From assembly GCA_050943735.1 (NCBI GenBank), contig JBMNPT010000005.1, forward strand, positions 4,209 through 68,208: a DNA stretch of 64,000 nucleotides, written 5' to 3'. Both the position numbers and the translations under genes were made by a program. Below the pieces are notes generated by a model that worked only from the letters and a program-made list of their open reading frames with translations, did no database searches and was not told the DNA's origin. Positions within the stretch are counted from its first letter, which is position 1, and each line of letters opens with the position of its first letter. This document shows positions 1 through 64,000 of the stretch, piece by piece. The stretch comes from Eubacteriales bacterium. Lineage in GTDB: Bacteria; Bacillota; Clostridia; Oscillospirales; RGIG577.

Positions 1-389
1 CGCAGCTGTATTCCTGCATAGGTGTGGATTGCGTTGTCAATGCAGCCGTGACAGGGGACGAAGCAGCCAAGCATTTGGCTGTTGGCTGCATTGACAATTG
101 CGTCGGCTGCCAGTGTGGTGGTATCACCCTGCCAGAGATACAGGCTGGACCGTACCGGTGTCAGGTCTTCCAGTCTTACTACGCCCCGCTCGGTAACGCG
201 TTCCCCTAGATAGGCATCCTGCACATTCAAGAAATCCTCGCTGATTGGGACAGGCGGACGGACATTTATCAGGCTGCGCAGCAGCCGCTGTTTTTCTGCG
301 AAACCGGAAGGCAGCGCAATGTCCTGGTATGCGCTTCGTTCATCCAACAGATAGCGAATCATGAAATCCGCCCGTTGTTCCTGCGTCAT
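1..389 (-). CDS. macro-domain protein-ADP-ribose hydrolase (5' part; C-terminus lies outside the window)
   Basis: Manual minus-strand translation from ATG (387-389): MTQEQRADFMIRYLL...LWQGDTTTLAADAIVNAANSQMLGCFVPCHGCIDNAIHTYAGIQL. This is a typical macro-domain core. The ORF is open to position 1, so it is absent from the track. Confidence 0.8.
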   Translation of the reverse strand, partial: MTQEQRADFMIRYLLDERSAYQDIALPSGFAEKQRLLRSLINVRPPVPISEDFLNVQDAYLGERVTERGVVRLEDLTPVRSSLYLWQGDTTTLAADAIVNAANSQMLGCFVPCHGCIDNAIHTYAGIQL

Positions 390-390
390 G

Positions 391-1014
391 TCACGACCTC
401 CGTTCAATGGCCCTTACAGGGCAGATTTCAAAGCAGTTTCCGCAGTGCAGACAGTGCCCTTGGTGGATAATCACAGGTTTCTGCGCGATATCAATGCATT
501 TCTGCGGACATTTGGAATAGCACAATTTGCAGCCGATACACCTGTCGGTCACAAAGTAGCCGTTTTCTTTTATCTGTGCGCTGCCGAAGGAGAAGCTGGC
601 CCGTTCAATCGGAAGTTTGGAGAGGTCGAACCATTCGCCGGTTCCCTCGTAGATTTTGAATACCGTGAGGGCACTGCGGGAGCGTGTATTGGGATAAATC
701 TTCTCCATATAGGGATTTTTGCGGAACAGATCAGGTAGCCTGTCCGGGCCGATCTCTTTCGCTTTTCCCTGTACCGATACCGCTACGCAGGAAAGGGTGT
801 CGTTTCCCTTCATAGCGGTAAAAGCTATATTTTTGTTGGTTTTTAGACGGTCATAAAAGTTCTTGCCTTTTGCAGTCAGAAAATAAAGGCAGTTTTCATC
901 GCAGTCCATGATGTCGATGGCACAGGTGATGGGCCTCCCTTCGCTGTCCACAGTGGCAAAAGCGGCAGAATGGATTTGGTTTACGATGAAATCAAAATAT
1001 TCTCGCACATTCAT
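391..1014 (-). CDS. pyridoxamine 5'-phosphate oxidase-like (FMN-binding split barrel) protein fused to a 2x[4Fe-4S] ferredoxin domain
   Basis: 207-aa ORF. The N-terminal part is PNPOx-like. The C-terminus has CIGCKLCYSKCP and CLHCGNCFEICP ferredoxin motifs. Confidence 0.8.
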   Translation of the reverse strand: MNVREYFDFIVNQIHSAAFATVDSEGRPITCAIDIMDCDENCLYFLTAKGKNFYDRLKTNKNIAFTAMKGNDTLSCVAVSVQGKAKEIGPDRLPDLFRKNPYMEKIYPNTRSRSALTVFKIYEGTGEWFDLSKLPIERASFSFGSAQIKENGYFVTDRCIGCKLCYSKCPQKCIDIAQKPVIIHQGHCLHCGNCFEICPVRAIERRS

Positions 1015-1081
1015 CTCATATCCTCCCCATCAAATTGAAAAAGGCCCTGCAAGGCGGCAACCCAGTAGGGCCTTTCCTGTA

Positions 1082-1381
1082 TTACAGTTCGTACGCCTTG
1101 GGCGGGTTGCCGGAGAAGTCTGCGATCACCGCATGAGCGTTCTTGAGATAGAATACCTCAAAAATTGGGTTGGTGGCTTCACCGTACTGCCCCTTGACAA
1201 TGGGGTTTTGGATGCACATCTCTTTGGCGGCCATATTGTTTTCGAAAACGGCCTCACCGTTCAGACGAATCCACGCATATGTGCTTGTATAATAAGTTTG
1301 TATACTTAAAGCAATGGTGGATTGTTCGCCTACAGTCATAAAATTTTTATGTAACATCATTAAAATGACCAACAGCAACAT
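1082..1381 (-). CDS. small hypothetical protein (possibly a 3' gene fragment with a new AT-rich 5' end)
   Basis: 99-aa ORF. The first ~30 codons are AT-rich and the rest has host-like composition. No obvious RBS and no recognisable family. Confidence 0.3.
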   Translation of the reverse strand: MLLLVILMMLHKNFMTVGEQSTIALSIQTYYTSTYAWIRLNGEAVFENNMAAKEMCIQNPIVKGQYGEATNPIFEVFYLKNAHAVIADFSGNPPKAYEL

Positions 1382-1668
1382 TGTAATGGTAAACTTGTTT
1401 TTGCTATAGTAAGCTTTAATTAAGAACTTTCTGTATTATTTTATTTACTTTTGAAAAGAAACGGGAAAGTGTAATTGTGCATTTACGAGGAGAGAAGTCA
1501 ATGTACTCTTAATAAATTAAGAAAATTGTATCATACGGTTTATAAATAAAAAAGGTAAGATATGGTTCTTAGTATCGAATGGGAGTAAAAATATTCCCAG
1601 TTACAGGGGGTTCAAGGGGTTAAATCCTCTGTGGCAACCATTTTGGGCAATGTTCTTTCATATTTCGT

Positions 1669-1710
1669 AAAAAAAAGCCAACTGACCCAGCAAGTCAGTT
1701 GGCTTTTTTG
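1669..1710. terminator. orphan bidirectional intrinsic terminator in an AT-rich spacer
   Basis: GCCAACTGAC/GTCAGTTGGC 10-bp stem with a 7-nt loop, an A-run upstream and a T-run downstream. No adjacent gene ends here. Confidence 0.5.
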
Positions 1711-1842
1711 ACTTCTGTTTCACTGCAGCAGTGATTTTACCAATGTGGCTGCCGGGTGAATATGATATGGTTACGCTTGGTGCAATTTGTTGACTTGAAA
1801 GGGACACTTCCATCCAGAAGCGTGCTTTTTGTTGTGGTTGAA

Positions 1843-1899
1843 TCTATTGACAAATGGAGAATCAATAGATATACTATATACATAAAAATATTTTGATGT
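1843..1899 (+). promoter_or_regulatory. arsR promoter with operator-like palindromes
   Basis: TTGACA (1847-1852), 17-nt spacer, TATACT (1870-1875). TCTATTGA-N11-TCAATAGA (1843-1869) spans the -35 and spacer. An imperfect palindrome ACATAAAAATATTTTGATGT (1880-1899) lies downstream of the -10. Confidence 0.5.
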
Positions 1900-1910
1900 G
1901 AGGTGAGTAT

Positions 1911-2225
1911 ATGGGAACCTATCAGGAAGATGCCAAGGTGTTCAAAGCTCTTTGTGACCCCAAACGACTTGCCATTTTGGAACAGTTGCGCAGCGGTGAG
2001 AAATGTGCTTGTGTACTGCAGGAGCCCATGGATTTGACTCAGCCTGGACTATCCTATCATATGAAGATTTTATGTGATTCCGGTCTTGTGGAAAGTCGCC
2101 AGGAGGGTAAATGGACCCATTACCGCTTGAGCGAAAGCGGCAGGGAAAAAGCCATGAAACTGTTGCAGGCTCTTATTACACCAATCACAGATCAGGAGGA
2201 TCATGGTTCTTGTTGTGACAGATAA
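1911..2225 (+). CDS. arsR: ArsR/SmtB family metalloregulator
   Basis: 104 aa with a winged HTH (LAILEQL...GLSYHMKILCDSGLVESRQEGKWTHYRL) and a CAC metal-site-like motif (EKCACVL). It heads the ars operon. Confidence 0.9.
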   Translation: MGTYQEDAKVFKALCDPKRLAILEQLRSGEKCACVLQEPMDLTQPGLSYHMKILCDSGLVESRQEGKWTHYRLSESGREKAMKLLQALITPITDQEDHGSCCDR

Positions 2226-2263
2226 ACGCCATCGTTTGATGATGGCGTTTATCTTGGCATAAA

Positions 2264-2283
2264 ACATCAAAAAATTTTGATGT
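2264..2283. promoter_or_regulatory. perfect palindrome ACATCAAAAAATTTTGATGT (candidate second ArsR operator)
   Basis: 9-bp arms. It is a near-copy of the 1880-1899 element and follows a 12-bp hairpin (2222-2252) between arsR and the permease gene. Confidence 0.35.
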
Positions 2284-2307
2284 AAAAGGGAAAGAGAGGT
2301 TTTGTCT

Positions 2308-3309
2308 ATGAATGCATGGCAGTGGTTTCAAAATCAGATTTTAGGCATGAGTTGGCTTAATGAGCTGATTGGAGAAGGTCTATCTGCGTTTGGGGTGGAT
2401 ACAGGAAGTCCTGTAGGTGGCAGTGTACAGTTTTTTCTGTATGATGTGATCAAAATTACGGTTCTGTTGTGTTTCTTGATTTTTGTGATTTCCTATATTC
2501 AAAGTTATTTCCCGCCAGAAAGAAGCAAGCGCATTTTAGGGCGTTTTCATGGCGGTGTGGCCAATGTGATTTCCGCCTTGCTGGGAACGGTGACCCCTTT
2601 TTGCTCCTGTTCCTCCATTCCCCTCTTTATTGGCTTTACCAGTGCTGGTTTACCGTTGGGCGTTACTTTTTCCTTTTTAATTTCCTCGCCGATGGTGGAT
2701 TTGGGGAGTCTGGTGCTGCTCATGAGCATTTTTGGAACTAAGGTTGCGGTCATCTATGTGTTGGTGGGATTGGCAATTGCAGTGGTAGGCGGTACCATTA
2801 TTGAAAAGCTGCACATGGAAAAATATGTGGAAGAGTTTATTCTTTCCGCCAATGGAACGGATGTGGAATTGCCTTCGCTGACAAAGTATGAGCGTGTTCA
2901 GTATGCAAAAGAGCAAGTTGTGGCTACATTCAAAAAAGTATTTCCTTACATCCTCGTAGGTGTGGGGATTGGAGCAGTCATTCACAACTGGATTCCACAA
3001 AGTTGGATTGAGACGGTTTTGGGCAGTAACAATCCTTTTGGTGTAGTGCTGGCAACTTTGGTGGGCGTTCCCATGTATGCGGATATTTTCGGAACCATTC
3101 CGGTAGCAGAGGCTTTGCTTTCTAAAGGCGCACAGCTTGGCACCATTTTGGCTTTTATGATGGCTGTTACCACGTTGAGTTTGCCCTCCATGATTATGCT
3201 TCGCAAGGCCATTAAGCCGAAACTGCTGGCCCTGTTTGTGGGAATCTGCATCATTGGCATTATCATGGTTGGTTACTTATTCAATGGATTTCAATTCTTT
3301 TTGATTTAA
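2308..3309 (+). CDS. COG0701/ArsP-type permease
   Basis: Polytopic membrane protein with a TPFCSCSSIPLF motif, in ars operon context. ATG 2308 is preferred over the track start 2302 because of RBS AAGAGAGG spacing. Confidence 0.85.
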   Translation: MNAWQWFQNQILGMSWLNELIGEGLSAFGVDTGSPVGGSVQFFLYDVIKITVLLCFLIFVISYIQSYFPPERSKRILGRFHGGVANVISALLGTVTPFCSCSSIPLFIGFTSAGLPLGVTFSFLISSPMVDLGSLVLLMSIFGTKVAVIYVLVGLAIAVVGGTIIEKLHMEKYVEEFILSANGTDVELPSLTKYERVQYAKEQVVATFKKVFPYILVGVGIGAVIHNWIPQSWIETVLGSNNPFGVVLATLVGVPMYADIFGTIPVAEALLSKGAQLGTILAFMMAVTTLSLPSMIMLRKAIKPKLLALFVGICIIGIIMVGYLFNGFQFFLI

Positions 3310-3323
3310 TGATAAGGAGGTAA

Positions 3324-3677
3324 ATGGTTATGGGATTGTTTGGAAAAAAGAGAGAAGAAAAAATTTCGTCCTGCTGCGGAGAGAGAAAGTGCAATTGTGA
3401 AAGAATTACACAGGAAAACGCAGAGAAGAGGGCAGGAGATGTGAAAGTCTTAGGCTCGGGGTGCGCCAAATGCAACGCTTTGGAGGACGCTGTTCGTGAG
3501 GCACTTGCGGAATTGGGGATGGACACGATGATCGATCATGTGACTGATTTTGCTCAGATTGCTGCCTATGGTGTGATGAGCACTCCTGCATTGGTGGTGG
3601 ATGGCAAAGTGGTGTCCTACGGCAAAGTGTTGAAAAAGGATGAAGCCAAAACATTGATTCAGAAAGTCAGAGGGTGA
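3324..3677 (+). CDS. thioredoxin-fold redox-active disulfide protein (TM0996/MTH895-like) with a Cys-rich N-terminal extension
   Basis: The core KVLGSGCAKCNALE...STPALVVDGKVV has a CxxC motif. About 40 extra N-terminal residues contain SSCCGERKCNCE. Confidence 0.8.
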   Translation: MVMGLFGKKREEKISSCCGERKCNCERITQENAEKRAGDVKVLGSGCAKCNALEDAVREALAELGMDTMIDHVTDFAQIAAYGVMSTPALVVDGKVVSYGKVLKKDEAKTLIQKVRG

Positions 3678-3681
3678 GGGC

Positions 3682-4101
3682 ATGGGTCAAAAACCAAAGG
3701 TAGCCTTTATCTGCGTCCACAATTCCTGCCGCAGTCAGATTGCGGAGGCTTTGGGTAAATTGCTGGCCCATGATGCATTTGACAGTTACTCGGCAGGAAC
3801 AGAAACCAAGCCGCAGATCAATCAGGATGCAGTGCGGCTTGTGAAACAGCTTTACGGTGTGGATATGGAAGCAACGCAGCGTAGTAAATTGCTGGCCGAC
3901 ATTCCTCCGGTGGACATTGTGATCACAATGGGGTGTAATGTGGCATGTCCAGCTCTACCCTGCAAGCATCGGGAGGACTGGGGGCTGGACGATCCCACTG
4001 GGAAAAGTGATGAAATATTTTTGGATGTTATCCATACCATTGAGCAAAAAATTGTAAAATTGAAGGAACAAATCGAAAAAAATAAGCGATGCAGTCTGTA
4101 A
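3682..4101 (+). CDS. arsC: arsenate reductase, LMW-PTPase (thioredoxin-coupled) type
   Basis: 139 aa with the FICVHNSCRSQIAEA P-loop motif. Confidence 0.9.
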   Translation: MGQKPKVAFICVHNSCRSQIAEALGKLLAHDAFDSYSAGTETKPQINQDAVRLVKQLYGVDMEATQRSKLLADIPPVDIVITMGCNVACPALPCKHREDWGLDDPTGKSDEIFLDVIHTIEQKIVKLKEQIEKNKRCSL

Positions 4102-4213
4102 CAATGTAATTTTTTGTCCTCTGTGATACCATTCCAAAGAATATCGTATAAAATGGATTGACAAGCCGGTGTGCAGCGTGTAAAATCACTCTCAAAGAGG
4201 TGAATACCAAAGC

Positions 4214-4696
4214 ATGGAACGAGGTCAATTGATTCAAATCATGGCGGATAATCTCAAATTGATTCGCTCAGAATACAATATGACGCAGGATCAGATGTCC
4301 AAAGCGCTGGGAATTTCCAAGAAAACACTGGTGGAAATTGAAAAAGGCAGGATTTCACCGGGCTGGACCACTTCCTGTGCCGCTGCCTGTATCTTTGCCC
4401 AGAGCAATGTGCTGCGAAGTATTCTGTGCTGCCCTCCAGAAGAATTGGCTTCTGCTCTGGCACTGCAGGATTTGACGGTACACTATCCCAAAACCATGGG
4501 GGGCAAAATATGGTGGAGACTGATTCGGCAGGAATCCGGTTATCGTATCCAACAGAACTATTTTACGCAGCATTTTCGGCTGCTCAATTGCAATGATGAG
4601 AAGATCTGCTCTTCCTTTCATTATGGGGAAGTAGAGGAGTGTTTGCGCCAGCAGCTGCTGGCGGAAGCTGGAGGTCTATCAGGCAACCAAAAGTAA
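4214..4696 (+). CDS. XRE-family helix-turn-helix transcriptional regulator
   Basis: HTH: MTQDQMSKALGISKKTLVEIEKGR. A TTGACA-17-TAAAAT promoter lies at 4158-4186. Confidence 0.8.
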   Translation: MERGQLIQIMADNLKLIRSEYNMTQDQMSKALGISKKTLVEIEKGRISPGWTTSCAAACIFAQSNVLRSILCCPPEELASALALQDLTVHYPKTMGGKIWWRLIRQESGYRIQQNYFTQHFRLLNCNDEKICSSFHYGEVEECLRQQLLAEAGGLSGNQK

Positions 4697-4742
4697 TTTA
4701 TGAAACAAAATTTGATCTCTGCCGCCGGGTAGGGAATGCTGT

Positions 4743-4801
4743 CAGGCATTCGATGACACACCATAAGGCCATAGAAGGTGTGTTCATTCGAATGCCTTTT
4801 T
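4743..4801 (+). terminator. strong intrinsic terminator between the XRE gene and the MATE gene
   Basis: About 19-bp imperfect stem (AGGCATTCGATGACACACC / GGTGTGTTCATTCGAATGCCT) followed by T6. It ends 19 nt before the MATE start codon. Confidence 0.6.
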
Positions 4802-4819
4802 TGCGGAAAGGGGAAAGAT

Positions 4820-6160
4820 ATGTCGGTTTCATCTTCATCGCTGGCTCGTCAATATGTACGGTATGTGATGCTCAATGTATTGGGAATGTTGGGACTTTCC
4901 TGTTACATTCTGGCGGACACATACTTCATTGCCAATGGTCTGGGTTCCAATGGGCTGACCGCTTTGAACCTGGCCATTCCGGTGTATAACTGCATCAATG
5001 GACTGGGACTCATGGTGGGAATGGGTGCAGCGACCCGATATTCTATTTTACAGGCACGTCACGATCCCGCTGTGACTGACGCGGTATTTTCCAGAGCGGT
5101 GCAAATGGCCATGGGGCTTGGGATTTTGCTGCTGCTGACGGGGCTTTTGTGGGCGGAGCCGCTCAGCCTCCTATTGGGAGCGGATGAAGTGACAAAACAG
5201 GGAACCACTGAATATCTGCGCATTATTCTGCTCTTTGCACCGCTGTTTTTGATGAACAATCTGGTGATCTGTTTTGTCCGCAATGACGGAGAACCTCAGC
5301 TGGCCATGGCTGCTATGCTGGCAGGCAGCTTTTCCAATGTGCTGCTGGATTATCTGTTTATCTTTCCCTGGCAGATGGGCATGATGGGTGCCGCTTTGGC
5401 CACCGGTGTTGCCCCTTTTATCAGTCTGTGCATTCTTTCCTCCCACTGGTGGAGAGGGCGCAGCCATTTTGGATGGCGGTGGAAACTGGTGACTCTTGCG
5501 TCCGTTCGGGATACAGCTTCGCTGGGTGTTTCTTCTTTGATCAGTGAACTGTCTGCCGGTCTGGTGATTGTGCTGTTTAATCTGCTGATTCTGCGCATCA
5601 GTGGAAATATAGGCGTGGCAGCTTATGGAATCGTAGCCAATCTATCTCTGGTGGCCACCGCTTTGTTTACGGGTTTGGCCCAAGGGGTTCAACCACTGCT
5701 GAGTCAGGCCTTCGGAAGGGGAGATAGTGTGCAGCTGCAATGCGTATTCCGCTGGGCGCAATACACCGCCCTTGGTGGGGCGTTGTTGCTGTGTGCAGTG
5801 GTCATGGGGCTGGCCTGGCCGCTGCAGCAGCTCTTTAACAGCGAGGGAGATCCACAGCTGGCAGCTTTTGCGGTGGAGGGATTGAGATTATATTTTTTGG
5901 CCTTTCCTCTGGTGGGATGGAATATCGTGGGAACGGTGGGGTTCAGCTCTTCGGAACAGCCGGGCCGCGCTTTTGTCATTTCCATTCTCCGGGGATTCGT
6001 ATGCATTGTACCGGCTGCACTGGGGATGGCTCTGTGGGGAGGTATGAGGGGGATTTGGCTTTCTTTCCCAGTGGCAGAGTGTGTTACGGCTCTGGTTTGT
6101 GCCTGGTTACTGTGGAAAAATCCCTTGGGCAGGTTGGATAATCTTCAGCGAAAAGATTGA
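4820..6160 (+). CDS. MATE family efflux transporter
   Basis: About 446 aa and polytopic, with a typical MATE N-terminus (LGLSCYILADTYFIANGLG). Start chosen at MSVSSSS with RBS AAAGGGGA. Confidence 0.85.
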   Translation: MSVSSSSLARQYVRYVMLNVLGMLGLSCYILADTYFIANGLGSNGLTALNLAIPVYNCINGLGLMVGMGAATRYSILQARHDPAVTDAVFSRAVQMAMGLGILLLLTGLLWAEPLSLLLGADEVTKQGTTEYLRIILLFAPLFLMNNLVICFVRNDGEPQLAMAAMLAGSFSNVLLDYLFIFPWQMGMMGAALATGVAPFISLCILSSHWWRGRSHFGWRWKLVTLASVRDTASLGVSSLISELSAGLVIVLFNLLILRISGNIGVAAYGIVANLSLVATALFTGLAQGVQPLLSQAFGRGDSVQLQCVFRWAQYTALGGALLLCAVVMGLAWPLQQLFNSEGDPQLAAFAVEGLRLYFLAFPLVGWNIVGTVGFSSSEQPGRAFVISILRGFVCIVPAALGMALWGGMRGIWLSFPVAECVTALVCAWLLWKNPLGRLDNLQRKD

Positions 6161-6190
6161 GCAGTTTGCCTCTTTACAAACTGGGAAAAA

Positions 6191-6208
6191 ATACTAATAT
6201 ATTAGTAT
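6191..6208. promoter_or_regulatory. 18-bp perfect palindrome ATACTAATATATTAGTAT (candidate GntR operator of the uxu operon)
   Basis: Perfect dyad 37 nt upstream of the uxuA start. A GntR/FCD regulator is encoded in the operon. Confidence 0.45.
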
Positions 6209-6244
6209 ATCATACACCAAGTGGTGAAAAAGGAGACTGTGCAT

Positions 6245-7339
6245 ATGAAGATGACATTTAGATGGTATGGCGAAGGAAACGACACCATTACTCTCAAGCA
6301 GATTAAGCAAATCCCCAATTGTGTAGGTCTGATGGGCATTGGCCTGATGGACAAGTACCCCGCCGGAGAGGTTTGGCCTCTGGAGGAGCTGCGGGAATAT
6401 GTGGATCATGTTCACAAGGCGGGCCTGGAAGTGGAGGTCATTGAAAGCGTAAATGTCCACGAAGACATCAAGCTGGGCCTGCCCACTCGGGACCGTTACA
6501 TTGAAAACTACAAGGAAACCATCCGCAATCTGGCTCAGGTGGGCGTGAAGGTGGTCATTTACAACTTCATGCCTGTACTGGACTGGCTGCGTACCGACCT
6601 GGCCCGGGAAATTCCCGAGGATGGTTCTAATTCTCTGTATTACGATGAGGCTGAACTGCAGGGTATGACTCCTCTGGAAATCGTGGAGAACACCGCCAAA
6701 AATTCCAACGGTTTCAGTCTGCCTGGTTGGGAGCCCGATCGTCTGAAGGAGCTGGAACATGTACTGGAGCTGTACAAGAGCGTGGATGTGGACAAGCTGC
6801 TGGAAAACTACAAGTATTTCCTGGATGCTGTCATCCCGGTGTGCGAAGAAGTGGGCGTAAAAATGGCTTGCCATCCCGATGATCCGGCATGGCCCATCTT
6901 TGGTCTGCCCCGCACCGCTCACGATCAGGCAGGCTATGACAAGATTGTTAAGCTGCATGACAGCCCCTGCAATACCGTTTGCCTGTGCACCGGTTCGCTG
7001 GGTTCCAATCCGGACAATGATATCCCTGCCATCATCCGTCACTTTGGCGAAATGGACCGCATCGGGGCTATGCACGTGCGCAACGTGAAGCATCTGGGCT
7101 ATCGGAAGTTCCGGGAATCTTCTCACCTGTCCAGCGACGGCTCTCTGGATATGTACGCCATCATGAAGGCCATCTATGAAACCTGTCCCGATACCTACAT
7201 CCGTCCCGATCACGGCCGTATGATTTGGGATGAAGTGGGCCGTCCCGGTTATGGACTGTATGACCGCGCACTGGGCATTGCCTATCTCAACGGTCTGTGG
7301 GAAGCCATTGACAAGGAAACCAAAGCCAAAAACAAGTAA
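6245..7339 (+). CDS. uxuA: mannonate dehydratase
   Basis: [13 protein letters not shown]... is a canonical UxuA N-terminus, about 364 aa. ATG 6245 follows RBS AAAAGGAG. Confidence 0.92.
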
Positions 7340-7361
7340 AAGCTGAAAAGGGGGGACAGGC

Positions 7362-8075
7362 ATGATTCCCGTGAGCCTGACTCAACATTCGGGACGCAGC
7401 ATTGGCGACAGCATTTATGCCGCTTTGCGGGAAAATATCATTTTGCTGCAGATGCGTCCTGGCGAAAGCATCAATATCAAGGAAATTTCAGAGCAGCTGG
7501 GAGTCAGCCGCAGTCCTGTACGGGACGCGGTGATGAAACTGGCCAAAGAAGGACTGGTGGATATCATCCCCCAAAAAGGTACCAGTGTGTCCCGCATTGA
7601 TTTGCACCGGGTGGAAGAAGAACGCTTCATGCGTGAAAGCATGGAAGAAAAGGCATTAGAGCTGTTTGGTAGCCAGAAAACCTTGCTGCAGATGGAAAAA
7701 TTGCGCTACATTTTGCGCTTGCAGAAGGAAAGTCTGGACGCCCAGCAGTTTGCCCGTTTTTTGGAATTGGATGACCAGTTCCACGGTGTATTTTTTGAAG
7801 GGGCGGACCGACCCATGTGCTGGGAGATTTATCAGAGTATGTCCGGCCATTACCGCCGAATTCGTCTGATGACTTTGTGGGACAGCCGTATTGTGAGCAA
7901 TGCCATTGACCAGCACTGGGAAATGCTGCAGCTGCTGGAAGAACGCAAGCTGGATCAGCTGCCTGGCTTGCTGCGCAATCACTGCCGGAAACTGGATATA
8001 CAGGAGTTGGACCTGTTTGAAAGTTATCCGGAATACTTTCAGAAGGAAGAACTGGAAGCATACATGAAAAAATGA
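7362..8075 (+). CDS. GntR family (FadR/FCD-type) transcriptional regulator
   Basis: N-terminal winged HTH (ISEQLGVSRSPVRDAVMKLAKEGLV) plus a helical FCD-like C-terminal domain. It sits between uxuA and uxuB. Confidence 0.88.
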   Translation: MIPVSLTQHSGRSIGDSIYAALRENIILLQMRPGESINIKEISEQLGVSRSPVRDAVMKLAKEGLVDIIPQKGTSVSRIDLHRVEEERFMRESMEEKALELFGSQKTLLQMEKLRYILRLQKESLDAQQFARFLELDDQFHGVFFEGADRPMCWEIYQSMSGHYRRIRLMTLWDSRIVSNAIDQHWEMLQLLEERKLDQLPGLLRNHCRKLDIQELDLFESYPEYFQKEELEAYMKK

Positions 8076-8087
8076 GGTGGGAAAGAG

Positions 8088-9701
8088 ATGAAGTTAAACA
8101 GAAAGGCACTGGCCGACTCTGCGGTCTGGGAAAAGGCAGGGTTCCGCCTGCCCCAGTATGACGTGGAGCGGATGGTGGAAGAAACCCGCAAAAATCCCAT
8201 GTGGCTGCACTTTGGCGCGGGCAACATTTTCCGTGCGTTTGTGGCCAATGTACAGCAGGAAGTGCTCAACGCAGGCAAGTCCGACCGGGGCATCATTGTG
8301 GCTGGAGGTCAGAATCACACCATCATTGACAAGGTGTACCGGGCCTATGACAATCTGTGCGCTCTGGTGACGCTGAAAGCTGATGGCAGCATCGAAAAAA
8401 CAGTGGTGGCCAGCCTGGCCGAGTCGGTGAAGGTGGATGACACCGATCCTTCCGAGTGGGGCCGGCTGCAGGAGATTTTCCGCAGTCCCTCTCTGCAGAT
8501 GATCAGCTTTACTATCACCGAAAAGGGCTATAGTTTGGTGGACGCGCAGGGCAACTATCAGGCTGCGGTGGCAGCCGATCTGGAAGCCGGCCCCAAGGCT
8601 CCTCAGAGTTATCTGGGACGTCTGGTGGCGCTGCTGTATGAACGGTACCTGGCTGGTCAGCTGCCTGTTTCTCTGGTGAGCATGGACAACTGCTCTCACA
8701 ACGGCACCAAACTGCATGATGCCGTGGTGACCTTTGCCCAGAGCTGGGAGGAAAAAGGTCTGGCGCAAAAGGGATTTGTGGCATATCTCAACGACCGCAG
8801 CAAAGTGGGATTCCCCTGGACTATGATCGACAAGATTACCCCCCGGCCTGACGCTTCGGTGAAGGCCATGCTGGCAGAGGTGGGCTTTGAGGATCTGGAG
8901 TGCGACGTGGCCAACAAGGACGTATATGCGCCCTTTGTCAACGCGGAAGAAGCCCAGTATCTGGTCATTGAGGACTGGTTCCCTGCCGGCCGTCCCCAGC
9001 TGGAAGCAGGCGGTGTGATGTTCACCGACGGCCCCACTGTGGACAAGGTGGAAAAAATGAAGGTGTGCACCTGTCTCAACCCGCTGCACACTGCATTGGC
9101 GGTGTATGGCTGTCTGTTGGGGTATGATCTCATCTCCAAGGAGATGCAGGATCCCCAGCTCAAGCGCATGGTGGAGATCATCGGATACCAGGAAGGTCTG
9201 CCTGTGGTGGTGAATCCCGGGATTCTGGACCCCAAGGAGTTCATTGACACTGTGCTGCAGGTCCGGATTCCCAATCCCTTTATGCCGGATACGCCTCAGA
9301 GAATTGCCACCGATACCTCTCAAAAATTGGGCATTCGTTTTGGCGAAACCATTAAGGCATACGCGGCAGATCCCAATCGGGATGTGAGCAGTCTGCGGAT
9401 GATTCCGCTGGTACAGGCGGGATGGTGCCGGTATCTGCTGGGAGTGGACGATGAAGGTAATGCCTTTACTCCTTCTTCCGATCCGCTGCTGGAGGAAAAT
9501 CAGAAGTATCTGGCTGGCATTAAGCTGGGAGATACGGGTGATTTCCACAATCAGCTACAGCCCATTTTGTCCAATGCCGCCATCTTTGGCGTAGATTTGT
9601 ATGAGGTGGGTCTGGGCAAAAAGGTAGAGGACTATTTTGCCGAGTTGGTAGCCGGAAAGGGTGCCATTCGGGCGACACTGAAGAAATATGTGGGCTGTTG
9701 A
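8088..9701 (+). CDS. uxuB: mannitol dehydrogenase family oxidoreductase (fructuronate reductase / D-mannonate oxidoreductase)
   Basis: 537 aa with the LHFGAGNIFRAF Rossmann motif, in uxu context. Confidence 0.88.
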   Translation: MKLNRKALADSAVWEKAGFRLPQYDVERMVEETRKNPMWLHFGAGNIFRAFVANVQQEVLNAGKSDRGIIVAGGQNHTIIDKVYRAYDNLCALVTLKADGSIEKTVVASLAESVKVDDTDPSEWGRLQEIFRSPSLQMISFTITEKGYSLVDAQGNYQAAVAADLEAGPKAPQSYLGRLVALLYERYLAGQLPVSLVSMDNCSHNGTKLHDAVVTFAQSWEEKGLAQKGFVAYLNDRSKVGFPWTMIDKITPRPDASVKAMLAEVGFEDLECDVANKDVYAPFVNAEEAQYLVIEDWFPAGRPQLEAGGVMFTDGPTVDKVEKMKVCTCLNPLHTALAVYGCLLGYDLISKEMQDPQLKRMVEIIGYQEGLPVVVNPGILDPKEFIDTVLQVRIPNPFMPDTPQRIATDTSQKLGIRFGETIKAYAADPNRDVSSLRMIPLVQAGWCRYLLGVDDEGNAFTPSSDPLLEENQKYLAGIKLGDTGDFHNQLQPILSNAAIFGVDLYEVGLGKKVEDYFAELVAGKGAIRATLKKYVGC

Positions 9702-9710
9702 CAGCAGCCT

Positions 9711-9743
9711 GAAAAAGGACCGGCAAAAGCCGGTCCTTTTTTG
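9711..9743 (+). terminator. intrinsic terminator after uxuB
   Basis: GGACCGG/CCGGTCC stem followed by T6. Confidence 0.7.
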
Positions 9744-9827
9744 TTTGGGGAAAATTGTGGAGAAGGGAAATTCATGGTATAATAAAACGGAATGAACCCG
9801 GGGAGCCGGAGAGTGCGGAGGAAACAT

Positions 9828-12227
9828 ATGAAGGCAATAATGGGAAAATTTCGAACCAAAAGCGGCTGTTTGGAGGCGTTTTTACTCTCACTGATCATGG
9901 CGATGGTGGTGTTTATCCCCTTTATCATTTATGGGAAGGGATACTTTGTCTATTACATTGATTTTAATGTACAGCAGCTTCCCTTCTATCAGATGTGCCA
10001 CGACGCGGTGCGCAGCGGAGACATTTTCTGGAACTGGCAGACCGATCTGGGAGCAAATTTCATCGGCTCTTATTCCTTCTACTTGTTGGGGAGCCCCTTC
10101 TTCTGGCTGACGCTGCCCTTTCCAAGTGATTGGGTACCACACCTGATGGCGCCCTTGCTGATGCTCAAAACCGCTTGCTGTGGTCTGACGTCCTATCTGT
10201 ATCTCAAACGGTTTGTGCGCCGGCGCAAATGGGCTTTGCTGGGCAGTGTACTCTATGCTTTCTGCGGTTTCAACGCCTGCAACATTGTATTCAATCACTT
10301 CCATGAGGCGGTGGTGATTTTCCCGCTGATGTTGGTGGCCATGGAGGAATTCATGCAGAATGGCCGGAGAGGGTGGTTTGCTCTGTCGGTCTGCGCCGCC
10401 GCGGTGATCAATTACTTTTTCTTTGCCGGACAGGCCATGTTTTTGGTGATTTATTTCTGTGTCCGGAGCTTTTCCAAAGACTTTGGCTTCACCTGGAAAA
10501 AATTTGGACTGCTGGCCTTTGAGGCAGTGGTGGGGACTCTGATGGCTTGTTTTATCCTGCTGCCTTCGGCGTTGGCGGTGGCGGACAACCCCCGGATGGA
10601 CTACTCGCTGTGGGGGATGCACATTTTTATGTACAGTCGGGTACAGCGTTACTTCCTCATTTTACAGGGGATGTTCTTCCCGGCGGACAACATCATGATG
10701 CCCAATCTCTTCCAGGACAGCGACGCGCATTTTTCCTCCGTTTCCCTTTATTTGCCCCTGTTTTCCATGGTGGGTGTGGCGGCCTTCTGGAACCGTTTCC
10801 GTCAGACCTGGCTCAAACGCCTGCTGATGATCTGTCTGGTGATGGCCATGGTGCCCGCTCTCAACAGCTTTTTCTTTGCCTTTAACGGCAGTTACTATGC
10901 CCGGTGGTTTTACATGCCCACGCTGATGATGGCGCTGGCCACTGTCATCGCGCTGGAGCATCGGGATGTCTCTCTGCGGGACGGACTGTTGTTTACCGGT
11001 TTGGGCATTTTGTTCTTCGTGTGGATGGGCATTGCTCCCACCTATGTGGAGGAGGAACTCAAGTGGTTTGCCATGCCCAAGGACCCCGCCCGGTATTGGG
11101 GGCAGATGGCCTTTGGCATTGTGGGCTGGTTGTTGGTAGCAGGTCTGGAGCTGGGCTGGGGCCGACGATTGGGCAGCTTTTACCAGCGGTGTATGGCCGG
11201 TACGGTGGTGATGAGTATTGCCTTCACCATTGTAACAGTGGCCATCGGCACGTCCGGAGGCGCTTCCAATGAATGGGATTTGACGGTGAAGCAGGGGATT
11301 TACGGCGGAGAGAGAATCCAGCTGGATGACAGTCAGTTTTTCCGCATTGATACCGTAGGGCTGAAAGACAATATGAACATGTGGTGGGACTTCTCCAGTA
11401 TGGAGTGTTTCCACTCGGTGGTGCCCGGTTCCATCATGTCCTATTATGACGCCATCGGCTATGACCGGGGCGTAGGCAGCCGGGCTGAGCCCAGCTACAA
11501 TGGTGTGCGGGGACTGACCAGCGTGCGGTATCTATTCTGTACCGACGAAAAAGAAGAAGAAGTGGCCCAAATGTATGGCTTTTCCAAGCGGACCAATCAG
11601 AACGGCTACAATGTATACGAAAATGATTATTTTATTCCCATGGGCTTTACCTATGACCAGTGTATGACCGAAGAAACCCTGGAGACTTACAACACCGGTT
11701 CTCGGGATAAGGTGATGCTGGGGGCGCTGGTGTTGGCCGAGGAAGACTGTGCCAAATACCAGGATCTGTTGGAACTGGCCGGTGAAAATGAGATAGATAC
11801 CAGTGAAGAGGGATATCTGGCCAACTGTGAAGCCCGACGGGCGGAGAGTGGATATGACTTTTCCTATGACAAGCATGGGTTTACCTCCCGTATTCAGTTG
11901 GAAGAGGACAATCTGGTCTTTTACTCGGTACCCTGGGAAGCTGGGTGGAGCGTCACTGTCAACGGAGAGCCTGCCGAAGTGGTGCGCGCCAACATTGGTT
12001 TTATGGCGGTCAAGGCGCCGGCAGGGGACAATGAAATCCGTTTCACCTACAAAACACCGGGGCTGAGCACAGGCATCTGGATTTCGCTGGGCGGCACTTT
12101 AGTCTTGCTGTTTTATCTGTGGGGCGTGCAGCTTCTGCGCAAACGGTATCCCCGTACCTTCCGGGTGAAGCGGGGCGATCCCGGCAGCTGGCGGGAATTC
12201 TATGATGAGCAGGACCAGCTGCGATAA
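9828..12227 (+). CDS. YfhO family membrane protein (putative glycosyl transferase of surface polymers)
   Basis: About 800 aa with many N-terminal TM segments and a large C-terminal extracytoplasmic part. RBS GGAGGAAACAT precedes the ATG at 9828. Confidence 0.8.
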   Translation: MKAIMGKFRTKSGCLEAFLLSLIMAMVVFIPFIIYGKGYFVYYIDFNVQQLPFYQMCHDAVRSGDIFWNWQTDLGANFIGSYSFYLLGSPFFWLTLPFPSDWVPHLMAPLLMLKTACCGLTSYLYLKRFVRRRKWALLGSVLYAFCGFNACNIVFNHFHEAVVIFPLMLVAMEEFMQNGRRGWFALSVCAAAVINYFFFAGQAMFLVIYFCVRSFSKDFGFTWKKFGLLAFEAVVGTLMACFILLPSALAVADNPRMDYSLWGMHIFMYSRVQRYFLILQGMFFPADNIMMPNLFQDSDAHFSSVSLYLPLFSMVGVAAFWNRFRQTWLKRLLMICLVMAMVPALNSFFFAFNGSYYARWFYMPTLMMALATVIALEHRDVSLRDGLLFTGLGILFFVWMGIAPTYVEEELKWFAMPKDPARYWGQMAFGIVGWLLVAGLELGWGRRLGSFYQRCMAGTVVMSIAFTIVTVAIGTSGGASNEWDLTVKQGIYGGERIQLDDSQFFRIDTVGLKDNMNMWWDFSSMECFHSVVPGSIMSYYDAIGYDRGVGSRAEPSYNGVRGLTSVRYLFCTDEKEEEVAQMYGFSKRTNQNGYNVYENDYFIPMGFTYDQCMTEETLETYNTGSRDKVMLGALVLAEEDCAKYQDLLELAGENEIDTSEEGYLANCEARRAESGYDFSYDKHGFTSRIQLEEDNLVFYSVPWEAGWSVTVNGEPAEVVRANIGFMAVKAPAGDNEIRFTYKTPGLSTGIWISLGGTLVLLFYLWGVQLLRKRYPRTFRVKRGDPGSWREFYDEQDQLR

Positions 12228-12232
12228 AGAGT

Positions 12233-12272
12233 AAAAAAAGAGCGTGTACAAAAGTACACGCTCTTTGCTTTT
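12233..12272. terminator. bidirectional terminator between convergent genes
   Basis: GAGCGTGTAC/GTACACGCTC stem flanked by an A-run and a T-rich run. Confidence 0.7.
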
Positions 12273-12279
12273 GGGGGGA

Positions 12280-13467
12280 TCAGCCTTGCAGGATGCCACT
12301 TTCTTTGATGGATGCGATGGCATAGCGCATATCTTCTTCATCCTGCACCAGCGCCATGCGGACGTGGCCTTCGCCCTCGGGGCCAAAGGCACTGCCGGGA
12401 GTGACCAGCACACCGGTGCGGTCCAGCAGATCCAGCACAAACTGGGTGGAATCGGTGTATCCAGCAGGGAGAGGGGCCCACACAAACATGGTGGCTTTGG
12501 GTTTTTCCATCTGCCAGCCGATGGAGCACAGGCCTTCCACCAGCACATCCCGCCGGCGCTGATAAGCCAGCCGAGTGGTTTCCACACATTCCTGAGGACC
12601 GGTGATGGCGGCGATGGCGGCTTTTTGCACCGGCAGGAACATACCATAGTCCATGTTGGATTTGAGGGTGCGGAGTTTGGAGATGACTTCCCGGTTGCCC
12701 AGAGCAAATCCGATACGGGCACCGGCTAAACCATAGGTCTTGGAGAGAGAGTTGAACTCCACGCCCACCTCCATGGCACCGGGATAGGCCAGGAAACTTC
12801 CGCAGCGCAGACCGTCATAACTCAGCTCGCTGTAGGCGTTGTCGTGCAGAATGATCACATCATGCCGGCGGCCGAACTCCACCAGTTTTTCGTAGAAAGC
12901 CGCAGGTGCCACGCTGGTGACCGGGTTGTTGGGATAGGACACGATCATTAGTTTGGCCCGGTCTGCCACTTCATCAGGGATGGCGTCCAGGTCGATGATC
13001 CCATCATTTTCGGCTTTTTGGGGCATACGGTACAGGTTGGCTCCTGCCAGCAGAGGGCCATCGCTGAACACCGGATATCCGGGATCGGGTACCAGCACGG
13101 TGTCGCCCGGGTCCACGATGGAAAGGGCAATATGAGCCAGACCATCCTGAGAACCCAGCAGCGATACCACCTGATCGGTCTCCAGCTCCACCTGATACCG
13201 GCGGTGATACCATTGGGTCACCGCTTCCAGCAGCTCCTGGGTATCCTGGATGGCGTATACATAGTTTTCGGGTTTGGCAGCCGCCTCACACAGCGCCTGC
13301 ATGATATGGGGAGCAGGGGGAATGTTGGGGGTGCCCACGCTCAGGTCGATCACCCGTCCGCCCGCTGCCAGCCGGGCCTGTTTTTTATCGGCCAGCACAC
13401 TGAATATGCCCGGCCCGAAAGAGTCCATTCTCTTGGAAAATTGCACGTTGATTGCCTCCTTTTTCAT
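12280..13467 (-). CDS. PLP-dependent aminotransferase, class I/II
   Basis: FNSLSKTYGLAGARIG (PLP-lysine motif), about 395 aa. Start chosen at MKKEAINVQF with RBS AAAAGGAGG. Confidence 0.88.
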   Translation of the reverse strand: MKKEAINVQFSKRMDSFGPGIFSVLADKKQARLAAGGRVIDLSVGTPNIPPAPHIMQALCEAAAKPENYVYAIQDTQELLEAVTQWYHRRYQVELETDQVVSLLGSQDGLAHIALSIVDPGDTVLVPDPGYPVFSDGPLLAGANLYRMPQKAENDGIIDLDAIPDEVADRAKLMIVSYPNNPVTSVAPAAFYEKLVEFGRRHDVIILHDNAYSELSYDGLRCGSFLAYPGAMEVGVEFNSLSKTYGLAGARIGFALGNREVISKLRTLKSNMDYGMFLPVQKAAIAAITGPQECVETTRLAYQRRRDVLVEGLCSIGWQMEKPKATMFVWAPLPAGYTDSTQFVLDLLDRTGVLVTPGSAFGPEGEGHVRMALVQDEEDMRYAIASIKESGILQG

Positions 13468-13579
13468 ACTTTCTCTATTGTAGCACAGCGGGGACCAAAA
13501 CAAAAGAGGACAGAGGGGATTTTTGCCGAAACGCTTGCTCTTGTGTCAAAATGGGCGTATAATGAAAAAGCAAAAACAA

Positions 13580-13677
13580 GCAGAGTAGACAGCAGCGCGT
13601 AAAGTGCCGGCGGGACGGGGAGTTGCCAGCCGGACGAAAAGCCTTTGGCTTGCGGTGCGGCTGTCGCATCCCGCTGC
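13580..13677 (+). promoter_or_regulatory. THF (tetrahydrofolate) riboswitch, folT motif
   Basis: GCAGAGUAGACAGCAGCGCGUAAAGUGCCGGCGGGACGGGGAG...GCCGGACGAAAAGC...GCGGUGCGGCUGUCGCAUCCGCUGC. By my recollection of the E. siraeum THF aptamer, it aligns block for block (AGAGUAG, CGCGU.AAGUG, GGGA, ACGAA, GCGGUG, GCAUCCGCU). It lies upstream of folT. Confidence 0.85.
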
Positions 13678-13735
13678 TACACAATAGAGGGCGTGACCTT
13701 CTAAAATGTAGCAACAATTTTAGGAGGTATTTTTT

Positions 13736-14290
13736 ATGCGCAAAATTTGGGAATCATTTCGTCTGTCTGCCGCGGAGCTGCACAATGTGCGCTCTCTGGC
13801 CTCGGTAGCGGTACTCATTGCCGTCAATCTGGCACTGAGCAAGGTGAATGTGTACATCACTCCCGAAGAACGGGTGAGCGTCAGCTTTTTGGCCACCGCC
13901 TGCATTGGCATGCTCTTCGGTCCAGTGATGGGGATGTCCGCCGGTTTTGTGTGTGACATTGTGAGCTTTATCAGCAATCCTCAGCCGGCACCCTATTTTC
14001 CGGGGTATACCATTACCGCCATGATGGGCGGTCTGCTGTACGGGCTGTGTTTGTACCGCCGGGAGCTCACCACCTGGCGAGCCTTCGCCGCGGTGATCAG
14101 TGTCAGCCTGATCTGTAACATCTGTCTCAACTCTCTTTGGTCTTCCATTTTGTATGCCAAGGCCATTTATCTTCTGCTGCCCGTGAAAATCATCAAGAAT
14201 TTGCTGCTGCTGCCCTTCAAAGCGCTGCTGCTGTATACGGTGTGCAGCCAGGTACAGACGCTGTACCAACGGGTACGGGCTCGTCTGTAA
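13736..14290 (+). CDS. folT: folate-family ECF transporter S component
   Basis: 184 aa with about 5-6 TM segments and FolT-like sequence. It is preceded by a THF riboswitch and a CTAAAAT/ATTTTAG hairpin abutting the RBS. Confidence 0.85.
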   Translation: MRKIWESFRLSAAELHNVRSLASVAVLIAVNLALSKVNVYITPEERVSVSFLATACIGMLFGPVMGMSAGFVCDIVSFISNPQPAPYFPGYTITAMMGGLLYGLCLYRRELTTWRAFAAVISVSLICNICLNSLWSSILYAKAIYLLLPVKIIKNLLLLPFKALLLYTVCSQVQTLYQRVRARL

Positions 14291-14294
14291 ATAG

Positions 14295-14330
14295 GAAAAA
14301 ACCGCATGCGATTACGCATGCGGTTTTTTG
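14295..14330 (+). terminator. intrinsic terminator after folT
   Basis: ACCGCATGCG/CGCATGCGGT stem followed by T5. Confidence 0.8.
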
Positions 14331-14499
14331 ATACGGTGAAAAATTGCAAATGGCACAGCAAATCGTTGAGAAAATCATTAGAAGCTGTATAATATGTCCA
14401 AATATAGATTGATTCTAAGTGCATTAGGTGTTATAATACAGTTAGGTTTTATTGGGCGGATATTTACCGCAAGGGATACAGCAAAGGAGTGAACGAAAG

Positions 14500-16143
14500 A
14501 TGAAAAGACGCAGAATTGCCGCCATGGCAGCCTGCCTCACCAGCGCAGCCATGCTGATGCAGGTGACAGCCATCAACTACTGGGACGAATGGGGCCCAAT
14601 GGAAAACTGGACTGACGAACAGTGGGCACAGAGCGACAAGTGGAGCGAGGCCCAGTGGGAGGAATACTGGGCGTACGAAGAGGCCGCTTGGGATTTGGAA
14701 ATGAAGAAGGAAGAGGGCCTGACCAATCTGGACGGCATCAATGTACTGCTCAACGGAACTTATCTGGAGTTCGCTGATGCAGAGCCGGTGAATCGGGACG
14801 GCCGGGTGATGCTGCCCTTCCGTACAGTGTTTGAGGCGCTGGAAGCAGATGAGGTCAGTTTTGACCCCGCTACTAAGACAGTGAAGGCACTGTGGGGAAA
14901 TGAGGTGGACAAAACCATCACCATGACCATTGGCAGTACCACTGCTCTGGTGGAGGCCGGTGGGGGAGAGCCGGAAAAACTGGAAATGGATGTGGCCCCC
15001 TATATTGACGCTGCCACCGGACGTACGATGATTCCAGTGCGGTTTGTATCCGAAGCGGCGGGCTGTGATGTCTATTGGAACAGCAATGTAGATGTGGTGA
15101 ACATCATCGACCGGCAGGCGCTGGTGGACTGGATGGACAGCAATCTCACCATTTACAACCGGGCCATGAAGGTATCTGTGGAAGAGCTGGAAGCCAAATA
15201 CCGTACCGTTTCCGATATGGAGCTGGCCGCCAGTCTGTACACCGACGACGGAGAGGATTCCATTCGCCTGTGGGGCAATGCCGAGGTATTGAGCCAGGGC
15301 GTTAATATGAGTGCCACCGGTAAGTTGGGACTGGATACCACTGAGGTGGATGATAGCCTGCTGGTGAATCTGCCCGAGGAAATTCGCACCATATTGGAAC
15401 AGGTAAAGGAGATCCCCTTTGCTTTCATTCTCAATGGGGATGAGGGAGCCATGTACTTCCAGTCTTCTATCCTGAAGCAGCTGGATCCTTCCATGGATGA
15501 AAACACCTGGCTGGAGTATCAGGACCCCATGATGAAAAGTATGTTGAGCTCTACAATGGAAATGCTCAAAGGCGGCAATCTGACCCTGGGCAATTTGATG
15601 TATGACAGCCTGTGGGAAAACCGCGAGATGCTCTACGGCTATGACAATGTATACGACCAAATGAAAGAAGTGGGCGGTATCCTGCATGCCATGATGGGGG
15701 ATGACGGCTTCCGCAAGTCGGGCAATTCCTATGTGATGGAGCTGGATACCCTGGGATTGATGAAGCGGATCACCCAGTATGCCGGAGGTTCCATGGAAGG
15801 AATGTCCTTGGATGAGATGATGGCACAGCTTCAGAACATCCCCAATATGAAATATCGCCTGGCTCTTTCCTTTAACGGGGATGTGCTCAACAAGATTGAG
15901 ATGGGCTTCAATGTCAATATTGACAATATTGAAGTACCCACTGAAATTTACTTCACCCTGCAGGGTGACCGGATGAACGCCAAGATGGAAATGGGTGTGA
16001 AGGGCCGCTATATTGGCAAAATCACCGCCACTATGAACAGCCGGGCCTATGAAACTTCTCAGGAGCCTCTTCAGGTTGTTCCTGACGGCGATCCGGTAGT
16101 TCCCATCAACGGAATGATTCCCACTGTAATCCCCATGGCTTGA
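14500..16143 (+). CDS. secreted protein with a copper-amine-oxidase N-terminal-like (stalk) domain
   Basis: Signal peptide MKRRRIAAMAACLTSAAMLMQ. A Trp/Glu-rich segment follows, then INVLLNGTYLEFADAEPVNRDGRVMLPFRTVFEAL, typical of the stalk domain. Confidence 0.7.
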   Translation: MKRRRIAAMAACLTSAAMLMQVTAINYWDEWGPMENWTDEQWAQSDKWSEAQWEEYWAYEEAAWDLEMKKEEGLTNLDGINVLLNGTYLEFADAEPVNRDGRVMLPFRTVFEALEADEVSFDPATKTVKALWGNEVDKTITMTIGSTTALVEAGGGEPEKLEMDVAPYIDAATGRTMIPVRFVSEAAGCDVYWNSNVDVVNIIDRQALVDWMDSNLTIYNRAMKVSVEELEAKYRTVSDMELAASLYTDDGEDSIRLWGNAEVLSQGVNMSATGKLGLDTTEVDDSLLVNLPEEIRTILEQVKEIPFAFILNGDEGAMYFQSSILKQLDPSMDENTWLEYQDPMMKSMLSSTMEMLKGGNLTLGNLMYDSLWENREMLYGYDNVYDQMKEVGGILHAMMGDDGFRKSGNSYVMELDTLGLMKRITQYAGGSMEGMSLDEMMAQLQNIPNMKYRLALSFNGDVLNKIEMGFNVNIDNIEVPTEIYFTLQGDRMNAKMEMGVKGRYIGKITATMNSRAYETSQEPLQVVPDGDPVVPINGMIPTVIPMA

Positions 16144-16227
16144 ATTCCATAATAAAATCGGGCAAAACAGTTGACAAATACCTGAAAAATGTGTATTATA
16201 AATGAGCGTTGTTTCAAACGCTCAAAT

Positions 16228-16301
16228 TGCCCGATTGTGTAATGGTAGCACAGCAGACTCTGACTCTGTCAGTCTGGGTTCGAATCCTAGTCGGGCAGCC
16301 A
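16228..16301 (+). tRNA. tRNA-Gln (anticodon CTG)
   Basis: Hand-folded cloverleaf with acceptor TGCCCGA/TCGGGCA, anticodon loop CTCTGAC, T-arm CTGGG-TTCGAAT-CCTAG and an encoded CCA. Confidence 0.9.
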
Positions 16302-16303
16302 GT

Positions 16304-16338
16304 AAAACCGACCTGTTGGTAAACAGGTCGGTTTTTTA
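16304..16338 (+). terminator. intrinsic terminator after tRNA-Gln
   Basis: AACCGACCTGTT/AACAGGTCGGTT stem followed by T6. Confidence 0.8.
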
Positions 16339-16575
16339 TTTTGTTTTATAATATCCATGACAATGCGTCTATGGGCAGTTTGAAAAAATGTGTGAGAAAT
16401 AGTCGGGAAAGTTTTGGCAAGAATACTGAACTTTGTCGAAACACTATATTTGGGGGTTGAAACCTGCCCAAAATATGATATGATGAGGGTGCGACGATAT
16501 TCCGTCGACGGTAGACGGAAGGTGCCCGAGGGGAGCACCTGCAACAAACAACAAGAAAAAAAGGAGAGGAACGAC

Positions 16576-17646
16576 ATGAAGAAGATGTGGAAAGCCCTGG
16601 CTTTGACCCTGGCACTCAGTCTGATGACAGCAGTGGCTGGCTGTGGTTCGGAGGGAGATACCAGCACCAGTACTGGTTCCGATACTTCTACCAGCACCTC
16701 TGGCACTGAAGGCAAGCTGAGAGTGGCTCTGCTGCTGCCCGGCTCCCTGAACGACGGCGGCTGGAATGCCAACGCTTATGCAGGTCTGAAGGATCTGGAA
16801 GCGGAAGGGTACGAAGTGGCTTTCACTGAAAATATTGCCATCGCAGGCATTGAAGAGGCCATGCGGAACTACGCATTTGAAGGATATGACCTGGTCATTG
16901 GTCATGGCGCTGAATTTGGCGAGCCTGCCATGCGTGTGGCCCCCGAGTTCCCCGATGTGAAATTCTTCGTTTCTGGTAAAATGCCTGACGGTGTGGAAGA
17001 GGCTGATTTGCCTGAAAACACCGGATTCATGGACATGCGTGAATATGAAGCTGCCTATCTGGCCGGTATCGTGGCTGGTGGCATGACCGAAAGCAACATC
17101 ATCGGTTATGTGGCCGGTCTGGAGATTCCCTCTCAGCTGTCCGATATGGCTGGTTTCGTACAGGGTGTGGCTGCCTCCAATCCTGAAGCCAAGGTATATG
17201 GTGTGGTGACTGGTACTTTTGAAGATCCGGCCAAGGGCAAGGAAGCCGCAACCGCTCAGATCGATATGGGCGCTGACATCATTTGCCAGTCTGCTGACTC
17301 CACCGGCATGGGCGCCATTGAAGCTTGTCTGGAAAACAATGTGAAGCTCATCGGCTATGGCGGTGACCAGTATGAAATGGCCCCCGATCTGATGATGACC
17401 TGCTTCATCACCGACAACCAGAAGGTGGTAAGCTCTCAGGCCAAGCTCATTGAAGATGGCACTTTCGGCGGCCTGTGGGAGCCCGGTGTGGCTGAGGGTA
17501 TCTGCTATATCTCTGATTTCCATAACTTTGAGGATCAGATTCCCCAGGAAATCAAAGACATGGTGAATCAGGCCATTGAAGATATGAAGAGTGGCAAGGA
17601 AGTAGTGAAGTATACCACTGACAGAATCGACGAAAAGCTGGGCTAA
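16576..17646 (+). CDS. BMP-family ABC transporter substrate-binding lipoprotein (nucleoside/purine type)
   Basis: Lipobox LMTAVAGC with an S/T-rich linker, then BMP/PnrA-like sequence (LLLPGSLNDGGWN). ATG 16576 follows RBS AAGGAGAGG. Confidence 0.88.
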   Translation: MKKMWKALALTLALSLMTAVAGCGSEGDTSTSTGSDTSTSTSGTEGKLRVALLLPGSLNDGGWNANAYAGLKDLEAEGYEVAFTENIAIAGIEEAMRNYAFEGYDLVIGHGAEFGEPAMRVAPEFPDVKFFVSGKMPDGVEEADLPENTGFMDMREYEAAYLAGIVAGGMTESNIIGYVAGLEIPSQLSDMAGFVQGVAASNPEAKVYGVVTGTFEDPAKGKEAATAQIDMGADIICQSADSTGMGAIEACLENNVKLIGYGGDQYEMAPDLMMTCFITDNQKVVSSQAKLIEDGTFGGLWEPGVAEGICYISDFHNFEDQIPQEIKDMVNQAIEDMKSGKEVVKYTTDRIDEKLG

Positions 17647-17784
17647 TGCCATTTGATTGTCGGTCCGTAACAGCATAGAATGAAAATTCACAATCCGGGA
17701 CGTGTTATGATGCGCCCCGGATTGTAGTGTGTGACCCCTTTTTATTGGAAAAGACCATTTGCGCGGAAAAGAGGAGGTAGCAGG

Positions 17785-19317
17785 GTGCCGGATATTTTGA
17801 ACATGGTCCATATGACCAAACAGTTTGGGGATTTCAAGGCCAATGATGATATCAGCATCGATGTTCACAAAGGGGAAATTCTGGCGTTGCTGGGTGAAAA
17901 TGGTGCCGGTAAGAGTACATTGATGAATGTGCTCTACGGTTTGTATCAGCCTACCAGCGGCGAAATTTGGTTCAATGGCAGACGGGTGGAAATTGACAGT
18001 CCGCTGAAAGCCATCTCCTTGGGCATTGGCATGGTACACCAGCATTTCATGTTGGTACAGGCGTTTAAAACCTGGGAAAACGTGGTGCTTGGACTGAAGG
18101 ATGAGCAGAAACATATACTGAAGGAAGATGTGGCCAAGCAGAAAATCAAAGAGCTGGCCGAACGTTTCTGGCTGCAAATTGATCCGGATGCCCCCATTGA
18201 CAGCCTGTCGGTGGGATTGCAGCAGCAGGTGGAAATCGCCAAAGTGTTGTACCGGGGCTGCCGTCTGCTGATTTTGGACGAGCCTACCGGTGTGCTGACG
18301 CCTGTGGAAAAGGGTAAACTTTTCCGCACTCTGCGGTATTTGGCCAAGCATGGTCTGTCGGTCATTTTCATCTCTCACAAGCTGGACGAAGTAATGGAGA
18401 TCAGCGACCGGGTGGCGGTATTGTGCCGGGGAAAAAATGTATGTACCGTCAATACCAACGAAGTGACCAAGGAGGAGCTGGCCCGGATGATGGTGGGCCG
18501 CGACGTGGTCCTTACGGTGGAACGGGACAATCCTCAAATCGGCGAAGAAGAGGTGCTGCAGATTCAGGGCCTCAATGTCAAGGGCAACCGCCGCGCCTCC
18601 TGCATCAAAGATCTGAATTTGACCATCCATAGCGGAGAGGTCTTTGGATTGGCTGGGGTGGACGGCAACGGACAGTCGGAACTGGTGGAGGCCATTACCG
18701 GTATGCGCCGGGTACAGAGCGGTTCCATCAGCATTGGGGGCAAAAATGTGACCAATGCTTCCCCAAAAGAGCTGATTGAGAGCGGTACTGCGCTGATTCC
18801 CGAAGACCGCAAAAAAGTGGGTTCGGTACATAGTTTTTCCATTGACCGGAACATGATTTTGCGCAATGTAAACGACCCGCGTTACTGTAAATGTGGTGTG
18901 ATTGATTACAAAAAGCTGGCCCAGGATACCGATCAGGTGATTGAGGAGTTTGATGTGCGTCTCAGCGGCCGTCAGGAACCGGTGAGTCACCTGTCGGGTG
19001 GCAACCTGCAAAAGGTCATTCTGGCCCGGGAACTGCGGTCCAAACCCAAACTGCTGGTGGCCATGCATCCCACTCGGGGACTGGATGTGGGCGCCATTGA
19101 GTTTATCCATCGCAAAATTTTGGATGCCTGTGACCAAGGAGCGGCGGTTCTGCTGGTTTCCACTGAACTGGAAGAGATTGCCTCTCTGTCTGACACTGTA
19201 GCGGTTATGAGCGAAGGAAAAATTTCTCAGCCTCTTCGGGGCGAGGATCTGACCATTGAAAATCTGGGTCTGCTGATGGGCGGCACGCAGTTGAAGGAGG
19301 GGCAGAAGAGTGAATAA
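17785..19317 (+). CDS. ABC transporter ATP-binding protein (duplicated ATPase)
   Basis: Walker A GENGAGKST and signature LSGGNLQK, with two ABC halves. GTG 17785 follows RBS GAGGAGG. Confidence 0.9.
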   Translation: MPDILNMVHMTKQFGDFKANDDISIDVHKGEILALLGENGAGKSTLMNVLYGLYQPTSGEIWFNGRRVEIDSPLKAISLGIGMVHQHFMLVQAFKTWENVVLGLKDEQKHILKEDVAKQKIKELAERFWLQIDPDAPIDSLSVGLQQQVEIAKVLYRGCRLLILDEPTGVLTPVEKGKLFRTLRYLAKHGLSVIFISHKLDEVMEISDRVAVLCRGKNVCTVNTNEVTKEELARMMVGRDVVLTVERDNPQIGEEEVLQIQGLNVKGNRRASCIKDLNLTIHSGEVFGLAGVDGNGQSELVEAITGMRRVQSGSISIGGKNVTNASPKELIESGTALIPEDRKKVGSVHSFSIDRNMILRNVNDPRYCKCGVIDYKKLAQDTDQVIEEFDVRLSGRQEPVSHLSGGNLQKVILARELRSKPKLLVAMHPTRGLDVGAIEFIHRKILDACDQGAAVLLVSTELEEIASLSDTVAVMSEGKISQPLRGEDLTIENLGLLMGGTQLKEGQKSE

Positions 19318-20380
19318 ACTGGGGATTAACCAAAAAACACTGGCCAACCTTCGTACGGTGGCCATCGCCATTGTGGCGGCTTTTCTGGTGAGTCTGGTGT
19401 TTATCGCGGCATTGGGGGCTGATCCCATTGCGGCATATATCAAGATGTTCACCGGTGTGTTTGGCAAAAAGAGCGGTATTTTTGAAGTGCTGGCCAAAGC
19501 CACTCCGCTCATTATCATGGGTCTGGGCGTATCCATTGCGGCTCGGGGCGGCCTTTCCAACCTGGGCGGCGACGGTCAGTTTTATGTGGGCGCCATCTGT
19601 GCGGTGTGCGTGGGTTTGTATCTTCCCGCCACTTTACCCGCTCCTCTCATCTGGGTGCTGGCCATCATTGTGGCCATCATTGCCGGCGGCATTTGGGGAG
19701 GCCTGGCCGGTTGGCTCAAAGCCCGTTTCAACACAAATGAAGTTATCATCACCATCATGCTCAACTATGTGGGGCTGTACATTGTTTCCTGGCTGGTTTC
19801 CGGTCCGCTGGAAGCCCCTGGCGGCATTCCCCAGACACTGGCTCTGCCTGAGCAGTATTACCTGCCCAAGCTGATGACTGGCTCCCGGGCACACTGGGGC
19901 ATTCTGTTGGCCTTTGTGCTGGCGGTGGCAGTGAAATTCCTGTTCAAGAAAACCACTGTGGGCTATCGAATTGAAGCGGTGGGCTCTGCTCCCAACGCAG
20001 CTACCTATGGCGGCATCAACCAGAAGTTCTATGGAGTGCTCATTCTCTTTATCAGCGGTGCCTTCTGTGGTGTGGCAGGTATGATTGAAGTGTACGGCAC
20101 CTATTATCGCGTACTGGAAGGCATTACCTCCAGCTTTGGCTTTACCGCCATGCTGATCGCTCTGCTGGGTAAGCTGGACCCTTATGCAGTGATCCTGGGC
20201 AGCTTGTTTATCAGTGTGCTGACGGTGGGCGCCAACTCCATGCAGATTGCCATGAATGTGCCCACTTCCATTGTCAACGTCATTCAGAGTTTGATCATTG
20301 TCTTTGTGCTGATCATGCCCGGTGTGGAGAAGAACATTCGGGATTACCGCGACAAAAAGCGGGTAGGGAAGGGGGCTTAA
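19310..20380 (+). CDS. ABC transporter permease
   Basis: 356 aa and polytopic. It overlaps the ATPase stop by 8 nt. Confidence 0.88.
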   Translation: MNKLGINQKTLANLRTVAIAIVAAFLVSLVFIAALGADPIAAYIKMFTGVFGKKSGIFEVLAKATPLIIMGLGVSIAARGGLSNLGGDGQFYVGAICAVCVGLYLPATLPAPLIWVLAIIVAIIAGGIWGGLAGWLKARFNTNEVIITIMLNYVGLYIVSWLVSGPLEAPGGIPQTLALPEQYYLPKLMTGSRAHWGILLAFVLAVAVKFLFKKTTVGYRIEAVGSAPNAATYGGINQKFYGVLILFISGAFCGVAGMIEVYGTYYRVLEGITSSFGFTAMLIALLGKLDPYAVILGSLFISVLTVGANSMQIAMNVPTSIVNVIQSLIIVFVLIMPGVEKNIRDYRDKKRVGKGA

Positions 20381-20384
20381 TTGT

Positions 20385-21329
20385 ATGGAATCGATTTTTT
20401 CCGCAACCTTTATCATCACCCTGCTGGCGGCCGGTGTTCGTATGGCTATTCCCATTTTGCTGCCCGCGGTAGGCGAAATTTTTGCAGAACGTTCCGGTAT
20501 TCTCAACATCAACCTGGAAGGGCAGATGCTCACAGGAGCATTCCTCTCCTTTATTGTGGGGTACTACACCCACAATCTGTGGCTGGCGTTGCTGTTCGGC
20601 GCGCTGGCAGGCATCCTGATGGCTATGCTGATGGCGCTGTGCTGTGTGCGCTGGCACTGCAATCACGTGGTGGTGGGCATCACCCTCAACATGTTTGCTC
20701 TGGGCTGCACCAGCTTCTGGTATCGGGTGATTTACGGTGTAACCACCACCCCTCCCAAGGCAGATGTGAGTTCTGGTACACTGCCCATTCCGCTGCTGTC
20801 TGACATTCCCGCTCTGGGCGAGATCCTGTTTGATCAGAATATTCTGTTTTATCTGTCTGTGGTGATTGTGATTGCTGCATTTTATGTGCTCAATCGCACC
20901 CAGTTTGGACTGATGATCCGCGCTTCCGGTGAATATCCCCGGGCCGCGGAAACCATGGGCGTCAATGTATCCAACATGCGATACATTTCCATGTTGATTT
21001 GCGGCGCGCTGGCAGGGCTGGGCGGCAGTTTCCTGTCCCTGATCTCTCTCAACCGGTTTGTGGACAACATCACCGCATCCAGAGGCTTTATTGCACTTGC
21101 CATTGTGATTTTCGGCAAGTGGGACCCCCGTCTGGTATTTTTGGCTTCGCTGCTGTTTGGCACCACCGACGCATTGCAGTTGCGTCTGCAGGCAGTGGGT
21201 GTGGATGTGCCCTATCAGCTGCTCACCATGCTGCCCTATTTGCTCACCATCCTGGTGATGGTGGTCACCGCAAAACGTTCCCGGTGTCCCGCAGCTTTGG
21301 GCGAAGATTACCAGCGTGAACAAATTTGA
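20385..21329 (+). CDS. ABC transporter permease
   Basis: 314 aa and polytopic. It is the second permease of the BMP system. Confidence 0.88.
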   Translation: MESIFSATFIITLLAAGVRMAIPILLPAVGEIFAERSGILNINLEGQMLTGAFLSFIVGYYTHNLWLALLFGALAGILMAMLMALCCVRWHCNHVVVGITLNMFALGCTSFWYRVIYGVTTTPPKADVSSGTLPIPLLSDIPALGEILFDQNILFYLSVVIVIAAFYVLNRTQFGLMIRASGEYPRAAETMGVNVSNMRYISMLICGALAGLGGSFLSLISLNRFVDNITASRGFIALAIVIFGKWDPRLVFLASLLFGTTDALQLRLQAVGVDVPYQLLTMLPYLLTILVMVVTAKRSRCPAALGEDYQREQI

Positions 21330-21442
21330 CCAGCAGCGAACTTTTCTGCAAGTTATGGGGAATCCTGTTGTCAGATAATAGAGTTTGTTGTATAATAAAT
21401 AAGTATTGTTAGTTTTTCAACAGTAGAGGAGGACATTGCACA

Positions 21443-22711
21443 ATGAATGATCTGGTACTCAAGAACATTGACAAAATCGTCACTGGCGACATCCAGAAGC
21501 CCATCGTGCCCGGCGACACCGTAGTGGTGCGCAACGGCCTGATCGCGGCGATCGGATACGAAAAGGACGTGGATACCTCTGGCATTGATCTGGTGATCGA
21601 TGTGGACGGTCAGATCGTTTGCCCCGGTTTGATCGACTGCCACATCCACAATACGCTGGATGACTATGCTCCTCAGCGCGGTGCTGTAGGTACATATTCC
21701 GATGCGCTGTTCTACGGCACCACTACCATGTGCTCCGAAGGCGAACAGGGTCCCGGCTGGCCCCGTTTCTATGACGACGCCATCGGCTGCAAGGCGGCTG
21801 CTATTATGGCTCACCGGGTGTTTGAACGGTATCGTCCCGGCGGCGCTCTGAAGTTCCACGGCGGTGCTCTGGTACTGGTACATGGCCTGACTGAGCAGGA
21901 CTTCAAGGAAATGGCGGATGCCGGCGTATGGCTGATTGCTGAAATCGGCGGCGGCGGTCTGTCTGATCCCGCTGAAGTGGCTCCCATGCTGGAGTGGGCC
22001 CGCAAGTACAACTTCTTCTATTCCGTACATCTGGCTCCTCCCTCGATCCCTGGTTCTTCCTGGGTGACCTCCGAGGAGATTCTGAAGCTGCGTCCCAACA
22101 AGGTGGCTCACACCAATGGCGGCTCCACCGCTGTGTCTTTTGACCACATTGAACGTCTGATGGACGAGAGCGATATCCCCCTGGAGTTGGTTGTAAACGG
22201 CAACTTTGTGAATTTCAACAAGATGCTGCAGCATATGAACAAGAAGGGCGAACTGAACCGTCTGGTATTCGGCAGCGACGCTCCCACTGGTCAGGCTTCT
22301 CTGCCCGGTGCCATCAACCGCGCCATTGTGAAGGCTTCTGCCCTCAATGACATTCCGGCTGAAATCTGCATCGCAATGGCCACCGGTAATGCCGCTGATC
22401 TGTACCGTCTGAACACCGGTAAGATCGAAGTGGGCCGTGAAGCGGACATTCAGGTCATCGACTGCCCGCCCGGATCCTGCGGCACTGACGCTCTCAAGGC
22501 CATTGAGTGCGGCGATCCCTTCGGTAACTCCATGGTGATTGTGGATGGACGTATTGTGGCATATCGTGGTCACGATTCCCGTCCCACCGCCCGTACCTGC
22601 AAGATCGACGGCGAGCCCGTATTTGTGTCCGGCATCACCGAGCACCTGTTCTTCCCGCCCCAGCTGTGCCGTCACTACGAAGGTCTGACCTTCCACAAGC
22701 AGGGCAAGTAA
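21443..22711 (+). CDS. amidohydrolase superfamily protein (enamidase-like)
   Basis: 422 aa. PGLIDCHIH is the metal-binding HxH motif. Confidence 0.8.
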   Translation: MNDLVLKNIDKIVTGDIQKPIVPGDTVVVRNGLIAAIGYEKDVDTSGIDLVIDVDGQIVCPGLIDCHIHNTLDDYAPQRGAVGTYSDALFYGTTTMCSEGEQGPGWPRFYDDAIGCKAAAIMAHRVFERYRPGGALKFHGGALVLVHGLTEQDFKEMADAGVWLIAEIGGGGLSDPAEVAPMLEWARKYNFFYSVHLAPPSIPGSSWVTSEEILKLRPNKVAHTNGGSTAVSFDHIERLMDESDIPLELVVNGNFVNFNKMLQHMNKKGELNRLVFGSDAPTGQASLPGAINRAIVKASALNDIPAEICIAMATGNAADLYRLNTGKIEVGREADIQVIDCPPGSCGTDALKAIECGDPFGNSMVIVDGRIVAYRGHDSRPTARTCKIDGEPVFVSGITEHLFFPPQLCRHYEGLTFHKQGK

Positions 22712-22812
22712 TTTACATCCTCCGGGAGAGAAAATCCCAAAGTCTGCAGCAGGGCAAGCCGGTTTTATGCGGTTTGCCCTGTTGTTGAGTCATGGAAAGG
22801 AGAAATTGAACC

Positions 22813-24174
22813 ATGGCAACCACACTGATTCAAAACGCCAGCGCCATTGTCACAGTGGACCGGGAGGACCGGGTGCTGTGGAACGCCAATATTTTGATTG
22901 AGGACAATGTAATCCGTTACATTGGCTCTGAAAAAAAAGAGGCGGATCAGGTGATTGACGCCTCCGGATGCTATGTGTATCCCGGTCTCATCAACACCCA
23001 TCATCACCTGTACCAAACCTTCACCCGCAATCTGCCCCAGGTGCAGAAAATGGAGCTGTTCCCCTGGCTGGTGACCCTGTATGAGATCTGGAGAGGTCTG
23101 GATGAGGACTGCATTTACCACAGTTCTCTGGTGGGTATGGGCGAGCTGATCAAATATGGCTGCACCACTTGTATGGACCATCATTATGTATTCCCCAAGG
23201 AAGGGTCGGAGAATTTTATCGATCAGCAATTCCGCGCCGCGGATGATCTGGGCATTCGTTTCCATGCCACTCGGGGCAGTATGTCCCGGGGTAAGAGCGA
23301 CGGCGGTCTGCCGCCCGATGATCTGGTGCAGAGTGTGGATGTGATTCTCAAGGACAGCGAACGGCTGGTGAAAAAATTCCATGACACTTCCCGTTTTGCC
23401 ATGCATCAGGTGGCGCTGGCTCCCTGTTCGCCCTTCTCTGTGACCACCGACCTGCTCAAGGAATCCGCCAAGCTGGCACGCAGCCTGGGAGTGCGTCTGC
23501 ACACCCACCTGTGTGAGACCAAGGATGAGGAAAACTTCTGTCTGGAAGTGGTAAAGCAGCGTCCGCTGGCCTATATGGAATCCTGCGGATGGATTGGCAA
23601 AGATGTGTGGTATGCCCATGGCATCCACTTCAACGACGAGGAACTGCACCATCTGGCCGAGACCGGCACCGGTGTGGCACACTGTCCCGTTTCCAACATG
23701 AAGCTGGCCTCCGGTGTGTGCCGGATTCCTGAAATGCTGGAGCTGGGTGTGCCGGTGGGTCTGGCAGTGGATGGCTCTGCCTCCAATGACTGCTCCAACA
23801 TGATGGCGGAAATCCGGGCGGCTTACCTGCTGCACCGGCTGAATTCCAGTTACAGCGCACCTACCGGGTATGATCTGCTGAAGATTGCCACTCGGGGCAG
23901 CGCGGCGATTTTGGGCCGGGATGACATCGGCAGTCTGGAAGTGGGCAAAGCCGCAGACCTCTTCATGCTGGATATGAACCTGCTGGAGATGGTGGGCTGT
24001 CAGAAAGACCCTGCCTGCCTGCTGGGTACGGTGGGCTATTCCCGTCCCGCCAAGATGGTCATGGTCAATGGCCGGGTGGTGGCTGAAAACGGCCGTCTGC
24101 TGGGCATTGATGAGGAAAAGGTGACATATAAGGCCAACCAGCTGATGGAAGGCATGCTGCGCAAAGCGGAGTGA
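22813..24174 (+). CDS. amidohydrolase, COG0402-type deaminase (8-oxoguanine/isoxanthopterin deaminase-like)
   Basis: 453 aa with the PGLINTHHHLYQ motif and downstream HTHL and AHG motifs. Confidence 0.8.
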   Translation: MATTLIQNASAIVTVDREDRVLWNANILIEDNVIRYIGSEKKEADQVIDASGCYVYPGLINTHHHLYQTFTRNLPQVQKMELFPWLVTLYEIWRGLDEDCIYHSSLVGMGELIKYGCTTCMDHHYVFPKEGSENFIDQQFRAADDLGIRFHATRGSMSRGKSDGGLPPDDLVQSVDVILKDSERLVKKFHDTSRFAMHQVALAPCSPFSVTTDLLKESAKLARSLGVRLHTHLCETKDEENFCLEVVKQRPLAYMESCGWIGKDVWYAHGIHFNDEELHHLAETGTGVAHCPVSNMKLASGVCRIPEMLELGVPVGLAVDGSASNDCSNMMAEIRAAYLLHRLNSSYSAPTGYDLLKIATRGSAAILGRDDIGSLEVGKAADLFMLDMNLLEMVGCQKDPACLLGTVGYSRPAKMVMVNGRVVAENGRLLGIDEEKVTYKANQLMEGMLRKAE

Positions 24175-24184
24175 GGAGGAGACC

Positions 24185-24931
24185 ATGTTTACAGATCTGA
24201 ACCGGTACACCTGGGAAGAAGTGGCGGCCATGGATATGGAACACACCTATTATGTGCTGCCCATCAGCTCGCTGGAGCAGCATGGGAAACATCTGGCCAT
24301 GGGTGCGGATGATTTCATCCTGCAATGCGCGCTGAAAGAACTGTACAAGAAGGAAGAAATCACTGCCAATATGCTGTGCCTGCCCATTCTCCACTATGGC
24401 AACAGCCATGAGCATCTGGATTTTAAGGGCGTGGTGTCCTTCAGTTGCGACACCATTGTGGCCATCATTCGGGATATTCTGCGCTGCATGAAAATGCACG
24501 GAGTCAAAAATCTAATCATTCTCAACTCCCACGGCGGCAATTCCTCTTTGATTGATGCGTACGCCCAGGAGTGGGAAGTGGAATTTGGCATTCATGTGTA
24601 TACCATCAGCCTGTGGGCCCCCGGATTCTTTCGGGGAGCGGAGCTGGGTGTGGAAACGCCTCTGGCCCATGAAATCCACGCCGGTGAGATGGAGACCTCC
24701 ATCCTGATGTACGGGATGCCGGAAATGGTCCGCAAGGACAAAATCTCGGAAAAGTATGACGTTCGGCTGAATTTGAGAGAATATTACGCCGGTTGGAACA
24801 GCGCCGATCTCTCTCCTGACAACGGAGTGATGGGTGTGGCTTCCAAAGCCACCGTCCAAAAGGGTGAGGCCATTGTGAAATACATGGGCGACCGGATGTG
24901 TTCCTATTTGCTGGACATTCAGAATAGCTGA
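24185..24931 (+). CDS. creatininase-family amidohydrolase
   Basis: 248 aa. LPISSLEQHGKHLAMGAD and NSHGGN are motifs typical of the creatininase fold. Confidence 0.8.
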   Translation: MFTDLNRYTWEEVAAMDMEHTYYVLPISSLEQHGKHLAMGADDFILQCALKELYKKEEITANMLCLPILHYGNSHEHLDFKGVVSFSCDTIVAIIRDILRCMKMHGVKNLIILNSHGGNSSLIDAYAQEWEVEFGIHVYTISLWAPGFFRGAELGVETPLAHEIHAGEMETSILMYGMPEMVRKDKISEKYDVRLNLREYYAGWNSADLSPDNGVMGVASKATVQKGEAIVKYMGDRMCSYLLDIQNS

Positions 24932-24963
24932 AAAGCCCTTCCATAACGAAGAGAGGTGAGGAG

Positions 24964-25692
24964 ATGCCAGGCAAAATCGAACGGGGAAAAACGTTGTCGG
25001 AGCAGGCGTATGAACTGCTGTGTGAGCGGATTCGCAACATGCCGCGGGGAAATAACCGTCTGCCGTCCGAGGAGGAACTGTCCCGGGAATACGGCGTGAG
25101 CCGCGCCACCATTCGTGAGGCGTGCAATCAGCTGATTGGGGAAGGCTATGTGGAAAAGCTGCCCGGTCGTGGCATGCTGGCGCATCCCTCTGCCTTTGCC
25201 ATGGAAAACCGCATCGACCTGATTTCGGATTTTTCCCAGATGATGCGTCAGAAGTACAAGACGGTGGAACGCACGATTTGTCACGTACAGGTGCGGGAGG
25301 AGGCTCGTATGCAGGCCGGCCATCCCTGGAGCCGTATGCAGGGGCCGGTGCTGACCATGGACTGGACTTACTGGGGAGATGGCAAAAAAGTGATCTACAG
25401 TCCTTTTGAAATCCCTCTCTCCAATTTCCGGGAACTGCCTCAAGAGGGATTTCAGGTTCGGGATTTGTTGGATTTTGGCGAGCGGTATCTGAAAGTGCCG
25501 CTGTCTTACTGTGCCATTTATGTACAGTGCGGATTTGCCCCCCACGCCGCCCGGGAGTTTGGCCTGGAAGCCGGTCAGCCCTTGGTGAGCTGGCAGGAAA
25601 CTCTCTTTGACATTGAGGACAATCCTTCGGGATACAACACCTTCTATTTGAATCCTCAGGAAATGACCATGTCTCTCATTACCAAATTTTGA
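24964..25692 (+). CDS. GntR family (HutC/UTRA-type) transcriptional regulator
   Basis: LPSEEELSREYGVSRATIREA winged HTH plus a UTRA-sized C-terminal domain. Confidence 0.85.
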   Translation: MPGKIERGKTLSEQAYELLCERIRNMPRGNNRLPSEEELSREYGVSRATIREACNQLIGEGYVEKLPGRGMLAHPSAFAMENRIDLISDFSQMMRQKYKTVERTICHVQVREEARMQAGHPWSRMQGPVLTMDWTYWGDGKKVIYSPFEIPLSNFRELPQEGFQVRDLLDFGERYLKVPLSYCAIYVQCGFAPHAAREFGLEAGQPLVSWQETLFDIEDNPSGYNTFYLNPQEMTMSLITKF

Positions 25693-25693
25693 C

Positions 25694-25731
25694 CGAAAGC
25701 CGGTATGACAATAAAGTCATACCGGCTTTTG
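25694..25731 (+). terminator. intrinsic terminator
   Basis: AAAGCCGGTATGAC/GTCATACCGGCTTT 14-bp stem followed by T-rich sequence. Confidence 0.8.
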
Positions 25732-25795
25732 CGATGCATAGCACCCCGGACTCTTTCTCATACTATGTCAGTGAGAAAAAAGGGGGAATGGCAGG

Positions 25796-26251
25796 ATGCA
25801 GGGGCAGATCTGGGTGGCTTCCCGTCAGCGGGGCGCGCGATTGACAGAGGAGTTGGAGCGGATGTTGGAAGGCCGGGTGAAAGTGGATTTGTGCCGGGAT
25901 TTGGCACAGGTACAATGCGGCTCAAGGGATCTTTTGCTGCTGGATGGAGCGGTGGGGCGCTGCCAGGGCCATCCGGCGTTGGTCATTGTGGAGTGTGACA
26001 ACGTGGGGGATGTCCGCTGTGCCCGGCATCTGGCCCGGCCGCTGGTGGCTTGCGGCATGCGGGACAGCTGCACCGTTACTCTGTCCAGCAATGGGGAGGA
26101 ATGGATGAGTGTCAGCCTGCAGCGCAGGCTTTGCCCCGGGGTGGAGGAACAGGAGGTGTTATTTCGTCGCCGTCAGGGACTCAGCGATTATGAGCATATG
26201 GCTTTGTGCGTATGTGGTTTGTGGTGGGGAGTTCCCAGTTGGGAGTTCTAA
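25796..26251 (+). CDS. hypothetical protein (Arg/Cys-rich)
   Basis: 151-aa ORF with RBS AAGGGGGA and host-like codon usage. No recognisable family. Confidence 0.5.
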   Translation: MQGQIWVASRQRGARLTEELERMLEGRVKVDLCRDLAQVQCGSRDLLLLDGAVGRCQGHPALVIVECDNVGDVRCARHLARPLVACGMRDSCTVTLSSNGEEWMSVSLQRRLCPGVEEQEVLFRRRQGLSDYEHMALCVCGLWWGVPSWEF

Positions 26252-26305
26252 AGCAGCGGGTCTTTTGATACACTGTAGTACAAGCTACCAAAGGAGTGGA
26301 AGACC

Positions 26306-26965
26306 ATGATGTGGGAATGGAATCAGGCAGTGATTCGCGGTGTATTGCGGGAAGATCCCTGTTACAGCCATTGTCAATATGGAGAGGATTTTTATTTGCT
26401 GGAAATGGGAGTGGCACGTGCCAGCGGCACCTGGGATGTGCTGCGTGTCATGCTCTCCCAGCGGCTGATGGTGGAAGAATTGCCTCAGGCCGGTGAATGG
26501 ATGGAAATTCGAGGACAGCTCCGCAGTTACAATCGGATGGAGACCGGACGAAGCAAACTACAGCTCATGGTGTTTGCCGGAGAAGCCCGGCGGGCGGTGG
26601 AATCTGAGGGATTTTGCAATCGGGTGGAACTGGAGGGGCTGATTTGTCGACAGCCCCATTATCGGGCCACGCCGCTGGGAAGGGAAATTTGCGATTTGAT
26701 GCTGGCAGTGAGTCGCTCCTATCACCGGTGTGATTACATACCCTGCATTCTTTGGGGCCGAAATGCCCGCTATATGGGACGGATGGGAATTGGAAGGCGG
26801 ATTCGGATCAATGGACGAATCCAGAGCCGGGAATATATCAAAATGGAAAATGGTTTGCCCATTCATCGGGTGACAATCGAAGTGAGTGCTGTGACGGGAC
26901 AGTTGGTGGAGGAGATTGACAATTGTCAGGAAATGGGGTATATTACAAATAATAATGATTCTTAG
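26306..26965 (+). CDS. tandem OB-fold, SSB-like protein
   Basis: Two internal repeats match the SSB pattern N.V.L.G.L...P....T..G......L.V.R. An example is NRVELEGLICRQPHYRATPLGREICDLMLAVSRSY..CDYIPCILWGRNARYM. There is no acidic SSB tail. Confidence 0.5.
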   Translation: MMWEWNQAVIRGVLREDPCYSHCQYGEDFYLLEMGVARASGTWDVLRVMLSQRLMVEELPQAGEWMEIRGQLRSYNRMETGRSKLQLMVFAGEARRAVESEGFCNRVELEGLICRQPHYRATPLGREICDLMLAVSRSYHRCDYIPCILWGRNARYMGRMGIGRRIRINGRIQSREYIKMENGLPIHRVTIEVSAVTGQLVEEIDNCQEMGYITNNNDS

Positions 26966-26990
26966 TTTCTTCACATGAAAGGAGAATACA

Positions 26991-27632
26991 ATGGACAAAA
27001 ATGTATTGCGGGATCTCTCCTACGGTTTGTATGCCATAGGAACCCTGCTGGATGGGAAAAAAGCAGGTTGTATTGTAAACACCGTATTTCAGGTGACCAG
27101 TGAAAACCCCATGATTTGCATCAGCATGAACAAAAACAATGCCACCCATGAGGGCATTCGGCAGACAGGCCGTTTCACTGCCGCCATTCTCTCGGAACAG
27201 GCGGACCCCTCTGTGATCGGTACCCTGGGTTTTCATAGCTCCCGGGATACAGATAAATTCGGCGCACTGCCCCATGAAATGGCGGGGGATTTGCCGGTCA
27301 TTACCCAGGGCACTTCCGGCTATCTGGTCTGCCAGGTGGTTTCTTTTACCGATGCGGAAACCCACAGTCTGATTCTGGCACGTGTGATGGATGCCGTATC
27401 CACAGAAAAAGCGGTGCCTATGACCTATCGGTATTATCATGAAGTGGTCAAGGGCAAAGCACCCAAAAACGCTCCCACCTATGTGGAAGAGGAAACCGCT
27501 GCTCCCACAGAGGAAGTTTGGGTGTGCGATGTGTGCGGGTACGAGTATCATGGGGATCTCACCCGGGAACCTGCAGACTTCCGCTGTCCCATGTGCAGGG
27601 TGGATAAATCCCACTTCCGTAAAAAAGTATAA
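26991..27632 (+). CDS. flavin reductase domain fused to rubredoxin (high-molecular-weight rubredoxin type)
   Basis: N-terminal flavin-reductase-like LSYGLYAIG. C-terminal WVCDVCGYEY...FRCPMC rubredoxin knuckles. Confidence 0.85.
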   Translation: MDKNVLRDLSYGLYAIGTLLDGKKAGCIVNTVFQVTSENPMICISMNKNNATHEGIRQTGRFTAAILSEQADPSVIGTLGFHSSRDTDKFGALPHEMAGDLPVITQGTSGYLVCQVVSFTDAETHSLILARVMDAVSTEKAVPMTYRYYHEVVKGKAPKNAPTYVEEETAAPTEEVWVCDVCGYEYHGDLTREPADFRCPMCRVDKSHFRKKV

Positions 27633-27637
27633 AAACA

Positions 27638-27668
27638 TCCAGCAGAGCCGTTAGGCTCTGCTTTTTTA
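27638..27668 (+). terminator. intrinsic terminator
   Basis: AGCAGAGCC/GGCTCTGCT stem followed by T6. Confidence 0.8.
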
Positions 27669-27796
27669 TGCGCAATTTGCAAAAAACCAAAATGACAGTT
27701 GTGGGATTTTGGTGTTCTCTTTTGACGGGTTTTGTGGTATGATGAATGTTAGTGTTCAGAGGGAATGTGTCAGTACCATAGGGAGGAAATAGGAAT

Positions 27797-28897
27797 ATGG
27801 GTATCAAGCATCTGATTGATTTTAACGACATGAGCAGAGAAGAGTGGGAAAAACTCTACGCTCTTACCTGTGATATCATTGACCATCCGGAAAAATACGC
27901 CCATGCTTGTGAAGGCAGATTGATGGCGACTCTGTTTTACGAGCCCAGCACTCGTACCATGTTTTCCTTCCAGGCAGCCATGCAGCGTCTGGGCGGCAAG
28001 ATCATCGGCTTTTCGGAGCCTGCCAATTCTTCGGTGGCGAAGGGGGAGGACCTGCAGGATACCATCAAGATTGTTTCCTCCTACACCGACATTGTGGTGA
28101 TGCGCAATCCCATTGAAGGAGCGGCCAAAGCGGTATCGCTGTACAGCTCGGTGCCGGTGGTCAACGCAGGCGATGGAGGACATTTGCACCCCACTCAGAC
28201 TCTGACCGATTTGACCACCATCGCCAAGGAAAAAGGCCATATGGATGGGCTGACAGTGGGCATGTGCGGCGACCTCAAAAATGGACGGACAGTTCATTCC
28301 CTCATCAAAGCGCTGTCTCGCTATGAAAATGTAACCTTTGTACTGGTTTCGCCCGATAATCTGAAGGTACCTCATTACCTGGTGGAGATGCTGCAGCGCA
28401 AAAATCTCCGCTGTGTGGAAACCACTGATTTGGACAGTGTCATTGGCCAGCTGGACATCCTCTATATGACCCGGGTACAGCGGGAACGGTTTGTCAGCAT
28501 GGAAGAATATGAGCGCTGCAAGGGAATTTATATTCTGGATACTGAAAAAATGAGTCACGCCAAGCCTGATATGCTGGTGATGCATCCCATGCCCATTGTG
28601 GATGAAATTACCCACGAGGTGGACGAAGATCCTCGGGCGGTATACTTCAAACAGGCTCGGTATGGCATGTTTGTCCGCATGGCGCTGATCTATTCCCTCA
28701 TTTATAAGAAAATTGACATCGCTGAAGACGACGGGCAGTATATTGAAACCAATCTCTCCTGTACCAACCCCCGGTGTGTATGTAACATTGAGCACTATCT
28801 GCCCCACCGGTTCAAAGCGGTAAAGAGCAATCCTGACATTGCGTACTGCATCTACTGCGAAAAACAATACAGCAGAAATGGGGAACAACATGGTTAA
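27797..28897 (+). CDS. pyrB: aspartate carbamoyltransferase catalytic chain with a C-terminal PyrI zinc-domain fusion
   Basis: STRTMFSF and HPTQ motifs mark the catalytic chain. The last ~60 aa (LSCTNPRCVCNIEHYLPHRFKAVKSNPDIAYCIYCEKQY) match the PyrI C-x4-C...C-x2-C Zn domain. Confidence 0.9.
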   Translation: MGIKHLIDFNDMSREEWEKLYALTCDIIDHPEKYAHACEGRLMATLFYEPSTRTMFSFQAAMQRLGGKIIGFSEPANSSVAKGEDLQDTIKIVSSYTDIVVMRNPIEGAAKAVSLYSSVPVVNAGDGGHLHPTQTLTDLTTIAKEKGHMDGLTVGMCGDLKNGRTVHSLIKALSRYENVTFVLVSPDNLKVPHYLVEMLQRKNLRCVETTDLDSVIGQLDILYMTRVQRERFVSMEEYERCKGIYILDTEKMSHAKPDMLVMHPMPIVDEITHEVDEDPRAVYFKQARYGMFVRMALIYSLIYKKIDIAEDDGQYIETNLSCTNPRCVCNIEHYLPHRFKAVKSNPDIAYCIYCEKQYSRNGEQHG

Positions 28898-30080
28898 TGT
28901 AATTCTGAAAAAAGGGGAGGAGGACCGTCTGCTGGCCGGTCAGCTGTGGGTCTATGACAATGAGATCGACTATGCCGATGATGAGTTTGTGCCTGGCGAA
29001 ATTGTAGAGGTCCTCAGCAGCAAAGGCCGTTTTTTGGGACGGGGATACATCAATCCCTTTTCCAAAATTTCAGTGCGGCTGCTCACCCGTCGCAGAGAGG
29101 AGATTGACCGGGATTTTTACCGCCGCAGATTGCAGGAAGCCTGGGCATACCGCCAGCGGCTGGGGTATGGGGATTCTCCCGACAACAACTGCTGCCGGGT
29201 GGTATTTGGCGAGGCGGATTTTTTGCCCGCCCTCATTGTGGACAAGTTTGGCGACTACCTGTGCGTTCAGACTCTGGCGCTGGGAGTGGATATCCACAAA
29301 GAGATGATCGCTGATCTGTTGGAGGAGATGTTTCATCCCAAGGGCATTTTCGAGCGCAACGATGTGCCGGTGCGGGAAAAAGAAGGTTTGCCGCAGCAAA
29401 AAGGATTTTTGCGGGGGCAATTTGACACCACAGTGGAAGTGGTGGAAAATGGCGTGCGGATGTACGTGGATTTGGAAAATGGACAAAAAACCGGGTATTT
29501 TCTGGATCAGAAGGAAAACCGGGCGGCCCTGCGTCCCTATATAGCGGGAAAACGGGTGCTGGACACCTTCAGTCATACCGGTGGTTTCGCGCTGCATGCT
29601 GCAAAATACGGCGCCGCTTCGGTGGAAGCGGTGGATATCTCTGCTCATGCCACCGAGTTTATTGCCCGCAATGCCCGGCTCAATGGATTTGACAATCTGA
29701 CTACCACTACAGACAATGTCTTTGACCTGCTCAACCGTTATGTGGAAGAGGGACGTACCTACGATGTGGTGATTTTGGATCCGCCGGCCTTTTGCAAGAC
29801 CCGCGCCAGCCAGAAAAACGCCTATCGAGGGTACAAGGAGATCAATCTGCGGGCTATGAAGCTGCTGGTGGACGGCGGTACCCTGATGACCTGTTCCTGC
29901 AGCCACTACATGTATCAGGATCTCTTCCTAAAAATGCTCAAAGAGGCGGCGGCGGATGCCCACAAGGACATTCGGGTCATGGAAAACCGCATGCAGTCCC
30001 GGGATCATCCGGTGGGACTCAATGCGGATGAGAGTTTTTATCTCAAATGTGTGATCGTGGAAGTCATGGATAGAAAATAA
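28890..30080 (+). CDS. class I SAM-dependent rRNA methyltransferase, PUA-domain (RlmI-like)
   Basis: MVNVILKKGEEDRLLAGQLWVYDNEI (PUA-like N-terminus) and VILDPPAF. The start overlaps the pyrB stop (ATGGTTAA). Confidence 0.85.
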   Translation: MVNVILKKGEEDRLLAGQLWVYDNEIDYADDEFVPGEIVEVLSSKGRFLGRGYINPFSKISVRLLTRRREEIDRDFYRRRLQEAWAYRQRLGYGDSPDNNCCRVVFGEADFLPALIVDKFGDYLCVQTLALGVDIHKEMIADLLEEMFHPKGIFERNDVPVREKEGLPQQKGFLRGQFDTTVEVVENGVRMYVDLENGQKTGYFLDQKENRAALRPYIAGKRVLDTFSHTGGFALHAAKYGAASVEAVDISAHATEFIARNARLNGFDNLTTTTDNVFDLLNRYVEEGRTYDVVILDPPAFCKTRASQKNAYRGYKEINLRAMKLLVDGGTLMTCSCSHYMYQDLFLKMLKEAAADAHKDIRVMENRMQSRDHPVGLNADESFYLKCVIVEVMDRK

Positions 30081-30166
30081 AAAAAGCAGCAGCCCCGCTT
30101 GTAAGAGCTCGGCTGCTGTTTTTGACAAAACCACCAAGAAATTGTTGATTCTTTGTAAAAAAAGTA

Positions 30167-30194
30167 TTGACATTCTGTGAACAGATGGTATAAT
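30167..30194 (+). promoter_or_regulatory. sigma-A promoter upstream of tRNA-Gly
   Basis: TTGACA, 16-nt spacer, then TGGTATAAT (extended -10). Confidence 0.55.
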
Positions 30195-30251
30195 AACAAT
30201 TGTCCCACAAAAAAGGACAAAAAGTGCCACTACATATGGTGGAGCATATTT

Positions 30252-30327
30252 GCGGACGTAGCTCATCTGGTAGAGCGCCACCTTGCCAAGGTGGAGGTAG
30301 CGGGTTCGAGCCCCGTCGTCCGCTCCA
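30252..30327 (+). tRNA. tRNA-Gly (anticodon GCC)
   Basis: Hand-folded with acceptor GCGGACG/CGTCCGC, anticodon stem CCACC/GGTGG, loop TTGCCAA, T-loop TTCGAGC and an encoded CCA. Confidence 0.9.
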
Positions 30328-30330
30328 TAA

Positions 30331-30362
30331 AGGACTTGCACAATAGTGCGGGTCTTTTTTTA
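30331..30362 (+). terminator. intrinsic terminator after tRNA-Gly
   Basis: GACTTGCAC/GTGCGGGTC stem (two G-U pairs) followed by T7. Confidence 0.6.
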
Positions 30363-30397
30363 TTTCTCACAAAAAAGACACCCCTCGGGTGTCTTTT

Positions 30398-30928
30398 TCA
30401 AATTGGATTGGATTGTGTTGCCAGCCGCGCCAGAATTCCCCTTGTGAAACAGCGCAGATTTTCTAAATCCTTTCGATCAGGATGCCCCTGTGACAGTTCG
30501 TAATTTCTCAATTGCTCTAGCAAACGGGGATTGTCAGGAGAATTTTTCAGCATTTCCAGATATTGCATGCGTGCAGATGGCGCCAATTTCCCCTGGCAGA
30601 GAAAGGTGCCCAGTACTTCATTGTCCTCCGGCAATTCCCGCAGAACATTGGATAATACCAATTGGCCATATTGCTCTACATCGCTGGAGCCCATGGTGCC
30701 AAACAATGCCACTTTACGGCCATGCAGTCCACTCAATACTTTTTGTGTCTTTTTATCACAGTGGCCTTTGTCATTCCAGAAACCAATAAACAGAACTTCA
30801 TTGCCGTTTTGCTCCAGAACTGTTTCCATAGGACGAATTTCTGCCGGCTGAGGCAGCTCCCGATACAGGGCATCTGCCAACAAGCGAGTGTTTCCGGTGA
30901 TACTGCTGTACAATACCATATATCGCAT
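30398..30928 (-). CDS. flavodoxin family protein
   Basis: MRYMVLYSSITGNTRLLADAL is a flavodoxin FMN-loop motif. Start at 30928 rather than the ORF-track 31027. A hairpin terminator lies at 30371-30397. Confidence 0.8.
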   Translation of the reverse strand: MRYMVLYSSITGNTRLLADALYRELPQPAEIRPMETVLEQNGNEVLFIGFWNDKGHCDKKTQKVLSGLHGRKVALFGTMGSSDVEQYGQLVLSNVLRELPEDNEVLGTFLCQGKLAPSARMQYLEMLKNSPDNPRLLEQLRNYELSQGHPDRKDLENLRCFTRGILARLATQSNPI

Positions 30929-31128
30929 AGGTTCCCTTCCTTTCTCTGTGTACATTGTATGAAATGACGCTACAATTGTCAATTTGCATTTTTGTTGTCT
31001 TTTGTCGTTTTTTCTTTTGGTGTTCACAGAGTGTTTACAATTTTCTGACGGAGTGAAGAAAATAAAAGAAAATGAAAGAATTTAGGTTAATGATTGAGAT
31101 ATATGGATATAATTCAATTAAATGGAAA

Positions 31129-31157
31129 TTGAAAAAAAGGAGTCAAATGCGTAATAT
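31129..31157 (+). promoter_or_regulatory. sigma-A promoter of groES-groEL
   Basis: TTGAAA, 17-nt spacer, TAATAT, immediately upstream of CIRCE. Confidence 0.55.
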
Positions 31158-31168
31158 AAGAGTTGTGA

Positions 31169-31195
31169 TTAGCACTACACCGAGGTGAGTGCTAA
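31169..31195. promoter_or_regulatory. CIRCE operator (HrcA binding site)
   Basis: TTAGCACT-N10-GAGTGCTAA matches the CIRCE consensus TTAGCACTC-N9-GAGTGCTAA. It lies 50 nt upstream of groES. Confidence 0.9.
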
Positions 31196-31227
31196 CAACG
31201 GTTTGGTTAAAAAATGATCTGTCATAG

Positions 31228-31530
<303 letters not shown>

Positions 31531-31567
31531 TTTCCGTACAACAATCACGTAAATAAAGGAGATATAG

Positions 31568-33205
<1,638 letters not shown>

Positions 33206-33229
33206 GATACAGCCTTTGGCAAAAAATAG

Positions 33230-33270
33230 AATCAAAGCCGATGCTCTATTTAGGGCATCGGCTTTTTTTA
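33230..33270 (+). terminator. intrinsic terminator after groEL
   Basis: AAAGCCGATGC/GCATCGGCTTT stem followed by a T-run. Confidence 0.8.
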
Positions 33271-33367
33271 TGTATAGATTGATTTGTTACATTTATATTA
33301 ATAAGGGTGCGAATGATTGCCTTTTTTGAGATAAAATGATATACTCAACCTGAAGGAGGTGTGGACT

Positions 33368-33811
33368 ATGTGGGACAATATGGTAGCGGTATGGCTGGTT
33401 TTGCTCATCGCCTTTGTGGTGGGAGAAGTGGCCACAGCGGGCCTGGTTTCCATCTGGTTCTGTTTTGGCGCTCTGGCTGCCATGATCATGGCGGTGCTGT
33501 CACTGGATGTGGCATTTCAGATCATCGTCTTTTTTGTGGTGTCCATCGTTTTGCTCCTGATTACCAAACCTTTTGTCAAACGATTTCTTTCCAGCAGGCC
33601 GGTGGCCACCAATGCGGATAAGATTTTGGGCGGCAAGGGAATCGTTGTGGAAACCATCGACAACGTGAAAGGATCCGGAGCTATCAAAATTGATGGGAAA
33701 GTGTGGACCGCACGCTGCACCCAGGATGTGGTGATCCCTGCCGGAAAAGAAGTACAGGTGGTGGAAATCCGTGGTGTGCGTGCCATTGTAAACCCCGTTT
33801 CGCAGCAATAA
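33368..33811 (+). CDS. NfeD family membrane protein
   Basis: N-terminal TM helices plus a C-terminal OB-like domain (GKGIVVETIDNVKGSGAIKIDGKVWTAR). It lies upstream of the SPFH gene. Confidence 0.85.
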   Translation: MWDNMVAVWLVLLIAFVVGEVATAGLVSIWFCFGALAAMIMAVLSLDVAFQIIVFFVVSIVLLLITKPFVKRFLSSRPVATNADKILGGKGIVVETIDNVKGSGAIKIDGKVWTARCTQDVVIPAGKEVQVVEIRGVRAIVNPVSQQ

Positions 33812-33842
33812 ATCAACTTGAAAACAGAAGGGAGTTCATCGT

Positions 33843-34766
33843 ATGCCGTTTTTGCTTGGTGCTATTGTCATTATTCTGATTCTGGTGGTTATGAATGTCA
33901 AAATCGTTCCTCAAGCACATGCCTATGTGGTGGAACGGTTGGGGGCCTATCATTCCACTTGGGGTGTGGGATTGCACTTTGCCATTCCCATCATCGACCG
34001 CATTTCCAAAAAAATCAATCTGAAGGAATTGGTGGCGGATTTTCTGCCCCAGCCGGTGATCACCAAGGACAACGTAACCATGCAGATTGATACCGTTATC
34101 TATTTGCAAATCACCGACCCCAAGCTGTATGCCTATGGCGTTGACAATCCCATGAAGGCTATTGAAAATCTGACTGCCACCACTTTGCGTAACATCATTG
34201 GTGATTTGGAGCTGGACCAGACCCTTACTTCCCGTGACATCATCAACTCCAAAATGCGGGCGATTCTGGATGAAGCCACCGATGCGTGGGGCATTAAGAT
34301 CAACCGTGTGGAGCTGAAAAATATCATGCCTCCCAAGGAAATTCAGGATTCCATGGAGAAGCAGATGAAGGCTGAGCGGGAACGTCGGGAAAAGATTCTG
34401 CAGGCAGAAGGTGAAAAGCGTAGCGCAGTTCTGGTGGCGGAAGGCGAAAAGGAATCGGCCATTTTGCGGGCTGAAGCGCAGAAACAGAGCGCTATTTTGG
34501 CCGCCGAAGCTGAAAAACAGAGTGCCATCCTGCGTGCTGAAGGTGAAGCAGAAGCCATTCGCGAAGTGCAGAAAGCAACTGCTGAAGGCTTGAAAATGCT
34601 CAACGAGGCCAATCCCGCACAGTCGGTTATTGCCATCAAGAGTCTGGAAGCATTCCAGAAGGCAGCCGATGGGAAGGCCACTAAGATCATCATTCCTTCC
34701 GAGATTCAGGGCATTGCCGGTCTGGCTACTTCTGTAAAAGAATTGGTGGTAGATGGTAAACAGTGA
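33843..34766 (+). CDS. SPFH/band-7 (stomatin-like) protein
   Basis: VPQAHAYVVERLGAY... with a coiled-coil AEAE repeat C-terminus. This is the classical NfeD-SPFH pair. Confidence 0.9.
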   Translation: MPFLLGAIVIILILVVMNVKIVPQAHAYVVERLGAYHSTWGVGLHFAIPIIDRISKKINLKELVADFLPQPVITKDNVTMQIDTVIYLQITDPKLYAYGVDNPMKAIENLTATTLRNIIGDLELDQTLTSRDIINSKMRAILDEATDAWGIKINRVELKNIMPPKEIQDSMEKQMKAERERREKILQAEGEKRSAVLVAEGEKESAILRAEAQKQSAILAAEAEKQSAILRAEGEAEAIREVQKATAEGLKMLNEANPAQSVIAIKSLEAFQKAADGKATKIIIPSEIQGIAGLATSVKELVVDGKQ

Positions 34767-34810
34767 TTTGCCATTATTAACAAAGATTTTACAATTTAAT
34801 TGTGCAATGT

Positions 34811-34843
34811 GCAAAAAGCGGCGCTTGTGCGCCGCTTTTTTTA
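34811..34843 (+). terminator. intrinsic terminator
   Basis: AAAAAGCGGCGC/GCGCCGCTTTTT stem with a T-run. Confidence 0.85.
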
Positions 34844-34967
34844 TACCGAGTGCCAAATTTTACAAGGAATGTGCAAAAGGACTTGCAAACTTCCCAATTG
34901 ATAGGATAGAATGAGGTCAGAAAAGGATGAGAGAGAAGAAATGACAAGCGATAGGAGGAAAGACGCT

Positions 34968-36731
34968 TTGACCAGAAAAACGAAAATTATCTGCACGCTG
35001 GGCCCTGCTACCGATCGAGAGGGCGTACTGGAAGAATTGATGAAAAATGGCCTCAATGTGGCCCGGTTGAACTTTTCCCATGGCTCTCATGAAGAACATG
35101 CCAAACGCATCGCACAGGTAAAGCAACTGCGGGAAAAACTGCAAATTCCGGTGGGGATTCTGCTGGATACACGCGGACCCGAAATTCGAGTGAAAACCTT
35201 TGCTCAGGGACAGGTGGAGTTGAAAGAAGGCGCTACTTTTACGCTGACTGCCCGTCCTGTGGAAGGAACGGAAGAGGAGGTCAGCATCACATATGATGCG
35301 TTGGCGCAGGATGTACAGCCGGGCACTCGTATTTTGCTGGACGACGGGCTCATTGAACTGCGGGTAGAAGCGGTGGAGGATACTGACATCCGCTGTGTGG
35401 TACTCAACGGCGGTGTTCTCTCCAACAACAAGAGTCTCAACATTCCGGACAGTCATCTGTCCCTGCCCTATATGAACGACAAGGATCGGGAAGATTTACT
35501 TTTCGGCATTGAACAGGGCGTGGATTTTGTGGCGGCCTCTTTTGTACGCAGCCGGAACGATGTTTTGGAAGTGCGCAAAATTTTGGAGAGTGGCGGCGGC
35601 GCCAACATCCAGATCATTGCCAAAATTGAAAACCGGGAAGGTGTGCGCAACTTTGAGGAAATCCTCAAAGTATGCGACGGTGTGATGGTGGCCCGGGGTG
35701 ATTTGGGTGTGGAAATCCCCTTCGCCGAAATTCCCAAAATTCAGAAGATGATGATTCGAAAAGGCCGTCAGGAGGGCAAAGTGGTGATCACCGCTACCCA
35801 GATGCTGGATTCTATGATCCGCAATCCACGCCCCACCCGGGCGGAAACCAGCGACGTGGCCAATGCCATCTACGACGGTAGCGGCGCCATCATGCTCTCG
35901 GGTGAAACCGCCATGGGCAAATACCCTGTGGAAGCTCTGGTAGCCATGAATGATATTGCGCAGGGAGCAGAAAGTGACATCAATTATCTGCGGCGTTTTA
36001 AGCAGATGGACACCGCCATCAGCGCCAACATCACCAATGCCATCTCTCACGCCACCTGCACCACTGCTCATGACCTGGGCGCCCGGGCCATCATCACTGT
36101 GACCAATTCCGGTCATACTGCCCGGATGGTTTGCAAATACCGGCCCAATTGTCCCATCATTGCCACCACTGCCTATGAAAAGGTATACCATCAGATGAGC
36201 CTGCTGTGGGGCGTGACACCCTTCCGCAGCGAACTGCAAAGTACCACAGACGAACTGTTTGATTCTGCAGTGCGTGCCGCAGAAAAAAGCGGTATGGTGG
36301 AAAGCGGCGATCTGGTGGTCATTACCGCTGGCGTGCCGGTGGGTATCAGCGGCACTACCAACATTCTGAAGGTTCAGATTGTGGGCAATGTGCTGGTGCG
36401 GGGGGAACGGGTCAATCAACAAGTGGCTTACGGCAATCTTCGGGTATGCCACACCGAAAAAGAGGCACTGGACAATTTTGTGCCCGGTGAAATTCTGGTT
36501 ATCCCCGAAACCAGCAATGAGCTCCTTACCGTTTTAAAGGGCGCTCGGGCTATCATCACTGAGGCATCCGGCCTGACCTCTCATGCTGCCATTGTGGGAT
36601 TGTCGCTGGACATCCCGGTGGTATGCGGCGCCAAAAATGCCACCAACTTGCTCAAAAGCGGGTTGGCCGTCACAGTGGACAGCTCTCGCGGATTGGTGTT
36701 GGGCGGCATCAGCCAGAGTCAGGCAGAATAA
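34968..36731 (+). CDS. pyk: pyruvate kinase with a C-terminal PEP-utilising (swivel) domain
   Basis: TRKTKIICTLGPAT... and a C-terminal TSHAAIV motif. TTG 34968 follows AGGAGG. ATG 34941 or 34911 are alternative starts. Confidence 0.92.
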   Translation: MTRKTKIICTLGPATDREGVLEELMKNGLNVARLNFSHGSHEEHAKRIAQVKQLREKLQIPVGILLDTRGPEIRVKTFAQGQVELKEGATFTLTARPVEGTEEEVSITYDALAQDVQPGTRILLDDGLIELRVEAVEDTDIRCVVLNGGVLSNNKSLNIPDSHLSLPYMNDKDREDLLFGIEQGVDFVAASFVRSRNDVLEVRKILESGGGANIQIIAKIENREGVRNFEEILKVCDGVMVARGDLGVEIPFAEIPKIQKMMIRKGRQEGKVVITATQMLDSMIRNPRPTRAETSDVANAIYDGSGAIMLSGETAMGKYPVEALVAMNDIAQGAESDINYLRRFKQMDTAISANITNAISHATCTTAHDLGARAIITVTNSGHTARMVCKYRPNCPIIATTAYEKVYHQMSLLWGVTPFRSELQSTTDELFDSAVRAAEKSGMVESGDLVVITAGVPVGISGTTNILKVQIVGNVLVRGERVNQQVAYGNLRVCHTEKEALDNFVPGEILVIPETSNELLTVLKGARAIITEASGLTSHAAIVGLSLDIPVVCGAKNATNLLKSGLAVTVDSSRGLVLGGISQSQAE

Positions 36732-36765
36732 CTTTTTTTGAAAAATTTATAAGGGTAGAAATACC

Positions 36766-36815
36766 TAAAAAACAAGGGCAAGGCAGACCGTAATGGTCTG
36801 CCTTGCCCTTTATAT
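36766..36815. terminator. bidirectional terminator between pyk and a convergent lipoprotein gene
   Basis: 16-bp stem AAGGGCAAGGCAGACC/GGTCTGCCTTGCCCTT. Confidence 0.8.
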
Positions 36816-36895
36816 AAGCTTCTCTTTAGAAAAAGATATCCACGAGGAAGCGGAAAGTTCACCACTTCCAATTTGTCACGCCATCTGCTTGGCGC

Positions 36896-37333
36896 TCAGG
36901 TAGAATAGTCCGAGTCTTGGACAATTTCATAATGAATGTCAATTGTTCCACCATTGGTGCCGGGCACGACTTTGAACTGGTATTCCTTGTCTGAACCCGA
37001 GTGATCCTGTTCCACTTCCAAAGAAATAGAGCCCTTTTCGCCAGCTTGGAAGGTCTTTTCACTCTGACCATTGATGGTTGCCACCACAGAATTTGTCCCG
37101 TTGTTTTCAACATACAAATTCACATATTTCCCATTGCCCTCATTCAGCGTTTGGGACACTCGCAGTCCCGTGTGATTGCTGATGTCACCATTGTCGATTT
37201 CGGTGGCAATTACTTCATTTGCGGCAGCATCGTCCGTATCGTCTGTATTTTTCTCCTGGCAGCCAACCAGTCCCAACAGGCAAGTGAACGCCACCGCCAC
37301 TGCAATGATGGATGTTATTGCAAATTTTTTCAT
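36896..37333 (-). CDS. hypothetical lipoprotein
   Basis: MKKFAITSIIAVAVAFTCLLGLVGC lipobox. The mature part is about 120 aa and beta-rich. Confidence 0.7.
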   Translation of the reverse strand: MKKFAITSIIAVAVAFTCLLGLVGCQEKNTDDTDDAAANEVIATEIDNGDISNHTGLRVSQTLNEGNGKYVNLYVENNGTNSVVATINGQSEKTFQAGEKGSISLEVEQDHSGSDKEYQFKVVPGTNGGTIDIHYEIVQDSDYST

Positions 37334-37597
37334 GAAGGAACCCCTCCGTAAATACTGTTTTTCACGAATCATTATAGTATAACATCCGCTGAAAGACAAT
37401 AGATTTTCCGAGGGCGTTGAATCTCCTATGGGATGGACTCTTTTTATGGTGAAATGCCCACAGAAATATCTGAAAACACTTTTGAAATTTTGCTCATGTT
37501 GGCAATTTTTTTCTTTGCTCTGTTCAAGGTGGGGAAAAGAATGCTATAATGAAATCAAGTAGTTTTCAATTCAGTTTTGAGGGATGAGGTGTTGCAT

Positions 37598-38101
37598 ATG
37601 AGTACCAATCTGAAAGTATGTGTGGTAATGGGGAGCGACAGTGATCTGCCGGTCATCAAAAAATGTCTGGCCATGCTGGACAAGTTTGAGGTGTCCTATG
37701 ATGTACATGTGATCTCCGCTCACCGCACCCCCTATCAGGCCGAAGAGTTGGCCAAAAACGCCATTGCAAATGGTGTGGGCGTCATCATCGCCGCGGCGGG
37801 AAAGGCCGCTCATCTAGCTGGTGTGTTGGCCGCATACACCACATTGCCGGTGATTGGACTGCCCATTAAATCCTCTCTGATGGATGGTCTGGACTCTCTG
37901 TTGTCCATGGTACAGATGCCCAAGGGAATTCCGGTGGCTTGTGTGGCTGTGGATGGTGCTGAAAACGCAGGCATTCTGGCTGCGCAAATGCTGGCTTTGA
38001 ACGATGGGGAACTGATGGCACGTTTGATGCAGTACAAGGCCGATATGGCAGAAGAAGTGTGCCGTAAGGACAGACAGTTGAGGGAAGAATTGGGACTGTA
38101 A
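37598..38101 (+). CDS. purE: 5-(carboxyamino)imidazole ribonucleotide mutase
   Basis: [13 protein letters not shown]...HVISAHRTP. Confidence 0.93.
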
Positions 38102-38120
38102 AAGGAAAGAGAGGCGTGTG

Positions 38121-39158
38121 ATGAAGAGTTTTAGCGAGAGCTACAAATCCGCCGGCGTGGACGTGGTGGCCGGGTACAAGTCTGTGGAACTGATGAAAGA
38201 ACATGTGAAACGGACTCGCGTCAAAGGCATGATGAGTGCCATTGGCGGGTTTGGAGGACTATTTGAGCTGGATACCCAGGCCTATCCCCAGCCGGTACTG
38301 GTGAGCGGTACCGATGGAGTGGGCACCAAGCTGAAACTGGCTTTTTTGATGGACAAGCACGACACAGTGGGACAGGATTGTGTGGCCATGTGTGTCAATG
38401 ACGTGATTTGCTGTGGAGCCAAGCCCCTCTTTTTCCTGGATTACATTGCCTGTGGGAAAAATTATCCCGAAAAAATCGCCAGCATTGTAAAGGGTGTGGC
38501 GGATGGTTGCGTACTCAGTGACTGTGGTCTGGTGGGCGGCGAGACCGCTGAAATGCCTGGATTTTACCCCATTGACGAATACGATTTGGCCGGCTTTACC
38601 GTGGGCGTAGTCAACAAGGATCAAATCATCGACGGTTCCGGAATGCAGGTGGGAGATGTGATCATCGGACTGGCTTCCAGCGGTGTGCACTCCAACGGTT
38701 TTTCTTTGGTGCGCAAGGTATTTGGCATCAACAAGGATGCCGTACACATGCCTATGGAAGAGTTAGGGATGACTCTGGGCGAATGCCTGTTGACTCCCAC
38801 CCGCATCTATGTGAAACCCATGCTGGAAGTGATTGCAAACACCTCTGTGAAAGCCATTAGCCATATCACCGGCGGTGGATTCTATGAAAACATCCCCAGA
38901 ATGCTCAAGGATGGCTGCAAGGCAGTGATCCGCAAGGAGGCCCTGCCCACGCTGCCCATCTTCCCGCTGATTCAAAAGGTGGGCAACATCCCCGAGCGGG
39001 ATATGTTCAACACCTTCAACATGGGTGTGGGTATGATGTTTGTGGTATCCCCCGATGAGGCACAGAAGGCCATTGACATTTGCACCCGCATGGGTGAAAA
39101 AGCCTGTGTGATCGGCGAGATCGCTCAGGGTGACAAAGAAGTGGAGATCATAGGCTGA
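38121..39158 (+). CDS. purM: phosphoribosylformylglycinamidine cyclo-ligase (AIR synthetase)
   Basis: SYKSAGVDV...[10 protein letters not shown]. Confidence 0.93.
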
Positions 39159-39796
39159 TGGAAAGAGCAAACAAACGCATTGCGGTGCTGGTTTCCGGCG
39201 GAGGCACCAATTTGCAGGCCATACTGGATGCCATGGATGCCGGAAAAATCACCGGCGGGGAAATTGTTCGGGTCATTGCCTCCAAGCCGGGCGTCTATGC
39301 ATTGGAGAGGGCGGAGAAGCATCATATTCCCACTGCGGTGATTCAGCGCCGGGATTTTGCCGACGGAGCCGATTTTGACCAGGCCATGCTGCGCCAGCTG
39401 CGGGAGGACCGGATCGATTTGGTGGTACTGGCGGGGTATCTTTCCATCTTGGGAGAACAGCTGACCCGAGAGTACGCCAACCGCATTCTCAACATTCATC
39501 CCGCGCTGATTCCGTCCTTTTGCGGACCGGGGGCCTACGGGCTGCACGTGCATGAGAAGGCTTTAGCCTATGGGGTGAAAGTCACTGGTGCGACGGTCCA
39601 TTTTGTGAATGAAGTGGTGGATGGAGGTGCAATTATCCTGCAAAAAGCAGTAAAAGTGGAGGATGATGACACCCCTGAGAGTTTGCAGAAACGGGTGATG
39701 GAACAGGCGGAATGGGAACTGCTGCCCCGCGCGGTGGATCTCTTCTGCAATGACCGGCTGGTCATTACAGGCCGTCAAGTCCGCATCCTGGAATAA
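39158..39796 (+). CDS. purN: phosphoribosylglycinamide formyltransferase
   Basis: IAVLVSGGGTNLQAILDA...NIHPALIP. The start overlaps the purM stop. Confidence 0.92.
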   Translation: MERANKRIAVLVSGGGTNLQAILDAMDAGKITGGEIVRVIASKPGVYALERAEKHHIPTAVIQRRDFADGADFDQAMLRQLREDRIDLVVLAGYLSILGEQLTREYANRILNIHPALIPSFCGPGAYGLHVHEKALAYGVKVTGATVHFVNEVVDGGAIILQKAVKVEDDDTPESLQKRVMEQAEWELLPRAVDLFCNDRLVITGRQVRILE

Positions 39797-39866
39797 ACAC
39801 AAACAGGCTGGTGGTATGACACATCCCTCGCCAGCCCCGGATCATGGAAGATTGGAGTGACCATTT

Positions 39867-41414
39867 TTGAAAAAAAGAGCTTTGCTGAGTGTATCGGACA
39901 AAACCGGCGTGGTGGAGTTCGCCAGAGGATTGGCGGAACTGGGCTATGAATTGGTCTCCACTGGCGGTACCGAAAAAACCATCCGCGACGCGGGAATCCC
40001 CGTGGTCAACATCACTGAAATCACCGGTTTCCCGGAATGTCTGGACGGTCGGGTGAAAACCCTGCATCCGGTGGTGCACGCTGGCATTCTGGCCATGCGG
40101 AGCAATCCGGAACACATGGCAACGCTGGAAAAAATGAACATCGTCCCCATTGATGTGGTGGCCATCAACCTCTATCCTTTCAAGCAGACCATGCTGAAAG
40201 AAGGGGTGTCGCTGGAAGAGTGCATTGAAAACATCGACATTGGCGGTCCTACCATGATCCGTGCCGCTGCAAAAAACTGGCAGGATGTGGCGGTGATCGT
40301 AGACCCCGCTGATTACACCATGGTACTGGAATCTCTCAAGGCCAACGGCGAAGTGAGCCGGGAGGACAAATTCCGTCTGGCGTATAAGGTGTTTGAGCAC
40401 ACCAGCCAATATGACACGCTGATTGCCACCTATCTGCGCCGCCAGATTGACAAGGACTGGCTGCCCGATGTATTTACCATGACCTTTGAAAAGGCCCAGG
40501 ATCTGCGGTATGGCGAAAATCCCCACCAGAAGGCGGTCTTCTATAAGGAGATTGGGAACCAGTTTACCGGGACCATCGCCGCTGCCCGGCAGCTGCACGG
40601 CAAAGAGCTCTCCTACAACAACATCAATGACACCAATGGCGCACTGGACCTGCTCAAGGAATTTGACGAGCCCTGCGCGGTGGCGGTGAAGCATGCCAAC
40701 CCCTGCGGTGTGGGGGTGGCCGACACCATCAGTGACGCCTATCACAAGGCGTACGAAGCGGACCCGGTGTCCATCTTTGGCGGGATTGTGGCGCTCAATC
40801 GGGAAGTGGATGCCGCAACTGCTGAGGAAATGTCTAAAATTTTCCTGGAGATCATCATTGCACCTTCCTTTAGTCCGGAGGCATTGGAGATTCTCACCAA
40901 AAAGAAAAATATTCGTTTGTTGGAACTGCCTGATATTTGCCGGAAAAACACCCCAGATATGCTGGATATGAAAAAGGTGGCCGGCGGTCTGCTGGTGCAG
41001 GAGATGAACGTGGAGCTGTATGATGACGCGGATTTGAAGGTGGTCACCAAGGCTCAGCCCACGCCTCAGCAACTGGCGGATATGAAATTCGGCATGAAGG
41101 TGGTCAAGCACACCAAGAGCAACGGCATTGTGCTGGTGGGAAACAACGCCACCATCGGCATTGGCCCTGGGCAGACCAACCGGATCACCGCGCTGGAACT
41201 GGCCATCAAGTACGGCGGGGACAAGGTGAAGGGAAGCGTGATGGCATCGGATGCCTTCTTCCCCTTTGATGACTGTGTGAAAGCGGCTCATGAGGCTGGT
41301 ATCACTGCGATTATCCAGCCCGGTGGCTCCATCAGGGATGAGGATTCCATCAAGGCCTGCGATGAGTACGGCATTGCCATGGTATTTACTGGGAAACGTC
41401 ATTTCAAGCACTGA
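39867..41414 (+). CDS. purH: bifunctional AICAR transformylase / IMP cyclohydrolase
   Basis: [17 protein letters not shown]...C-terminal [12 protein letters not shown] start. Confidence 0.93.
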
Positions 41415-41428
41415 TGGAGGAGCAAACG

Positions 41429-42694
41429 ATGAAGGTATTGATTGTAGGCGGTGGCGGCCGGGAACACGCCATCGCGGTCAAACTGAAAGAAAGTCCTCTG
41501 GTGACCCAGCTGTATTGCGCACCAGGCAACGGCGGTACTGCTGCCATTGCCACCAATGTGGATATCAAAGCCACTGACGTGGAGGGCGTGGTACGTTTCA
41601 GCCGGGAACAGGGGATGGATTTTGTAGTGGTGGCCCCGGATGATCCGCTGATGCTGGGTATGGTGGATGCTCTCAATGAGGTGGGGATCCCCACTTTTGG
41701 GCCTCGGAAAAACGCCGCTATCATTGAAGGCAGCAAAGCGTTTTCCAAGGAGCTCATGAAAAAATACCACATTCCCACTGCGGAATACGAGGTGTTTACC
41801 GACAGTGCCAGTGCCATTGCCTATGTGAAGGCACAGGGGAAATTCCCCACTGTCATCAAGGCCGATGGACTGGCTTTGGGTAAGGGGGTCATTATTGCTC
41901 AGAACTTGGAGGAGGCCGAAACGGCCATCCATGATATGATGGATGAGGGGCGTTTTGGTCAGGCCGGCAGCCGGGTGGTCATTGAGGAGTTCCTCACTGG
42001 TCCGGAAATTTCGGTGCTGGCCTTCTGTGATGGAAAGACTGTACGGCCCATGGTATCTGCCCAGGACCACAAACGGGCCTTTGATGAAGACAAAGGCCCC
42101 AACACCGGCGGCATGGGAACTTTCAGCCCCAGCAAGGTCTACACGCCGGAGGTGGCACAGGAATGTATGGAAAACATCTTCCTGCCCACAGTGCGGGCTA
42201 TGCAGGCTGAGGGCCGTCCCTTTAGCGGATGCCTGTACTTTGGATTGATGAAAACCCCCCAAGGAGTTAAGGTTATTGAATACAATTCTCGTTTTGGCGA
42301 TCCCGAAACCCAGGTGGTACTGCCCCGGCTCAAGAGTGATCTGATGGAGATTTTCCTGGCCATCTGGCGGGGAGAACTGGATCAGATGGAAATTGAGTGG
42401 GAAGACAACGCTGCGGTCTGTGTGGTGATGGCTTCGGGTGGATATCCCGGAAAATATACCACCGGCTATCCCATTACCGGTCTGGAAGAGGCCGAGAAGC
42501 TGAGTGGCTGTCGGGTTTATCACGCAGGAACCCGTCTGGAGGGAGGACAGATGCTCACCAATGGCGGCCGGGTGCTGGGGGTGACCCGCATCGGCAGTAA
42601 TCTGGAAGAGGCGATCCGTCTGGCTTATGAAGCGGTGGACAAAATTGATTTTCAGGACAAGCATTTCCGCCGGGACATTGGGGTAAAGAAATAA
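41429..42694 (+). CDS. purD: phosphoribosylamine-glycine ligase
   Basis: MKVLIVGGGGREHAIA... ATG 41429 follows RBS GGAGGAG. Confidence 0.93.
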   Translation: MKVLIVGGGGREHAIAVKLKESPLVTQLYCAPGNGGTAAIATNVDIKATDVEGVVRFSREQGMDFVVVAPDDPLMLGMVDALNEVGIPTFGPRKNAAIIEGSKAFSKELMKKYHIPTAEYEVFTDSASAIAYVKAQGKFPTVIKADGLALGKGVIIAQNLEEAETAIHDMMDEGRFGQAGSRVVIEEFLTGPEISVLAFCDGKTVRPMVSAQDHKRAFDEDKGPNTGGMGTFSPSKVYTPEVAQECMENIFLPTVRAMQAEGRPFSGCLYFGLMKTPQGVKVIEYNSRFGDPETQVVLPRLKSDLMEIFLAIWRGELDQMEIEWEDNAAVCVVMASGGYPGKYTTGYPITGLEEAEKLSGCRVYHAGTRLEGGQMLTNGGRVLGVTRIGSNLEEAIRLAYEAVDKIDFQDKHFRRDIGVKK

Positions 42695-42708
42695 CAATCA
42701 CAAAAATA

Positions 42709-42760
42709 CAAAAAGCCCACAGTGGTACGTAATGTACTCACTGTGGGCTTTCTTTTTTTG
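42709..42760. terminator. bidirectional terminator (purD / convergent membrane-protein gene)
   Basis: AGCCCACAGTG/CACTGTGGGCT stem followed by a T-run. Confidence 0.8.
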
Positions 42761-42762
42761 TT

Positions 42763-43419
42763 TTATCGCCGGGCGCGCCGGGAAACACGTTGTACTCTGG
42801 AAGGAGCGGTGGTACGCCGCCCAGAAGGGGCGAGAGGAGCATCGCTATAGGTAAGACGGGATGCTTGCCACAGCAAAATTGCATAGGCCAGCGTGAGCAG
42901 CACTGACAAAAAAGCCATCACAATGACCAGCAAAGTGGAGTAAATGTTTTGAATCTGCAAAGCGATGAGCGCAACCAGAATGATTAGTAAATTGCCAAAC
43001 AACAAAGCACTACGCAGGCGAATGACCCGGTCCCGAAATGCGTACTGACGCAGGTCAATGGACAGACGAACCAACCCGCTGCAAATAGAAAAGTCGGCGG
43101 CCAAAATGAGAAGGGTATTACAGACTTCCAATGGGTAAACCAACTGGTCAAAATATGGCAGGCTACTCAGTAAAGGATCAAAAGGGGCCAACAACAAATA
43201 CGACGTGATGGCCATGGCTCCTGCAAGAAAAAATCCTGCTCGCAAAAAATTGCGATTGGTACGGTACAGAGAAAGTACCCCCCACAACATCAGGGAAAGA
43301 CAAAGCAAATCCACCAGAAAGGTAAGTGGTCCTGTGCCTGTGGGAAGAATTCCCAGTAGGACTCCCCAGAATATTTTTTTGAGATGGAGCTGCCGTTCAG
43401 CAGCGGTCATTGGTTCCAT
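42763..43419 (-). CDS. hypothetical polytopic membrane protein with a highly basic C-terminal tail
   Basis: About 218 aa from MEPMTAAERQ with about 6 predicted TM helices and a C-terminal RRTTAPSRVQRVSRRARR. The upstream 5' extension of the track ORF (to 43737) is AT-rich non-coding. Promoter TTTACA-17-TATAAT on the minus strand at 43462-43490. Confidence 0.6.
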   Translation of the reverse strand: MEPMTAAERQLHLKKIFWGVLLGILPTGTGPLTFLVDLLCLSLMLWGVLSLYRTNRNFLRAGFFLAGAMAITSYLLLAPFDPLLSSLPYFDQLVYPLEVCNTLLILAADFSICSGLVRLSIDLRQYAFRDRVIRLRSALLFGNLLIILVALIALQIQNIYSTLLVIVMAFLSVLLTLAYAILLWQASRLTYSDAPLAPSGRRTTAPSRVQRVSRRARR

Positions 43420-43508
43420 AAGGTTTTTCCATTTCTGATTTGATAGATTCCATTGAGCTATATTATAGGGCAAATTTACTAATTTGTAAATACAAAAACA
43501 ACAAAATT

Positions 43509-43522
43509 CGAAAATTTGTTCG
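43509..43522. promoter_or_regulatory. LexA (Cheo/SOS) box 1, CGAAAATTTGTTCG
   Basis: 13 of 14 matches to the Firmicutes consensus CGAAC-N4-GTTCG. It lies 7 nt upstream of the -35. Confidence 0.6.
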
Positions 43523-43528
43523 ACTTTA

Positions 43529-43557
43529 TTGACATAAGATGGGAAATATTGTAAAGT
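43529..43557 (+). promoter_or_regulatory. promoter of the phage-like cluster regulator
   Basis: TTGACA, 17-nt spacer, TAAAGT. Confidence 0.5.
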
Positions 43558-43562
43558 AAAAT

Positions 43563-43576
43563 AGAACAAATGTTCT
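43563..43576. promoter_or_regulatory. LexA (Cheo/SOS) box 2, AGAACAAATGTTCT
   Basis: Perfect GAAC-N4-GTTC core, 6 nt downstream of the -10 and just upstream of RBS AAGGAGG. Confidence 0.7.
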
Positions 43577-43593
43577 AAAGGAGGTGCTTCATT

Positions 43594-43977
43594 ATGAATG
43601 CGGCACAGAAAATCGCGTATTTGAGTCAGTACAAACAAATAGATTTGGAAATTGATCGCATGATTCATGAAGTGGATGTGTGGAAAAAACGGTTGGAGCC
43701 TTTTTCTACAGAGGAGGAAAAAGTGAGGGTGATCCATTTACTGCGGCACATCAATCGGGAGATTGACCGATTGGTGGATCTGCGTGAAGCCATGGAACGC
43801 TCCATCCGTACTGTGGATGACAAAACTCTGCAGACCTTGTTGCGCTGCCGTTACATAGACGGGCTTACCTGGGAAGCGTTGGCGGAACAGATGGTCTATT
43901 CCTATCAGCATGTGTTTCGTCTGCACAAAAAAGCCATTGATCTTCTGGAACTGGACCAAGATGTGATACAATGCTAG
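43594..43977 (+). CDS. sigma-70 region-4-like HTH protein, phage late-gene activator candidate (positional analogue of PBSX Xpf)
   Basis: 127 aa. The C-terminal LLRCRYIDGLTWEALAEQMVYSYQHVFRLHKKAIDLL is a sigma region 4 HTH pattern. The N-terminus is a coiled coil. It is the first gene of the cluster. Confidence 0.7.
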   Translation: MNAAQKIAYLSQYKQIDLEIDRMIHEVDVWKKRLEPFSTEEEKVRVIHLLRHINREIDRLVDLREAMERSIRTVDDKTLQTLLRCRYIDGLTWEALAEQMVYSYQHVFRLHKKAIDLLELDQDVIQC

Positions 43978-44050
43978 TCCCTCTCTGTGCTACGGTATGT
44001 TTGCGGTCGGGAAACCGGCTGGCAATTCAATCACAGAGAGGAGAAGAGGA

Positions 44051-44218
44051 ATGAAAAAACTGGCAGATCAAAAGGAAATCCAGGCCTTTTGGACCTCTGT
44101 GATGCGCAGTGAGGAGGCAACCATCGCCGAACGCTTCAAAGCCTCTGAACTGCTGGCAAAAAACAGGGAAGAGGAGGCTGTGGATCTGAAACTCAAATGG
44201 TTCAAGGAAGACGAGTGA
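44051..44218 (+). CDS. 55-aa terminase small-subunit-like protein (C-terminal module only)
   Basis: It lies immediately upstream of, and overlaps, the terminase large subunit gene. ERFKASELLAKNREEE resembles the RLKALELLGK motif of small terminases. RBS GAGGAGAAGAGGA. Confidence 0.4.
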   Translation: MKKLADQKEIQAFWTSVMRSEEATIAERFKASELLAKNREEEAVDLKLKWFKEDE

Positions 44219-45444
44219 CAAAAGCACGTACTCTGCGGCGCGAGGTTTGCAATTCTTGGGTGTACAGTCAGGTGGATGACTACTCCCATCGGATTGAGGT
44301 GTACTGCGGAGGTGCGGGAAGTGGTAAGTCCTACGGCGCCATGCAGAAAATGCTTCTCAAAGCGCTCAACTACCGGCGGCGTGTGCTGGTGGTGCGCAAG
44401 GTGGCGGACACTCTGCGGGCCAGCGTATTTGAACTGCTTCTCCAATTGCTGCGGGACAGCGGTCTGTACGAAGTGGCCCGCATCCGGCGCAGCGAAATGC
44501 GTGTGACTCTGCCCGGCGGCAGTGAGTTCCTGTTCCGGGGGATTGACGACCCCGAAAAGGTGAAGTCCATCACTGGACTCACCGACATTGTCATTGAGGA
44601 AGCTACGGAACTGTCCCGGGAGGATTTCATTCAGCTCAATTTACGTCTGCGCTGCCTGGAGCCCTTTCCTCAGATTTATGTGCTGTTCAATCCCATCAGC
44701 AAAGCCAACTGGGTGTACGATCGATTTATTCTCCATCCACCCGAAAATTGCAGGCTGGTCCGCACTACCTGGAAGGACAACCGGTTCCTACCCGAAGAAT
44801 ATGGCAGGGAGCTGGAGACCATGGCCGAAACAGATCCCGTCAAGTACCGCATTTACGCGCTGGGAGAATTCGCCACGCTGGACCGGCTGGTATTTCCCCA
44901 GGTGGAGGTTCGGGCCATCTCCCCCCAGGAGGTGGAAGGGCTGCCTTTCTTCGGGGGACTGGATTTCGGCTACGTAAACGATCCTACCGCTTTGGTATGG
45001 GGACGGTATGATCGAACCAATCGTCGGATCTTCATTTTGGGGGAGTACTTTGGCAAGGGTATGCTCAATCGGCAGATCGCCGAAAAAATTCAACAGATGG
45101 GACTTTCCAAGGAAATCTGGACTGCCGACAGCAGTGAAATTAAGAGCATCGATGAGCTGCGTTCCCTGGGACTCTCCCGGGTGCGGGCCGCCCGGAAAGG
45201 TCCCGGCAGCGTTCGCTTTGGCCTGAGCTGGTTGGCAGGCAGAAGCCTGATCTTACAGGAGAACTGCCCCCGCTTGCTGGAGGAGTTCGAAAATTACACC
45301 TGGAAAAAAGATCCCCGTTCCGGGGAGTATTGCAATGAACCCATTGACAGCTGGAACCATGGCATCGATGCCCTGCGCTACGGATTGGAGCATCAGATGC
45401 GAGGCGGTGGCATGGAAGTGCTGAAATGGAACAAGGAGGTTTGA
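44197..45444 (+). CDS. terminase large subunit, PBSX/XtmB type
   Basis: Walker A VYCGGAGSGKSYG and Walker B-like LTDIVIEEATE, about 415 aa. An alternative GTG start at 44215 forms a GTGA overlap. Confidence 0.9.
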   Translation: MVQGRRVTKARTLRREVCNSWVYSQVDDYSHRIEVYCGGAGSGKSYGAMQKMLLKALNYRRRVLVVRKVADTLRASVFELLLQLLRDSGLYEVARIRRSEMRVTLPGGSEFLFRGIDDPEKVKSITGLTDIVIEEATELSREDFIQLNLRLRCLEPFPQIYVLFNPISKANWVYDRFILHPPENCRLVRTTWKDNRFLPEEYGRELETMAETDPVKYRIYALGEFATLDRLVFPQVEVRAISPQEVEGLPFFGGLDFGYVNDPTALVWGRYDRTNRRIFILGEYFGKGMLNRQIAEKIQQMGLSKEIWTADSSEIKSIDELRSLGLSRVRAARKGPGSVRFGLSWLAGRSLILQENCPRLLEEFENYTWKKDPRSGEYCNEPIDSWNHGIDALRYGLEHQMRGGGMEVLKWNKEV

Positions 45445-45445
45445 T

Positions 45446-46717
45446 ATGGCATTCACCAATGAGGAAATGGCCAGGACACTGGCCCGGGCGGTGGCCGAAC
45501 AAACTGATTTCGCCCAGCGCTGTCAGGTGGCCAGACGCTATTATCAGAATCGCAACGACATTCTCCACACCGGAGCGGTTCCCCGCTGGCAGACCCAGCC
45601 CAATCCCCTGCGCAACAGCGATGTGCGCATCAGCCACAACTGGCACAGCATTCTGGTCAATCAGAAAACATCCTATCTGTTCAGCTACGCGCCCACTCTG
45701 GATGTGGGAGATCGCAGGCTCAACGCTCGTCTGACCCAGATGCTGGGGGATGGATATGGAAAAATGATGAAGGATCTCTGTGTGGAGGCCAGCAACTGTG
45801 GGGTGGCATGGCTCTTCCTGTGGCTGGATGATGAACGGCAGCTGCAAATGCAGGTGATGGACAGCGAACAGATTGTCCCCATTTATTCGGATGATTTACA
45901 GAAAACCCTCAAGGCTGTCCTTCGTATTTACACCCAGCGGGATGAGGCCGATCAGCCGGTGACTCGATGCGAGCTGTGGGATGAGGAAACTATGCAGACC
46001 GGTCGTTGGAACGGCGGCCAATGGGTGCCTGACAATCAGCAGATCTACTATCATGGTATCGGTCAGATTCCCTTTATTCCCTTCTGGAACAATGGAGAGG
46101 GAACTGGCGACCTGGAGATGTACCAAGGTCTGATTGATCAATACGATCGGGTGGTGAGCGGATTTGCCAACGATCTGGCAGACATTCAGGAGGTGATCTT
46201 CGTCATCCGCAATTACGGAGGCGAGGATTTGGGGACCTTCCTGGGTGAGCTCAAACGGTACAAGGCCATCAAGGTGGACAGCGACGGCGGTAACAGCGGT
46301 GTGGACACCATGCAGATTCAGATTCCGGTGGAGGCTCGTATGGAGTTCCTGGAACTGCTCAAAAAGCAGATCTTTATCTCCGGTCATGGGGTATTCCCCG
46401 CTCAGGACAATCTGCCCAACACCAGCGGGGTGGCTTTGCAGTACATGTACAGTCTGCTGGAGATCAAAGCGGGCTTGCTGGAAGTGGAGTTCCGTCAGAG
46501 TCTGGCCCAACTGGCCCGTCTGCTGCTGCGGCACATGGGCTGCCGCAAAGAACTGACCATCCGTCAGACCTGGATCCGCAATGCCATCCGCAATGAGACG
46601 GAACTGGCGCAGATCTGTGCGGACAGCAGTCAGCTGCTCAGCCGTGAAACCATTCTGCGGCATCATCCCTGGGTGGAAGATCCACAGGAAGAGATGGAGT
46701 CGGACGGTCAGGAATGA
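45446..46717 (+). CDS. portal protein, SPP1 Gp6-like
   Basis: 423 aa. ARRYYQNRNDILH...LRNSDVRISHNWHSILVNQKTSYLF matches the Gp6-family N-terminal pattern. It follows the terminase gene. Confidence 0.85.
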   Translation: MAFTNEEMARTLARAVAEQTDFAQRCQVARRYYQNRNDILHTGAVPRWQTQPNPLRNSDVRISHNWHSILVNQKTSYLFSYAPTLDVGDRRLNARLTQMLGDGYGKMMKDLCVEASNCGVAWLFLWLDDERQLQMQVMDSEQIVPIYSDDLQKTLKAVLRIYTQRDEADQPVTRCELWDEETMQTGRWNGGQWVPDNQQIYYHGIGQIPFIPFWNNGEGTGDLEMYQGLIDQYDRVVSGFANDLADIQEVIFVIRNYGGEDLGTFLGELKRYKAIKVDSDGGNSGVDTMQIQIPVEARMEFLELLKKQIFISGHGVFPAQDNLPNTSGVALQYMYSLLEIKAGLLEVEFRQSLAQLARLLLRHMGCRKELTIRQTWIRNAIRNETELAQICADSSQLLSRETILRHHPWVEDPQEEMESDGQE

Positions 46718-46771
46718 ACATGTGGTGAGGGGAGGATCCCGGGTGTGTGGTGGGAAACAAGGAGGAATACC

Positions 46772-47215
46772 ATGGAACAGAATAACTTGTCTGCTGCCGC
46801 TGTACTGGCCCAGATTGTACAGCTGATGCAGCAATATGCGGGGATGCAGTCGGCACCAGCCGCTGGTATGCCCCAGAGCACTGGCGGAGATGATCCGCTG
46901 ACCCGTCTGCAAGAGGAAAACAGACAGCTGCAATCCCGTCTGCAGCTCAGCCAGCAGGATATGCTGCTGGAACGGGCTCTGCTGAAAGCAGGCTGCCGCA
47001 ATACCACTGCGGCCAAAGCTTTGGTACAGCCTCAGTGGCTGGAAGGAGAGCAGGCTTTGCAGCCTGAGGAGATTGTACAGGCTTTGATGGAAGAGGCCCC
47101 CTATTTGTTTGAAGAGCCTCAGCCTCTGGGCTATCGTCCTGTGGCCGGTCAGGGTCAGGACTCGGAAGAGGCTCTGCGGGAAATGATTCGCAAAGGTTTG
47201 AGAGGAGAGATGTGA
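46772..47215 (+). CDS. capsid scaffolding protein
   Basis: About 147 aa, helical and coiled coil (LQEENRQLQSRLQLSQQDMLLERALL). It sits between the portal and the major capsid. RBS AAGGAGG. Confidence 0.65.
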   Translation: MEQNNLSAAAVLAQIVQLMQQYAGMQSAPAAGMPQSTGGDDPLTRLQEENRQLQSRLQLSQQDMLLERALLKAGCRNTTAAKALVQPQWLEGEQALQPEEIVQALMEEAPYLFEEPQPLGYRPVAGQGQDSEEALREMIRKGLRGEM

Positions 47216-47216
47216 G

Positions 47217-48128
47217 ATGGCATTTAACACACTGGAATTTGCAAAGGTATTTCAGAAGGAACTGGACAAGCTGGTGGTGGCACAGTGCACCAGCGGCTGG
47301 ATGGAAAGCAACGCCGGTATGATTCAGTACAGCGGCGGTGATGAAATCAAAATTCCCATGCTGACTGTGGATGGTCTGGCGGATTATGATCGGGAAGATG
47401 GCTTTACCCGCGGTGCAGTCAATCTGAGCTTCCAGACCCTGAAGCTCAGCCAGGACAGAGGCAGAAGTTTTCAGATCGACGCCATGGATGTGGATGAAAC
47501 CAGCTTTGGCGCCAGCGTGAGCAATATTGTGGGAGAGTTTCAGCGCAGCCGCGTAGTACCTGAGATTGACAGCTATCGTTACAGCCGCATTGCTACGCTG
47601 TGCAGTGCAGACCATGCCACTACTTATACGGCGGATGCTTCTACCATTCTGACAACGCTGCGGTCCGATATTGAAAACATCTACGAAAAGGCCGGTGAAA
47701 TCGATCTGGTGATCACCCTGTCTTCCGCCGCAGCCAATCTGCTGGAAGGCAGCAGTGAATTCAACGCCATGGTGGACGCCGGTGATTTCAAGAGTGGAGA
47801 ATACTCCTGCCGCGTACGTTATTTCAATGGCAATCCCATTGTACGTGTCCCCAGTGCTCGTATGAAATCGGCCTATACCTTCTATGATGGTGTGACCGAA
47901 GGACAGACCGCCGGCGGTTTTGTGCCCGCCCCAGAAGCCAAGCAGATCAACTGGATCATCAGCAGCCGCACCGCTCCCATTGCAGTATCCAAAACCGATC
48001 AGGTGCGGATTTTCGATCCCCTGCACAACCAGAGCATGAACGCCTGGAAGGTGGATTACCGCAAGTACCATGATCTCTTTGTACCCACCAACAAGCTGGA
48101 TGAAATGTGGGTCAACATGGAGGGGTAA
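47217..48128 (+). CDS. major capsid protein (XkdG/YqbE-like)
   Basis: 303 aa, assigned by position and sequence style (MAFNTLEFAKVFQKELDK...). Confidence 0.8.
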   Translation: MAFNTLEFAKVFQKELDKLVVAQCTSGWMESNAGMIQYSGGDEIKIPMLTVDGLADYDREDGFTRGAVNLSFQTLKLSQDRGRSFQIDAMDVDETSFGASVSNIVGEFQRSRVVPEIDSYRYSRIATLCSADHATTYTADASTILTTLRSDIENIYEKAGEIDLVITLSSAAANLLEGSSEFNAMVDAGDFKSGEYSCRVRYFNGNPIVRVPSARMKSAYTFYDGVTEGQTAGGFVPAPEAKQINWIISSRTAPIAVSKTDQVRIFDPLHNQSMNAWKVDYRKYHDLFVPTNKLDEMWVNMEG

Positions 48129-48130
48129 TC

Positions 48131-48424
48131 ATGGATATGGAAGTCCTGGCACAGCGCCTCCTGCAGCGGGAACCGGCACTGGAAACCAGGGAGACCGCTC
48201 TGGAACGCCTGGAAGAGGCGGCCCAGCGGATTCGAAATTATACCCATCTGGATGAGGTGCCGGATGAACTGGAAGGGGTACTGCTCTCCATGGCACAGCG
48301 CCTGGAGGAAGAGGGCGTGGAAGCCATTTACGAAGGGGACACCAAGGTGCAGTACGCTCATACAGAGCCGGAAGCTCTATATTACTCCCAACTCAACCGG
48401 TTCCGAAAGAGGTGCGGACCATGA
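48131..48424 (+). CDS. head-tail connector protein (gp6-like/YqbG-like)
   Basis: 97 aa and helical. It is the first small ORF after the capsid gene. Confidence 0.6.
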   Translation: MDMEVLAQRLLQREPALETRETALERLEEAAQRIRNYTHLDEVPDELEGVLLSMAQRLEEEGVEAIYEGDTKVQYAHTEPEALYYSQLNRFRKRCGP

Positions 48425-48777
48425 CCAGTCGGATTCTACAGCGGCTGATGAATCAACGAGGAGACATCTGGCGCGGTGAAAAACGGGTGGAAAATGGTGT
48501 GCAATTTGTGGAATACCAACTGCTGCAGAGTGGCGTACCCTGCCGGGTATCCCAGATTGGCACTGGGCGTACCATCCTGAAAAAACCTCAGGGAGAGGAA
48601 CTCTCTGAAATTGAGCAGGAGCTCAAAGGCTTTTTTCCATGGGACGCAGATGTACAGAGTGGCGATCGGCTGGTGGTGACCCTGAACAAAACCCAGCACA
48701 TTCTGGAGGTGGGTGAGGTTTTTGTATACCAAAACTCCCACCGGGAGTGTAGACTGAGCCGTTTGCAGACGGTATGA
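48421..48777 (+). CDS. head closure / head-tail adaptor protein
   Basis: 118 aa with an ATGA overlap with the preceding ORF. Beta-rich pattern typical of SPP1 gp16-like proteins. Confidence 0.6.
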   Translation: MTSRILQRLMNQRGDIWRGEKRVENGVQFVEYQLLQSGVPCRVSQIGTGRTILKKPQGEELSEIEQELKGFFPWDADVQSGDRLVVTLNKTQHILEVGEVFVYQNSHRECRLSRLQTV

Positions 48778-48791
48778 AAGGAGAGGGTGAA

Positions 48792-49211
48792 ATGGAACAG
48801 CAAATTCGGCAGGCACTGGTTAAAGCACTGGGTGATGCCCTGCCCCAGTGCCCTCTTCACACCGAGCGGATGCCTCAGCATGGAATTCGAGACGGGCTGT
48901 GGATCTATCCAGCGGGGCTGGGTCTGGAAGGACGCATTGGCTGTCAGGAGGCCTGGTCACAATGGGAGATTCGCTATCTGCCGCCGATGGAAACACCCAG
49001 ACAAACCATGGTCGAACGACTCCGCCAAGTGGTGGAAGCTGTACAGACTTTGCAGCTGGACGACGGGCCCCTGCGGCCTGTCATCCAGCAGGCAGAGTGC
49101 GACGGTTCCATGGCAGTGGTGCTTTTGCGTGTGAGATGCAGGGTGCGCATTGAACAATCTTCTCCCATGATGCGCAAATTCACCTGGGAGATGGAAATGG
49201 AGGGAAATTGA
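48792..49211 (+). CDS. tail-completion/neck protein candidate
   Basis: 139 aa with RBS GGAGAGGG. It is the last ORF before the sheath gene. Function is assigned by position only. Confidence 0.5.
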   Translation: MEQQIRQALVKALGDALPQCPLHTERMPQHGIRDGLWIYPAGLGLEGRIGCQEAWSQWEIRYLPPMETPRQTMVERLRQVVEAVQTLQLDDGPLRPVIQQAECDGSMAVVLLRVRCRVRIEQSSPMMRKFTWEMEMEGN

Positions 49212-50495
49212 GTGAACAATACGGGAAATAAAACGTTGCCCGGCGTTTATGTGGATTTTATCAGCAGCCGCCCGCTCACCATTCAGGTGGGCAGTCAGGG
49301 GACTGTACTGCTGCCCATGGCGCTGGATTGGGGCGACAAGGGAAAGGTCACCGAAGTGGTGGCCGGAGATGATACACGTCTCTCTCTGGGATACAGCATG
49401 CAGGAGATTCTGCCTCTGCGGGAGGCTATGAAAAATGCTGACCGGGTACTGGTGTATAAGCTCAACGGCGGAGAAAAAGCTTCCGCGACACTGGGAAGCG
49501 GAACGGTAACTGCCGCTCTGCCCGGCAGCCGTGGAAATGCACTTTCTCTTCAGGTGACTGGCGAGGAAGCTCCCTTTGTGGTGGATACCTGGCTGGATGG
49601 TGTTCTGATGGACAGCCAGGAAATTTCGGAGTATTCCGAATTTCAGCCCAATGGGCTGGTGGAGATCAATGAGGCAGGCACTCCTGCCAAGGCTTTGGTC
49701 ACCCTTTCCGGCGGTACGGATGAAGAGGAACAGACCACCGACTGGGAGAGCTTTTTGCCATCCGCCCAGACCCTTTTCTTTGACACAATGGCTTGTATGA
49801 GTGACGAAGAATCGGTGAAGGAACAGGTGGTGTCTTTTGTACGGCTGATGCGGGAACAGGAAGGCAAAAAGATTCAGGCAGTGATGGCCAACAAGGCGGC
49901 CGATTACGAGGGTATCATCTCGGTACAGGGTGGCGTGGTACTGGAGGGGGATGAAATTCTCCCTGCGGAAACCGTATGCGCTTATATTGCCGGCATGACC
50001 GCGGGCGCTGCCATCAATGAGAGCTGCACCCATCACATTTACCAGGGTGCGGTGGATGTGACCAGTCGGATGACCCGCGCTCAAAAAGAAGAGGCAGTTG
50101 GTCAGGGTCACATGATTCTGGATGTGGACGCCGCCGGTCAGGTGTATGTGGTCTATGATATCAATACCCTGCGCTCCGGTCTGCAGGTTGACTTCCGTAA
50201 AAACCGGGTGCTGCGGGTACTGGATGGGATTCATCAGGATGTGAAGTCTCTCTTTGAGGGCAGCTATCTGGGTAAGGTGAGCAATGACCCCAACGGCCGC
50301 AGTCTGCTGCGGGGCAGTTTGGTGGAATACTTTGGCAAGCTGGAACAGATGGGCGCCATCACCGGCTTCCAGAGCGATGACATTTCGGTAGAGCCCGGCA
50401 GCGATTCCGACAGTGTGATCATTGGCATTGCTGTGGCTCCGGTGGACAGTTGTGAAAAATTCTACATCACCGTACAGGTGAACCAGGAGGTGTAA
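49212..50495 (+). CDS. contractile tail sheath protein (XkdK-like)
   Basis: 427 aa. The N-terminal LPGVYVDF is typical of sheath proteins. GTG start after RBS GGAGGG. Confidence 0.88.
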   Translation: MNNTGNKTLPGVYVDFISSRPLTIQVGSQGTVLLPMALDWGDKGKVTEVVAGDDTRLSLGYSMQEILPLREAMKNADRVLVYKLNGGEKASATLGSGTVTAALPGSRGNALSLQVTGEEAPFVVDTWLDGVLMDSQEISEYSEFQPNGLVEINEAGTPAKALVTLSGGTDEEEQTTDWESFLPSAQTLFFDTMACMSDEESVKEQVVSFVRLMREQEGKKIQAVMANKAADYEGIISVQGGVVLEGDEILPAETVCAYIAGMTAGAAINESCTHHIYQGAVDVTSRMTRAQKEEAVGQGHMILDVDAAGQVYVVYDINTLRSGLQVDFRKNRVLRVLDGIHQDVKSLFEGSYLGKVSNDPNGRSLLRGSLVEYFGKLEQMGAITGFQSDDISVEPGSDSDSVIIGIAVAPVDSCEKFYITVQVNQEV

Positions 50496-50496
50496 T

Positions 50497-50970
50497 ATGG
50501 CCAATTATGTGAGATTGCGGGATACCATCTCCTCCAAGGAGGGACGGGCCTACATCACCATCAATGGGAAAAATAGAGAACTGTTTGAAATCAGCCGCCT
50601 CAAGGCTTCTTTGCAGTACAAAATTCAAAAACGTCAGATGCTGGGCCATCGTATGGTGCAGCACAAGGTGGTAGGAGCTGAGGGCACCGGTGAAATGACA
50701 ATGTATTTCATGAACAGCGAAATGCTACAGCTGGCCCGTCAGTACATCAAAGAGGGCAACCCGGGCTCTCTCAAACTGCAGGTGGTCAATGAGGATAGCG
50801 CCAGCAGTGTGGGCCGTCAAGAAGTGATGCTGCTCAACGTAATGCTGGAACAGGTGCCCATCACCTGTCTGGATGACAGCTCGGACGATCCGGTAACCAT
50901 CAGCTGCAGCTTCACCTTTGACGATATCGAAGTGCTGGAGAGCTTTGCTCTGCCGGAAAACTATCGATAA
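50497..50970 (+). CDS. tail tube protein (XkdM-like)
   Basis: 157 aa, directly after the sheath gene. Sequence includes EGRAYITINGKNRELFEISRLKA... Confidence 0.85.
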   Translation: MANYVRLRDTISSKEGRAYITINGKNRELFEISRLKASLQYKIQKRQMLGHRMVQHKVVGAEGTGEMTMYFMNSEMLQLARQYIKEGNPGSLKLQVVNEDSASSVGRQEVMLLNVMLEQVPITCLDDSSDDPVTISCSFTFDDIEVLESFALPENYR

Positions 50971-50982
50971 CAGGTGCGGACG

Positions 50983-51492
50983 ATGGAACCGGAGGTTTAC
51001 GCCGCACGTTGGGCGGAAGAGTCAGAACCGTTGGCGGAAGAACTGATACAGCTTCAGGAGATGGAAGATTCCATTCAGCAACAGGAATCATGGATGGAAC
51101 CGGTGCAGGATGTGGGGGCACAGGTCGCCGGGGAGGAGAGCCTTCAGAGTGCCGAATCCCAGGAAATGCTTGCTGCGGTATCGGAGATTTCTGTGGATGG
51201 AGAAGAAACTACAGGGAGTGGAGAATGGAGCCCTCAAAATCCGCTCCTATTTACGGAGTCTGCTCCGGCAGCCTCGACTACACAGCAGCTTTGGACTCAA
51301 ACACTACTCCAGGCAGCCGCTTGGAATACTCTACGCCAGGAGTCCAGTCAGCAGGTGGTGAACAACATCGCGCCCAACATTGTGATCGAAATGGGCAATC
51401 CGGTGGCAGGTACCACTCCCCAGGCTGTGGCTGAGCAGATTCGCCGGACCTTGCGGGAAGAAATGCTGTGCTGTGCAGAGGGGGTGTACTAA
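50983..51492 (+). CDS. 169-aa acidic E/Q/S-rich protein in the tape-measure position (possible miniature tape measure)
   Basis: Intact ORF with SD-like AGGTG 6 nt upstream and a TAATG overlap with the next gene. The C-terminal NIAPNIVIEMGNPVAGTTPQAVAEQIRRTLREEM resembles, from memory, tape-measure C-termini. Function is uncertain. Confidence 0.5.
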   Translation: MEPEVYAARWAEESEPLAEELIQLQEMEDSIQQQESWMEPVQDVGAQVAGEESLQSAESQEMLAAVSEISVDGEETTGSGEWSPQNPLLFTESAPAASTTQQLWTQTLLQAAAWNTLRQESSQQVVNNIAPNIVIEMGNPVAGTTPQAVAEQIRRTLREEMLCCAEGVY

Positions 51493-52082
51493 TGGAATAT
51501 TGTGTGTATTTGACAGAGGGAGCCAGACGGTATCCACTGCCGGTCAATCCTCAGAATATACGGTCCAGTTGGGAGAGTGGTGCCCGGCAGACCGCGGTAT
51601 TGGGGATTGGACAGGTGGTACTGCCCGGAGAAGAAACCCTGGAGCATTTTACCTTTACCGTTCCGCTGGACAATGAGTGGGTGTCGCGGCTGCGCCGGTG
51701 GCGTTCGCAGGGTACTGTACTCACTATGCAGGCGATAGGCAAACAGCTTTACCTGCAGCGGGAAGTGATTCTGTATCGAATGACTCAGACCCAGCTGGCT
51801 GGCCGGGAAGAGGAGTGTGAAGTGGAATTGGAATGGATGGAATACCGGGGGTACCGCAAAGCGGAGCTGCTGCGTAAGCAGTGGCAGGAGGAAGGAAGTC
51901 TTTCTGCCCCGGTATCCTCCGGCGCTACCTATACGGTGGTCAAAGGGGATTGTCTGTGGCGCATTGCGCAGCGAATGCTGGGGGATGGCAGCCGGTATGG
52001 GGAAATTTATCAGCTCAATCAGGACATCATCACCAATCCCAATTTGATCTATCCGGGGCAAGTTCTGCGGCTGCCCGGCTGA
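51492..52082 (+). CDS. LysM-domain tail protein (XkdP-like)
   Basis: The N-terminal YPLPVNPQNI...FTFTVPL resembles XkdP-type tail proteins. The C-terminal LysM is TYTVVKGDCLWRIAQR...IYPGQVLRLPG. Confidence 0.8.
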   Translation: MEYCVYLTEGARRYPLPVNPQNIRSSWESGARQTAVLGIGQVVLPGEETLEHFTFTVPLDNEWVSRLRRWRSQGTVLTMQAIGKQLYLQREVILYRMTQTQLAGREEECEVELEWMEYRGYRKAELLRKQWQEEGSLSAPVSSGATYTVVKGDCLWRIAQRMLGDGSRYGEIYQLNQDIITNPNLIYPGQVLRLPG

Positions 52083-52098
52083 CAGAAAGGAGAACTTC

Positions 52099-52587
52099 AT
52101 GGGAACTTTGGAAGGATTTTTACACCCGGAGGAAATGGGACCCGTTCGGGTCCCCCTTTCTCCCCGGTTTCGGGATGAACAGGGAAATCCCATTCAATGG
52201 GAGCTGCGTCCTGTATCTGCCCGGGAAAACGAAGCGCTGATCCGCCGGCACACCCGACAGGATACCCAGGGAAACTGGAGATTGGATCGAGCAGCCTATC
52301 GCATGGCCTTTGCAGCCTGCGGGGTGGGGTGTCCCGACTTGGAGGATGCCCAGCTGCAGCAGCGTTACCACGCGCTGGGACGGGAAGATCTGTTGGGGCG
52401 GATGCTGCTGGCGGGAGAATTTGCGGCTCTCTATGAAAAAGTGAGCCGTATCAGCGGCTTTGGACACTCTCTGGAAGATGAGGTGGACGAAGCAAAAAAA
52501 GAATCCGGCACGGTGAGTGGGAATTCGCCTGCGCCCACTATGCCCTTCAGCGGCATCACCTGCTGCCCGGACAGTTCGCAGCCCTGA
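52099..52587 (+). CDS. XkdN-like tail assembly chaperone (short, zero-frame form)
   Basis: SPRFRDEQGNPIQWELRPVSARENEAL...LLGRMLLAGEFAALYEKVSRISGF is an XkdN-family pattern. It contains an A7 slippery site at 52494-52500. Confidence 0.75.
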   Translation: MGTLEGFLHPEEMGPVRVPLSPRFRDEQGNPIQWELRPVSARENEALIRRHTRQDTQGNWRLDRAAYRMAFAACGVGCPDLEDAQLQQRYHALGREDLLGRMLLAGEFAALYEKVSRISGFGHSLEDEVDEAKKESGTVSGNSPAPTMPFSGITCCPDSSQP

Positions 52588-52643
52588 GCAGGCGGGAAAA
52601 AGCATTCATCTGGGCTTCGGCCCTGGTGGAAAAGGAGGGATGA
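52494..52643 (+). other. predicted -1 programmed frameshift site (A_AAA_AAA) and 47-codon -1 frame extension of the chaperone
   Basis: The zero frame reads GCA AAA AAA GAA. The -1 frame from 52500 reads RIRHGEWEFACAHYALQRHHLLPGQFAALSRREKAFIWASALVEKEG and stops at 52641-52643, 1 nt before the next ATG. Confidence 0.55.
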
Positions 52644-52644
52644 C

Positions 52645-53598
52645 ATGCAGCTGTGGCTGGAAAACAGACAAACCGGTCAGATGGTGGAAATCACCGGCGC
52701 TTGTGTGGAAATTCAGCTGTGTCATAAGCGCAACAATGGAGCCTCCGTTTTGGATGTGACCTGGCTGTGTGAAGAGGTGTTCTTTGAAAATGGATGCACC
52801 ATTCGGCTCACCGATGGACAGCAATGTGCTTTTCACGGGAGGCTTTTCAGATGGAGCCGATCCAGCGACGGATTGGTTCACCTGCACGCGTACGATCAGC
52901 TGCGCTATCTAAAAGCCAAGGACACCATGCTTTTGCAAGGCCGTTCCCTGGCCAGCCTATTGCGGGAAATGTGCCGGGTCTTTCAGCTGAAAGCGGGCAC
53001 TATGGAAGATCCGCCGGGCTTGGTACAGGATGAAATGCTGGTGGGTCAAACGCTGCTGGACATTCTGTATCGCAAAATCGCAGAAGTACAGCGCCTCACC
53101 GGCAAAGCGTATATTCTGCGGGACGAGGACGGAGCCATCTGTCTTCGGGCGGAGGATTCTCTGCATCTGCCGCTGTTGCTGGCGGATGAGACCACCTGCC
53201 TTTCCTATGAGGTGGAGAGAGATATTGACCGGGATACCTGCAATCGGGTGGTACTGGCTCACGAAAGCATCGTGTTTGGCATGCGCAAGGTCTATGAGAC
53301 AGCGGACGCCCAGCAGACCCAGCAGTATGGGGTTTTGCAGTATTATCAGCGGGTGAATCAGAATCTCACGTCAGCTCAAATCCGCGCCATCGGTGAAAAT
53401 CTGCTGGCGGAAAAAAAGGGAGAGAGATACCGCATATCCCTGTCGGCGATCTCTGATCTCTCTGTACAGGGTGGGAGTGTGATTGGCGTTACACTGGATG
53501 GCCTGGGACAGGGATTGTATCGGGTTTTGCAGGTCACCCATCGGCTGCAGAGCGGACGGGAGACCATGGAATTGGAGGTGGAAAATATTGCTGGATGA
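52645..53598 (+). CDS. XkdQ/YqbQ-like baseplate hub (gpD-like) protein
   Basis: 317 aa, assigned by position and sequence pattern (LHAYDQLRYLKAKDT..., GKAYILRDEDGAICL). Confidence 0.75.
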   Translation: MQLWLENRQTGQMVEITGACVEIQLCHKRNNGASVLDVTWLCEEVFFENGCTIRLTDGQQCAFHGRLFRWSRSSDGLVHLHAYDQLRYLKAKDTMLLQGRSLASLLREMCRVFQLKAGTMEDPPGLVQDEMLVGQTLLDILYRKIAEVQRLTGKAYILRDEDGAICLRAEDSLHLPLLLADETTCLSYEVERDIDRDTCNRVVLAHESIVFGMRKVYETADAQQTQQYGVLQYYQRVNQNLTSAQIRAIGENLLAEKKGERYRISLSAISDLSVQGGSVIGVTLDGLGQGLYRVLQVTHRLQSGRETMELEVENIAG

Positions 53599-53851
53599 AA
53601 TTAAGGAAATCGCCCAGCGTGTGGTGGACAGCAACACCTTTTTACAGCTGGGAACCGGACGGGTGCGTTCGGTCAGCCCCTTGACGGTGGAATTGACCTC
53701 CAATGGGCTGGTGCTGCCCAATGTGATGTTGATGGTAGGAGCCTCTCTGAGTGAGAGCGACCGCTTTCAAAATCTGGAAGGCGGAGAGCAGCTGTTGCTG
53801 CTGGGCCCCGCTTGCGGCGGGAAATTTGCAGTATTGGACGTGATGCTATGA
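53588..53851 (+). CDS. XkdR-like small baseplate protein (DUF2577-like)
   Basis: 87 aa from TTG 53588, which lies 7 nt after GGAGGTG. Sequence LLDEIKEIAQRVVDSN...GRVRSVSPLTVEL. Confidence 0.65.
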   Translation: MLDEIKEIAQRVVDSNTFLQLGTGRVRSVSPLTVELTSNGLVLPNVMLMVGASLSESDRFQNLEGGEQLLLLGPACGGKFAVLDVML

Positions 53852-54237
53852 CCGGCGCAGGATATGAAACCATTTGGGATAAAGCCCTGGAAGGCCCCAG
53901 CCGCACCTTCTGTATTTCTCTGGAAAACGGAAGGATGCAGGGAATGTGTGACGGCGTGGAAAGCGTACGTCAGGCGGTGTGGAAATGCCTGGCCACCCAG
54001 CGGGGAGAGCATTTGATCTATGGCCCCTATTACGGGCTGGATCGAAATGCACTGGTACAGGCGGATCCCGCCCAATTGCAGGCTGCCGCGGAACAGGCTG
54101 TCCGCAGCGCTCTATTGCGGGACCCCAGAGTCTGGTCGGTGGATCGGGTACAGGCCCTCCGTCAGGGTGACAGCCTTTCCCTGACGGTGGAAGTGACCAC
54201 CCGGTTTGGTACCGTCCAGTTGACAGAGGAGGTGTGA
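53848..54237 (+). CDS. XkdS-like baseplate protein (DUF2634-like, gpW/gp25-like)
   Basis: 129 aa with an ATGA overlap. VRQAVWKCLATQRGEHLIYGPYYGL is typical of this family. Confidence 0.7.
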   Translation: MTGAGYETIWDKALEGPSRTFCISLENGRMQGMCDGVESVRQAVWKCLATQRGEHLIYGPYYGLDRNALVQADPAQLQAAAEQAVRSALLRDPRVWSVDRVQALRQGDSLSLTVEVTTRFGTVQLTEEV

Positions 54238-54238
54238 G

Positions 54239-55315
54239 ATGTTTGAAGAAATGACCTTTGATAAATTGATGGAGGGAATGCTTTCCCATGTGAGTGACAC
54301 CCTGGACAAACGGGAAGGCAGTGTGGTGTACGACATGCTTTCCCCTATGGCGGCAGAACTTGCCGGGCATTACAGCCAGCTGGGAGCGGCACTGGAACTG
54401 CTGTTCTGGGAAACCTCCTCCGGCATTTGGTTGGATCGCTTGGGAGAACAGTTTGGCATTCCCCGCCGTCAGGCTACCAATGCAGTGTACCGGGGTGTTT
54501 TTACCGATCAGGAGGACTTGCCTGCTCAGGTGGAAACCGGCAGTCGGTTTCGCTGGGAGGAATATACTTTCGCGGTAGAGGATTCTCTGGGAGAGGGAAA
54601 GTATACGCTGGTTTGTGAGCAACCGGGAAGCGGTGCCAATGCGGCTACCGGAACCATTCTCCCGGTGCTCAATCTGCCCTCTCTGCAGTCGGCAGTGCTG
54701 GAACAGCTGCTGGAAGAAGGAACTGACCAGGAAAGCGATGAACAGTACAGGGCCCGGGCGATGGAGCTGCTGGCGCGTCCCGCCTTTGCGGGCAATATAT
54801 CTGCCTATCAGGAAGAGACGTTGTCCATTGGGGGAGTGGGATGTGTCAAGGTTTTCCCCGTCTTTGATGGAGGCGGTACAGTGGGGCTGGTGATTGGAAA
54901 CGCCCAGGGACGTGCAGTGGATGAAATGGTACTGCAAAAAGTACAGGAGCATTATGCGCTGGAGGGAGAACAGAGCGTCACTCCCATTGGCCATCAGGTG
55001 ACTGTCAAAAGCTGTGTGGATCGGACTGTACCAGTGGAGCTGGCGGTGGATTTGGTGCCGGAGGCTGACTGGAGCAGTGTACAGTCACAGGTTCAGAATC
55101 GGGTGGCCCAATGGATGAGTCAGATTGATTTTGAGGAAGAGAGAGTGTTTGTAGCGCGGCTGATGGCGGCAGTACTGGAGGTGGACGGTGTGGCTGACGT
55201 CCCCATGGCTCAGGTGAAGCTGGATGGCAAAAATGCCAATCTGGTGCTGCAAAAAGATATGGAAACTTTTGAAACACCGGTCTGCGGAACAGTGACGGTA
55301 AGGCAGGTGAGCTGA
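54239..55315 (+). CDS. baseplate J-like protein (XkdT-like)
   Basis: 358 aa. The N-terminus is typical of baseplate J (MLSHVSDTLDKREGSVVYDMLSPMAAEL). Confidence 0.85.
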   Translation: MFEEMTFDKLMEGMLSHVSDTLDKREGSVVYDMLSPMAAELAGHYSQLGAALELLFWETSSGIWLDRLGEQFGIPRRQATNAVYRGVFTDQEDLPAQVETGSRFRWEEYTFAVEDSLGEGKYTLVCEQPGSGANAATGTILPVLNLPSLQSAVLEQLLEEGTDQESDEQYRARAMELLARPAFAGNISAYQEETLSIGGVGCVKVFPVFDGGGTVGLVIGNAQGRAVDEMVLQKVQEHYALEGEQSVTPIGHQVTVKSCVDRTVPVELAVDLVPEADWSSVQSQVQNRVAQWMSQIDFEEERVFVARLMAAVLEVDGVADVPMAQVKLDGKNANLVLQKDMETFETPVCGTVTVRQVS

Positions 55316-55316
55316 T

Positions 55317-55874
55317 TTGTGGTGTGAAGAGGAAATTCGCCTGCAGGAACATTTGCCTCAGTGGTATGCCGGGATCCGTGAGGCGGCGCTGATTCAGCAG
55401 GGAGCCCAGACAGAACTGGAAAACTTCCGCGTGACATTGCACGATGGTTTGCGGACCATCTGTACCTTGGCTCTGGAACCTACTGTTTTGGAGATTTACC
55501 GACGCATGTTTCAGCTGGAACCACAGAGCCATCCGGAAAAGCAGATGGATATTATTCGTTCCTGTTTTCAAAGCCGGCTGCCCATCAATCAGAATCGGGT
55601 GGAGCAGGTGGGCATGACTCTGATGGGGGAAAACAGTCAACTCCGATTGGATATCGACAGAGAAAAATATATCTGTCATGCCAAGTATAAGGCCGATATG
55701 TCCCAAAACAGAGAAGAGACCATTTACGCGAAGCTGCGGGCTATGATCCCAGCCAATATGATTCTTTCTCTGGCCTATGATTACGTGGAATGGGGACAAA
55801 TTCAGCACATCACCTGGCAGCAGGCAGCCACCCTCACCTGGGATGGACTGCGGCAGCAAGGGGATTCACTATAG
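55317..55874 (+). CDS. XkdU/YmfQ-like tail protein (DUF2313-like)
   Basis: 185 aa, TTG start. LPQWYAGIREAALIQQGAQTELENF is a family-typical N-terminus. It is the last gene of the cluster. Confidence 0.7.
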   Translation: MWCEEEIRLQEHLPQWYAGIREAALIQQGAQTELENFRVTLHDGLRTICTLALEPTVLEIYRRMFQLEPQSHPEKQMDIIRSCFQSRLPINQNRVEQVGMTLMGENSQLRLDIDREKYICHAKYKADMSQNREETIYAKLRAMIPANMILSLAYDYVEWGQIQHITWQQAATLTWDGLRQQGDSL

Positions 55875-55890
55875 AGAGCCGCAAGGCGGG

Positions 55891-55923
55891 AAAACGGATG
55901 GGGAAAATCTCCATCCGTTTTTC
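55891..55923 (+). terminator. intrinsic terminator ending the phage-like cluster
   Basis: ACGGATGGGG/CTCCATCCGT stem followed by T5. Confidence 0.8.
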
Positions 55924-55948
55924 ATTGGCTGCAAGAGCGTCATACCAA

Positions 55949-55977
55949 TTGCATAAAGGAGATTTTTGGAGTATAAT
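55949..55977 (+). promoter_or_regulatory. sigma-A promoter of the tagA-like/thyX/tmk operon
   Basis: TTGCAT, 17-nt spacer, TATAAT. Confidence 0.55.
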
Positions 55978-56012
55978 AATCGTAAGTATGTCTAAAAGAA
56001 TGAGGGCTTTCT

Positions 56013-56744
56013 ATGGAAAAAATCAACATCAGAGGCATTGCCTTTGACAATGTGACGCTGGAACAAGCGGTGAATCGAGTTCTTGCTTTCACTGAAACAC
56101 CCGGCGCAAAAATGGTGGTCACCCCCAATTCCGAGATTGTGCAAATCTGTCTGGAGGACCCCCAGGTGGCGCAGGTGGTGTCCCGGGGAGATCTGATCAT
56201 CCCCGATGGCATTGGTGTGGTGTACGCTTCCAAAATATTGGGAACACCTCTCAAGCAGAAGGTGGCGGGGTTTGACTTGGCTGCCGCTCTGTTGCCTGAG
56301 TTGGAAAAGCGGGGCATTGGACTGTTTTTGCTGGGCAGCGCTCCGGGAGTAGCACAGGAGGCCGCCAGACGGATGCAGCAGCAGTATCCGGAGCTTTTGA
56401 TTTCCGGGACCCATGACGGCTATTTCCAGGAGGATGAGCCGGTGATCGAACAGATCAATGAGAGTGGTGCGCAGGTGCTGTTTGTGTGTCTGGGCGCCCC
56501 CAAACAGGAAAAATGGATGGAGGCAAACCGGGACAAGCTGCAGGTTCGGGCCATGCTGGGACTGGGCGGCAGTTTGGATGTGTTTGCGGGCAATGTGAAA
56601 CGGGCACCCGATATTTATATCAAGCTGGGACTGGAGTGGCTGTACCGGCTGATGAAGGAGCCATGGCGATACAAGAGAATGGCGAAACTGCCCCAGTTCC
56701 TGTTGGGAACCATAGCCTGTAAGATGAAGGGAAAAGGTGGATAA
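56013..56744 (+). CDS. WecB/TagA/CpsF family glycosyltransferase
   Basis: 243 aa. VTPNSEIV...LGAPKQEKWM are family-typical motifs. Confidence 0.88.
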   Translation: MEKINIRGIAFDNVTLEQAVNRVLAFTETPGAKMVVTPNSEIVQICLEDPQVAQVVSRGDLIIPDGIGVVYASKILGTPLKQKVAGFDLAAALLPELEKRGIGLFLLGSAPGVAQEAARRMQQQYPELLISGTHDGYFQEDEPVIEQINESGAQVLFVCLGAPKQEKWMEANRDKLQVRAMLGLGGSLDVFAGNVKRAPDIYIKLGLEWLYRLMKEPWRYKRMAKLPQFLLGTIACKMKGKGG

Positions 56745-56745
56745 A

Positions 56746-57513
56746 ATGAGTGAACTGAAAGTGGCTCTTCTGGCCTATACGCCGGAGCCCCAGAAGACGG
56801 TGGCCTGTGGTGCTAAAATGTGCTATTCCGCATCGGGCGTGCAGGAAATCCGGGAGGGACTCACCCCTGAGAAGGTGGACTCCTTTTTGCAGATGCTGGC
56901 TGAGCTGGGTCATGGCAGTGTGTTTGAGCACGCCTATTTTACCTTTGGAATTGAAGGGGTTTCCCGTAGTTTGCTGGCACAGCTCACCCGGCACCGCATT
57001 GCCAGCTACAGTGTGAAATCTCAACGGTATGTGCGGGAAGGCCAGTTTCAGTTTGTCATTCCACCGGAAATTGACGCCATCCCTCAGGCCCGAGAGAGAT
57101 TCCTGCAGGCCATGGAGGAGGACCAGCGGGCCTATGATGAACTGACTGAAATTCTGCGGACAAAGCATCTGCAAAGATTGCTGGAAGAGGGGATTCCCGA
57201 AAAGAGAGCCACTTCCATGGCCGAAAAACAGGCCATTGAAGACGCGCGGTTTGTACTGCCCAACGCCTGTGAAACCAAACTGGTCATGACCATTAACGCC
57301 CGGTCTTTGTTCAACTTTTTCCAGGAACGGTGCTGCAACCGGGCTCAGTGGGAAATCCGGGCGCTGGCCATGGAAATGCTGCGGCTGGTGCGGGAGGTGG
57401 CGCCCACCATCTTCGCCAATGCCGGCCCTGCCTGTCTGCGGGGAGATTGCCCGGAGGGCAAGATGACCTGCGGCAAAGTCAAAGAAGTGCGGGAGAGATT
57501 TTCTCATGTGTAG
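56746..57513 (+). CDS. thyX: FAD-dependent thymidylate synthase
   Basis: ThyX signature RHRIASYSVKSQRY. Confidence 0.93.
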   Translation: MSELKVALLAYTPEPQKTVACGAKMCYSASGVQEIREGLTPEKVDSFLQMLAELGHGSVFEHAYFTFGIEGVSRSLLAQLTRHRIASYSVKSQRYVREGQFQFVIPPEIDAIPQARERFLQAMEEDQRAYDELTEILRTKHLQRLLEEGIPEKRATSMAEKQAIEDARFVLPNACETKLVMTINARSLFNFFQERCCNRAQWEIRALAMEMLRLVREVAPTIFANAGPACLRGDCPEGKMTCGKVKEVRERFSHV

Positions 57514-58204
57514 TAAAAAGGGCAAGTTGATTGTGCTGGACGGAGTGGACAGCAGCGGGAAGGAAACCCAGACCCGTTTGTTGGCCCAGACGCTGGAGGC
57601 GGAAGGATGGCCGGTGAAAATGGTTTCCTTTCCCCGGTATGACAGGCCTTACAGCGCGCCGGTGCGGATGTATCTGGATGGAGCCTTTGGCAGTCGGCCT
57701 CAGGATGTGAATCCCTATGCGGCCTCCACCTTTTACGCGGTGGATCGCTTTGCCTCCTTTCGGGAGGAGTGGGGAAGCTGGCTGGAACAGGGTGGAATTG
57801 TGCTGGCGGATCGCTATACCACTTCCAATGCCATTCATCAGGGCGTAAAGCTGGATGGACAGCAGCGGCTGGACTTTTTCCGCTGGCTGTATCAGCTGGA
57901 GTTTGAGCAGATGGGGCTGCCCAGACCCGATTTGGTGCTGTTTTTGGACATGCCCCCCGCCATGGCGATGCAGCTGATGAAAGAACGGCGCAACAAAGCC
58001 ACTGGCGGCACACAAAAGGACATTCATGAAAGAGATGGGGAGTATTTGAATCGCTGCTATGACGCGGCCTGTGAGGCCTGTGGGTTTTATGGCTGGCGGA
58101 GGGTGCGCAGTGTGGTGGAGGGCCGCCTGCGTTCCCTGGAGGAGATTCATCAGGAGATTGTGCAAATGGTACGGGAGTCATTGGGGGACGGCCCGTCGGT
58201 GTAA
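57506..58204 (+). CDS. tmk: dTMP kinase
   Basis: LIVLDGVDSSGKETQ P-loop. It overlaps the thyX stop by 8 nt. Confidence 0.9.
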   Translation: MCSKKGKLIVLDGVDSSGKETQTRLLAQTLEAEGWPVKMVSFPRYDRPYSAPVRMYLDGAFGSRPQDVNPYAASTFYAVDRFASFREEWGSWLEQGGIVLADRYTTSNAIHQGVKLDGQQRLDFFRWLYQLEFEQMGLPRPDLVLFLDMPPAMAMQLMKERRNKATGGTQKDIHERDGEYLNRCYDAACEACGFYGWRRVRSVVEGRLRSLEEIHQEIVQMVRESLGDGPSV

Positions 58205-58247
58205 TAGAGGAGGAAAGAACGCCCTTTTGAAAAACGGGCGGATATGT

Positions 58248-59135
58248 ATGCTGAATTTCAAATCGGTTGAGCTGGAAGACAAAAAACTGCTGGAACCCTA
58301 TCTGCGGTCCAGCCAGTATAACAACTGTGACTTCAGTTTCACCAATGTATATATGTGGCGAAAAAAGTATCGTACCAGCTGGGCGCTGTGCGGCGGTCGG
58401 TTGGTGCTCTTGTCCGGGGAAAAGGTATTTCTGATGCCATTGGGCAGCGGACCGCTGGAGCCGGTGCTGCGGGAGATGATGGACTATGCCCGGGACAAGA
58501 GCCATCCCTTTGTGATCGGGGCCGTGACGCCTCAGATGTGGGAAGAATTGCAGGCCTGCATGCCAGGGGCATTTGAGTATACCACTGACCGGGATTACTG
58601 CGATTACCTGTATGCCGGAGAAAAGCTGGCGAACTTGGCAGGCAAAAAACTGCACTCCAAGCGTAACCACATCAACAAATTCAAGGCCACCTATCCGGAT
58701 TATTCCTATGAAACCATCACTGCGGACAATCTGCCTGAGGTGGTGGAGATGCACAGTCAGTGGTGTGTGATTAATCATTGTGTGCAGGACCCGGAACTGT
58801 TGGAGGAGAGCTGTGCGGTGCGGGACGTACTGCGGCATTATGAGGCGTTGGAGGTGCAAGGTGGTCTGCTGCGTGCCGGCGGACGGGTGGTGGCTTTTTC
58901 CATCGGTCAGCCCATCAATGACCAGTGTTATGATGTGTGCATTGAAAAGGCGTTTTATGATGTAAACGGCGCCTATACCATGATCAATCAGCAGTTTGTT
59001 CAGCACAACTGTCAGGGTTTTGCCTGGATCAACCGGGAGGAAGACCTGGGGTTGGAAGGACTGCGAAAAGCCAAGACTTCCTATTATCCGGAGATTTTGC
59101 TGGACAAGGGAACGGTGTGTTTGCAGGAGGAGTGA
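58248..59135 (+). CDS. DUF2156 domain protein (lysyl-PG synthase C-terminal-like acyl/aminoacyl transferase fold)
   Basis: MLNFKSVELEDKKLLEPYL...CDFSFTNVYMWR...KLHSKRNHINKF. ATG 58248 is preferred over the track start. Confidence 0.75.
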   Translation: MLNFKSVELEDKKLLEPYLRSSQYNNCDFSFTNVYMWRKKYRTSWALCGGRLVLLSGEKVFLMPLGSGPLEPVLREMMDYARDKSHPFVIGAVTPQMWEELQACMPGAFEYTTDRDYCDYLYAGEKLANLAGKKLHSKRNHINKFKATYPDYSYETITADNLPEVVEMHSQWCVINHCVQDPELLEESCAVRDVLRHYEALEVQGGLLRAGGRVVAFSIGQPINDQCYDVCIEKAFYDVNGAYTMINQQFVQHNCQGFAWINREEDLGLEGLRKAKTSYYPEILLDKGTVCLQEE

Positions 59136-59141
59136 TCACAC

Positions 59142-60155
59142 ATGATCAGACGGGCTTCACCGGCGGACAAAACCGCTGTGATGGAGATGTGGGATCGGGT
59201 GTTTGGGGAAAGTGACGCCTATATGGAGCTGTACTTTACTCAAAAGTACCGGGACGATCAATGCTATCTTTCGGAGCGGGACGGTGTGATATGTTCTTCG
59301 CTGCAGGTGCTTCCCTATGACTTTGGACTGTGGGAGGACCGGGTGCGAATGGGGTATATCTCCGGGGTGGCCACTCTGTCCGAATTTCGGGGACAGGGGG
59401 AAATGACCCAGCTGCTGGAAGGAACTTTGCGGGGAATGGAGCAGGATGGTTATACACTGGCCACTTTGATTCCCGCGAGTTCTTCGTTGTTTGGATTATA
59501 TCGCCGCTTCGGCTTTGGCACCTGCTTTCACATTCGGAGCCGGTGGGTGGCTCTTACCCCCGGTCCGGGGCAGATGCTCACCCCCTGGAAAGGGGAAGAG
59601 ATTTACGATTGTTACCATCGGTGGCAGAGTCGATTTCCCTGCGGGGTGGTCAAATCCCGCCGCGATCTGGAAGTGGTCCTACGGGAACATCAGGCAGGAG
59701 GCGGGGAGCTGTGGCTGCTGACGGGCAATGGCGGTGTGGAGGGAATGGCCTTTGTGCTGCCTGGAGAAGAGGACCTGATGGTGCGGGAGCTGTTGTGCCG
59801 GCACGATCAGGAAATGCCTGTTTTGCGCACGTTGATGCGGCATTACGGACATGAGCAGGTGCTGCTGGCTCAGGGCGGGACAGAGGGGCATCCCTTTGGC
59901 ATGGCCCGGGCGGTGGATCTGTATGCCATGGCCCAGCAGCTGGCCCGGCGCAATCCCACGCTGCGGAGGGAGTTTCAGGTGGAGGACCCCATTTTGCCGC
60001 GAAACAGCGGTGGATATCAAATTGACCGGGGAGAGTGCATTAGAACACAGCCTAAGGGAACTCTTCTGACGGTAGAACAGGCCACTGTGTGGCTGCTGAT
60101 GGGCGGGGCTGGCGCGCATGCCACCCAGCCGTACATGAATCTGATGCTGAACTGA
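59142..60155 (+). CDS. GNAT family N-acetyltransferase (Eis-like, with a C-terminal SCP2-like region)
   Basis: GVATLSEFRGQGEMTQLL acetyl-CoA motif, 337 aa. Confidence 0.8.
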   Translation: MIRRASPADKTAVMEMWDRVFGESDAYMELYFTQKYRDDQCYLSERDGVICSSLQVLPYDFGLWEDRVRMGYISGVATLSEFRGQGEMTQLLEGTLRGMEQDGYTLATLIPASSSLFGLYRRFGFGTCFHIRSRWVALTPGPGQMLTPWKGEEIYDCYHRWQSRFPCGVVKSRRDLEVVLREHQAGGGELWLLTGNGGVEGMAFVLPGEEDLMVRELLCRHDQEMPVLRTLMRHYGHEQVLLAQGGTEGHPFGMARAVDLYAMAQQLARRNPTLRREFQVEDPILPRNSGGYQIDRGECIRTQPKGTLLTVEQATVWLLMGGAGAHATQPYMNLMLN

Positions 60156-60168
60156 GAGGTGTGTACTT

Positions 60169-60717
60169 ATGGTATTGGAATTTTTGGCAGATGGATTTGA
60201 AGAGATGGAGGCCATGGTGCCCTGTGATTATCTGCGCCGGTGCGGTGTGGATGTGCGGCTGGTGGGTGTCACCGGTCGGACGGTGACTGGCAGTCATGGC
60301 GTGCCTTTTGTATGTGATCAGACATTGGAAGAGATTTCGCTGGAGCAGCTGGAGGGAATCATCCTCCCAGGCGGGATGCCCGGCACCACCAATCTTTATG
60401 ACAGTGAGCAGGTGCGCCGGATCATCGGCGTGGCAGCAGAAAACAATCTGCTGGTGAGCGCTATTTGTGCGGCCCCCAGCATTCTGGGCAAGATGGGACT
60501 GCTCCGGGGGAAAAAGGCCATTTGCTTCCCCGGGTTTGAGGCCACCCTGCTGGACGCTTGTGTGATCAGCCGGCCGGTGGTGGTGGACGGCAATTTTATC
60601 ACTTCTAAGGGAGCGGGAACCGCACTGGAATTTGCCTATGAACTGGCTGTATTTCTGCGGGGCAAGGACAAGGCACAGGAAATTGGAGAACAGATTCAGT
60701 GGAACAGAAAATTCTGA
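60169..60717 (+). CDS. DJ-1/PfpI family protein
   Basis: AICAAPSILG nucleophile elbow, 182 aa. Confidence 0.88.
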   Translation: MVLEFLADGFEEMEAMVPCDYLRRCGVDVRLVGVTGRTVTGSHGVPFVCDQTLEEISLEQLEGIILPGGMPGTTNLYDSEQVRRIIGVAAENNLLVSAICAAPSILGKMGLLRGKKAICFPGFEATLLDACVISRPVVVDGNFITSKGAGTALEFAYELAVFLRGKDKAQEIGEQIQWNRKF

Positions 60718-61241
60718 GCCGGCAAAAAGCCCGGCAGCGAAGGGATGGTCTGTCGGCCGAATATCGGAAGCAGGCGGATGAGATGATCACCCAAAAGCTG
60801 GTGGAGCTGGTGGAGCGGCTGGACTGTCGCAGAGTGTGCCTGTATGCTTCTGTGGGCAGTGAGGTAGACACCTGGCAGGCCATGGAAGAGCTATGGCGGC
60901 GGGGAGTCGAAGTGTATTTACCCCGCACCAGGTCTCGGGGAGAGATGGATTTCTTCCGGGTGGAAAACCGGAGGCAGCTTGTGAAGGCCCGTTTTCAGCT
61001 GTGGGAACCGGAAGAGGGATGTCCGTCCCTTGGAGAGATACCGGATTTGATTGTAGTGCCTGCACTGGCTTTTGACCGGCAGGGCTGGCGTGTGGGTTAT
61101 GGCGGCGGATATTATGACCGGTATTTGCAGAGAATGGATGTGCCGGCAGTGGGGCTGTGCTATGAGGCCTGTATGGAAGAGCAGGTGCCGGTGGAACCCC
61201 ATGACCGGAAGGTACAGTGGATTTTGACAGAAGGGAGGTGA
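60699..61241 (+). CDS. 5-formyltetrahydrofolate cyclo-ligase
   Basis: VPALAFDRQGWRVGYGGGYYDRYL motif. GTG start overlapping the DJ-1 stop. Confidence 0.88.
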   Translation: MEQKILSRQKARQRRDGLSAEYRKQADEMITQKLVELVERLDCRRVCLYASVGSEVDTWQAMEELWRRGVEVYLPRTRSRGEMDFFRVENRRQLVKARFQLWEPEEGCPSLGEIPDLIVVPALAFDRQGWRVGYGGGYYDRYLQRMDVPAVGLCYEACMEEQVPVEPHDRKVQWILTEGR

Positions 61242-61245
61242 CGGT

Positions 61246-62178
61246 ATGGAACAGGTGATGGCCTGTACCCGTTGGACGGTACAGTGGCTGAGAAAACTGC
61301 AGAATTTTTTGCAGGCACAATGGGACAGAAGTGCCAGCAGTTGTTTGTTGCTGCTCAGTTTGGCGATGCTGTGCGTATCTTCATTGTTGCAGCCGGTTTT
61401 TACCCGGTTGGGAGTGGATGCCACTGAACAGGTGATTTTCATTCAGTGCATCAGCTTCCTGCTGCCGGCCGGATTGTATTTCTGGCTAGAGCGGGATCGT
61501 GAGGCGTTCCGGTTTCGTACGGTCCCTCTGACAGAGATTCCGCTGGTGATTCTGGCATCGGTGGCATTGTCCATTGTGTGTTTGTTGCTCTCTTCCCTGC
61601 TTTTGCTGCTCACCGGTGGAGGAAAAGGCTTGTCCTCCGCGGGAATTTTAGGCAATTCTATGCAGCTGGGATTGTTTGCCGGAGCCATTTTACCCGCCTT
61701 CTGTGAGGAGTTTCTCTTGCGGGGAGCGGTGCTGCGTAAGCAGGAGAGCATGGGGCGTTTCTGCATTCTACTCTCTGGTGTGGGATTTGCCATGCTGCAC
61801 GGCAGTCTGGACAACTGGATCGGACCATGTTTGGCCGGCTGTGTCTATGCCGGACTCACCCTTCGATATCAATCTGTTTTGCCGGCCATGGTTTCTCATT
61901 TTGTCAACAATGCCTATTTGTTCCTGATGGGACATTTGGCGGATCGATATGCGGGAATGGATGCGATTTTGTTGCTGTATATCATCAATGTGGTACTGCT
62001 TTTTTCCTGTATTTATGGTATAATCATTTATTACGAGAAGCACCGGGAAAGCATTCGCTTTTTTCAGCCATTGTCCTTGCCGGTGACTGATCGTATGGAA
62101 GTCCGCAGAGCGGTAACCAGCCTGCCCTTTATACTGTTTTGTGTACTGTGGGTGGGCCGGGTGATTCTGGCTCTGTAA
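61246..62178 (+). CDS. CPBP family intramembrane glutamic endopeptidase
   Basis: EEFLLRG, FAMLHG and HFVNN motifs. Polytopic. Confidence 0.85.
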   Translation: MEQVMACTRWTVQWLRKLQNFLQAQWDRSASSCLLLLSLAMLCVSSLLQPVFTRLGVDATEQVIFIQCISFLLPAGLYFWLERDREAFRFRTVPLTEIPLVILASVALSIVCLLLSSLLLLLTGGGKGLSSAGILGNSMQLGLFAGAILPAFCEEFLLRGAVLRKQESMGRFCILLSGVGFAMLHGSLDNWIGPCLAGCVYAGLTLRYQSVLPAMVSHFVNNAYLFLMGHLADRYAGMDAILLLYIINVVLLFSCIYGIIIYYEKHRESIRFFQPLSLPVTDRMEVRRAVTSLPFILFCVLWVGRVILAL

Positions 62179-62208
62179 AATCTGGCACACTACGGAGGAA
62201 TTTACAAT

Positions 62209-63399
62209 ATGGCAGAACATGGAAGACGCGTGGCAAGATCATCCAACCGGCGGGTCGCCAAACCTGCTCGTCAGGAGCGTGCTGCCAGTAGCAGCAGCCG
62301 CCCCACAGCTGGACCTCCCGCGCAAAAGCAGAAAAAGAAAAAAACGGTACACATGTCCAACTCCGGCTGGATGCTGTACATTGTAATTATTTTGCTTTTA
62401 TCCTGTCTGCTGTCCTATTTCGCGGTGACCATGGCCAACGATATGTTTGGATTTGTGAAAGAGGACAGTGTGGTCACTGTGACAGTGGACAAGGAGGATA
62501 CGCTGGAAACCATCACCGATATGCTGGACGAGGAGGGGTTCCTCCAATATCCCTGGCTGTTCGAGTTCTATGTGGAACTCACCGGAGACCAGGATAACTT
62601 CAACTACGGCACCTATGATCTCAATACCAATATGACCTATCAGCAGATCATATCCACGCTGCAGTCGGTTTCCAAGGATGCCAATGTCATCGCGGTCACC
62701 ATTCCAGAAGGCTTTGATCTGGATGACATTTACAAGCGGTTGGAGAGCAATGATGTCTGTTCCTATGAGCGTTTGGCGGAGACCGGGCAGGAACGGCCTT
62801 GGAAGCACTCTTTCCTGGCGTCTGATCTGGTGCCCATGGACCGGCAGAATCGGATTGAGGGGTATCTGTTCCCTGATACCTATAATTTCTATGTGGGCGA
62901 CAATCCGGTGGATGTGCTCAATAAAATGCTCAACAACTTCGACAGCAAATTTTCTGAGGAATACCGGGCAAGAGCAGAGGAAATTGGAATGTCCATTGAT
63001 GAAGTGGTGATTTTGGCTTCCATGATTCAAATGGAAGCTGCCAGTGTGGATGAGATGGCTTTGATTTCTTCGGTGTTCCACAATCGTCTGAACGGCGCAC
63101 TGGGAGGATATTTGCAGTCTGATGCCACACTGAAATATGTGGTACCCGACGCGGGGGCATCCCTGACAGCGGAACAGTTGCAGATGGACAGTCCCTACAA
63201 CACCTATAAATATCCGGGTCTGCCACCTACACCCATTTGCTGTCCCGGTCTGGATGCCATTGCCGCGGCGCTGTATCCAGAAGAAACCGATTATCTCTAC
63301 TTTGTGGCCATGGCAGATGGAAGCAAGTCCCTCTTTGCCTCCACAGCGGAAGAACACGAAAAGAACATTCAGACAGCGGGGATTCGGGATGGAGAATAA
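62209..63399 (+). CDS. mltG: endolytic transglycosylase MltG (YceG-like)
   Basis: Basic, disordered N-terminus, a single TM, then a YceG domain (ASMIQMEA...VFHNRL...YNTYKYPGLPPTPICCPG). Confidence 0.9.
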   Translation: MAEHGRRVARSSNRRVAKPARQERAASSSSRPTAGPPAQKQKKKKTVHMSNSGWMLYIVIILLLSCLLSYFAVTMANDMFGFVKEDSVVTVTVDKEDTLETITDMLDEEGFLQYPWLFEFYVELTGDQDNFNYGTYDLNTNMTYQQIISTLQSVSKDANVIAVTIPEGFDLDDIYKRLESNDVCSYERLAETGQERPWKHSFLASDLVPMDRQNRIEGYLFPDTYNFYVGDNPVDVLNKMLNNFDSKFSEEYRARAEEIGMSIDEVVILASMIQMEAASVDEMALISSVFHNRLNGALGGYLQSDATLKYVVPDAGASLTAEQLQMDSPYNTYKYPGLPPTPICCPGLDAIAAALYPEETDYLYFVAMADGSKSLFASTAEEHEKNIQTAGIRDGE

Positions 63400-64000
63400 T
63401 CGAGTGGAATGTGTGTCTGGTGTGGAAGATTCCATCAACCACGACTATATCACACAGTATATCCGCAGTCTGTTGCCAGTTCGAGTGGGAATTCAGGCGG
63501 AACTGGAGCGGTATGCCATGCAGGAGCATGTGCCCATTGTGCAGCCGGAAGTGGCCCGCTTTCTGGAAACCCTGTGCGGTTTGCTGCAGCCCCGGAGCAT
63601 TCTGGAGGTGGGAACCGCCATTGGATACAGTGCCATGCTGATGTATTTTGCCTGTGAAAAAGGTCCCCATATCACCACCATCGAGCGATATGATAAAATG
63701 GTGGAGCAAGCCCGGCGAAACTTTGAGCGTGCGGGTATGGCTCGGGATGTGACCCTGATTGAAGGGGATGCGGCGCTGGTGCTGGATGAGCTGGATGGAC
63801 CCTACGACCTGATTTTTGTGGACGCGGCCAAGGGACAGTATCCCTTGTTCTTACAGCATTCCCTGCGGCTGCTGCGTCCGGGCGGAGTGCTGTTGTGCGA
63901 CAATGTGCTCTATCAGGGCATGACCGCCAGCGATGAAAAGGTGATTCGGCGAAAAATCACCATTGTCAAGCGGATGCGGGACTTTTTGGAGCAGGTGATG
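63389..64000 (+). CDS. class I SAM-dependent O-methyltransferase (YrrM/caffeoyl-CoA OMT family), 3' end outside the window
   Basis: Manual translation from ATG 63389: MENNRVECVSGVEDSINHDYITQYIRSLL...ILEVGTAIGYSA...DLIFVDAAKGQY. It is open to the window end, so it is absent from the ORF track. Confidence 0.85.
   Translation, partial: MENNRVECVSGVEDSINHDYITQYIRSLLPVRVGIQAELERYAMQEHVPIVQPEVARFLETLCGLLQPRSILEVGTAIGYSAMLMYFACEKGPHITTIERYDKMVEQARRNFERAGMARDVTLIEGDAALVLDELDGPYDLIFVDAAKGQYPLFLQHSLRLLRPGGVLLCDNVLYQGMTASDEKVIRRKITIVKRMRDFLEQVM

Follow-up and report, generated by a model that had tools for sequence, protein, structure and literature searches.

A candidate host-owned, possibly gene-transfer-agent-like, PBSX-type particle locus in an uncultured gut-type Clostridia bacterium

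Introduction

The present study asks whether a phage-derived gene set of approximately 13 kb, carried by an uncultured, gut-type Clostridia bacterium within the 64-kb stretch of DNA analyzed here (the window), still serves a phage or has become a device of its host, and what such a device might do. Packaging of short host fragments of the gene transfer agent (GTA) type has been described in related gut Clostridia families, most of them without an identified gene cluster (PMC12946183; bioRxiv 10.64898/2026.07.08.737213). There is good reason to regard the locus as host-owned and selected for making a particle. The overall reading toward which we lean is a domesticated PBSX-type myovirus remnant that makes a GTA-like or PBSX-like particle, and within it the specific use as a vehicle for host DNA, the most likely one, is put forward tentatively.

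Results

The locus comprises 19 close-packed ORFs (43594–55874), all on the + strand, which together encode a late regulator, DNA-packaging and head proteins, and a neck and contractile tail with sheath, tube, and baseplate. All nineteen co-directional ORFs of the original prediction are present, most of their roles were matched in Pfam or PHROGs, and independent gene calls on the identical contig (L001) supplied better starts for several. Junctions are coupled as described, with gaps of 0–16 nt or overlaps, except for three gaps of 54–73 nt, one of which, 3′ of the tail assembly chaperone gene, is occupied by a hidden −1 frame extension. The operon ends at an intrinsic terminator (55889–55923, + strand; 16-bp stem, dG −28.6 kcal/mol, z −5.1). 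To the left lies purD, a label taken from the earlier annotation, with a hairpin terminator, and the tagA/thyX/tmk genes reported on the right were seen in the protein family scan. The predicted lack of integrase, repressor, replication, fibre, holin, and lysin genes was borne out, no such family being matched in the locus in Pfam or PHROGs, and no direct repeats bracket it, nor was any att-like repeat found. In the approximately 43 kb of flanking sequence covered by an incomplete scan, only host metabolism genes were seen. The absence of a fibre or receptor-binding protein and of a holin or endolysin from the locus was counted against a domesticated particle.

First in the operon is a 127-aa late-gene regulator (43594–43977) of the sigma region 4/DUF1492/RinA-like type (phrog_36, E 5e-20; weak DUF1492, Sigma70_r4, and RinA matches). 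The 55-aa ORF that follows (44051–44218), predicted to be TerS-like, is a miniature small terminase and can be described more sharply as what is left of a TerS of the Terminase_2 type, namely a C-terminal piece: it has no Pfam match of its own, and it aligns with residues 135–191 of the 192-aa TerS of a phage (L046) whose TerL is 60% identical to that of the locus (z 13.7; 0 of 1000 shuffles), the N-terminal two-thirds being missing. Its orthologues have 55–66 aa. The large terminase (44215–45444; Terminase_3, E 8e-54; Terminase_3C; Walker A GGAGSGKS) has relatives that NCBI names "PBSX family", and after it come an SPP1-type portal (45446–46717; PF05133, E 3e-99), a scaffold protein (46772–47215; phrog_194, weak Phage_scaffold match), and the major capsid protein (47217–48128; phrog_422, E 6e-96), at most 47% identical to capsids of cultured phages. 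The neck consists of a head-tail adaptor (48131–48424; phrog_132), an adaptor or stopper (48421–48777; phrog_615), and a tail terminator (48792–49211) whose orthologues match PF20765, Phage_tail_terminator_8.

The tail module opens with a contractile sheath (49212–50495; Phage_sheath_1, Phage_sheath_1C, Gp18_domIII_N; phrog_279), only 34–42% identical to Bacillales relatives, and a tube (50497–50970; DUF2001, E 3e-36). The next ORF (50983–51492) had been noted only as a 169-aa acidic protein; the ORF stands, and it is now read as a miniaturized tape measure in the position of xkdO. It matched no family in profile searches. Similarity to the tape measures of two related phages, L011 (619 aa) and L014 (631 aa), is confined to the last ~45 aa, which align with the ends of those proteins and also with orthologues of 175–268 aa; the conserved C-terminal motif of the long tape measures is the sole part kept. 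To our knowledge, a tape measure of 169–268 aa is far below any in a contractile tail that functions. No other gene of the element is under weaker constraint (dN/dS 0.32), and its shortness and weak constraint were counted against a domesticated particle. An XkdP-like baseplate protein with a C-terminal LysM domain follows (51492–52082; LysM, E 2e-11; phrog_380), and then the XkdN-type chaperone (52099–52587; Phage_TAC_5, E 2e-32), which is displaced to this place 3′ of the LysM gene in all family members. The chaperone carries a slippery A-run (52494–52500; A_AAA_AAA or A_AAA_AAC) and a −1 frame extension (52494–52643, + strand), and the extension's motif (CAHYAL..LH.LPG.FA.L.R.EK.FI.AS) occurs 3′ of the slippery site in the window, in the relatives L008, L009, L013, and L017, and in phage L011. 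No copy has lost either the site or the extension. The baseplate genes are a YqbQ/XkdQ-type hub (52645–53598; PF24032, E 8e-65), an XkdR-like small baseplate or spike protein (53588–53851, start as called in L001; weak DUF2577, phrog_579), a gp25-type sheath initiator (53848–54237; PF10934, E 1e-17), a Baseplate J wedge protein (54239–55315; PF04865, E 9e-48), and a short XkdU/Mu gp48-like wedge protein (55317–55874; phrog_521, weak Phage_Mu_Gp48) of 185 aa, vs 268 aa in related phages.

Two features were missed at first reading, a conserved gene for a membrane protein, transcribed divergently, and a pair of LexA-like boxes. The former (42763–43419, − strand), the twentieth gene of the element, encodes 218 aa with six predicted helices; L008 and L016 have a 196-aa counterpart, placed and oriented alike, that is 31–33% identical, and dN/dS is 0.066. 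Family and fold searches returned no match, two representatives only were present among 1.84 billion proteins, and the AF2 model has a pLDDT of 80.6. Its promoter-like site (43462–43490, − strand; TTTACA-17-TATAAT, 11/12) is the best match of the region, and that of the operon (43529–43557, + strand) reads TTGACA-17-TAAAGT (10/12); the first motif and the operon's TTGACA are both kept in L020, L008, and L016. Immediately 5′ of the operon −35 hexamer lies box 1, CGAAAATTTGTTCG (43509–43522), the sole match to CGAAC-N4-GTTCG with one mismatch within the 64 kb, with CGAAAAAATGTTCG in the same place in L020. Box 2, AGAACAAATGTTCT (43563–43576), lies between the −10 hexamer and the ribosome-binding site, and the window as a whole has just two GAAC-N4-GTTC sequences. 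Immediately 3′ of the −10 hexamer, AGAACAAATGTTY recurs in three lineages; it was present in 8 of 45 loci, all of them element-bearing and at an invariant position, and in none of the other 37. Judged by the Firmicutes consensus, the two boxes are putative LexA operators of the Cheo type, or they could be the operator of another dimeric regulator.

The same 19-gene order and divergent membrane gene were found in L008, L009, L016, L021, L022, L013, L017, L018, and L020, an architecture common to at least three deep lineages; these relatives are all metagenome contigs, and the comparative sample is small because the family is rare. The window shares with L013, L017, and L018, two lineages in all, the site of the element 5′ of tagA-thyX-tmk-...-yceG, and a more distant outgroup, L019, has the same downstream synteny with the element missing. 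Between the two same-site lineages, nine syntenic flanking host genes share only 56% amino-acid identity, and the element 45%. Element proteins diverge approximately 2.5 times faster than adjoining housekeeping genes, an observation counted against a domesticated particle. The unsaturated pair L008/L021 gave a pooled dS of 0.22, with element dS about equal to that of flanking host genes, and a pooled dN/dS of 0.068 with every gene at or below 0.32; head and packaging genes, at 0.02–0.04, are as constrained as tail genes, and in saturated pairs dN is likewise far below dS. The dS values exclude one recent clone as the source of the related contigs. The original prediction, from intact ORFs, of maintenance by selection thus gains a firmer basis, namely identical boundaries in divergent lineages, the shared site, and purifying selection, and the comparison of synteny and dN/dS across relatives that it proposed came out in its favor. 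No copy has a disrupted ORF, although flanking host genes are only 56% identical between lineages, and composition is host-like as stated (GC3 0.62 vs 0.64; RSCU r = 0.96 vs 0.98 for host halves). A complete prophage at the site, relaxed selection, and frameshifts, the scenario set against the prediction, were not found among the relatives compared. Inheritance of the element is vertical, and selection has preserved it whole.

Discussion

Read together, these features suggest how a particle might be made. A sigma-A-type promoter flanked by two LexA-type boxes would control the RinA/Xpf-like late regulator. Once LexA was lost on DNA damage, this regulator would switch on the other 18 genes, transcribed as a single unit to the terminator; the locus is probably wired to the SOS response. 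Portal, scaffold, and capsid protein would build a procapsid. Since the TerS fragment is without the N-terminal two-thirds, where the helix-turn-helix for DNA recognition lies in this family, it and TerL may pack heads without sequence preference, that is, with host DNA. Neck proteins would connect the head to a contractile tail whose length the tape measure would fix, aided by the chaperone and its frameshift product, at an expected ~25–40 nm vs roughly 90 nm in related phages. Release functions and any receptor-binding proteins would be encoded elsewhere, and the divergent membrane protein may have an accessory role. What is expected, then, is a DNA-filled head on a contractile tail that is unusually short, produced probably in response to DNA damage, and thus a candidate for a new gene-transfer or killer particle.

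Killing is the strongest of the alternatives, although we consider it unlikely: SOS lysis would free head-tail particles whose adsorption and sheath contraction kill competitors, as in a phibacin, and packaged host DNA would be an undelivered by-product. PBSX has SOS-type induction, which the putative wiring of the locus resembles, and the PBSX/skin tail-baseplate set (Phage_TAC_5, YQBQ, DUF2577, Sheath_initiator, Baseplate_J), the "PBSX family" name of TerL relatives, and purifying selection on all tail genes agree with such a role. But the position of XkdV is empty, so that genes for fibres or receptor binding are absent, the XkdU-like protein is truncated, the locus has no lysis cassette, the stubby tail may fall short of spanning a Gram-positive wall, and the constraint on head and packaging genes would be unneeded in a pure killing device. 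Improbable, in our view, is that the selected particle serves the cell in some other way, for instance by releasing DNA for biofilm or nutrient use or by delivering proteins; this would fit selection in the absence of a target-recognition module, and the LysM baseplate protein could bind peptidoglycan generically, but we know of no precedent for a capsid-bearing particle of such kind. Slightly less probable again is a satellite that supplies the virion body, borrows fibres, lysis, replication, or mobilization from a co-resident phage, and is therefore still selfish. A helper could supply the absent fibres and lysis, and the L008 lineage has the element at a different chromosomal site with an Xre-type gene gained next to the regulator, but the lack of integrase, replication gene, and att repeat, the identical site in two lineages so far diverged, the equality of element and flank dS, and the fully host-like codon usage all argue otherwise, as does the truncated TerS, which speaks against recognition of the element's own DNA. 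An inert prophage remnant with decay still to come, although suggested by the many lost phage functions and by a tape measure and small terminase that resemble deletion products, is contradicted by intact genes in every copy, pooled dN/dS, the preserved hidden frameshift ORF, and the conserved operator and both promoters, and is hardly credible.

As a domesticated, selected particle locus, the element compares most directly with PBSX, the defective prophage of Bacillus subtilis, whose late operon runs xpf-xtmA-xtmB-...-xkdK-xkdM-xkdN-xkdO-xkdP-...-xkdU. The predicted equivalence with this operon from xpf to xkdU holds for gene families, a sigma-like late regulator first, then terminase, SPP1-type portal, scaffold, capsid, sheath, and tube, with an XkdN-type chaperone, a LysM protein, and homologues of YqbQ/XkdQ, XkdR, XkdS, XkdT, and XkdU; both are chromosomal, non-replicating, and, for the locus probably, SOS-linked. 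It does not hold in full, since the tape measure is miniature (169 aa vs ~1,300 aa for XkdO), the chaperone has moved 3′ of the LysM gene, and the small terminase is truncated to 55 aa. The locus also differs in its size (13 kb vs ~28 kb for PBSX), in having no equivalents of xkdV-X, xepA, xhlA/B, or xlyA and no xre in the window, in its putative LexA boxes directly on the regulator promoter, and in its conserved divergent membrane protein. L011 and L014, canonical PBSX-like myophages or prophages from metagenomes, share homologous sheath (45% identical) and tube (67%), the LysM protein, YqbQ, gp25, Baseplate J, and a chaperone with the same slippery site. They differ in gene order (tube-TAC-TMP-LysM), in the length of the gp48-like protein (268 aa) and of TerS (a full 148 aa), in the presence of XkdX and fibre genes, and in a head module of another kind that includes a Mu F-like protein. 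R-type tailocins (pyocin R, diffocin, clostridial tailocins) are likewise chromosomal contractile tail modules kept by selection, and they are SOS-induced, a control that is putative here; they have fibres and lysis cassettes and are without capsid or packaging genes, whereas those genes are present in the locus and are among its most constrained.

RcGTA of Alphaproteobacteria is a compact, vertically inherited, host-controlled cluster with a TerS that has no DNA-binding part. The locus resembles it in being a head-tail cluster of ~12–15 kb without integrase or replication genes, in vertical inheritance under purifying selection, in host control (putative here), in its TerS, and in a main cluster without fibre and lysis genes (RcGTA features in part as cited in PMC12946183). 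Unlike the locus, RcGTA has unrelated proteins, belongs to another phylum, has a siphovirus-type non-contractile tail, and is controlled by CtrA/GafA and quorum sensing rather than SOS; its packaging and transfer are demonstrated, whereas both are putative for the present locus. FpGTA of Faecalibacterium, a candidate GTA from gut Clostridia of the Oscillospirales (Nat Commun 2026; PMC12946183), has ten ORFs, is podovirus-like without sheath, tube, or tape measure, and has particles and 8.5–9 kb of packaged DNA shown experimentally, in contrast to the full set of contractile-tail genes, with a predicted particle, described here. Its TerS has no DNA-binding domain and its core operon has no lysis and fibre genes, both being in a second operon (PMC12946183), and the present locus is like it in all of host group, TerS, and an operon free of lysis and fibre genes.

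Results

Family scans matched the roles proposed earlier for all 19 plus-strand genes of the element (43594–55874), six of them through weak or indirect matches. In order, genes 1–9 comprise a regulator of 127 aa that resembles sigma region 4, DUF1492 and RinA; a 55-aa ORF identified as a mini small terminase (TerS) by alignment to the TerS of a siphophage-type locus, L046; TerL (Terminase_3 and Terminase_3C); an SPP1-type portal; a scaffold protein; the major head protein (phrog_422); two adaptors; and a tail terminator, its role assigned via PF20765 matches of its orthologues. Genes 10–19 encode a sheath (Phage_sheath_1), a tube (DUF2001), a 169-aa acidic protein without family that we read as a mini tape measure, an XkdP-like LysM protein, an XkdN-type tail assembly chaperone (TAC; Phage_TAC_5), YqbQ, a DUF2577 protein, a gp25-type sheath initiator, Baseplate J and a short gp48/XkdU-like protein with a weak gp48 match. 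Start codons were refined from gene calls made independently on L001, a Logan contig of identical sequence. A strong hairpin terminator closes the operon at 55889–55923, right after the XkdU-like gene; its loop was above the limit of the terminator scan, and it was spotted by eye and then confirmed by folding. As the original prediction had it, host genes follow the operon terminator (tagA, thyX, tmk and further housekeeping genes), codon style is that of the host (RSCU r = 0.96; GC3 0.62 for the element and 0.64 for host genes of the window), no direct or att repeats bracket the locus, and Pfam, PHROGs and NCBIfam returned no integrase, repressor, replication, fibre, holin or lysin family match within it. 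No receptor-binding protein was found in the locus, and neither fibre nor lysis functions were seen in the scanned parts of the window, where ordinary metabolism genes are accompanied by a THF riboswitch and two tRNAs; both functions may be encoded elsewhere in the genome, as they are for RcGTA and FpGTA. Homologues of the capsid were found in phages of 26–64 kb.

Several features elsewhere in the window were recorded. The tetrahydrofolate (THF) riboswitch (13579–13678, plus strand; Rfam RF01831, 95.5 bits) precedes a 184-aa ORF (13736–14290), and the two tRNA genes (RF00005; 16228–16298 and 30252–30324, both plus strand) are not candidate integration sites for the element, since neither adjoins it. 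Long minus-strand ORFs of up to 1038 aa at 16444–24246, with no Pfam or other family matches, were considered as extra phage genes and rejected; they are antisense shadows of plus-strand genes that, judged from translations, encode a BMP-type ABC transporter and amidohydrolase-like proteins, a pitfall for ORF-based reading of this GC-rich genome. A 219-aa SSB-domain protein (26306–26965, plus strand), with an N-terminal extension of about 100 aa matching no family, is neighboured by a GntR regulator and a creatininase-family gene.

The 55-aa ORF aligns end to end with residues 135–191 of the 192-aa Terminase_2 protein of L046 (Smith-Waterman z = 13.7, reached in 0 of 1000 shuffles), and two other TerS proteins gave weaker matches in the corresponding region, so that on sequence grounds we take it to be a real small-terminase fragment. 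It has no Pfam match at E up to 10, and its hhalign alignment with the 148-aa TerS of L014, a true PBSX-like myophage locus, is weak (probability 7%, 20 columns). Relative to the L046 protein about 134 N-terminal residues are missing; the N-terminal part of Terminase_2-family TerS proteins carries the helix-turn-helix. Orthologues within the element family are 55–66 aa once the start is set after a regulatory box earlier read as coding; in the lineage of the carrier L008, gene callers gave 94–98 aa, whereas translation from the likely TTG start yields about 66 aa. A TerS truncated in this way predicts packaging without sequence preference, and its reduction to the C-terminal 55 aa of a 192-aa protein is an indirect hint at packaging of essentially random host DNA; so small a TerS is a first testable oddity of the element. 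The L046 locus itself (303–15839) carries an IstB-like ATPase, SSB, the 192-aa TerS, TerL (60% identical to that of the window) and portal, with a no-family ORF of at least 995 aa, running to the locus end, in the tape-measure position; this gene set implies that the TerL lineage of the window circulates in real phages with different tails.

Related true phages L011 and L014, with sheath 45% and tube 67% identical to those of the window, have the order tube, TAC, small frameshift ORF, tape measure (619–631 aa) and LysM, whereas in the window the order is tube, 169-aa protein, LysM and TAC. Over its last 45 or so residues the 169-aa protein aligns with the C-termini of these long tape measures (APNI.I.FGDV.E.ADV..VA..L...L.EE....EGV), for which reason we regard it as a miniaturised tape measure. 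Tape measures set tail length at about 1.5 Å per residue, and by this rule 169 aa would give a tail of roughly 25 nm and the 175–268 aa of other family members tails that reach about 40 nm at most. A contractile tail whose tape measure has about a quarter of normal length is a second testable oddity. Behind a slippery A-run at 52494–52500 in the TAC gene the −1 frame stays open to 52643, ending two bases short of the YqbQ start, and this hidden ORF fills the apparent 57-nt gap between the two genes. The −1 extension is conserved in every family member and in phage L011, behind A_AAA_AAA or A_AAA_AAC, and its preservation is hard to reconcile with decay. A stubby contractile tail is predicted from three features taken together: a mini tape measure, a chaperone and frameshift system left intact, and sheath, tube and baseplate genes under constraint.

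A second compact head-plus-contractile-tail family was met in L033, L034 (OFHA01000412.1; 1813–17751) and L035, with capsid 51–52% and sheath 33–35% identical to those of the window, a TerS of 125 aa and a divergent HTH/Peptidase_S24 (CI/LexA-like) repressor adjoining the packaging genes. Its order is tube, TAC, LysM, YqbQ, a second Phage_TAC_5 gene, a 349-aa no-family protein, DUF2577, gp25, Baseplate J and a 187-aa gp48-like protein, with no long tape measure between tube and LysM, so rearranged or short tape-measure layouts may be more widespread.

The closest sheath relatives (52–57% identical; L008, L009, L016 and L013) have the identical reduced layout and end points, and L020 (TerL 78% identical) is likewise reduced; searches with TerL and TagA added L017, L018 and L021–L024. 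Sheath searches of genome contigs reached only 34–42% identity (Paenibacillus, Brevibacillus), and those of viral contigs only 35–41%. All family relatives are short metagenome contigs, and the family is rare, its distinct variants numbering fewer than a dozen across about three deep lineages. In L013, L017 and L018 the element immediately precedes the tagA, thyX, tmk, LPG synthase C, GNAT, DJ-1, 5-FTHF cyclo-ligase, Rce1-like and YceG genes, and the window has the same order from tagA to YceG, site identity being judged on this downstream side. Average amino-acid identity between the window and these hosts is 56% over the nine flanking genes and 45% over 15 comparable element proteins. The more distant L019 (49–51% to both hosts) retains the downstream synteny with an ABC transporter at the element position, and in the L008 lineage the element is sited elsewhere, with a sigma/anti-sigma pair on one side and DUF1292/SNF genes on the other. 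The nearest named relatives by TagA are Candidatus Enterenecus (56%).

The first, more distant pairs compared were saturated (dS above 1) and give qualitative support only, dN being far below dS. The unsaturated pair L008/L021 has a pooled dS of 0.22 and pooled dN/dS of 0.068; all genes are at or below 0.32, the highest being the mini tape measure, with capsid, TerL, portal, tube and YqbQ at or below 0.04 and the packaging and head set (TerL, portal, scaffold, capsid) at 0.02–0.04. Two flanking host genes of this pair have dS of 0.10–0.26, similar to that of the element.

Divergent from the operon is a minus-strand gene (42763–43419) for a 218-aa membrane protein with six predicted helices, homologues of which (31–33% identity) are placed and oriented alike in the L008 and L016 lineages. 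The gene is served by a near-consensus promoter of its own, TTTACA-17-TATAAT, conserved in four loci, and this constitutive-looking promoter argues against the protein being a holin. A full HMMER pass recovered only two members of its family among 1.84 billion representatives, and its AlphaFold model, of reasonable quality (pLDDT 80.6), gave no significant fold match. Some members of the L008 lineage carry an Xre-type HTH gene (111–113 aa) between the genes for the membrane protein and the regulator (L008:2529–2870, L021:2332–2788, L022:113–569), followed in L021 and L022 by a 43-aa ORF; both are missing from L016, which sits at the chromosomal site of the L008 lineage, and the Xre-type gene looks like a recent regulatory add-on.

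The operon promoter (TTGACA-17-TAAAGT, 43529–43557, plus strand) is flanked by box 1, CGAAAATTTGTTCG (43509–43522), and box 2, AGAACAAATGTTCT (43563–43576), the two best promoter-region matches to the Cheo consensus of Firmicutes LexA, CGAAC-N4-GTTCG. The exact GAAC-N4-GTTC core occurs only twice in the 64 kb; the occurrence away from the promoter, GAACTGCTGTTC (54395–54406, plus strand), is inside the Baseplate J gene and most likely there by chance. Boxes of this Cheo/LexA type are conserved at the operon promoter in three lineages, and the 13-mer AGAACAAATGTTY is found at the equivalent promoter position in L020, L008, L016, L021 and L022 and in none of the 37 other loci fetched. The L008 lineage has a second operator copy, AGAACAAATGTTT (L008:3452–3464, L016:2618–2630, L021:3255–3267), about 25 nt upstream of the mini-TerS ribosome-binding site. 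From the Firmicutes consensus we infer that LexA may bind these putative boxes, though they could instead serve a different dimeric regulator. The apparent direct LexA wiring of a phage late regulator, past any phage repressor cascade, is a third testable oddity.

Discussion

The present analysis places the locus, as far as its genes allow, among domesticated phage-like particle loci. The data fit a phage-derived module that became host property before at least two lineages of genus rank or deeper diverged and that has been kept functional. Vertical inheritance with the host and purifying selection on structural genes, by which a gene transfer agent (GTA) is judged, are both borne out by the comparisons. 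In the working that we propose, DNA damage would cause LexA to leave the boxes, the RinA/Xpf-like regulator would then be made and the 12-kb operon transcribed, with the second box in the L008 lineage possibly guarding the late genes directly.

Two uses of such a particle have to be weighed, transfer of host DNA and PBSX-like killing of sensitive strains, in which no DNA is injected. The element shares tail and baseplate families with PBSX, as killing would have it, but constraint is strongest on the packaging and head genes and the locus carries no targeting module, and these observations modestly favour the GTA-like reading. The fullest form of that reading is offered tentatively, as possible rather than probable: the first contractile-tail GTA, forming a vertically inherited and LexA-switched particle family of uncultured Clostridia and filling heads with host DNA via a TerS stripped of its DNA-recognition part, with a tail kept to about 25–40 nm by a 169–268-aa tape measure and a family-specific accessory membrane protein serving, for example, release control or self-immunity. 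If confirmed, it would represent an independent domestication route from a PBSX-type myovirus, and the mini tape measure, the TAC-after-LysM order and the membrane protein would be markers for finding more loci.

Maintenance by selection had been predicted over the competing scenario of a recent deletion derivative, in which relatives would carry a complete prophage at this site and selection would be relaxed. Neither was found in the relatives compared, and among the copies found none has a frameshift or a missing gene. An intact temperate myovirus prophage was rejected by comparison with the real phages L011, L014 and L046, as lysogeny, replication, fibre and lysis modules and full-length tape measure and TerS are all absent or truncated. 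A phage satellite of PICI or cfPICI type is ruled out by the lack of integrase, replication genes and att sites and by a complete tail module of its own. An R-type tailocin is ruled out by the TerL, portal, scaffold and capsid genes.

The predicted likeness to the PBSX late operon holds for the tail and baseplate families (XkdK, M, N, P, Q, R, S, T and U, from Phage_sheath_1 to the weak gp48 match) and fails for gene order, fibres, lysis and the Xre-type repressor. PBSX has xkdM, xkdN, xkdO (the long tape measure) and xkdP, whereas the window has tube, mini tape measure, LysM and TAC; the PBSX operon ends in fibre genes xkdV–X and a lysis cassette (xepA, xhlA/B, xlyA), whereas here the terminator is followed by tagA; and where PBSX has an Xre-type repressor the window has the membrane-protein gene in divergent position, an Xre-type gene occurring only in part of the L008 lineage.

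GTA-like systems are scarcely known from Gram-positive bacteria, PBSX and FpGTA being counted as the only two (PMC12946183). GTA-type packaging of short host fragments has been reported in gut Clostridia of the Ruminococcaceae, Oscillospiraceae and Christensenellaceae, with candidate clusters in Coprocola and, for most such Clostridia, no responsible locus identified (PMC12946183; bioRxiv 10.64898/2026.07.08.737213). Our literature searches returned no description of this architecture or family. Across the 20 genes scanned, the locus shares with GTAs a chromosomal structural cluster without integration, replication or lysogeny modules. The truncated TerS, with the packaging without sequence preference that it predicts, is a feature noted also for RcGTA and FpGTA (PMC12946183). 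The element is homologous neither to RcGTA nor to the podovirus-like FpGTA, and its family offers a concrete, sequence-defined GTA candidate of a different, contractile-tailed build.

Follow-up and report, generated by a model that had tools for sequence, protein, structure and literature searches.

A predicted LexA operator at the promoter of an Ltr-type regulator gene heading a PBSX-family structural cluster in uncultured Clostridia

LexA control is established for the GIL01 phage, SaPI operon I, and SigN of pBS32, so LexA wiring of phage-derived elements is not new in principle. The SaPIs, a group of mobile satellites, depend on a helper phage and have an Stl repressor of their own; their operon I, made up of capsid-remodelling and terS genes, is reportedly under LexA control according to Ubeda et al. 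in 2007 (Mol Microbiol 65:41). PBSX of Bacillus subtilis is a defective prophage that yields a tailocin or GTA-like particle. It is induced by DNA damage, is governed by an Xre repressor and the sigma-like factor Xpf, and carries a long tape measure, fibres, and a lysis cassette. In GIL01, a tectivirus of Bacillus thuringiensis, promoter P1 is repressed by host LexA at dinBox1 and dinBox1b (PMC4551915). Proteins of the Ltr superfamily of Gram-positive phages, namely RinA, ArpU, LtrA (Sigma70_r4), LtrB (DUF1492), and LtrC, are required to switch on the morphogenesis operon (PMC3753634). GTA-like packaging of DNA has been reported to occur widely among anaerobic gut Firmicutes, and most of the responsible gene clusters are unidentified (PMC12946183). 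The LexA motif is described as well defined across Firmicutes, and the LexA protein of B. subtilis bound to sites that came from gut bacteria not in culture (PMC3998124).

Here, a 64-kb window (the whole stretch of DNA that was analyzed) was found to contain a 12.3-kb PBSX-family cluster headed by a regulator gene. For the promoter of this gene, direct LexA control is the best-supported reading, and a well supported one, of the sequence evidence set out below.

LexA-like boxes at the regulator promoter

A simple sigma-70 consensus scan of positions 42700–56100 gave the SigA-type promoter in front of the regulator gene as the best plus-strand match (10/12; Table 1). The sole other plus-strand match (9/12) lies inside the capsid gene. 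The first-pass annotation had named this site the only plausible promoter of the cluster, and the sequence is where it was placed. The predicted promoter, which has a weak −10 hexamer, serves the regulator gene and probably the whole cluster as well.

Table 1. Features of the cluster and its promoter region
Feature	Position	Strand	Basis or remark
Divergent 218-aa multi-pass membrane protein gene	42763-43419	-	Gene call from L001
Promoter-like site of the divergent gene, TTTACA-17-TATAAT	43462-43490	-	11/12, consensus scan
Upstream LexA-like box CGAAAATTTGTTCG	43509-43522	.	Read from sequence; predicted
SigA-type promoter TTGACA-17-TAAAGT	43529-43557	+	-35 at 43529-43534, -10 at 43552-43557; predicted
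Downstream LexA operator AGAACAAATGTTCT	43563-43576	.	Perfect GAAC-N4-GTTC core, spacer AAAT; predicted
Ribosome-binding site AAAGGAGGTG	43578-43587	+	Regulator ATG at 43594
Regulator, 127 aa, Ltr homologue with sigma-region-4-like C terminus	43594-43977	+	Profile and structure matches; predicted
Intergenic hairpin pairing with the next gene's ribosome-binding site	43978-44050	+	Predicted fold
Truncated small-terminase-like ORF, 55 aa	44051-44218	+	Alignment to L282 protein
Head-and-tail structural genes	44215-55874	+	Pfam, PHROG, and NCBIfam matches
Terminator-like hairpin ACGGATGG-9-CCATCCGT, then T-run	55894-55923	+	Read from sequence

Re-reading of the sequence found every motif of the first-pass annotation where it had been placed. 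The spacings it gave for the two boxes, 7 and 6 nt, were coordinate differences; counted as intervening bases, 6 nt separate the upstream box from the −35 and 5 nt separate the downstream box from the −10, with the box centres 54 bp apart. Both boxes overlap or abut core promoter elements, as for Firmicute LexA operators, and the downstream box overlaps the expected transcription start.

The downstream box fits, with a perfect core, the Firmicute LexA dyad CGAAC-N4-GTTCG, which has the clostridial variants GAACnnnnGTTC and GAACnnnnGTTT. In core and spacer (GAACAAATGTT) it equals the recA and lexA operators of Clostridioides difficile (GAGAACAAATGTTTGT and AGGAACAAATGTTTGC, respectively), both of which have been validated by SPR. 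The recA operator used in SPR was CAAGAGAACAAATGTTTGTAGA, and the recA and lexA sites were the slowest-dissociating of that study. Compared with the recA 14-mer, 12 of 14 positions of the window's box are equal and the last two differ; the corresponding box of a related lineage, L162 (AGAACAAATGTTTG), is identical to it. The upstream box has one mismatch to CGAAC-N4-GTTCG and reads GAAC-N5-TTC on the opposite strand (CGAACAAATTTTCG), where one half-site is perfect with an optimal spacer and the other is defective. It is accommodated by the relaxed clostridial search motif GAACnnnnnTTC, and together with its flanks it forms an inverted copy (82%) of the downstream box region.

For scoring, a matrix was built from eight SPR-validated C. 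difficile LexA operators, as a proxy for the host's own SOS operators. Within the 64-kb window the downstream box ranked first at 21.1 bits and the upstream box second at 13.7 bits, the latter in the range of the published non-binders potC (12.9) and rplR (14.1). The matrix is crude, in that other published non-binders, rpoB (17.0) and soj (16.6), score as high as binders. An intragenic GAACTGCTGTTC at 54395–54406 was taken as chance because of its GC-rich spacer, its score of 12.6 bits, and its position in the interior of the baseplate J gene.

Occurrence of the boxes in related elements

As recovered by the searches, the element family comprises only four or five lineages, and promoter regions could be aligned for four of them (the window, L028, L166, and L162). 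Relative to the window, the regulators of the other three are 44–67% identical and their TerL proteins 63–78%. The sole long invariant blocks in the alignment are TTGACA and the 12-nt AGAACAAATGTT; the promoter spacing is kept and the −10 retains TAnnnT, while the spacer and the rest of the −10 have drifted. The first-pass annotation had proposed two LexA boxes and expected the dyads to recur at orthologous loci. This holds for the downstream box, which is present in 4/4 lineages with the region available. The upstream box was seen in 2/4, the window and L028 (CGAAAAAATGTTCG at 109–122), and was not found in the aligned promoters of L166 or L162. Because of this restriction, its defective half-site, and its ambiguous score, the case for two boxes is weaker than the case for one.

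In L166 and L162 a second, identical box (AAGAACAAATGTTTC) lies between the regulator gene and the terS-like gene, a position at which the window and L028 have no box. Such a second copy would fit control of the cluster at two or more points by a host factor that acts in trans.

More distant relatives were then compared. None of 133 loci with 25–49% identical regulator homologues had GAAC-N4-GTTC within 300 bp upstream, the background being 11 matches in 1.93 Mb. Likewise, none of 80 viral loci with 39–59% identical TerL had a box at that position; in three of these, a lone core match was seen over 1.1 kb upstream. Ordinary phage relatives, more than 200 of them, thus have no such box at that position, and P0021, P0016, and P0006, close TerL or regulator homologues, are ordinary phages without it. 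Regulator scans of genome, metagenome, and viral sequences returned only relatives of at most 49% identity, all without boxes, and the pattern TTGACA-N27-31-AGAACAAATGTT gave 35 viral matches, none akin to the element. By these comparisons the predicted box is specific to the window's element family. TTGACA with GAACAAATGTT just after the −10 does recur in unrelated Firmicute phage contigs that hold no homologue of the 127-aa regulator, in one case ahead of a LexA_DNA_bind-only gene.

Gene content and chromosomal setting of the cluster

The regulator matched phrog_36 (“transcriptional regulator”) with an E value of 5e-20. Its matches to DUF1492 (20.5 bits, cut-off 21.5), Sigma70_r4 (weak, 17.3 against 24.1), and RinA TIGR01636 (17.9 against 31.9) were all below cut-off, as were those to sigma-70; PF07374 is listed in precomputed tables for two relatives, P0003 and P0009. 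For the AlphaFold model (pLDDT 87), the top Foldseek matches were to sigma region 4, with 8jzt at 1.2 Å over 46 columns and 2h27 at 2.9 Å over 58 columns, all at E values of at least 0.1. The gene stands directly upstream of the terS-like ORF and then TerL, which is the placement of an Ltr gene. An activator role is predicted for the 127-aa protein. No clear direct repeats for activator binding were seen in 43420–44060, a stretch that includes the region upstream of the terS-like gene.

The hairpin between the regulator and terS-like genes has a predicted energy of −30 kcal/mol (z −3.5), and none of 200 shuffles folded as well. Analogous hairpins of different sequence are predicted in L166 (z −4.2), L162 (z −4.6), and L028 (z −1.7). 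No credible Rfam family was found in 43300–44300, a match to SNORA12 (E 0.076) being taken as spurious. LexA is probably not the sole control of the cluster, with a late-activator homologue as regulator and a predicted hairpin that would bury the next gene's ribosome-binding site.

The 55-aa ORF that follows aligns (43% identity, E 2e-12) only to residues 136–191 of a 192-aa Terminase_2 protein. It thus corresponds to the C-terminal 56 residues of a small terminase, with the DNA-recognition domain missing, a feature associated with GTAs, and the truncated form is kept in L028, L162, and L166. L282, the source of the full 192-aa protein, is a related true phage.

The structural genes run from a PBSX-family TerL (44215–45444; TIGR01547, E 7.5e-65) through an SPP1-type portal, scaffold, major head protein, two adaptors, and a 145-aa protein to the sheath, tube, a 172-aa protein of unknown function, a LysM protein, an XkdN chaperone, and YqbQ, and end with DUF2577, the sheath initiator, baseplate J, and a gp48-like protein. 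Matches to Phage_TAC_5, YQBQ, Sheath_initiator, and Baseplate_J mark the tail genes as a PBSX-type module. The same structural gene order was found in L001 (identical to the window; a 16-kb Logan contig with the exact regulator), L162, L163, and L285.

Profile searches of the cluster found no normal-length tape measure, fibre, or lysis genes. No Xre repressor, tape measure, fibres, or lysis cassette was found in 42763–56013, and all are present in L286, a related true prophage. For some 15 kb to each side, the window likewise lacks genes for an Xre/CI repressor, an integrase, replication, or lysis, in agreement with the first-pass annotation, which had reported no CI/Xre gene. L162 and L163 differ in this respect: an Xre-type gene directly precedes their copy of the LexA-boxed promoter, so replacement of a repressor by LexA need not apply to all lineages. 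The first-pass annotation had proposed that LexA took over from the phage lysogeny switch; what is best supported for the window is direct LexA control of the regulator promoter in an element with no repressor of its own.

On one side the cluster borders purE/M/N/H/D; on the other come tagA, thyX, tmk, and more housekeeping genes, and the terminator-like hairpin closes the cluster ahead of the tagA promoter. L285 was reached through baseplate J homologues and covers the right flank only, the promoter lying more than 10 kb upstream of that gene. There, the element precedes the same tagA-thyX-tmk-...-yceG run, nine host genes with their order kept. The host proteins of L285 are only 34–78% identical to those of the window and the element proteins 30–48%. 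The shared right flank supports vertical inheritance of the cluster at a fixed chromosomal locus, and the low identity of the flanking housekeeping proteins points to long retention; the earlier description of a domesticated element is borne out by this arrangement. Inheritance at a fixed locus and the absence of integration, replication, and lysogeny genes are traits looked for in GTAs.

On the other side of the promoter region, the divergent membrane protein has five to six hydrophobic segments and no matches in Pfam, PHROG, or NCBIfam. Homologues with 31–33% identity occupy the same position in L162 and L166, where they stay adjacent to the element, and the hexamers of the divergent promoter are recognizable in L028, L166, and L162. 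LexA repression of this promoter was considered unlikely, since the upstream box lies about 55–70 nt upstream of its expected start. A mirrored minus-strand promoter associated with the upstream box was rejected because the best −35/−10 pair needs a 21-nt spacer.

Proposed switch and its relation to known systems

Since the regulator promoter carries a conserved predicted LexA site, the cluster is most likely switched on directly by DNA damage, without a phage repressor. In an undamaged cell, a LexA dimer on AGAACAAATGTTCT would sit over the transcription start and block RNA polymerase; in the window's sublineage, the weaker site upstream of the −35 probably adds to the repression. Upon DNA damage, active RecA would bring about LexA self-cleavage and the promoter would open, allowing transcription of the Ltr-type activator gene and then of the 12.3-kb head-and-tail cluster. 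The activator, once made, would turn on the structural genes or permit their expression, with this second stage probably acting at the conserved region and hairpin before the truncated terS-like gene. LexA binding in this organism, SOS induction of the cluster, the role of the activator, and production of particles are inferred from the sequence evidence. Taken as a whole, this model of LexA operator, activator, and downstream cluster is considered likely.

Three other readings were weighed against it. It is scarcely credible that the two dyads have no regulatory role and arose by chance, as near-palindromes rich in AT within an intergenic region of similar composition. Single motifs are indeed unremarkable within the 64-kb window, where GAAC-N4-GTTC has two matches against 0.81 expected (at least two in 26/100 shuffles) and the 14-mer with at most one mismatch has one against 1.17 expected. 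However, when the intergenic region (180 bp, 27% GC) was shuffled 100,000 times with dinucleotides preserved, 124 shuffles gave a perfect core, 46 the 14-mer with at most one mismatch, 6 two sites with at most two mismatches, and none a perfect core with a second site, so that co-location of both boxes is far beyond chance. The downstream dyad is, moreover, invariant in four lineages, and the two dyads hold the top two matrix scores of the window.

The palindrome might instead be the operator of a regulator other than LexA, either the Ltr-like protein, at both its own promoter and the late one, or some other host factor, with the match to the Cheo box coincidental. LexA occupancy of the dyad is a sequence-based prediction, and the 14-mer shared by L166 and L162 occurs both at the regulator promoter and just before the terS-like gene, which is where a late activator is expected to act (PMC3753634). 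This reading is nevertheless improbable: the core and spacer are identical to two validated LexA operators, the Ltr proteins studied so far bind short direct repeats rather than a dyad (PMC3753634), and the same motif takes the same promoter position in unrelated phage contigs that lack the regulator. The window and L028 have no box before terS, and the box therefore cannot be a general late-promoter element of the family. Alternatively, the sites could be genuine LexA sites left from the early promoter of an ancestral phage, with the cluster a decaying remnant whose SOS wiring has no present output. In keeping with decay, the cluster has no tape measure of normal length, no tail fibres, and no lysis genes, its small terminase is incomplete, and its tail-gene order is rearranged relative to PBSX. 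Yet the structural ORFs are intact in every lineage observed, and conservation extends to the odd order (tube, 172–219-aa protein, LysM, XkdN, YqbQ) as well as to the truncated form of the terS-like ORF. The long retention implied by L285 and an invariant −35 and operator amid drifted neighbouring bases also speak against a remnant, which we regard as unlikely.

Under the LexA-operator model, a more far-reaching interpretation is that the cluster is a working contractile-tailed GTA- or tailocin-like “viriform”, hard-wired to the SOS response through LexA, the Ltr-type activator, and the structural operon, vertically inherited in an uncultured Clostridia family, and equipped with a small terminase devoid of DNA binding and no conventional tape measure. 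This interpretation is put forward tentatively, as a possibility we hold to be on the doubtful side. If true, the cluster would be a third Gram-positive GTA-like type besides PBSX and FpGTA, and the first GTA-like system with a readable, directly LexA-gated master switch. Because GTA-like packaging is reported to be widespread but most of its gene clusters have yet to be named, the conserved LexA-to-Ltr signature could also act as a search handle for domesticated clusters, and it predicts that DNA damage would be the inducing treatment in experiments on organisms not easily cultured.

The window element itself is new. Like GIL01, it is phage-derived and would use host LexA at a SigA promoter as its damage switch, with a strong CGAAC-N4-GTTCG-type site and a weak, half-site-like auxiliary near the transcription start. 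GIL01, however, is a replicating temperate phage that needs the small co-repressor gp7, whereas the window element is fixed in the chromosome and has no known gp7-like partner; both GIL01 boxes lie downstream of +1, whereas here they bracket the promoter; and the LexA targets are early and replication genes in GIL01 but a late activator in the window. For SigN of pBS32, LexA directly represses the sigma-type regulator gene of a prophage-like element, and DNA damage de-represses this regulator, which drives a downstream programme, both as predicted for the window. SigN differs in that it is a complete sigma factor, is carried by a plasmid, and has further promoters, one of them autoactivated, and its regulon largely excludes prophage structural genes, whereas the 127-aa Ltr-type protein heads a chromosomal structural operon. 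With the SaPIs the window would share direct gating by host LexA of a packaging and morphogenesis operon in a Firmicute phage-related chromosomal element, although here the operon is a full head-and-tail set.

PBSX resembles the window cluster in its TerL (TIGR01547), XkdN, XkdP-like LysM protein, YqbQ/XkdQ, and XkdS/T/U-type baseplate, and both are chromosomally fixed, but the window cluster is without the Xre repressor, Xpf, long tape measure, fibres, and lysis cassette. FpGTA of Faecalibacterium likewise consists of structural genes that are passed on vertically, with no replication genes among them, in an anaerobic lineage of Clostridia, and its small terminase also has no obvious DNA-binding domain (PMC12946183). 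It is of short-tailed phage origin and has two operons and lysis genes (PMC12946183), in contrast to the single, contractile-tail-type operon of the window cluster; LexA control of FpGTA is not reported in that paper, in which “LexA” has no occurrence.

Like the members of the Ltr superfamily, the regulator is small and is encoded directly upstream of terS-terL, and its C-terminal domain is predicted to resemble sigma region 4. In the phages studied, ltr comes after the replication module and its control runs through the phage cI repressor (PMC3753634), whereas the window's ltr-type gene is the first of the element, behind a LexA-boxed SigA promoter. What is new relative to these systems is a predicted LexA operator on an Ltr-type late-activator gene, its occurrence in an element that uncultured Clostridia have kept at a single chromosomal locus while diverging to family level, and a switch, simple and open to experiment, for a candidate system of the GTA or tailocin kind.

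The regulator promoter, its boxes and the cluster behind it

Direct reading of 43200-43900 recovered every element listed by the first-pass annotation, namely two LexA-like (Cheo) dyads, a TTGACA-17-TAAAGT promoter and the regulator ATG (see table). The order of these elements and the flanking of the promoter stood, while the distances of 7 and 6 nt required correction: the upstream box ends 6 nt before the -35, and the downstream box covers the expected transcription start because it lies only 5 nt past the -10. The claim that this is the only plausible promoter of the cluster was borne out by a consensus scan of 42700-56100, where it was the top plus-strand match and the sole other one was weaker and inside the capsid gene. 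The two boxes with their flanks are an 82% inverted copy of each other.

Features of the regulator promoter and the cluster (window coordinates)
Feature	Position	Strand	Remark
Divergent multi-pass membrane protein	42763-43419	-	no family match
TTTACA-17-TATAAT	43490-43462	-	near-consensus promoter of membrane-protein gene (consensus scan)
Upstream box CGAAAATTTGTTCG	43509-43522		
-35 TTGACA	43529-43534	+	then 17-nt spacer
-10 TAAAGT	43552-43557	+	
Downstream box AGAACAAATGTTCT	43563-43576		
Ribosome-binding site AAAGGAGGTG		+	strong; before regulator ATG
Regulator start codon ATG	43594	+	
Regulator, 127 aa	43594-43977	+	phrog_36 "transcriptional regulator", E 5e-20
terS-like ORF, 55 aa	44051-44218		between regulator and TerL
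TerL, PBSX family			after terS-like ORF
Portal, SPP1 type			after TerL
Scaffold, major head protein, adaptors			after portal
Sheath, tube			after adaptors
172-aa protein			after tube; no family match
LysM protein, then XkdN chaperone			after 172-aa protein
YqbQ, sheath initiator, baseplate J, gp48-like protein			cluster end
Terminator-like hairpin ACGGATGG-9-CCATCCGT plus T-run	55894-55923		closes cluster
Promoter-like TTGCAT-17-TATAAT	within 55894-55990		3' of terminator-like hairpin; before tagA

Over the 64 kb, GAAC-N4-GTTC occurs twice against 0.81 expected and the 14-mer, allowing one mismatch, once against 1.17, neither being beyond chance singly. When the 180-bp intergenic region (27% GC) was shuffled 100,000 times with dinucleotides preserved, the perfect core arose 124 times and the one-mismatch 14-mer 46 times; a pair of sites with up to two mismatches turned up 6 times, and the perfect core was never accompanied by a second site. 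Jointly, the boxes exceed chance expectation; individually, they do not. A matrix built from eight Clostridioides difficile operators with stable LexA binding in SPR gave the downstream box its highest score anywhere in the window (21.1 bits, exceeding all training sites), followed by the upstream box (13.7 bits). Just one other perfect GAAC-N4-GTTC exists in the window, GAACTGCTGTTC at 54395-54406 inside the baseplate-J gene; with its GC-rich spacer and low score of 12.6 bits, it is probably a chance match.

The regulator scores slightly under the Pfam cut-off for DUF1492 and matches the sigma-70 region 4 and RinA models weakly. In its AlphaFold model (pLDDT 87), a long hairpin of helices precedes a small helical domain; the closest structural matches are sigma region 4 domains, at non-significant E-values. 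Such features are consistent with the Ltr superfamily, the late activators of Gram-positive phages, in which LtrB belongs to the DUF1492 family and LtrA to Sigma70_r4; ltr genes lie directly upstream of terS and encode activators of the morphogenesis operon, with cI controlling them in the phages studied (PMC3753634).

The head-and-tail cluster contains neither a fibre gene nor a lysis gene, and no normal-length tape measure. In the 172-aa protein only the final ~50 residues are conserved; the protein might function as a minimal tape measure. At 50974-52587 the tail genes run tube, 172-aa protein, LysM, XkdN chaperone, YqbQ, an order that places the chaperone behind the LysM gene, unlike PBSX, and that is also kept in L001, L162, L163 and L285. 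On the right, the hairpin followed by the tagA promoter marks a clean transcriptional boundary of the element.

Conservation of the boxes among relatives

The regulator family is sparse, with 159 loci from three collection scans. GAAC-N4-GTTC was found within 300 bp upstream of the regulator homologue in none of 133 loci checked (25-49% identity), which are located in ordinary prophages and whose DNA has a background of 11 matches in 1.93 Mb; nor was a box found at the corresponding position in any of 80 viral loci with TerL 39-59% identical. The peculiar gene order of the element is common to only four lineages: the window with L001, an identical Logan contig; L028 (regulator 67%, TerL 78% identical to the window); L166 (50% and 63%); and L162-L165 (44% and 64%).

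The downstream box lies at the same place in all four lineages. The promoter regions read CGAAAAAATGTTCG-6-TTGACA-17-TATCCT-6-AGAACAAATGTTCG in L028, TTGACA-17-TATCTT-7-AGAACAAATGTTTT in L166 and TTGACA-17-TAATTT-6-AGAACAAATGTTTG in L162; the only long invariant blocks of the four-way alignment are TTGACA and AGAACAAATGTT, with TAnnnT retained at the -10 and the remaining promoter sequence drifted. In this alignment the downstream box stands out as a clear phylogenetic footprint. The presence of dyads at orthologous loci held only in part for the upstream box, found only in the window and L028 (54 and 55 bp centre to centre from the downstream box), the corresponding sequence being unrelated in L166 and L162. 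The latter two carry a second box copy, AAGAACAAATGTTTC, between the regulator stop codon and the terS-like gene, a copy absent in the window and L028.

LexA as the predicted binding factor

LexA is predicted by comparison with operators of other organisms. C. difficile LexA was tested by SPR by Walter et al., with the recA fragment CAAGAGAACAAATGTTTGTAGA and the lexA operator AGGAACAAATGTTTGC; the recA, lexA and uvrB operators showed the slowest dissociation among C. difficile sites (PMC4234289). The L162 box is identical to the C. difficile recA 14-mer, and AGAACAAATGTTCT of the window has the entire GAACAAATGTT core and spacer in common with these operators, ending in GTTC, the other accepted variant. 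In reverse complement, the upstream box is CGAACAAATTTTCG, with the same good half-site and spacer and TTTC replacing GTTC; it satisfies the relaxed search motif GAACnnnnnTTC of that study (PMC4234289), and in affinity class would resemble the weak, half-site-like dinBox1b of phage GIL01 (PMC4551915). The LexA motif is described as well defined across Firmicutes, and sites from uncultured gut bacteria were bound by B. subtilis LexA (PMC3998124).

TTGACA with GAACAAATGTT shortly past the -10 recurs in unrelated Firmicute phage contigs. Given this recurrence and the operator matches, a trans-acting host factor with LexA specificity is by far the most parsimonious explanation. The chief rival, binding of the Ltr-like protein to the dyad, fits poorly: the Ltr proteins studied bind direct repeats (PMC3753634), and no dyad precedes terS in either the window or L028. 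Identity in sequence, placement and conservation all support the direct LexA control proposed earlier, as a prediction, and we consider it probable that LexA represses the regulator promoter; for a contribution of the upstream box, the chances appear evenly balanced.

Among the unrelated phage contigs with the TTGACA-GAACAAATGTT arrangement, L169 (minus strand, about 8506-8800) and L184 have a promoter with a pair of Cheo boxes, one (GAACATATGTTC) between the two hexamers and the other (AGAACAAATGTTT) past the -10. The gene behind it encodes a 77-aa protein comprising the LexA DNA-binding domain only (PF01726, E 6e-18), reminiscent of phage-encoded LexA mimics.

Between regulator and terS, a hairpin at 43978-44050 (-30 kcal/mol, z -3.5) has analogues in L166 (4601-4690, z -4.2), L162 (3216-3302, z -4.6) and L028 (578-662, z -1.7); its 3' arm holds the terS ribosome-binding site, and the fold is kept while the sequences differ. 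It could serve translational control, attenuation or as an inverted-repeat protein site. For L166 and L162, the hairpin loop contains the additional LexA-like box.

In the mechanism we propose, LexA on 43563-43576 would hold the SigA promoter shut, assisted in this sublineage by the weak site at 43509-43522; upon DNA damage, LexA self-cleavage would allow the Ltr-type activator to be produced, and a second stage would open the structural operon, probably via a moderately conserved sequence and the stable hairpin burying the terS ribosome-binding site. The LexA stage is the one supported by identity, position and conservation; that the activator opens the operon is suggested by analogy with the Ltr family.

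Domestication and comparison with known systems

The element is flanked upstream by housekeeping purE, purM, purN, purH and purD, and downstream by tagA, thyX, tmk, a lysyl-PG-synthase-like gene, GNAT, DJ-1, 5-FTHF cyclo-ligase, an Rce1-like gene and yceG. The same downstream run, in window order, follows the element of L285, a contig reached via a baseplate-J homologue only 48% identical, whose element terminates with the same gp48-like gene. Because this order is shared despite host proteins being 34-78% identical (TagA 74%, ThyX 78%, Tmk 66%) and element proteins 30-48%, the element has been at the locus from before a split of about family level, all its ORFs still intact, in agreement with the domesticated element envisaged by the first-pass annotation. 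Among baseplate-J and TerL relatives, those next in similarity are true phages or prophages, such as L286 (a 477-aa tape-measure-like protein, fibre-like genes, XkdX and lysin) and L282 (full-length small terminase, tape measure >995 aa). The terS-like ORF aligns only to the C-terminal 56 residues of the 192-aa Terminase_2 small terminase of L282, and the short form also occurs in L028, L162 and L166; its DNA-recognition part has been lost, as is also reported of GTAs (PMC12946183).

The window has neither an integrase gene nor an Xre/CI or replication gene. In L162 (2136-2722; also L163, 113-569) the divergent promoter is separated from the LexA-boxed promoter of the regulator by a 587-bp cassette, which encodes a 111-aa Xre-type HTH_3 protein and contains a 43-aa ORF; L166, 75-78% identical to L162, has no such cassette. 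Because of this Xre-type gene, the claimed absence of a CI/Xre repressor is valid for the window lineage and not for the whole family. The divergent membrane-protein gene lies beside the element in the window, L162 and L166. The left flank of the latter two differs from that of the window, an ECF sigma gene paired with a DUF3298 anti-sigma gene coming after the membrane-protein gene; near the ECF sigma gene start, L166 has two overlapping weak Cheo-like sites, TCTAAAAATTGTTCGAACATTTTTTGTT (3299-3326, 8-9 bits).

The interest of the locus would be greater should the cluster prove an active GTA- or tailocin-like system, and is moderate otherwise. SaPI operon I reportedly follows the same logic as the proposed LexA-gated cluster. 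So do GIL01, where LexA keeps lysogeny through one strong and one weak site (PMC4551915), and pBS32 SigN, where LexA represses the SigA promoter of a sigma-type regulator (PMC6751061). The present system differs from these three in that the controlled gene is an Ltr-type late activator, that the boxes bracket the promoter, and that the host element is a chromosomally fixed PBSX-family cluster of uncultured Clostridia, with no tape measure, fibres or lysis genes.

Follow-up and report, generated by a model that had tools for sequence, protein, structure and literature searches.

A putative quarter-length tape-measure protein in a PBSX-like contractile-tail gene cluster of an Eubacteriales bacterium

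In a 64,000-nucleotide stretch of an Eubacteriales genome (GCA_050943735.1 JBMNPT010000005.1:4209-68208; hereafter, the window), we identified a 169-aa ORF (50983..51492, + strand) that appears to be a drastically shortened tape-measure protein (TMP), referred to here as mini-TMP. We regard it as fairly probable that this protein acts as the ruler for a short contractile tail encoded by a domesticated gene cluster. A short TMP in a system with both sheath and tube is, as far as the genes indicate, a new form of a known protein, the TMP, within a PBSX-like, GTA-like element. In the literature searched, we found no description of the window element or of any contractile system with such a short TMP.

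Results

Homology of mini-TMP to the C-termini of PBSX-type TMPs

The mini-TMP gene begins with an ATG preceded by an AGGTG ribosome-binding site (an alternative GTG is located at 50974), and its product was annotated as a hypothetical protein (MGI6030915.1) in the MAG 'Eubacteriales bacterium'. An earlier reading of the window from its sequence alone (the sequence-only reading) had described the protein as very acidic, in agreement with its composition (pI 4.05; D+E 17.2%, K+R 3.0%, Q 11.2%, S+T 14.8%). The same reading had placed only 1.67 kb between the tube and hub genes, and this gene layout was confirmed: the spacing is 1,674 bp and holds the genes for mini-TMP, a LysM protein and an XkdN chaperone. 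The 169-aa protein gave zero family matches in Pfam and PHROG, and tblastn of its whole sequence against 50,697 phage genomes gave no match. When the 13 members of the mini-TMP family (described below) were searched against Pfam at E up to 1, scattered chance matches were detected, with no TMP family among them. In PDB sequence searches, neither the mini-TMP profile nor the profile of canonical TMP C-termini gave a meaningful match.

The homology to TMPs resides in the C-terminal 43 residues of mini-TMP (127-169, NNIAPNIVIEMG...LREEMLCCAEGVY; 51361..51489, + strand), which correspond to the extreme C-terminus of PBSX-type TMPs. In the hhalign comparison of the mini-TMP family profile with the profile of four canonical TMP C-termini, 43 columns were aligned (98.3%, E 1.3e-14), and the alignment ended at the last residues of both profiles. 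This homology stopped at the motif, and none was detected upstream by hhalign. At the level of single proteins, BLASTP aligned the window protein with the TMP C-terminus of the related locus L005 (35% identity over 40 aa, E 7e-5), and the L004 orthologue with the L006 TMP (67% identity over 43 aa, E 3e-17). Canonical TMPs carry the same terminal motif, for example ...TLAPNIQVTFGDVRETADVNQVQKVLTKMLEEQIAVVAEGAM, and the window C-terminus, EMGNPVAGTTPQAV, diverges from the canonical FGDVRETADVNQV. In Clostridium phage phiCT9441A, the motif matches the extreme end of the annotated TMP (667 aa), and it also terminates the 457-aa TMP of an IMG/VR myophage. The comparators are genuine TMPs, as indicated by matches to PF20155 TMP_3 (E about 1e-44) and to a solved TMP chain (9occ_M, E 2e-12). 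The TMP_3 domain (PF20155) was missing from 13 of 13 mini-TMPs in the Pfam scan. Likewise, the mini-TMPs contained no hydrophobic segment (maximum 19-residue Kyte-Doolittle score at most 0.75), whereas all four canonical TMPs reached maximum scores of 2.5-2.8, with several TM-like segments each.

At the level of sequence, these results show that the 169-aa ORF derives from a PBSX-type TMP, of which the ~43-residue C-terminal module has been kept, while the N-terminal TMP_3 domain and all hydrophobic, membrane-type segments appear to have been lost. The sequence-only reading had proposed that the ORF might be a minimal TMP ending in an ordered, TMP-like segment, and both proposals are supported by the direct homology of its last 43 residues to the ends of bona fide TMPs. 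Its further claim that no tape-measure gene is present held in so far as the window contains no conventional TMP, but is strictly wrong because the ORF itself bears a TMP C-terminus; 'quarter-length tape-measure gene' seems to be the apt description.

Mini-TMP can be divided into a conserved N-terminal motif, a poorly conserved acidic/Q-rich middle and the conserved C-terminal TMP motif. In the family alignment, only the two ends were conserved, namely, the short stretch MDAEQ.A... at the N-terminus and the last ~45 residues, with the consensus ...V.NH(I/L).PNI.I..G...........VA...R..L.EEM..C.EGV(Y/W). The middle varied in length and was of low complexity, and the family as a whole was acidic (pI about 4-5). 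The AlphaFold2 monomer model of mini-TMP was weak (mean pLDDT 50; residues 27-104 below 50), and in this low-confidence model helices were placed at residues 18-34, 99-117 and 146-165, with the remainder unstructured. The pLDDT for the helix at 146-165 averaged 68, 84 and 70 in 10-residue blocks starting at 141. The spacer is thus predicted to be mostly disordered with some helix.

Mini-TMP family and related loci

Related loci were located via the sheath protein, because the 169-aa protein by itself retrieved almost nothing: the word index found only the query, and one further homologue (156 aa) came from a full HMMER scan of 1.8 billion representatives. A profile search with the short proteins yielded 12 clusters of 169-268 aa. 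The resulting mini-TMP family comprises 13 members of 156-268 aa, all from MAGs or metagenome contigs and all at the same genomic position. Lengths were grouped by subclade, being mostly 215-219 aa in one (outliers, 208 and 268) and 156-175 aa in the other. The sequence-only reading had itself named the scenario that would overturn it, a long TMP in orthologous loci and a recent deletion in this strain. The orthologues were short in all cases (156-268 aa), and on this ground a recent in-frame deletion was rejected.

Among the seven loci read, the tube, mini-TMP and LysM genes were consecutive in all seven; the L007 contig ends before the hub gene, which the others reach. In the window and the related loci alike, mini-TMP thus occupies the gene position of a TMP, between the tube and LysM/hub genes. 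The closest loci, L001, L002 and L004 (sheath identity, 52-57%), encode short proteins of 218, 268 and 175 aa, respectively, in the order tube, short protein, LysM, XkdN and YQBQ, and close with an XkdU-like gene without fibres. L005 and L006 (45% sheath identity) are ordinary PBSX-like phages, in which the tube gene is followed by XkdN, a roughly 60-aa ORF, TMP (619 or 631 aa), LysM and YQBQ, and then by fibres and XkdX; in these two loci TerS is full-length, and a Mu-F-like head protein is encoded as well. The order in compact loci, tube-miniTMP-LysM-chaperone-hub, is therefore derived relative to that of the canonical relatives, tube-chaperone-TMP-LysM-hub. Two further clusters from the profile search, read in context, showed the compact architecture and the host flank of L001 and L002. 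Because all related compact loci show both the short TMP and the displaced chaperone, we consider these to be derived features common to a small clade, not the lesion of a single strain.

Scanning of genome contigs with a single hub protein gave nothing, while scanning with a capsid alignment gave 80 loci, none above 56% identity, which were ordinary phages or other tail types except for L013. The metagenome contig scan gave nothing, and the viral contig scan gave a single ordinary myophage with a TMP of 457 aa.

Gene organization of the cluster

The mini-TMP gene belongs to a cluster of 12.3 kb (43594-55874), in which the genes are co-oriented (+ strand throughout) and tightly packed, with all ORFs intact. 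The first gene (43594..43977) encodes a DUF1492/sigma-70 region-4-like putative regulator of 127 aa (DUF1492 E 5e-4, Sigma70_r4 E 3e-3), which is 45% identical to the product of the DUF1492 gene at the equivalent position in L001; a promoter-like site is located nearby at 43529-43557. Next is a truncated small-terminase-like protein of 73 aa or less (43997..44218), assigned by a partial TerS alignment: it aligned only to residues 65-118 of the 148-aa Terminase_2 TerS of L006 (E 7e-5), was 55% identical to a 98-aa ORF preceding TerL in L001 and gave no match in Pfam or PHROG. Its N-terminal part appears to be missing. The head genes encode the large terminase TerL (44197..45444; PF04466 E 8e-54, PF17288; phrog_3717), an SPP1 gp6-like portal (45446..46717; PF05133 E 3e-99), a scaffolding protein (46745..47215; PF06810 E 1e-7; phrog_194) and a 303-aa major capsid protein (47217..48128; phrog_422 E 6e-96; 65% identical to the L001 and L004 orthologues). 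Three neck genes follow (48107..49211; phrog_132, phrog_615), consisting of two head-tail adaptors (48107-48424 and 48412-48777) and a tail-terminator-like gene (48774-49211), the orthologues of which match PF20765 Phage_tail_terminator_8.

The tail genes begin with an XkdK-like contractile tail sheath (49212..50495; PF04984, PF17482, PF22671; phrog_279 E 2e-101) and an XkdM-like tail tube (50497..50970; PF09393 E 3e-36). After mini-TMP come an XkdP-like LysM baseplate protein (51495..52082; PF01476 E 2e-11; phrog_380 E 2e-31), the XkdN chaperone described below, a YQBQ/XkdQ-like baseplate hub (52645..53598; PF24032 E 7e-65), an XkdR-like DUF2577 protein of 87 aa (53588..53851; PF10844 E 4e-4; 40% identical to the L004 and L001 orthologues), an XkdS-like, gp25-like sheath initiator (53812..54237; PF10934 E 1e-17; true start probably the ATG at 53848), an XkdT-like baseplate J protein (54239..55315; PF04865 E 9e-48) and, as the last gene, an XkdU-like (Mu gp48-like) baseplate protein (55317..55874; phrog_521 E 2e-10). 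Genes for tail fibres, holin, endolysin, integrase, a repressor or replication were not found within the cluster, and att-like direct repeats flanking it were at chance level only. The GC content of the cluster equals that of its neighbourhood. A capsid-forming PICI was considered and rejected, as there is no integrase/replication module and a tail is present. Ten large ORFs outside the cluster were also scanned, and all proved to be housekeeping genes (YfhO, mannitol dehydrogenase, GroEL, pyruvate kinase, ABC transporter, amidohydrolases and YceG); no conventional TMP was found within the 64-kb window.

The cluster is surrounded by housekeeping genes: the left flank consists of purE-purM-purN-purH-purD, and the right flank of WecG/TagA (at 56013), ThyX and Tmk. 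L004 has WecG and ThyX on its right as well; these host proteins are 74-79% identical to those of the window, compared with 24-69% for the proteins of the element itself. A second flank is shared by L001, L002, L008 and L009. Judged from the right-hand flanks only, in few genomes, the chromosomal position is conserved, as expected of vertical inheritance. Together with a content of structural genes only, lacking any replication, integration or lysogeny module, the cluster looks like a domesticated PBSX-like, GTA-like element.

Selection on mini-TMP and the putative frameshift site of the chaperone

The L001-L008 pair was chosen for dN/dS analysis as the least saturated (dS 0.21). The dN/dS of mini-TMP was 0.25 over its full length, 0.27 in the middle region and 0.12 in the last 50 codons, while the neighbouring LysM and hub genes of the same pair gave 0.06 and 0.04, respectively. 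These values indicate that mini-TMP is under purifying selection, which is looser than that on the neighbouring genes. A spurious ORF was rejected, given the conservation of the ORF and its dN/dS below 1.

The XkdN-type tail assembly chaperone has a zero-frame length of 162 aa (52099..52587, + strand; PF08890 E 2e-32), and its gene lies downstream of LysM in compact loci but upstream of TMP in canonical phages. Within it, a slippery heptamer, A_AAA_AAA (52494..52500, + strand), was identified as a putative programmed -1 frameshift site from the conserved A run and the -1 frame peptide. The six-A run was invariant in seven aligned loci (five compact loci and two true phages). The -1 frame after the heptamer encodes RIRHGEWEFACAHYALQRHHLLPGQFAALSRREKAFIWASALVEKEG, and a clearly homologous extension, with the conserved peptide ...YALQRHHLLPGQFAALSRREKAFIWAS, is present in every locus, phages included. 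The predicted frameshift product is 181 aa long and ends at 52643, two bases ahead of the hub start codon. In lambda, chaperone pairs of the gpG/gpGT type hold the TMP and recruit tube subunits in TMP-templated tube assembly. By its conservation, the putative frameshift site represents a retained hallmark of TMP-dependent assembly. A chaperone pair kept without a TMP client would be hard to explain. The displaced chaperone, the retained frameshift site and the domesticated, GTA-like character of the cluster were absent from the sequence-only account.

Discussion

Alternative explanations

In an alternative that we consider unlikely, mini-TMP no longer measures length and has kept the TMP C-terminus only because this module is required for nucleating or plugging the hub and tube; the tail length would then depend on the supply of subunits, on terminator kinetics or on the neck, or would be variable. 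The absence of the N-terminal TMP_3 domain agrees with such a role, as do the strong conservation at the termini only and a middle that is fast-evolving, low-complexity, length-variable and predicted to be disordered. The same middle, however, is still under purifying selection (omega 0.27), and the lengths cluster by subclade (mostly 215-219 aa; 156-175 aa) rather than drifting freely. In addition, the chaperone and its frameshift extension, which in lambda serve TMP-templated tube assembly, have been retained. Several observations count against the preferred reading of mini-TMP as a ruler: the spacer, weakly conserved and predicted to be disordered, suits a ruler less than a coiled coil would; Pfam, PHROG and PDB sequence searches gave no match pointing to a structural role beyond the C-terminal motif; the motif of the window protein diverges from the canonical one; and the predicted stroke, considered below, is short for a Gram-positive envelope.

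It is very improbable that the cluster is a decaying prophage remnant, in which a large TMP deletion has left the ORF as a relic and no tail is assembled. The lack of fibre, lysis and lysogeny genes and a TMP of a quarter of the normal size might suggest decay, but the short form and the gene order persist, with intact ORFs, across lineages with 52-57% sheath identity; mini-TMP has a dN/dS below 1 and its neighbours far lower values, and both the frameshift site and the chromosomal position are conserved. Least probable of all, in our estimation, is a conventional long TMP encoded elsewhere in the genome, with the 169-aa protein as an accessory. RcGTA and FpGTA do place fibre and lysis functions at separate loci (PMC12946183), and the sequence covered here is the 64-kb window of a 137-kb contig. 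Nevertheless, the 169-aa protein already has the TMP C-terminal docking motif and occupies the TMP position beside LysM, none of the ten large ORFs scanned in the window was a TMP, and orthologous loci likewise showed none within 10 kb.

Proposed assembly, tail length and delivery

C-terminal hub docking, ruler function, tail length and particle production are what we infer for mini-TMP and its cluster. In the proposed assembly, the C-termini of a TMP oligomer would, as in canonical tails, dock in the complex of hub and needle (YQBQ, XkdR-like and LysM proteins), and the XkdN chaperone and its frameshift-extended form would keep mini-TMP assembly-competent. Tube and sheath would then polymerize around mini-TMP up to its N-terminus, after which the terminator would cap the tail; the remaining ~125 residues of mini-TMP would template a very short tube and sheath. 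The TMP oligomer is trimeric in RcGTA (PMC7296036), and the phiCD508 TMP is also trimeric, with a C-terminal 'lazo' domain that docks in the hub/needle (PMC11948020).

At 0.15 nm per residue and with a ring rise of 3.9 nm (PMC11948020), the family of 156-268 aa predicts tails of about 23-40 nm with 6-10 tube/sheath rings, and the canonical relatives would have tails of about 69-100 nm by the same rule. For the 169-aa protein, the sequence-only reading had extrapolated a tail of about 25 nm. If a sheath of 25-40 nm shortened by 20-50% on contraction, only about 5-20 nm of tube would emerge. A typical Gram-positive envelope is about 37 nm thick, as in C. difficile (PMC11948020). The predicted stroke would be shorter than this, which is a puzzle for the short-tail model; either host walls are thin, or delivery stops at the wall and is completed by recipient uptake as in RcGTA (PMC7296036), or the particle may have another role. 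Hydrophobic segments of T4 gp29 and phiCD508 gp59 have been proposed to help in forming the membrane channel (PMC11948020), and the absence of such segments from mini-TMP suggests a particle without a membrane conduit of its own making.

Implications

Canonical TMPs among the related loci read are all 457-667 aa long, and a conserved, selected TMP of 156-268 aa in a system with sheath and tube points to a contractile tail of about 23-40 nm. From a tail of this size one could learn the minimum length at which a contractile machine assembles and works, and what a TMP needs beyond its hub-docking end. The cluster also offers a specific candidate locus for a Clostridia GTA of the myovirus type, and the parallel between its shrinkage and that of the RcGTA TMP and tail suggests that domestication repeatedly shortens tails. 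These points are relevant to specialists in tail assembly and GTAs, and their basis is sequence inference from uncultured genomes.

As a tentative and rather doubtful extension, the compact loci may represent an unrecognized lineage of vertically inherited myovirus-type GTAs (or head-bearing tailocins) in Clostridia, in which mini-TMP has shrunk the tail to 6-10 rings, the membrane-channel segments have been lost, and DNA is delivered only into the cell wall, with recipient uptake as in RcGTA. On that reading, the natural 156-268-aa series could serve directly to test the ruler rule for TMPs and to find how short a stroke still lets a contractile injection machine work.

Comparison with known systems

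The nearest relatives by sequence are the PBSX-type myophage TMPs (XkdO-like, PF20155; phiCT9441A, L005, L006 and L091), which share the homologous C-terminal 43 residues and, like mini-TMP, are encoded immediately upstream of the XkdP-like LysM gene, in loci with the same tail module (XkdK, M, N, P, Q, R, S, T and U) as the window. They differ from mini-TMP in length (457-667 aa versus 156-268 aa), in the TMP_3 domain and hydrophobic segments, which are found only in the PBSX-type proteins, and in the position of the chaperone gene, which is upstream of TMP in PBSX-type loci but downstream of LysM in the window; the acidity of the mini-TMPs (pI about 4-5) is a further difference. PBSX of Bacillus subtilis itself, a defective prophage and GTA-like particle, resembles the window element in its structural gene families and small head, and in being chromosomally fixed and non-replicative. 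In PBSX, however, the XkdO TMP is long (about 1,300 aa), the tail measures about 200 nm, and genes for tail fibres and lysis are present. The window cluster lacks such a long TMP as well as fibre and lysis genes.

PBSX has been named as the sole GTA-like system of Gram-positives to precede FpGTA (PMC12946183). FpGTA of Faecalibacterium is a compact head-gene operon in Clostridia, near-ubiquitous in its genus, with a small terminase without an obvious DNA-binding domain and with fibres and lysis genes at a second locus (PMC12946183). Compared by description, FpGTA and the window cluster share compact head genes, and the truncated TerS-like protein of the window is suggestive of a similarly reduced small terminase; FpGTA is described as podovirus-like, with no sheath, tube or TMP (PMC12946183), while the window element has both sheath and tube. 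GTA-like packaging has also been described in Oscillospiraceae and Christensenellales, where the loci are unidentified (PMC12946183), and the window cluster is a candidate locus type for such packaging. As for tail size, the myophages singled out for 'unusually short' contractile tails have tails of about 81 nm (PMC3391216).

The nearest precedent for mini-TMP is the RcGTA TMP of Rhodobacter capsulatus, g11 (Rcc01694), which has roughly 216 residues and forms a trimer filling the tail channel (PMC7296036). The RcGTA tail is miniaturised, being 49 nm long with five tube hexamers, and its TMP was described as a helical rod with tail-needle features (PMC7296036). The likeness to RcGTA is one of description: in both, a short TMP is found in a phage-derived system that is, or in the window appears to be, domesticated. 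The RcGTA tail is non-contractile and siphovirus-type, in a Gram-negative host, whereas the window element encodes a sheath.

Cluster content and flanks

No tail fibre, lysis, integrase or replication genes were found in the head–tail cluster (window 43594–55874), which is positioned between the purine operon (purE...purD) on one side and WecG/ThyX/Tmk on the other (flanks at window 37577–42694 and 56013–58204). The right flank is common to L004, a related locus with a short tape-measure protein (TMP)-like gene; a different right flank, consisting of a 76-aa ORF, DUF1292, an SNF transporter and a Cys/Met PLP enzyme, is common to the related loci L001, L002, L008 and L009.

Between purD and the cluster, a 324-aa ORF is located on the minus strand (window 42763–43737). 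This ORF showed no match in Pfam or PHROG, and its C-terminal two-thirds are hydrophobic and membrane-protein-like. Since its 5′ end extends into the DUF1492-like gene that opens the cluster, its true start is probably internal, near MEPMTAAERQ. Divergent promoter-like sites were also observed in window 43462–43557. The plus-strand site, TTGACA-17-TAAAGT (43529–43557), lies a short distance ahead of the DUF1492-like gene, and the minus-strand site is TTTACA-17-TATAAT (43490–43462); the count of such sites in this region was not above shuffle expectation.

Reading frames and start codons

Very long antisense ORFs lie opposite well-supported plus-strand genes throughout the window, including minus-strand ORFs of 515 aa (48957–50504), 444 aa (45896–47230) and 1038 aa (16444–19560). 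The most likely explanation is that they represent stop-poor shadow frames rather than genes. The start listed for the XkdS-like ORF is a TTG that places its first 40 nt inside the XkdR-like gene (window 53812–53851). Initiation at the ATG at 53848 is more likely and would reduce this overlap to the usual 4-nt ATGA type.

A programmed −1 frameshift signal, A_AAA_AAA, is predicted within the plus-strand gene for the tail assembly chaperone XkdN (window 52494–52500), followed by a conserved −1 frame extension (window 52500–52643, plus strand) that stops 2 bases short of the hub start codon. The zero-frame product is 162 aa in the window, compared with 135–140 aa in relatives, because its stop codon is located further downstream.

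A third gene arrangement

The locus L013, recovered by a capsid-based scan from Clostridia bacterium MGBC000103, a mouse gut MAG (region read, 13742–20471), represents a third arrangement: tube, XkdN copy 1, LysM, YQBQ hub, XkdN copy 2 (122 aa), low-complexity protein, and XkdR, S, T and U, after which fibre genes are absent. The tube-to-hub interval contains no TMP motif. The low-complexity protein directly behind the second chaperone (429 aa, K/E/Q-rich, no Pfam match) is possibly a further divergent TMP. Upstream lies an S24/HTH repressor.

Small terminase-like ORF

Before TerL, a 73-aa TerS-like ORF (window 43997–44218, plus strand) showed alignment limited to residues 65–118 of a canonical Terminase_2 small terminase of 148 aa (E 7e-5), and 55% identity to the 98-aa ORF at the equivalent position in L001. 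This ORF looks like TerS minus the N-terminal DNA-recognition part. Loss of this part has been reported for GTA small terminases.

Follow-up and report, generated by a model that had tools for sequence, protein, structure and literature searches.

A predicted −1 frameshift site in the tail assembly chaperone gene of a compact, fibre-less head-and-tail cluster

Does a run of seven adenines near the end of a tail assembly chaperone gene cause some ribosomes to change frame, and what would the longer product do in a cluster that has no long tape measure gene? The question is raised by a 64,000-nucleotide stretch of DNA from a Eubacteriales bacterium (contig JBMNPT010000005.1; the whole stretch is called the window here), in whose source record the gene has a single product, the 162-aa one of the zero frame. 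A sequence-only reading of the window had proposed a −1 frameshift of the G/GT type, in which a short form of the chaperone (G) and an extended form (GT) are made from one start. The comparison with related loci makes it very likely that the A7 run is a functional programmed −1 ribosomal frameshift site yielding both forms. The mechanism is textbook tail-chaperone G/GT recoding, and this member differs from the known ones in minor features: the A7 site itself, a late zero-frame stop, a trimmed extension (the T part) and a displaced gene. The cluster is unusual only in its rearranged gene order and in a tape measure gene that is probably drastically shortened.

The chaperone gene and its predicted slip site

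The gene (52099–52587, forward strand, like all features given here) encodes in its zero frame a 162-aa XkdN-like tail assembly chaperone, the G form. It matches Pfam PF08890 (Phage_TAC_5) with E = 1.8e-32 and 112.5 bits against a cut-off of 27, is assigned to PHROG 389 (XkdN-like), and matches B. subtilis YqbN (PDB 3klu, E = 3e-7), the only solved relative, whose native sequence ends in ...EEAAKN. All 135 positions of the PF08890 profile (1–135) align to residues 4–133 of the chaperone, and the match ends at the heptamer. The surrounding genes encode sheath, tube and LysM proteins and XkdQ-, gp25-, baseplate-J- and XkdU-like proteins, with terminase, portal, scaffold and capsid genes upstream of the tail module. 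The tube gene is XkdM-like (DUF2001; 50497–50970; Pfam PF09393, E = 3.2e-36). Between a candidate miniature tape measure gene (50974–51492) and the chaperone gene lies a LysM (XkdP-like) tail gene (51468–52082; Pfam LysM, E = 2.3e-11; PHROG 380), and the chaperone is followed by an XkdQ/YQBQ-like baseplate gene (52645–53598; Pfam PF24032 YQBQ, E = 7.5e-65).

The zero frame of the chaperone reads GCA AAA AAA GAA at 52492–52503. The seven A's (52494–52500) form the slippery heptamer A_AAA_AAA in X_XXY_YYZ register, appropriate for a −1 shift, and re-reading gave exactly the coordinates first reported. Past the heptamer, the zero frame continues for 28 codons to a stop at 52585–52587; this tail (52501–52587), ESGTVSGNSPAPTMPFSGITCCPDSSQP, which starts ESGTV and ends SSQP, overlaps the T coding region. 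The −1 frame (52500–52643) is open for 47 codons, reading RIRHGEWEFACAHYALQRHHLLPGQFAALSRREKAFIWASALVEKEG, and closes with a TGA at 52641–52643, which ends 1 nt before the ATG (52645) of the XkdQ/YQBQ-like gene. The ribosome-binding site of that gene, AAGGAGG (52632–52638), lies inside the end of the T coding region. These features stand as the sequence-only reading described them, as does the length of the predicted trans-frame product, 134 + 47 = 181 aa, with its junction at ...DEAKK/RIRHGEW... (the slash marks the change of frame; junction sequence ...VDEAKKRIRHGEW...).

How would the two products arise? Most ribosomes would read straight on to give the 162-aa G form, while a minority would slip back one base on A_AAA_AAA (52494–52500), both lysine tRNAs re-pairing on AAA. 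These slipped ribosomes would add the conserved 47-residue T part and end at the TGA at 52641–52643, producing the 181-aa GT form. By analogy with lambda gpG and gpGT, the G part would coat the tape measure, here probably a 172-aa miniature, subunits of the tail tube would be brought in by the T part, and neither G nor GT would remain in the completed tail. The lambda tape measure is bound both by G and by the corresponding part of GT, recruitment of the tail tube protein falls to T, and the lambda ratio is about 30:1; G/GT frameshifting and its roles, including the survey by Xu, Hendrix and Duda (2004), have been reviewed (PMC5009743). Frameshifting of 6–7% has been measured for a tail-chaperone cluster (PMC3711429), and in E. 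coli A_AAA_AAA is reported to shift far less readily than A_AAA_AAG (PMC5009743). That the slippage is ribosomal, how efficient it is, which partners bind and what any stimulatory element contributes are inferences.

The heptamer by itself is not beyond chance. The window has a GC content of 52% and contains 13 A-runs of at least seven; a rough gene set of the window holds 124 in-frame X_XXY_YYZ heptamers, and at least 47 open −1 codons lie downstream of 18% of the in-frame positions in that set. A heptamer with an open −1 frame is thus expected many times by chance, and window statistics alone were rejected as evidence. The case rests instead on the identity of the gene and on the comparison with relatives, which is compelling.

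Conservation among relatives and alternative explanations

The DNA comparison covered 26 related loci (L001–L026) from viral contigs, GenBank phages, GTDB genomes, metagenomes and public assemblies. Near-identical pairs were collapsed (L001/L002, L006/L007 and L016/L017), and L023 was set aside because its contig ends before the site, leaving 22 loci informative at the slip site (L001, L003–L006, L008–L016, L018–L022 and L024–L026). Twelve loci (L005–L013 and L024–L026) had been fetched by N-terminal sequence only and are therefore unbiased for the slip site. In all of the 22 but L022, thus in 21, the homologous position carries an in-frame A_AAA_AAC, followed each time by a homologous −1 ORF of 52–74 codons. 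Together with the PF08890 match, this bears out the assignment to the G/GT type, for which the sequence-only reading had named the presence of the heptamer and an open −1 frame in orthologues as a check. The zero-frame stop comes 0–1 codons past the heptamer in 20 of the 21 loci, 5 codons past it in L004 and 28 codons past it in the window, in keeping with the earlier view of the zero-frame tail as non-conserved filler. The consensus site of the family is A_AAA_AAC, usually with a stop directly after it. That adjacent stop is absent from the window, whose A_AAA_AAA with a late stop is a minority variant of the family site.

The extension is recognizable in its own right. The −1 ORFs of the relatives share the motif [FY]A[HY][FY]-C/A-L...LP..F..L..RE+AF, and a profile of T built from 15 homologous −1 peptides, with the window and L004 left out, was searched against 1,393 stop-to-stop segments from the six frames of the window. 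It matched only the −1 frame at 52482–52640, with E = 5.8e-16; the next best segment had E = 2.2. The T parts of the relatives carry a basic (lysine/arginine-rich) C-terminal tail, which is absent from the T parts (47–52 aa) of the clade to which the window belongs.

Could RNA polymerase produce the same extension by adding one A on the A7 run in part of the mRNA? The resulting GT would be nearly identical, with one extra lysine at the junction. The window does have seven consecutive A's, and slippage at A/T runs is known to offer another way to this product (PMC5009743). However, the 21 relatives have six A's and then a C, a shorter homopolymer that keeps the tandem-slippage heptamer in register, and the register of the run to the zero frame, which matters to ribosomal but not to transcriptional slippage, is conserved. 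For transcriptional slippage to be efficient, the run must usually be longer. With a family site of A6C in a conserved codon register, this kind of slippage is improbable as the main route.

The closest relative, L004, provides the most direct view of selection on the −1 frame. Its G part is 52% identical to that of the window, it has the same unusual gene order, and its site reads GTA AAA AAC. The −1 peptides are 64% identical (30 of 47 residues), above the figure for the G part. Nucleotide differences between the two fall 15, 10 and 26 at the first, second and third −1 codon positions. Read in the −1 frame, the codon changes are 17 synonymous and 16 non-synonymous; read in the zero frame over the same region, they are 3 synonymous and 29 non-synonymous, plus stops. 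Even the first −1 codon, AGA in the window and CGC in L004, encodes arginine in both. This pattern, which answers the proposal of the sequence-only reading to look for synonymous-site constraint in the −1 ORF, means that selection bears on the −1 frame, beginning with the final base of the heptamer, and by this measure the slip site and the −1 peptide are conserved under purifying selection.

Such a pattern is hard to reconcile with a decaying relic, that is, a heptamer and −1 ORF inherited from a canonical phage but now unused, in a cluster that is a defective remnant with its tape measure mostly lost. Decay would account for the truncation of T and the loss of its basic tail, for the missing adjacent stop and the want of a significant stimulatory structure, and for the lack of tail fibre or lysis genes after the cluster; L022, moreover, is a cluster with a miniature tape measure that exists without T. 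However, the −1 peptide is better kept than the G part relative to L004, with an excess of third-position differences and many synonymous changes, no stops have gathered in the 47–52 codons in two independent assemblies, and the T profile still finds its match. Decay is thus a very improbable account of the site.

The proteins of the wider family tell the same story as the DNA. A homologue search with the fused protein found nothing beyond the protein of the window itself, and an exhaustive HMMER search, used instead, found 648 relatives of the chaperone. Among the best 150 of these 648, pairwise at most 50% identical, the C-terminal end is exactly K-N/K-K in 112, and in a further 26 it lies 1–2 residues beyond K-N/K, together 138 of the 150. 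Ahead of this K-N or K-K stands A, V, I, L, K or S, all of them residues with a codon that ends in A. An A-ending codon before a C-terminal K-N/K is the expected product of a conserved A_AAA_AAC/A site and a stop.

Four longer relatives (P0009, P0028, P0050 and P0124) carry an in-frame C-terminal domain that resembles the −1 peptide of the window, and the predicted 181-aa GT aligns colinearly with the fused P0028 across the junction (E = 4e-29). Since the window comes from a metagenome-assembled genome, and since fused homologues like P0028 and P0050 exist, the true gene might have been a single in-frame G–T fusion in which the A run was miscounted during sequencing or assembly. The fused homologues, however, have no A-run at all, and the same −1 arrangement is shared by L004, whose dataset is independent of that of the window, and by 20 more loci found in isolates, phages and metagenomes, so that an error of this kind is hardly credible. 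Least credible of all is a separate small gene with its own start codon, as implied by annotations of short ORFs in relatives (for example a 47-aa ORF in L004 and phiCDKH02_45) and by PHROG families 5646, 20560, 10943 and 28231 (function unassigned), which cover this region: the starts that were called in relatives would truncate the conserved part and are themselves unconserved, and the −1 frame of the window has no ATG, GTG or TTG until 5 codons before its stop, so that the conserved peptide can only arise as an extension of G.

Flanking elements and comparison with known systems

The window contains two candidates for elements that stimulate the shift. Downstream, a local hairpin (52507–52535) starts 6 nt past the heptamer, with folding z-scores of −0.75 (60 nt) and −1.6 (65 nt); it is no more stable than shuffled sequence. 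Stable hairpins (z of −2.5 to −5.1) are found 4–9 nt downstream of the heptamer in nine sequences among the relatives, and the 18 sequences folded, those of the window and of 17 relatives, have a mean z of about −2.3. When 18 post-heptamer sequences were analysed with RNAalifold, no consensus structure emerged. Individual downstream hairpins are thus common in the relatives, without a common register or covariation, and the search for a downstream hairpin that the sequence-only reading had suggested produced none that is demonstrable for the window. A conserved helix in fixed register, defined by hand as 11 bp pairing columns 14–24 with 59–69, was rejected: pairing was 52.5% against 53.2% in shuffled sequences, with no covariation. 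Upstream, a Shine-Dalgarno-like GAGG (52480–52483) lies 10 nt from the heptamer, and the same motif occurs at the identical spacing in L001, L003, L004, L008 and L012. As a feature of the whole family, an SD-like motif was rejected, being present at 7–14 nt in just 9 of the 22 sequences.

Both candidates bring to mind the E. coli dnaX gene, in which A_AAA_AAG is accompanied by an upstream SD-like element and a downstream hairpin. The two systems share a heptamer of lysine codons preceded by GCA, and the window has its GAGG 10 nt upstream and its hairpin from 6 nt downstream, both as candidate stimulators. The upstream SD-like element of dnaX also has a spacing of 10 nt. The protein and the purpose, on the other hand, are unrelated to those of dnaX gamma and tau: the shift extends the product here and truncates it in dnaX, and neither flanking element proved conserved or significant in the XkdN-like family as examined.

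With lambda gpG and gpGT, the likeness is one of arrangement. Two products would come from one start, the extension lacks a start codon from which it could be made separately, and the chaperone belongs to a tail module. Unlike lambda, the slip site is A_AAA_AAA, there is no detectable sequence similarity to gpG, the module is that of a contractile tail, the extension is just 47 aa, and the gene follows the probable tape measure gene and the LysM gene instead of lying between the tube and tape measure genes. Closer still are the XkdN/YqbN-like chaperones of PBSX-type elements and Firmicute myophages (phiC2, CDMH1, phiCDKH02, EJ-1/MismyG and phi OH2), which share a homologous G domain, the position of the slip after ...EA-K and a homologous T domain encoded in the −1 frame. 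These relatives have A_AAA_AAC with a stop 0–1 codons on, a T of 52–74 aa that ends in a basic tail and, after the chaperone, a tape measure of about 750–870 aa, whereas the window has A7, a stop 28 codons on, a 47-aa T without a basic tail, a probable tape measure of 172 aa and a chaperone gene that is displaced. The late zero-frame stop, the short T without a basic tail, the displacement of the gene, the T-less L022, the low shift-proneness reported for A_AAA_AAA in E. coli, the unremarkable stability of the window's hairpin and the lack of support for a conserved helix weigh against the main reading.

In GenBank, the frameshift is unannotated in the phage records inspected, where the T region is blank or a hypothetical ORF, and in PHROGs the T fragments stand as families of unassigned function. 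NCBIfam likewise gave no match for GT or T. We found no paper on frameshifting specifically in XkdN-like chaperones, in a search that left subscription papers largely outside its reach, so that an earlier description may exist. In a recent structural study of phiCD508, the XkdN-like gp57 and the adjacent small gp58, whose function was unassigned there, were undetected in virions (PMC11948020), which is consistent, indirectly, with G and GT products that do not stay in the particle.

A probable miniature tape measure and its implications

What would such a chaperone act upon? The sequence-only reading had noted the absence of a conventional tape measure protein; this is right in that there is no long one, but a miniature one is probably encoded by the 172-aa ORF at 50974–51492. 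Over its last 41 residues it can be aligned, from end to end, with the C-termini of the 750–870-aa tape measures of canonical XkdN-type loci (hhalign probability 90%, E = 1.4e-6). The C-terminus reads ...NIVIEMGNPVAGTTPQAVAEQIRRTLREEMLCCAEGVY, and its counterpart in the phi OH2 tape measure reads ...TVQVQTGDIRNEVDVNKLIKKFEESMMNEIARSAEGVYS. The ORF lies directly upstream of the LysM/XkdP gene, which is the position of the tape measure in the relatives, and homologues of 208 aa in L004 and 156 aa in L023 occupy the same place. Pfam, PHROG and NCBIfam gave no match for the ORF, and a plain hmmsearch of the window with a profile of the tape measure C-terminus was not significant (E = 7.4). Because its sequence support thus comes from profile–profile comparison, the ORF is called only a probable tape measure. 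If it is one, the chaperone has a plausible client.

The gene order in the window, L004 and L023 is tube, miniature tape measure, LysM, chaperone and XkdQ, whereas in all other relatives it is tube, chaperone, tape measure, LysM and XkdQ. The chaperone of the window therefore lies outside its typical position between the tube and tape measure genes, which is a feature of context and not of mechanism. In L022, from an Oscillospiraceae MAG, a tape-measure-like ORF of 190 aa stands in the canonical position, and that locus has neither a heptamer nor a T-like −1 ORF. The T part is thus not indispensable in every shortened system. The sequence-only reading had taken the retained site as an argument for a functional tail assembly pathway; the site does support such a pathway, short of proof, since L022 shows that a cluster with a miniature tape measure can lose both the site and T. 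A tape measure that is probably shortened, roughly five-fold, beside a retained site suggests that the function of GT is independent of a long tape measure.

The main practical value of these results is in annotation. Where an XkdN-like ORF ends in ...A-K-N-stop on GCA AAA AAC and the −1 ORF behind it contains the motif [FY]A[HY][FY]C/A-L...LP..F..L..RE+AF, a GT product would be annotated, and this rule would serve across a large family that spans Firmicute myophages, PBSX-like elements and tailocins. In a chaperone of this kind a frameshift is to be expected, and the interest of the locus, which is modest, is that the frameshift has been kept next to a probable miniature tape measure in a compact cluster. 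The head-and-tail cluster, at about 43.6–55.9 kb of the window, comprises 12 kb, without fibre or lysis genes, and a very short contractile tail is possible. Tentatively, and with the odds against it, the cluster might encode a gene-transfer-agent-like or tailocin-like particle with such a tail, the chaperone acting on a tape measure of only about 170 residues, its gene having moved and T having been trimmed. If this is true, the window, L004 and L023, together with the T-less L022, would constitute a natural experiment on the demands that G and GT make of a tape measure.

The T part in annotations and related loci

The frameshift is unmarked in the public annotations of phiCDKH02, CDMH1, phiC2, phi OH2 and MismyG, the five phage records that were checked together with PHROGs. 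In these records, the 180–200 nt stretches that separate the chaperone from the tape measure are either unannotated or labelled hypothetical, and the chaperone itself is named a 'portal protein' in phiCDKH02. Fragments of the T part, the –1 frame extension, make up PHROG families 5646, 20560, 10943 and 28231, all listed with unknown function.

Among the XkdN-like chaperone homologues, P0028 and P0050, and also P0009 and P0124, carry the zero-frame G part and the T part in a single continuous frame without the A-run; such fused lineages would therefore produce the long form only. L022, a related cluster in an Oscillospiraceae MAG (CAZSBD010000003.1; L022 positions 7941–8860), has the canonical gene order of tube, chaperone, a 190-aa tape-measure-like ORF, LysM and XkdQ. 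This cluster appears to have lost the frameshift, because the chaperone ends in EEKEAK-stop, with neither the slippery heptamer nor a T-like –1 ORF at the locus.

Sites in and after the XkdQ-like gene

A second in-frame lysine heptamer, A_AAA_AAG, is found within the XkdQ-like gene (53411–53417, + strand). The –1 frame after it has only 12 open codons, and the heptamer most probably arose by chance. It also illustrates how common such heptamers are in the window. The next ORF, in the XkdR position, was mechanically listed at 53483–53851 (+); it shares 116 nt with the XkdQ-like gene (52645–53598), read in the +1 frame, and the true start of the gene is probably downstream of 53483.

The compact cluster and its probable miniature tape measure

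What kind of element is this? The head-and-tail cluster spans ~12.3 kb (about 43594–55874). It opens with a DUF1492/sigma-70-r4-like regulator, followed in order by terminase, portal, scaffold, capsid and connectors, then by sheath, tube, the candidate mini tape measure, LysM, chaperone, XkdQ, gp25-like and baseplate J genes, and it closes with an XkdU-like gene. Host genes follow directly, first WecG at 56013 and then ORFs for putative ThyX and Tmk. Genes for tail fibres, lysis or integration were not seen adjoining the cluster, which resembles a defective element of the gene-transfer-agent-like or PBSX-like kind.

The candidate tape measure is a 172-aa ORF (50974–51492, +) with the tube gene on one side and the LysM gene on the other. 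Over its last 41 residues it matches the C-terminal ends of tape measures of 750–870 aa (hhalign probability 90%), and its homologues have 208 aa in the closest relative (L004) and 156 aa in L023, a locus with the same gene order. The ORF appears to be a tape measure that has been drastically shortened; if this is true, the contractile tail would be very short.
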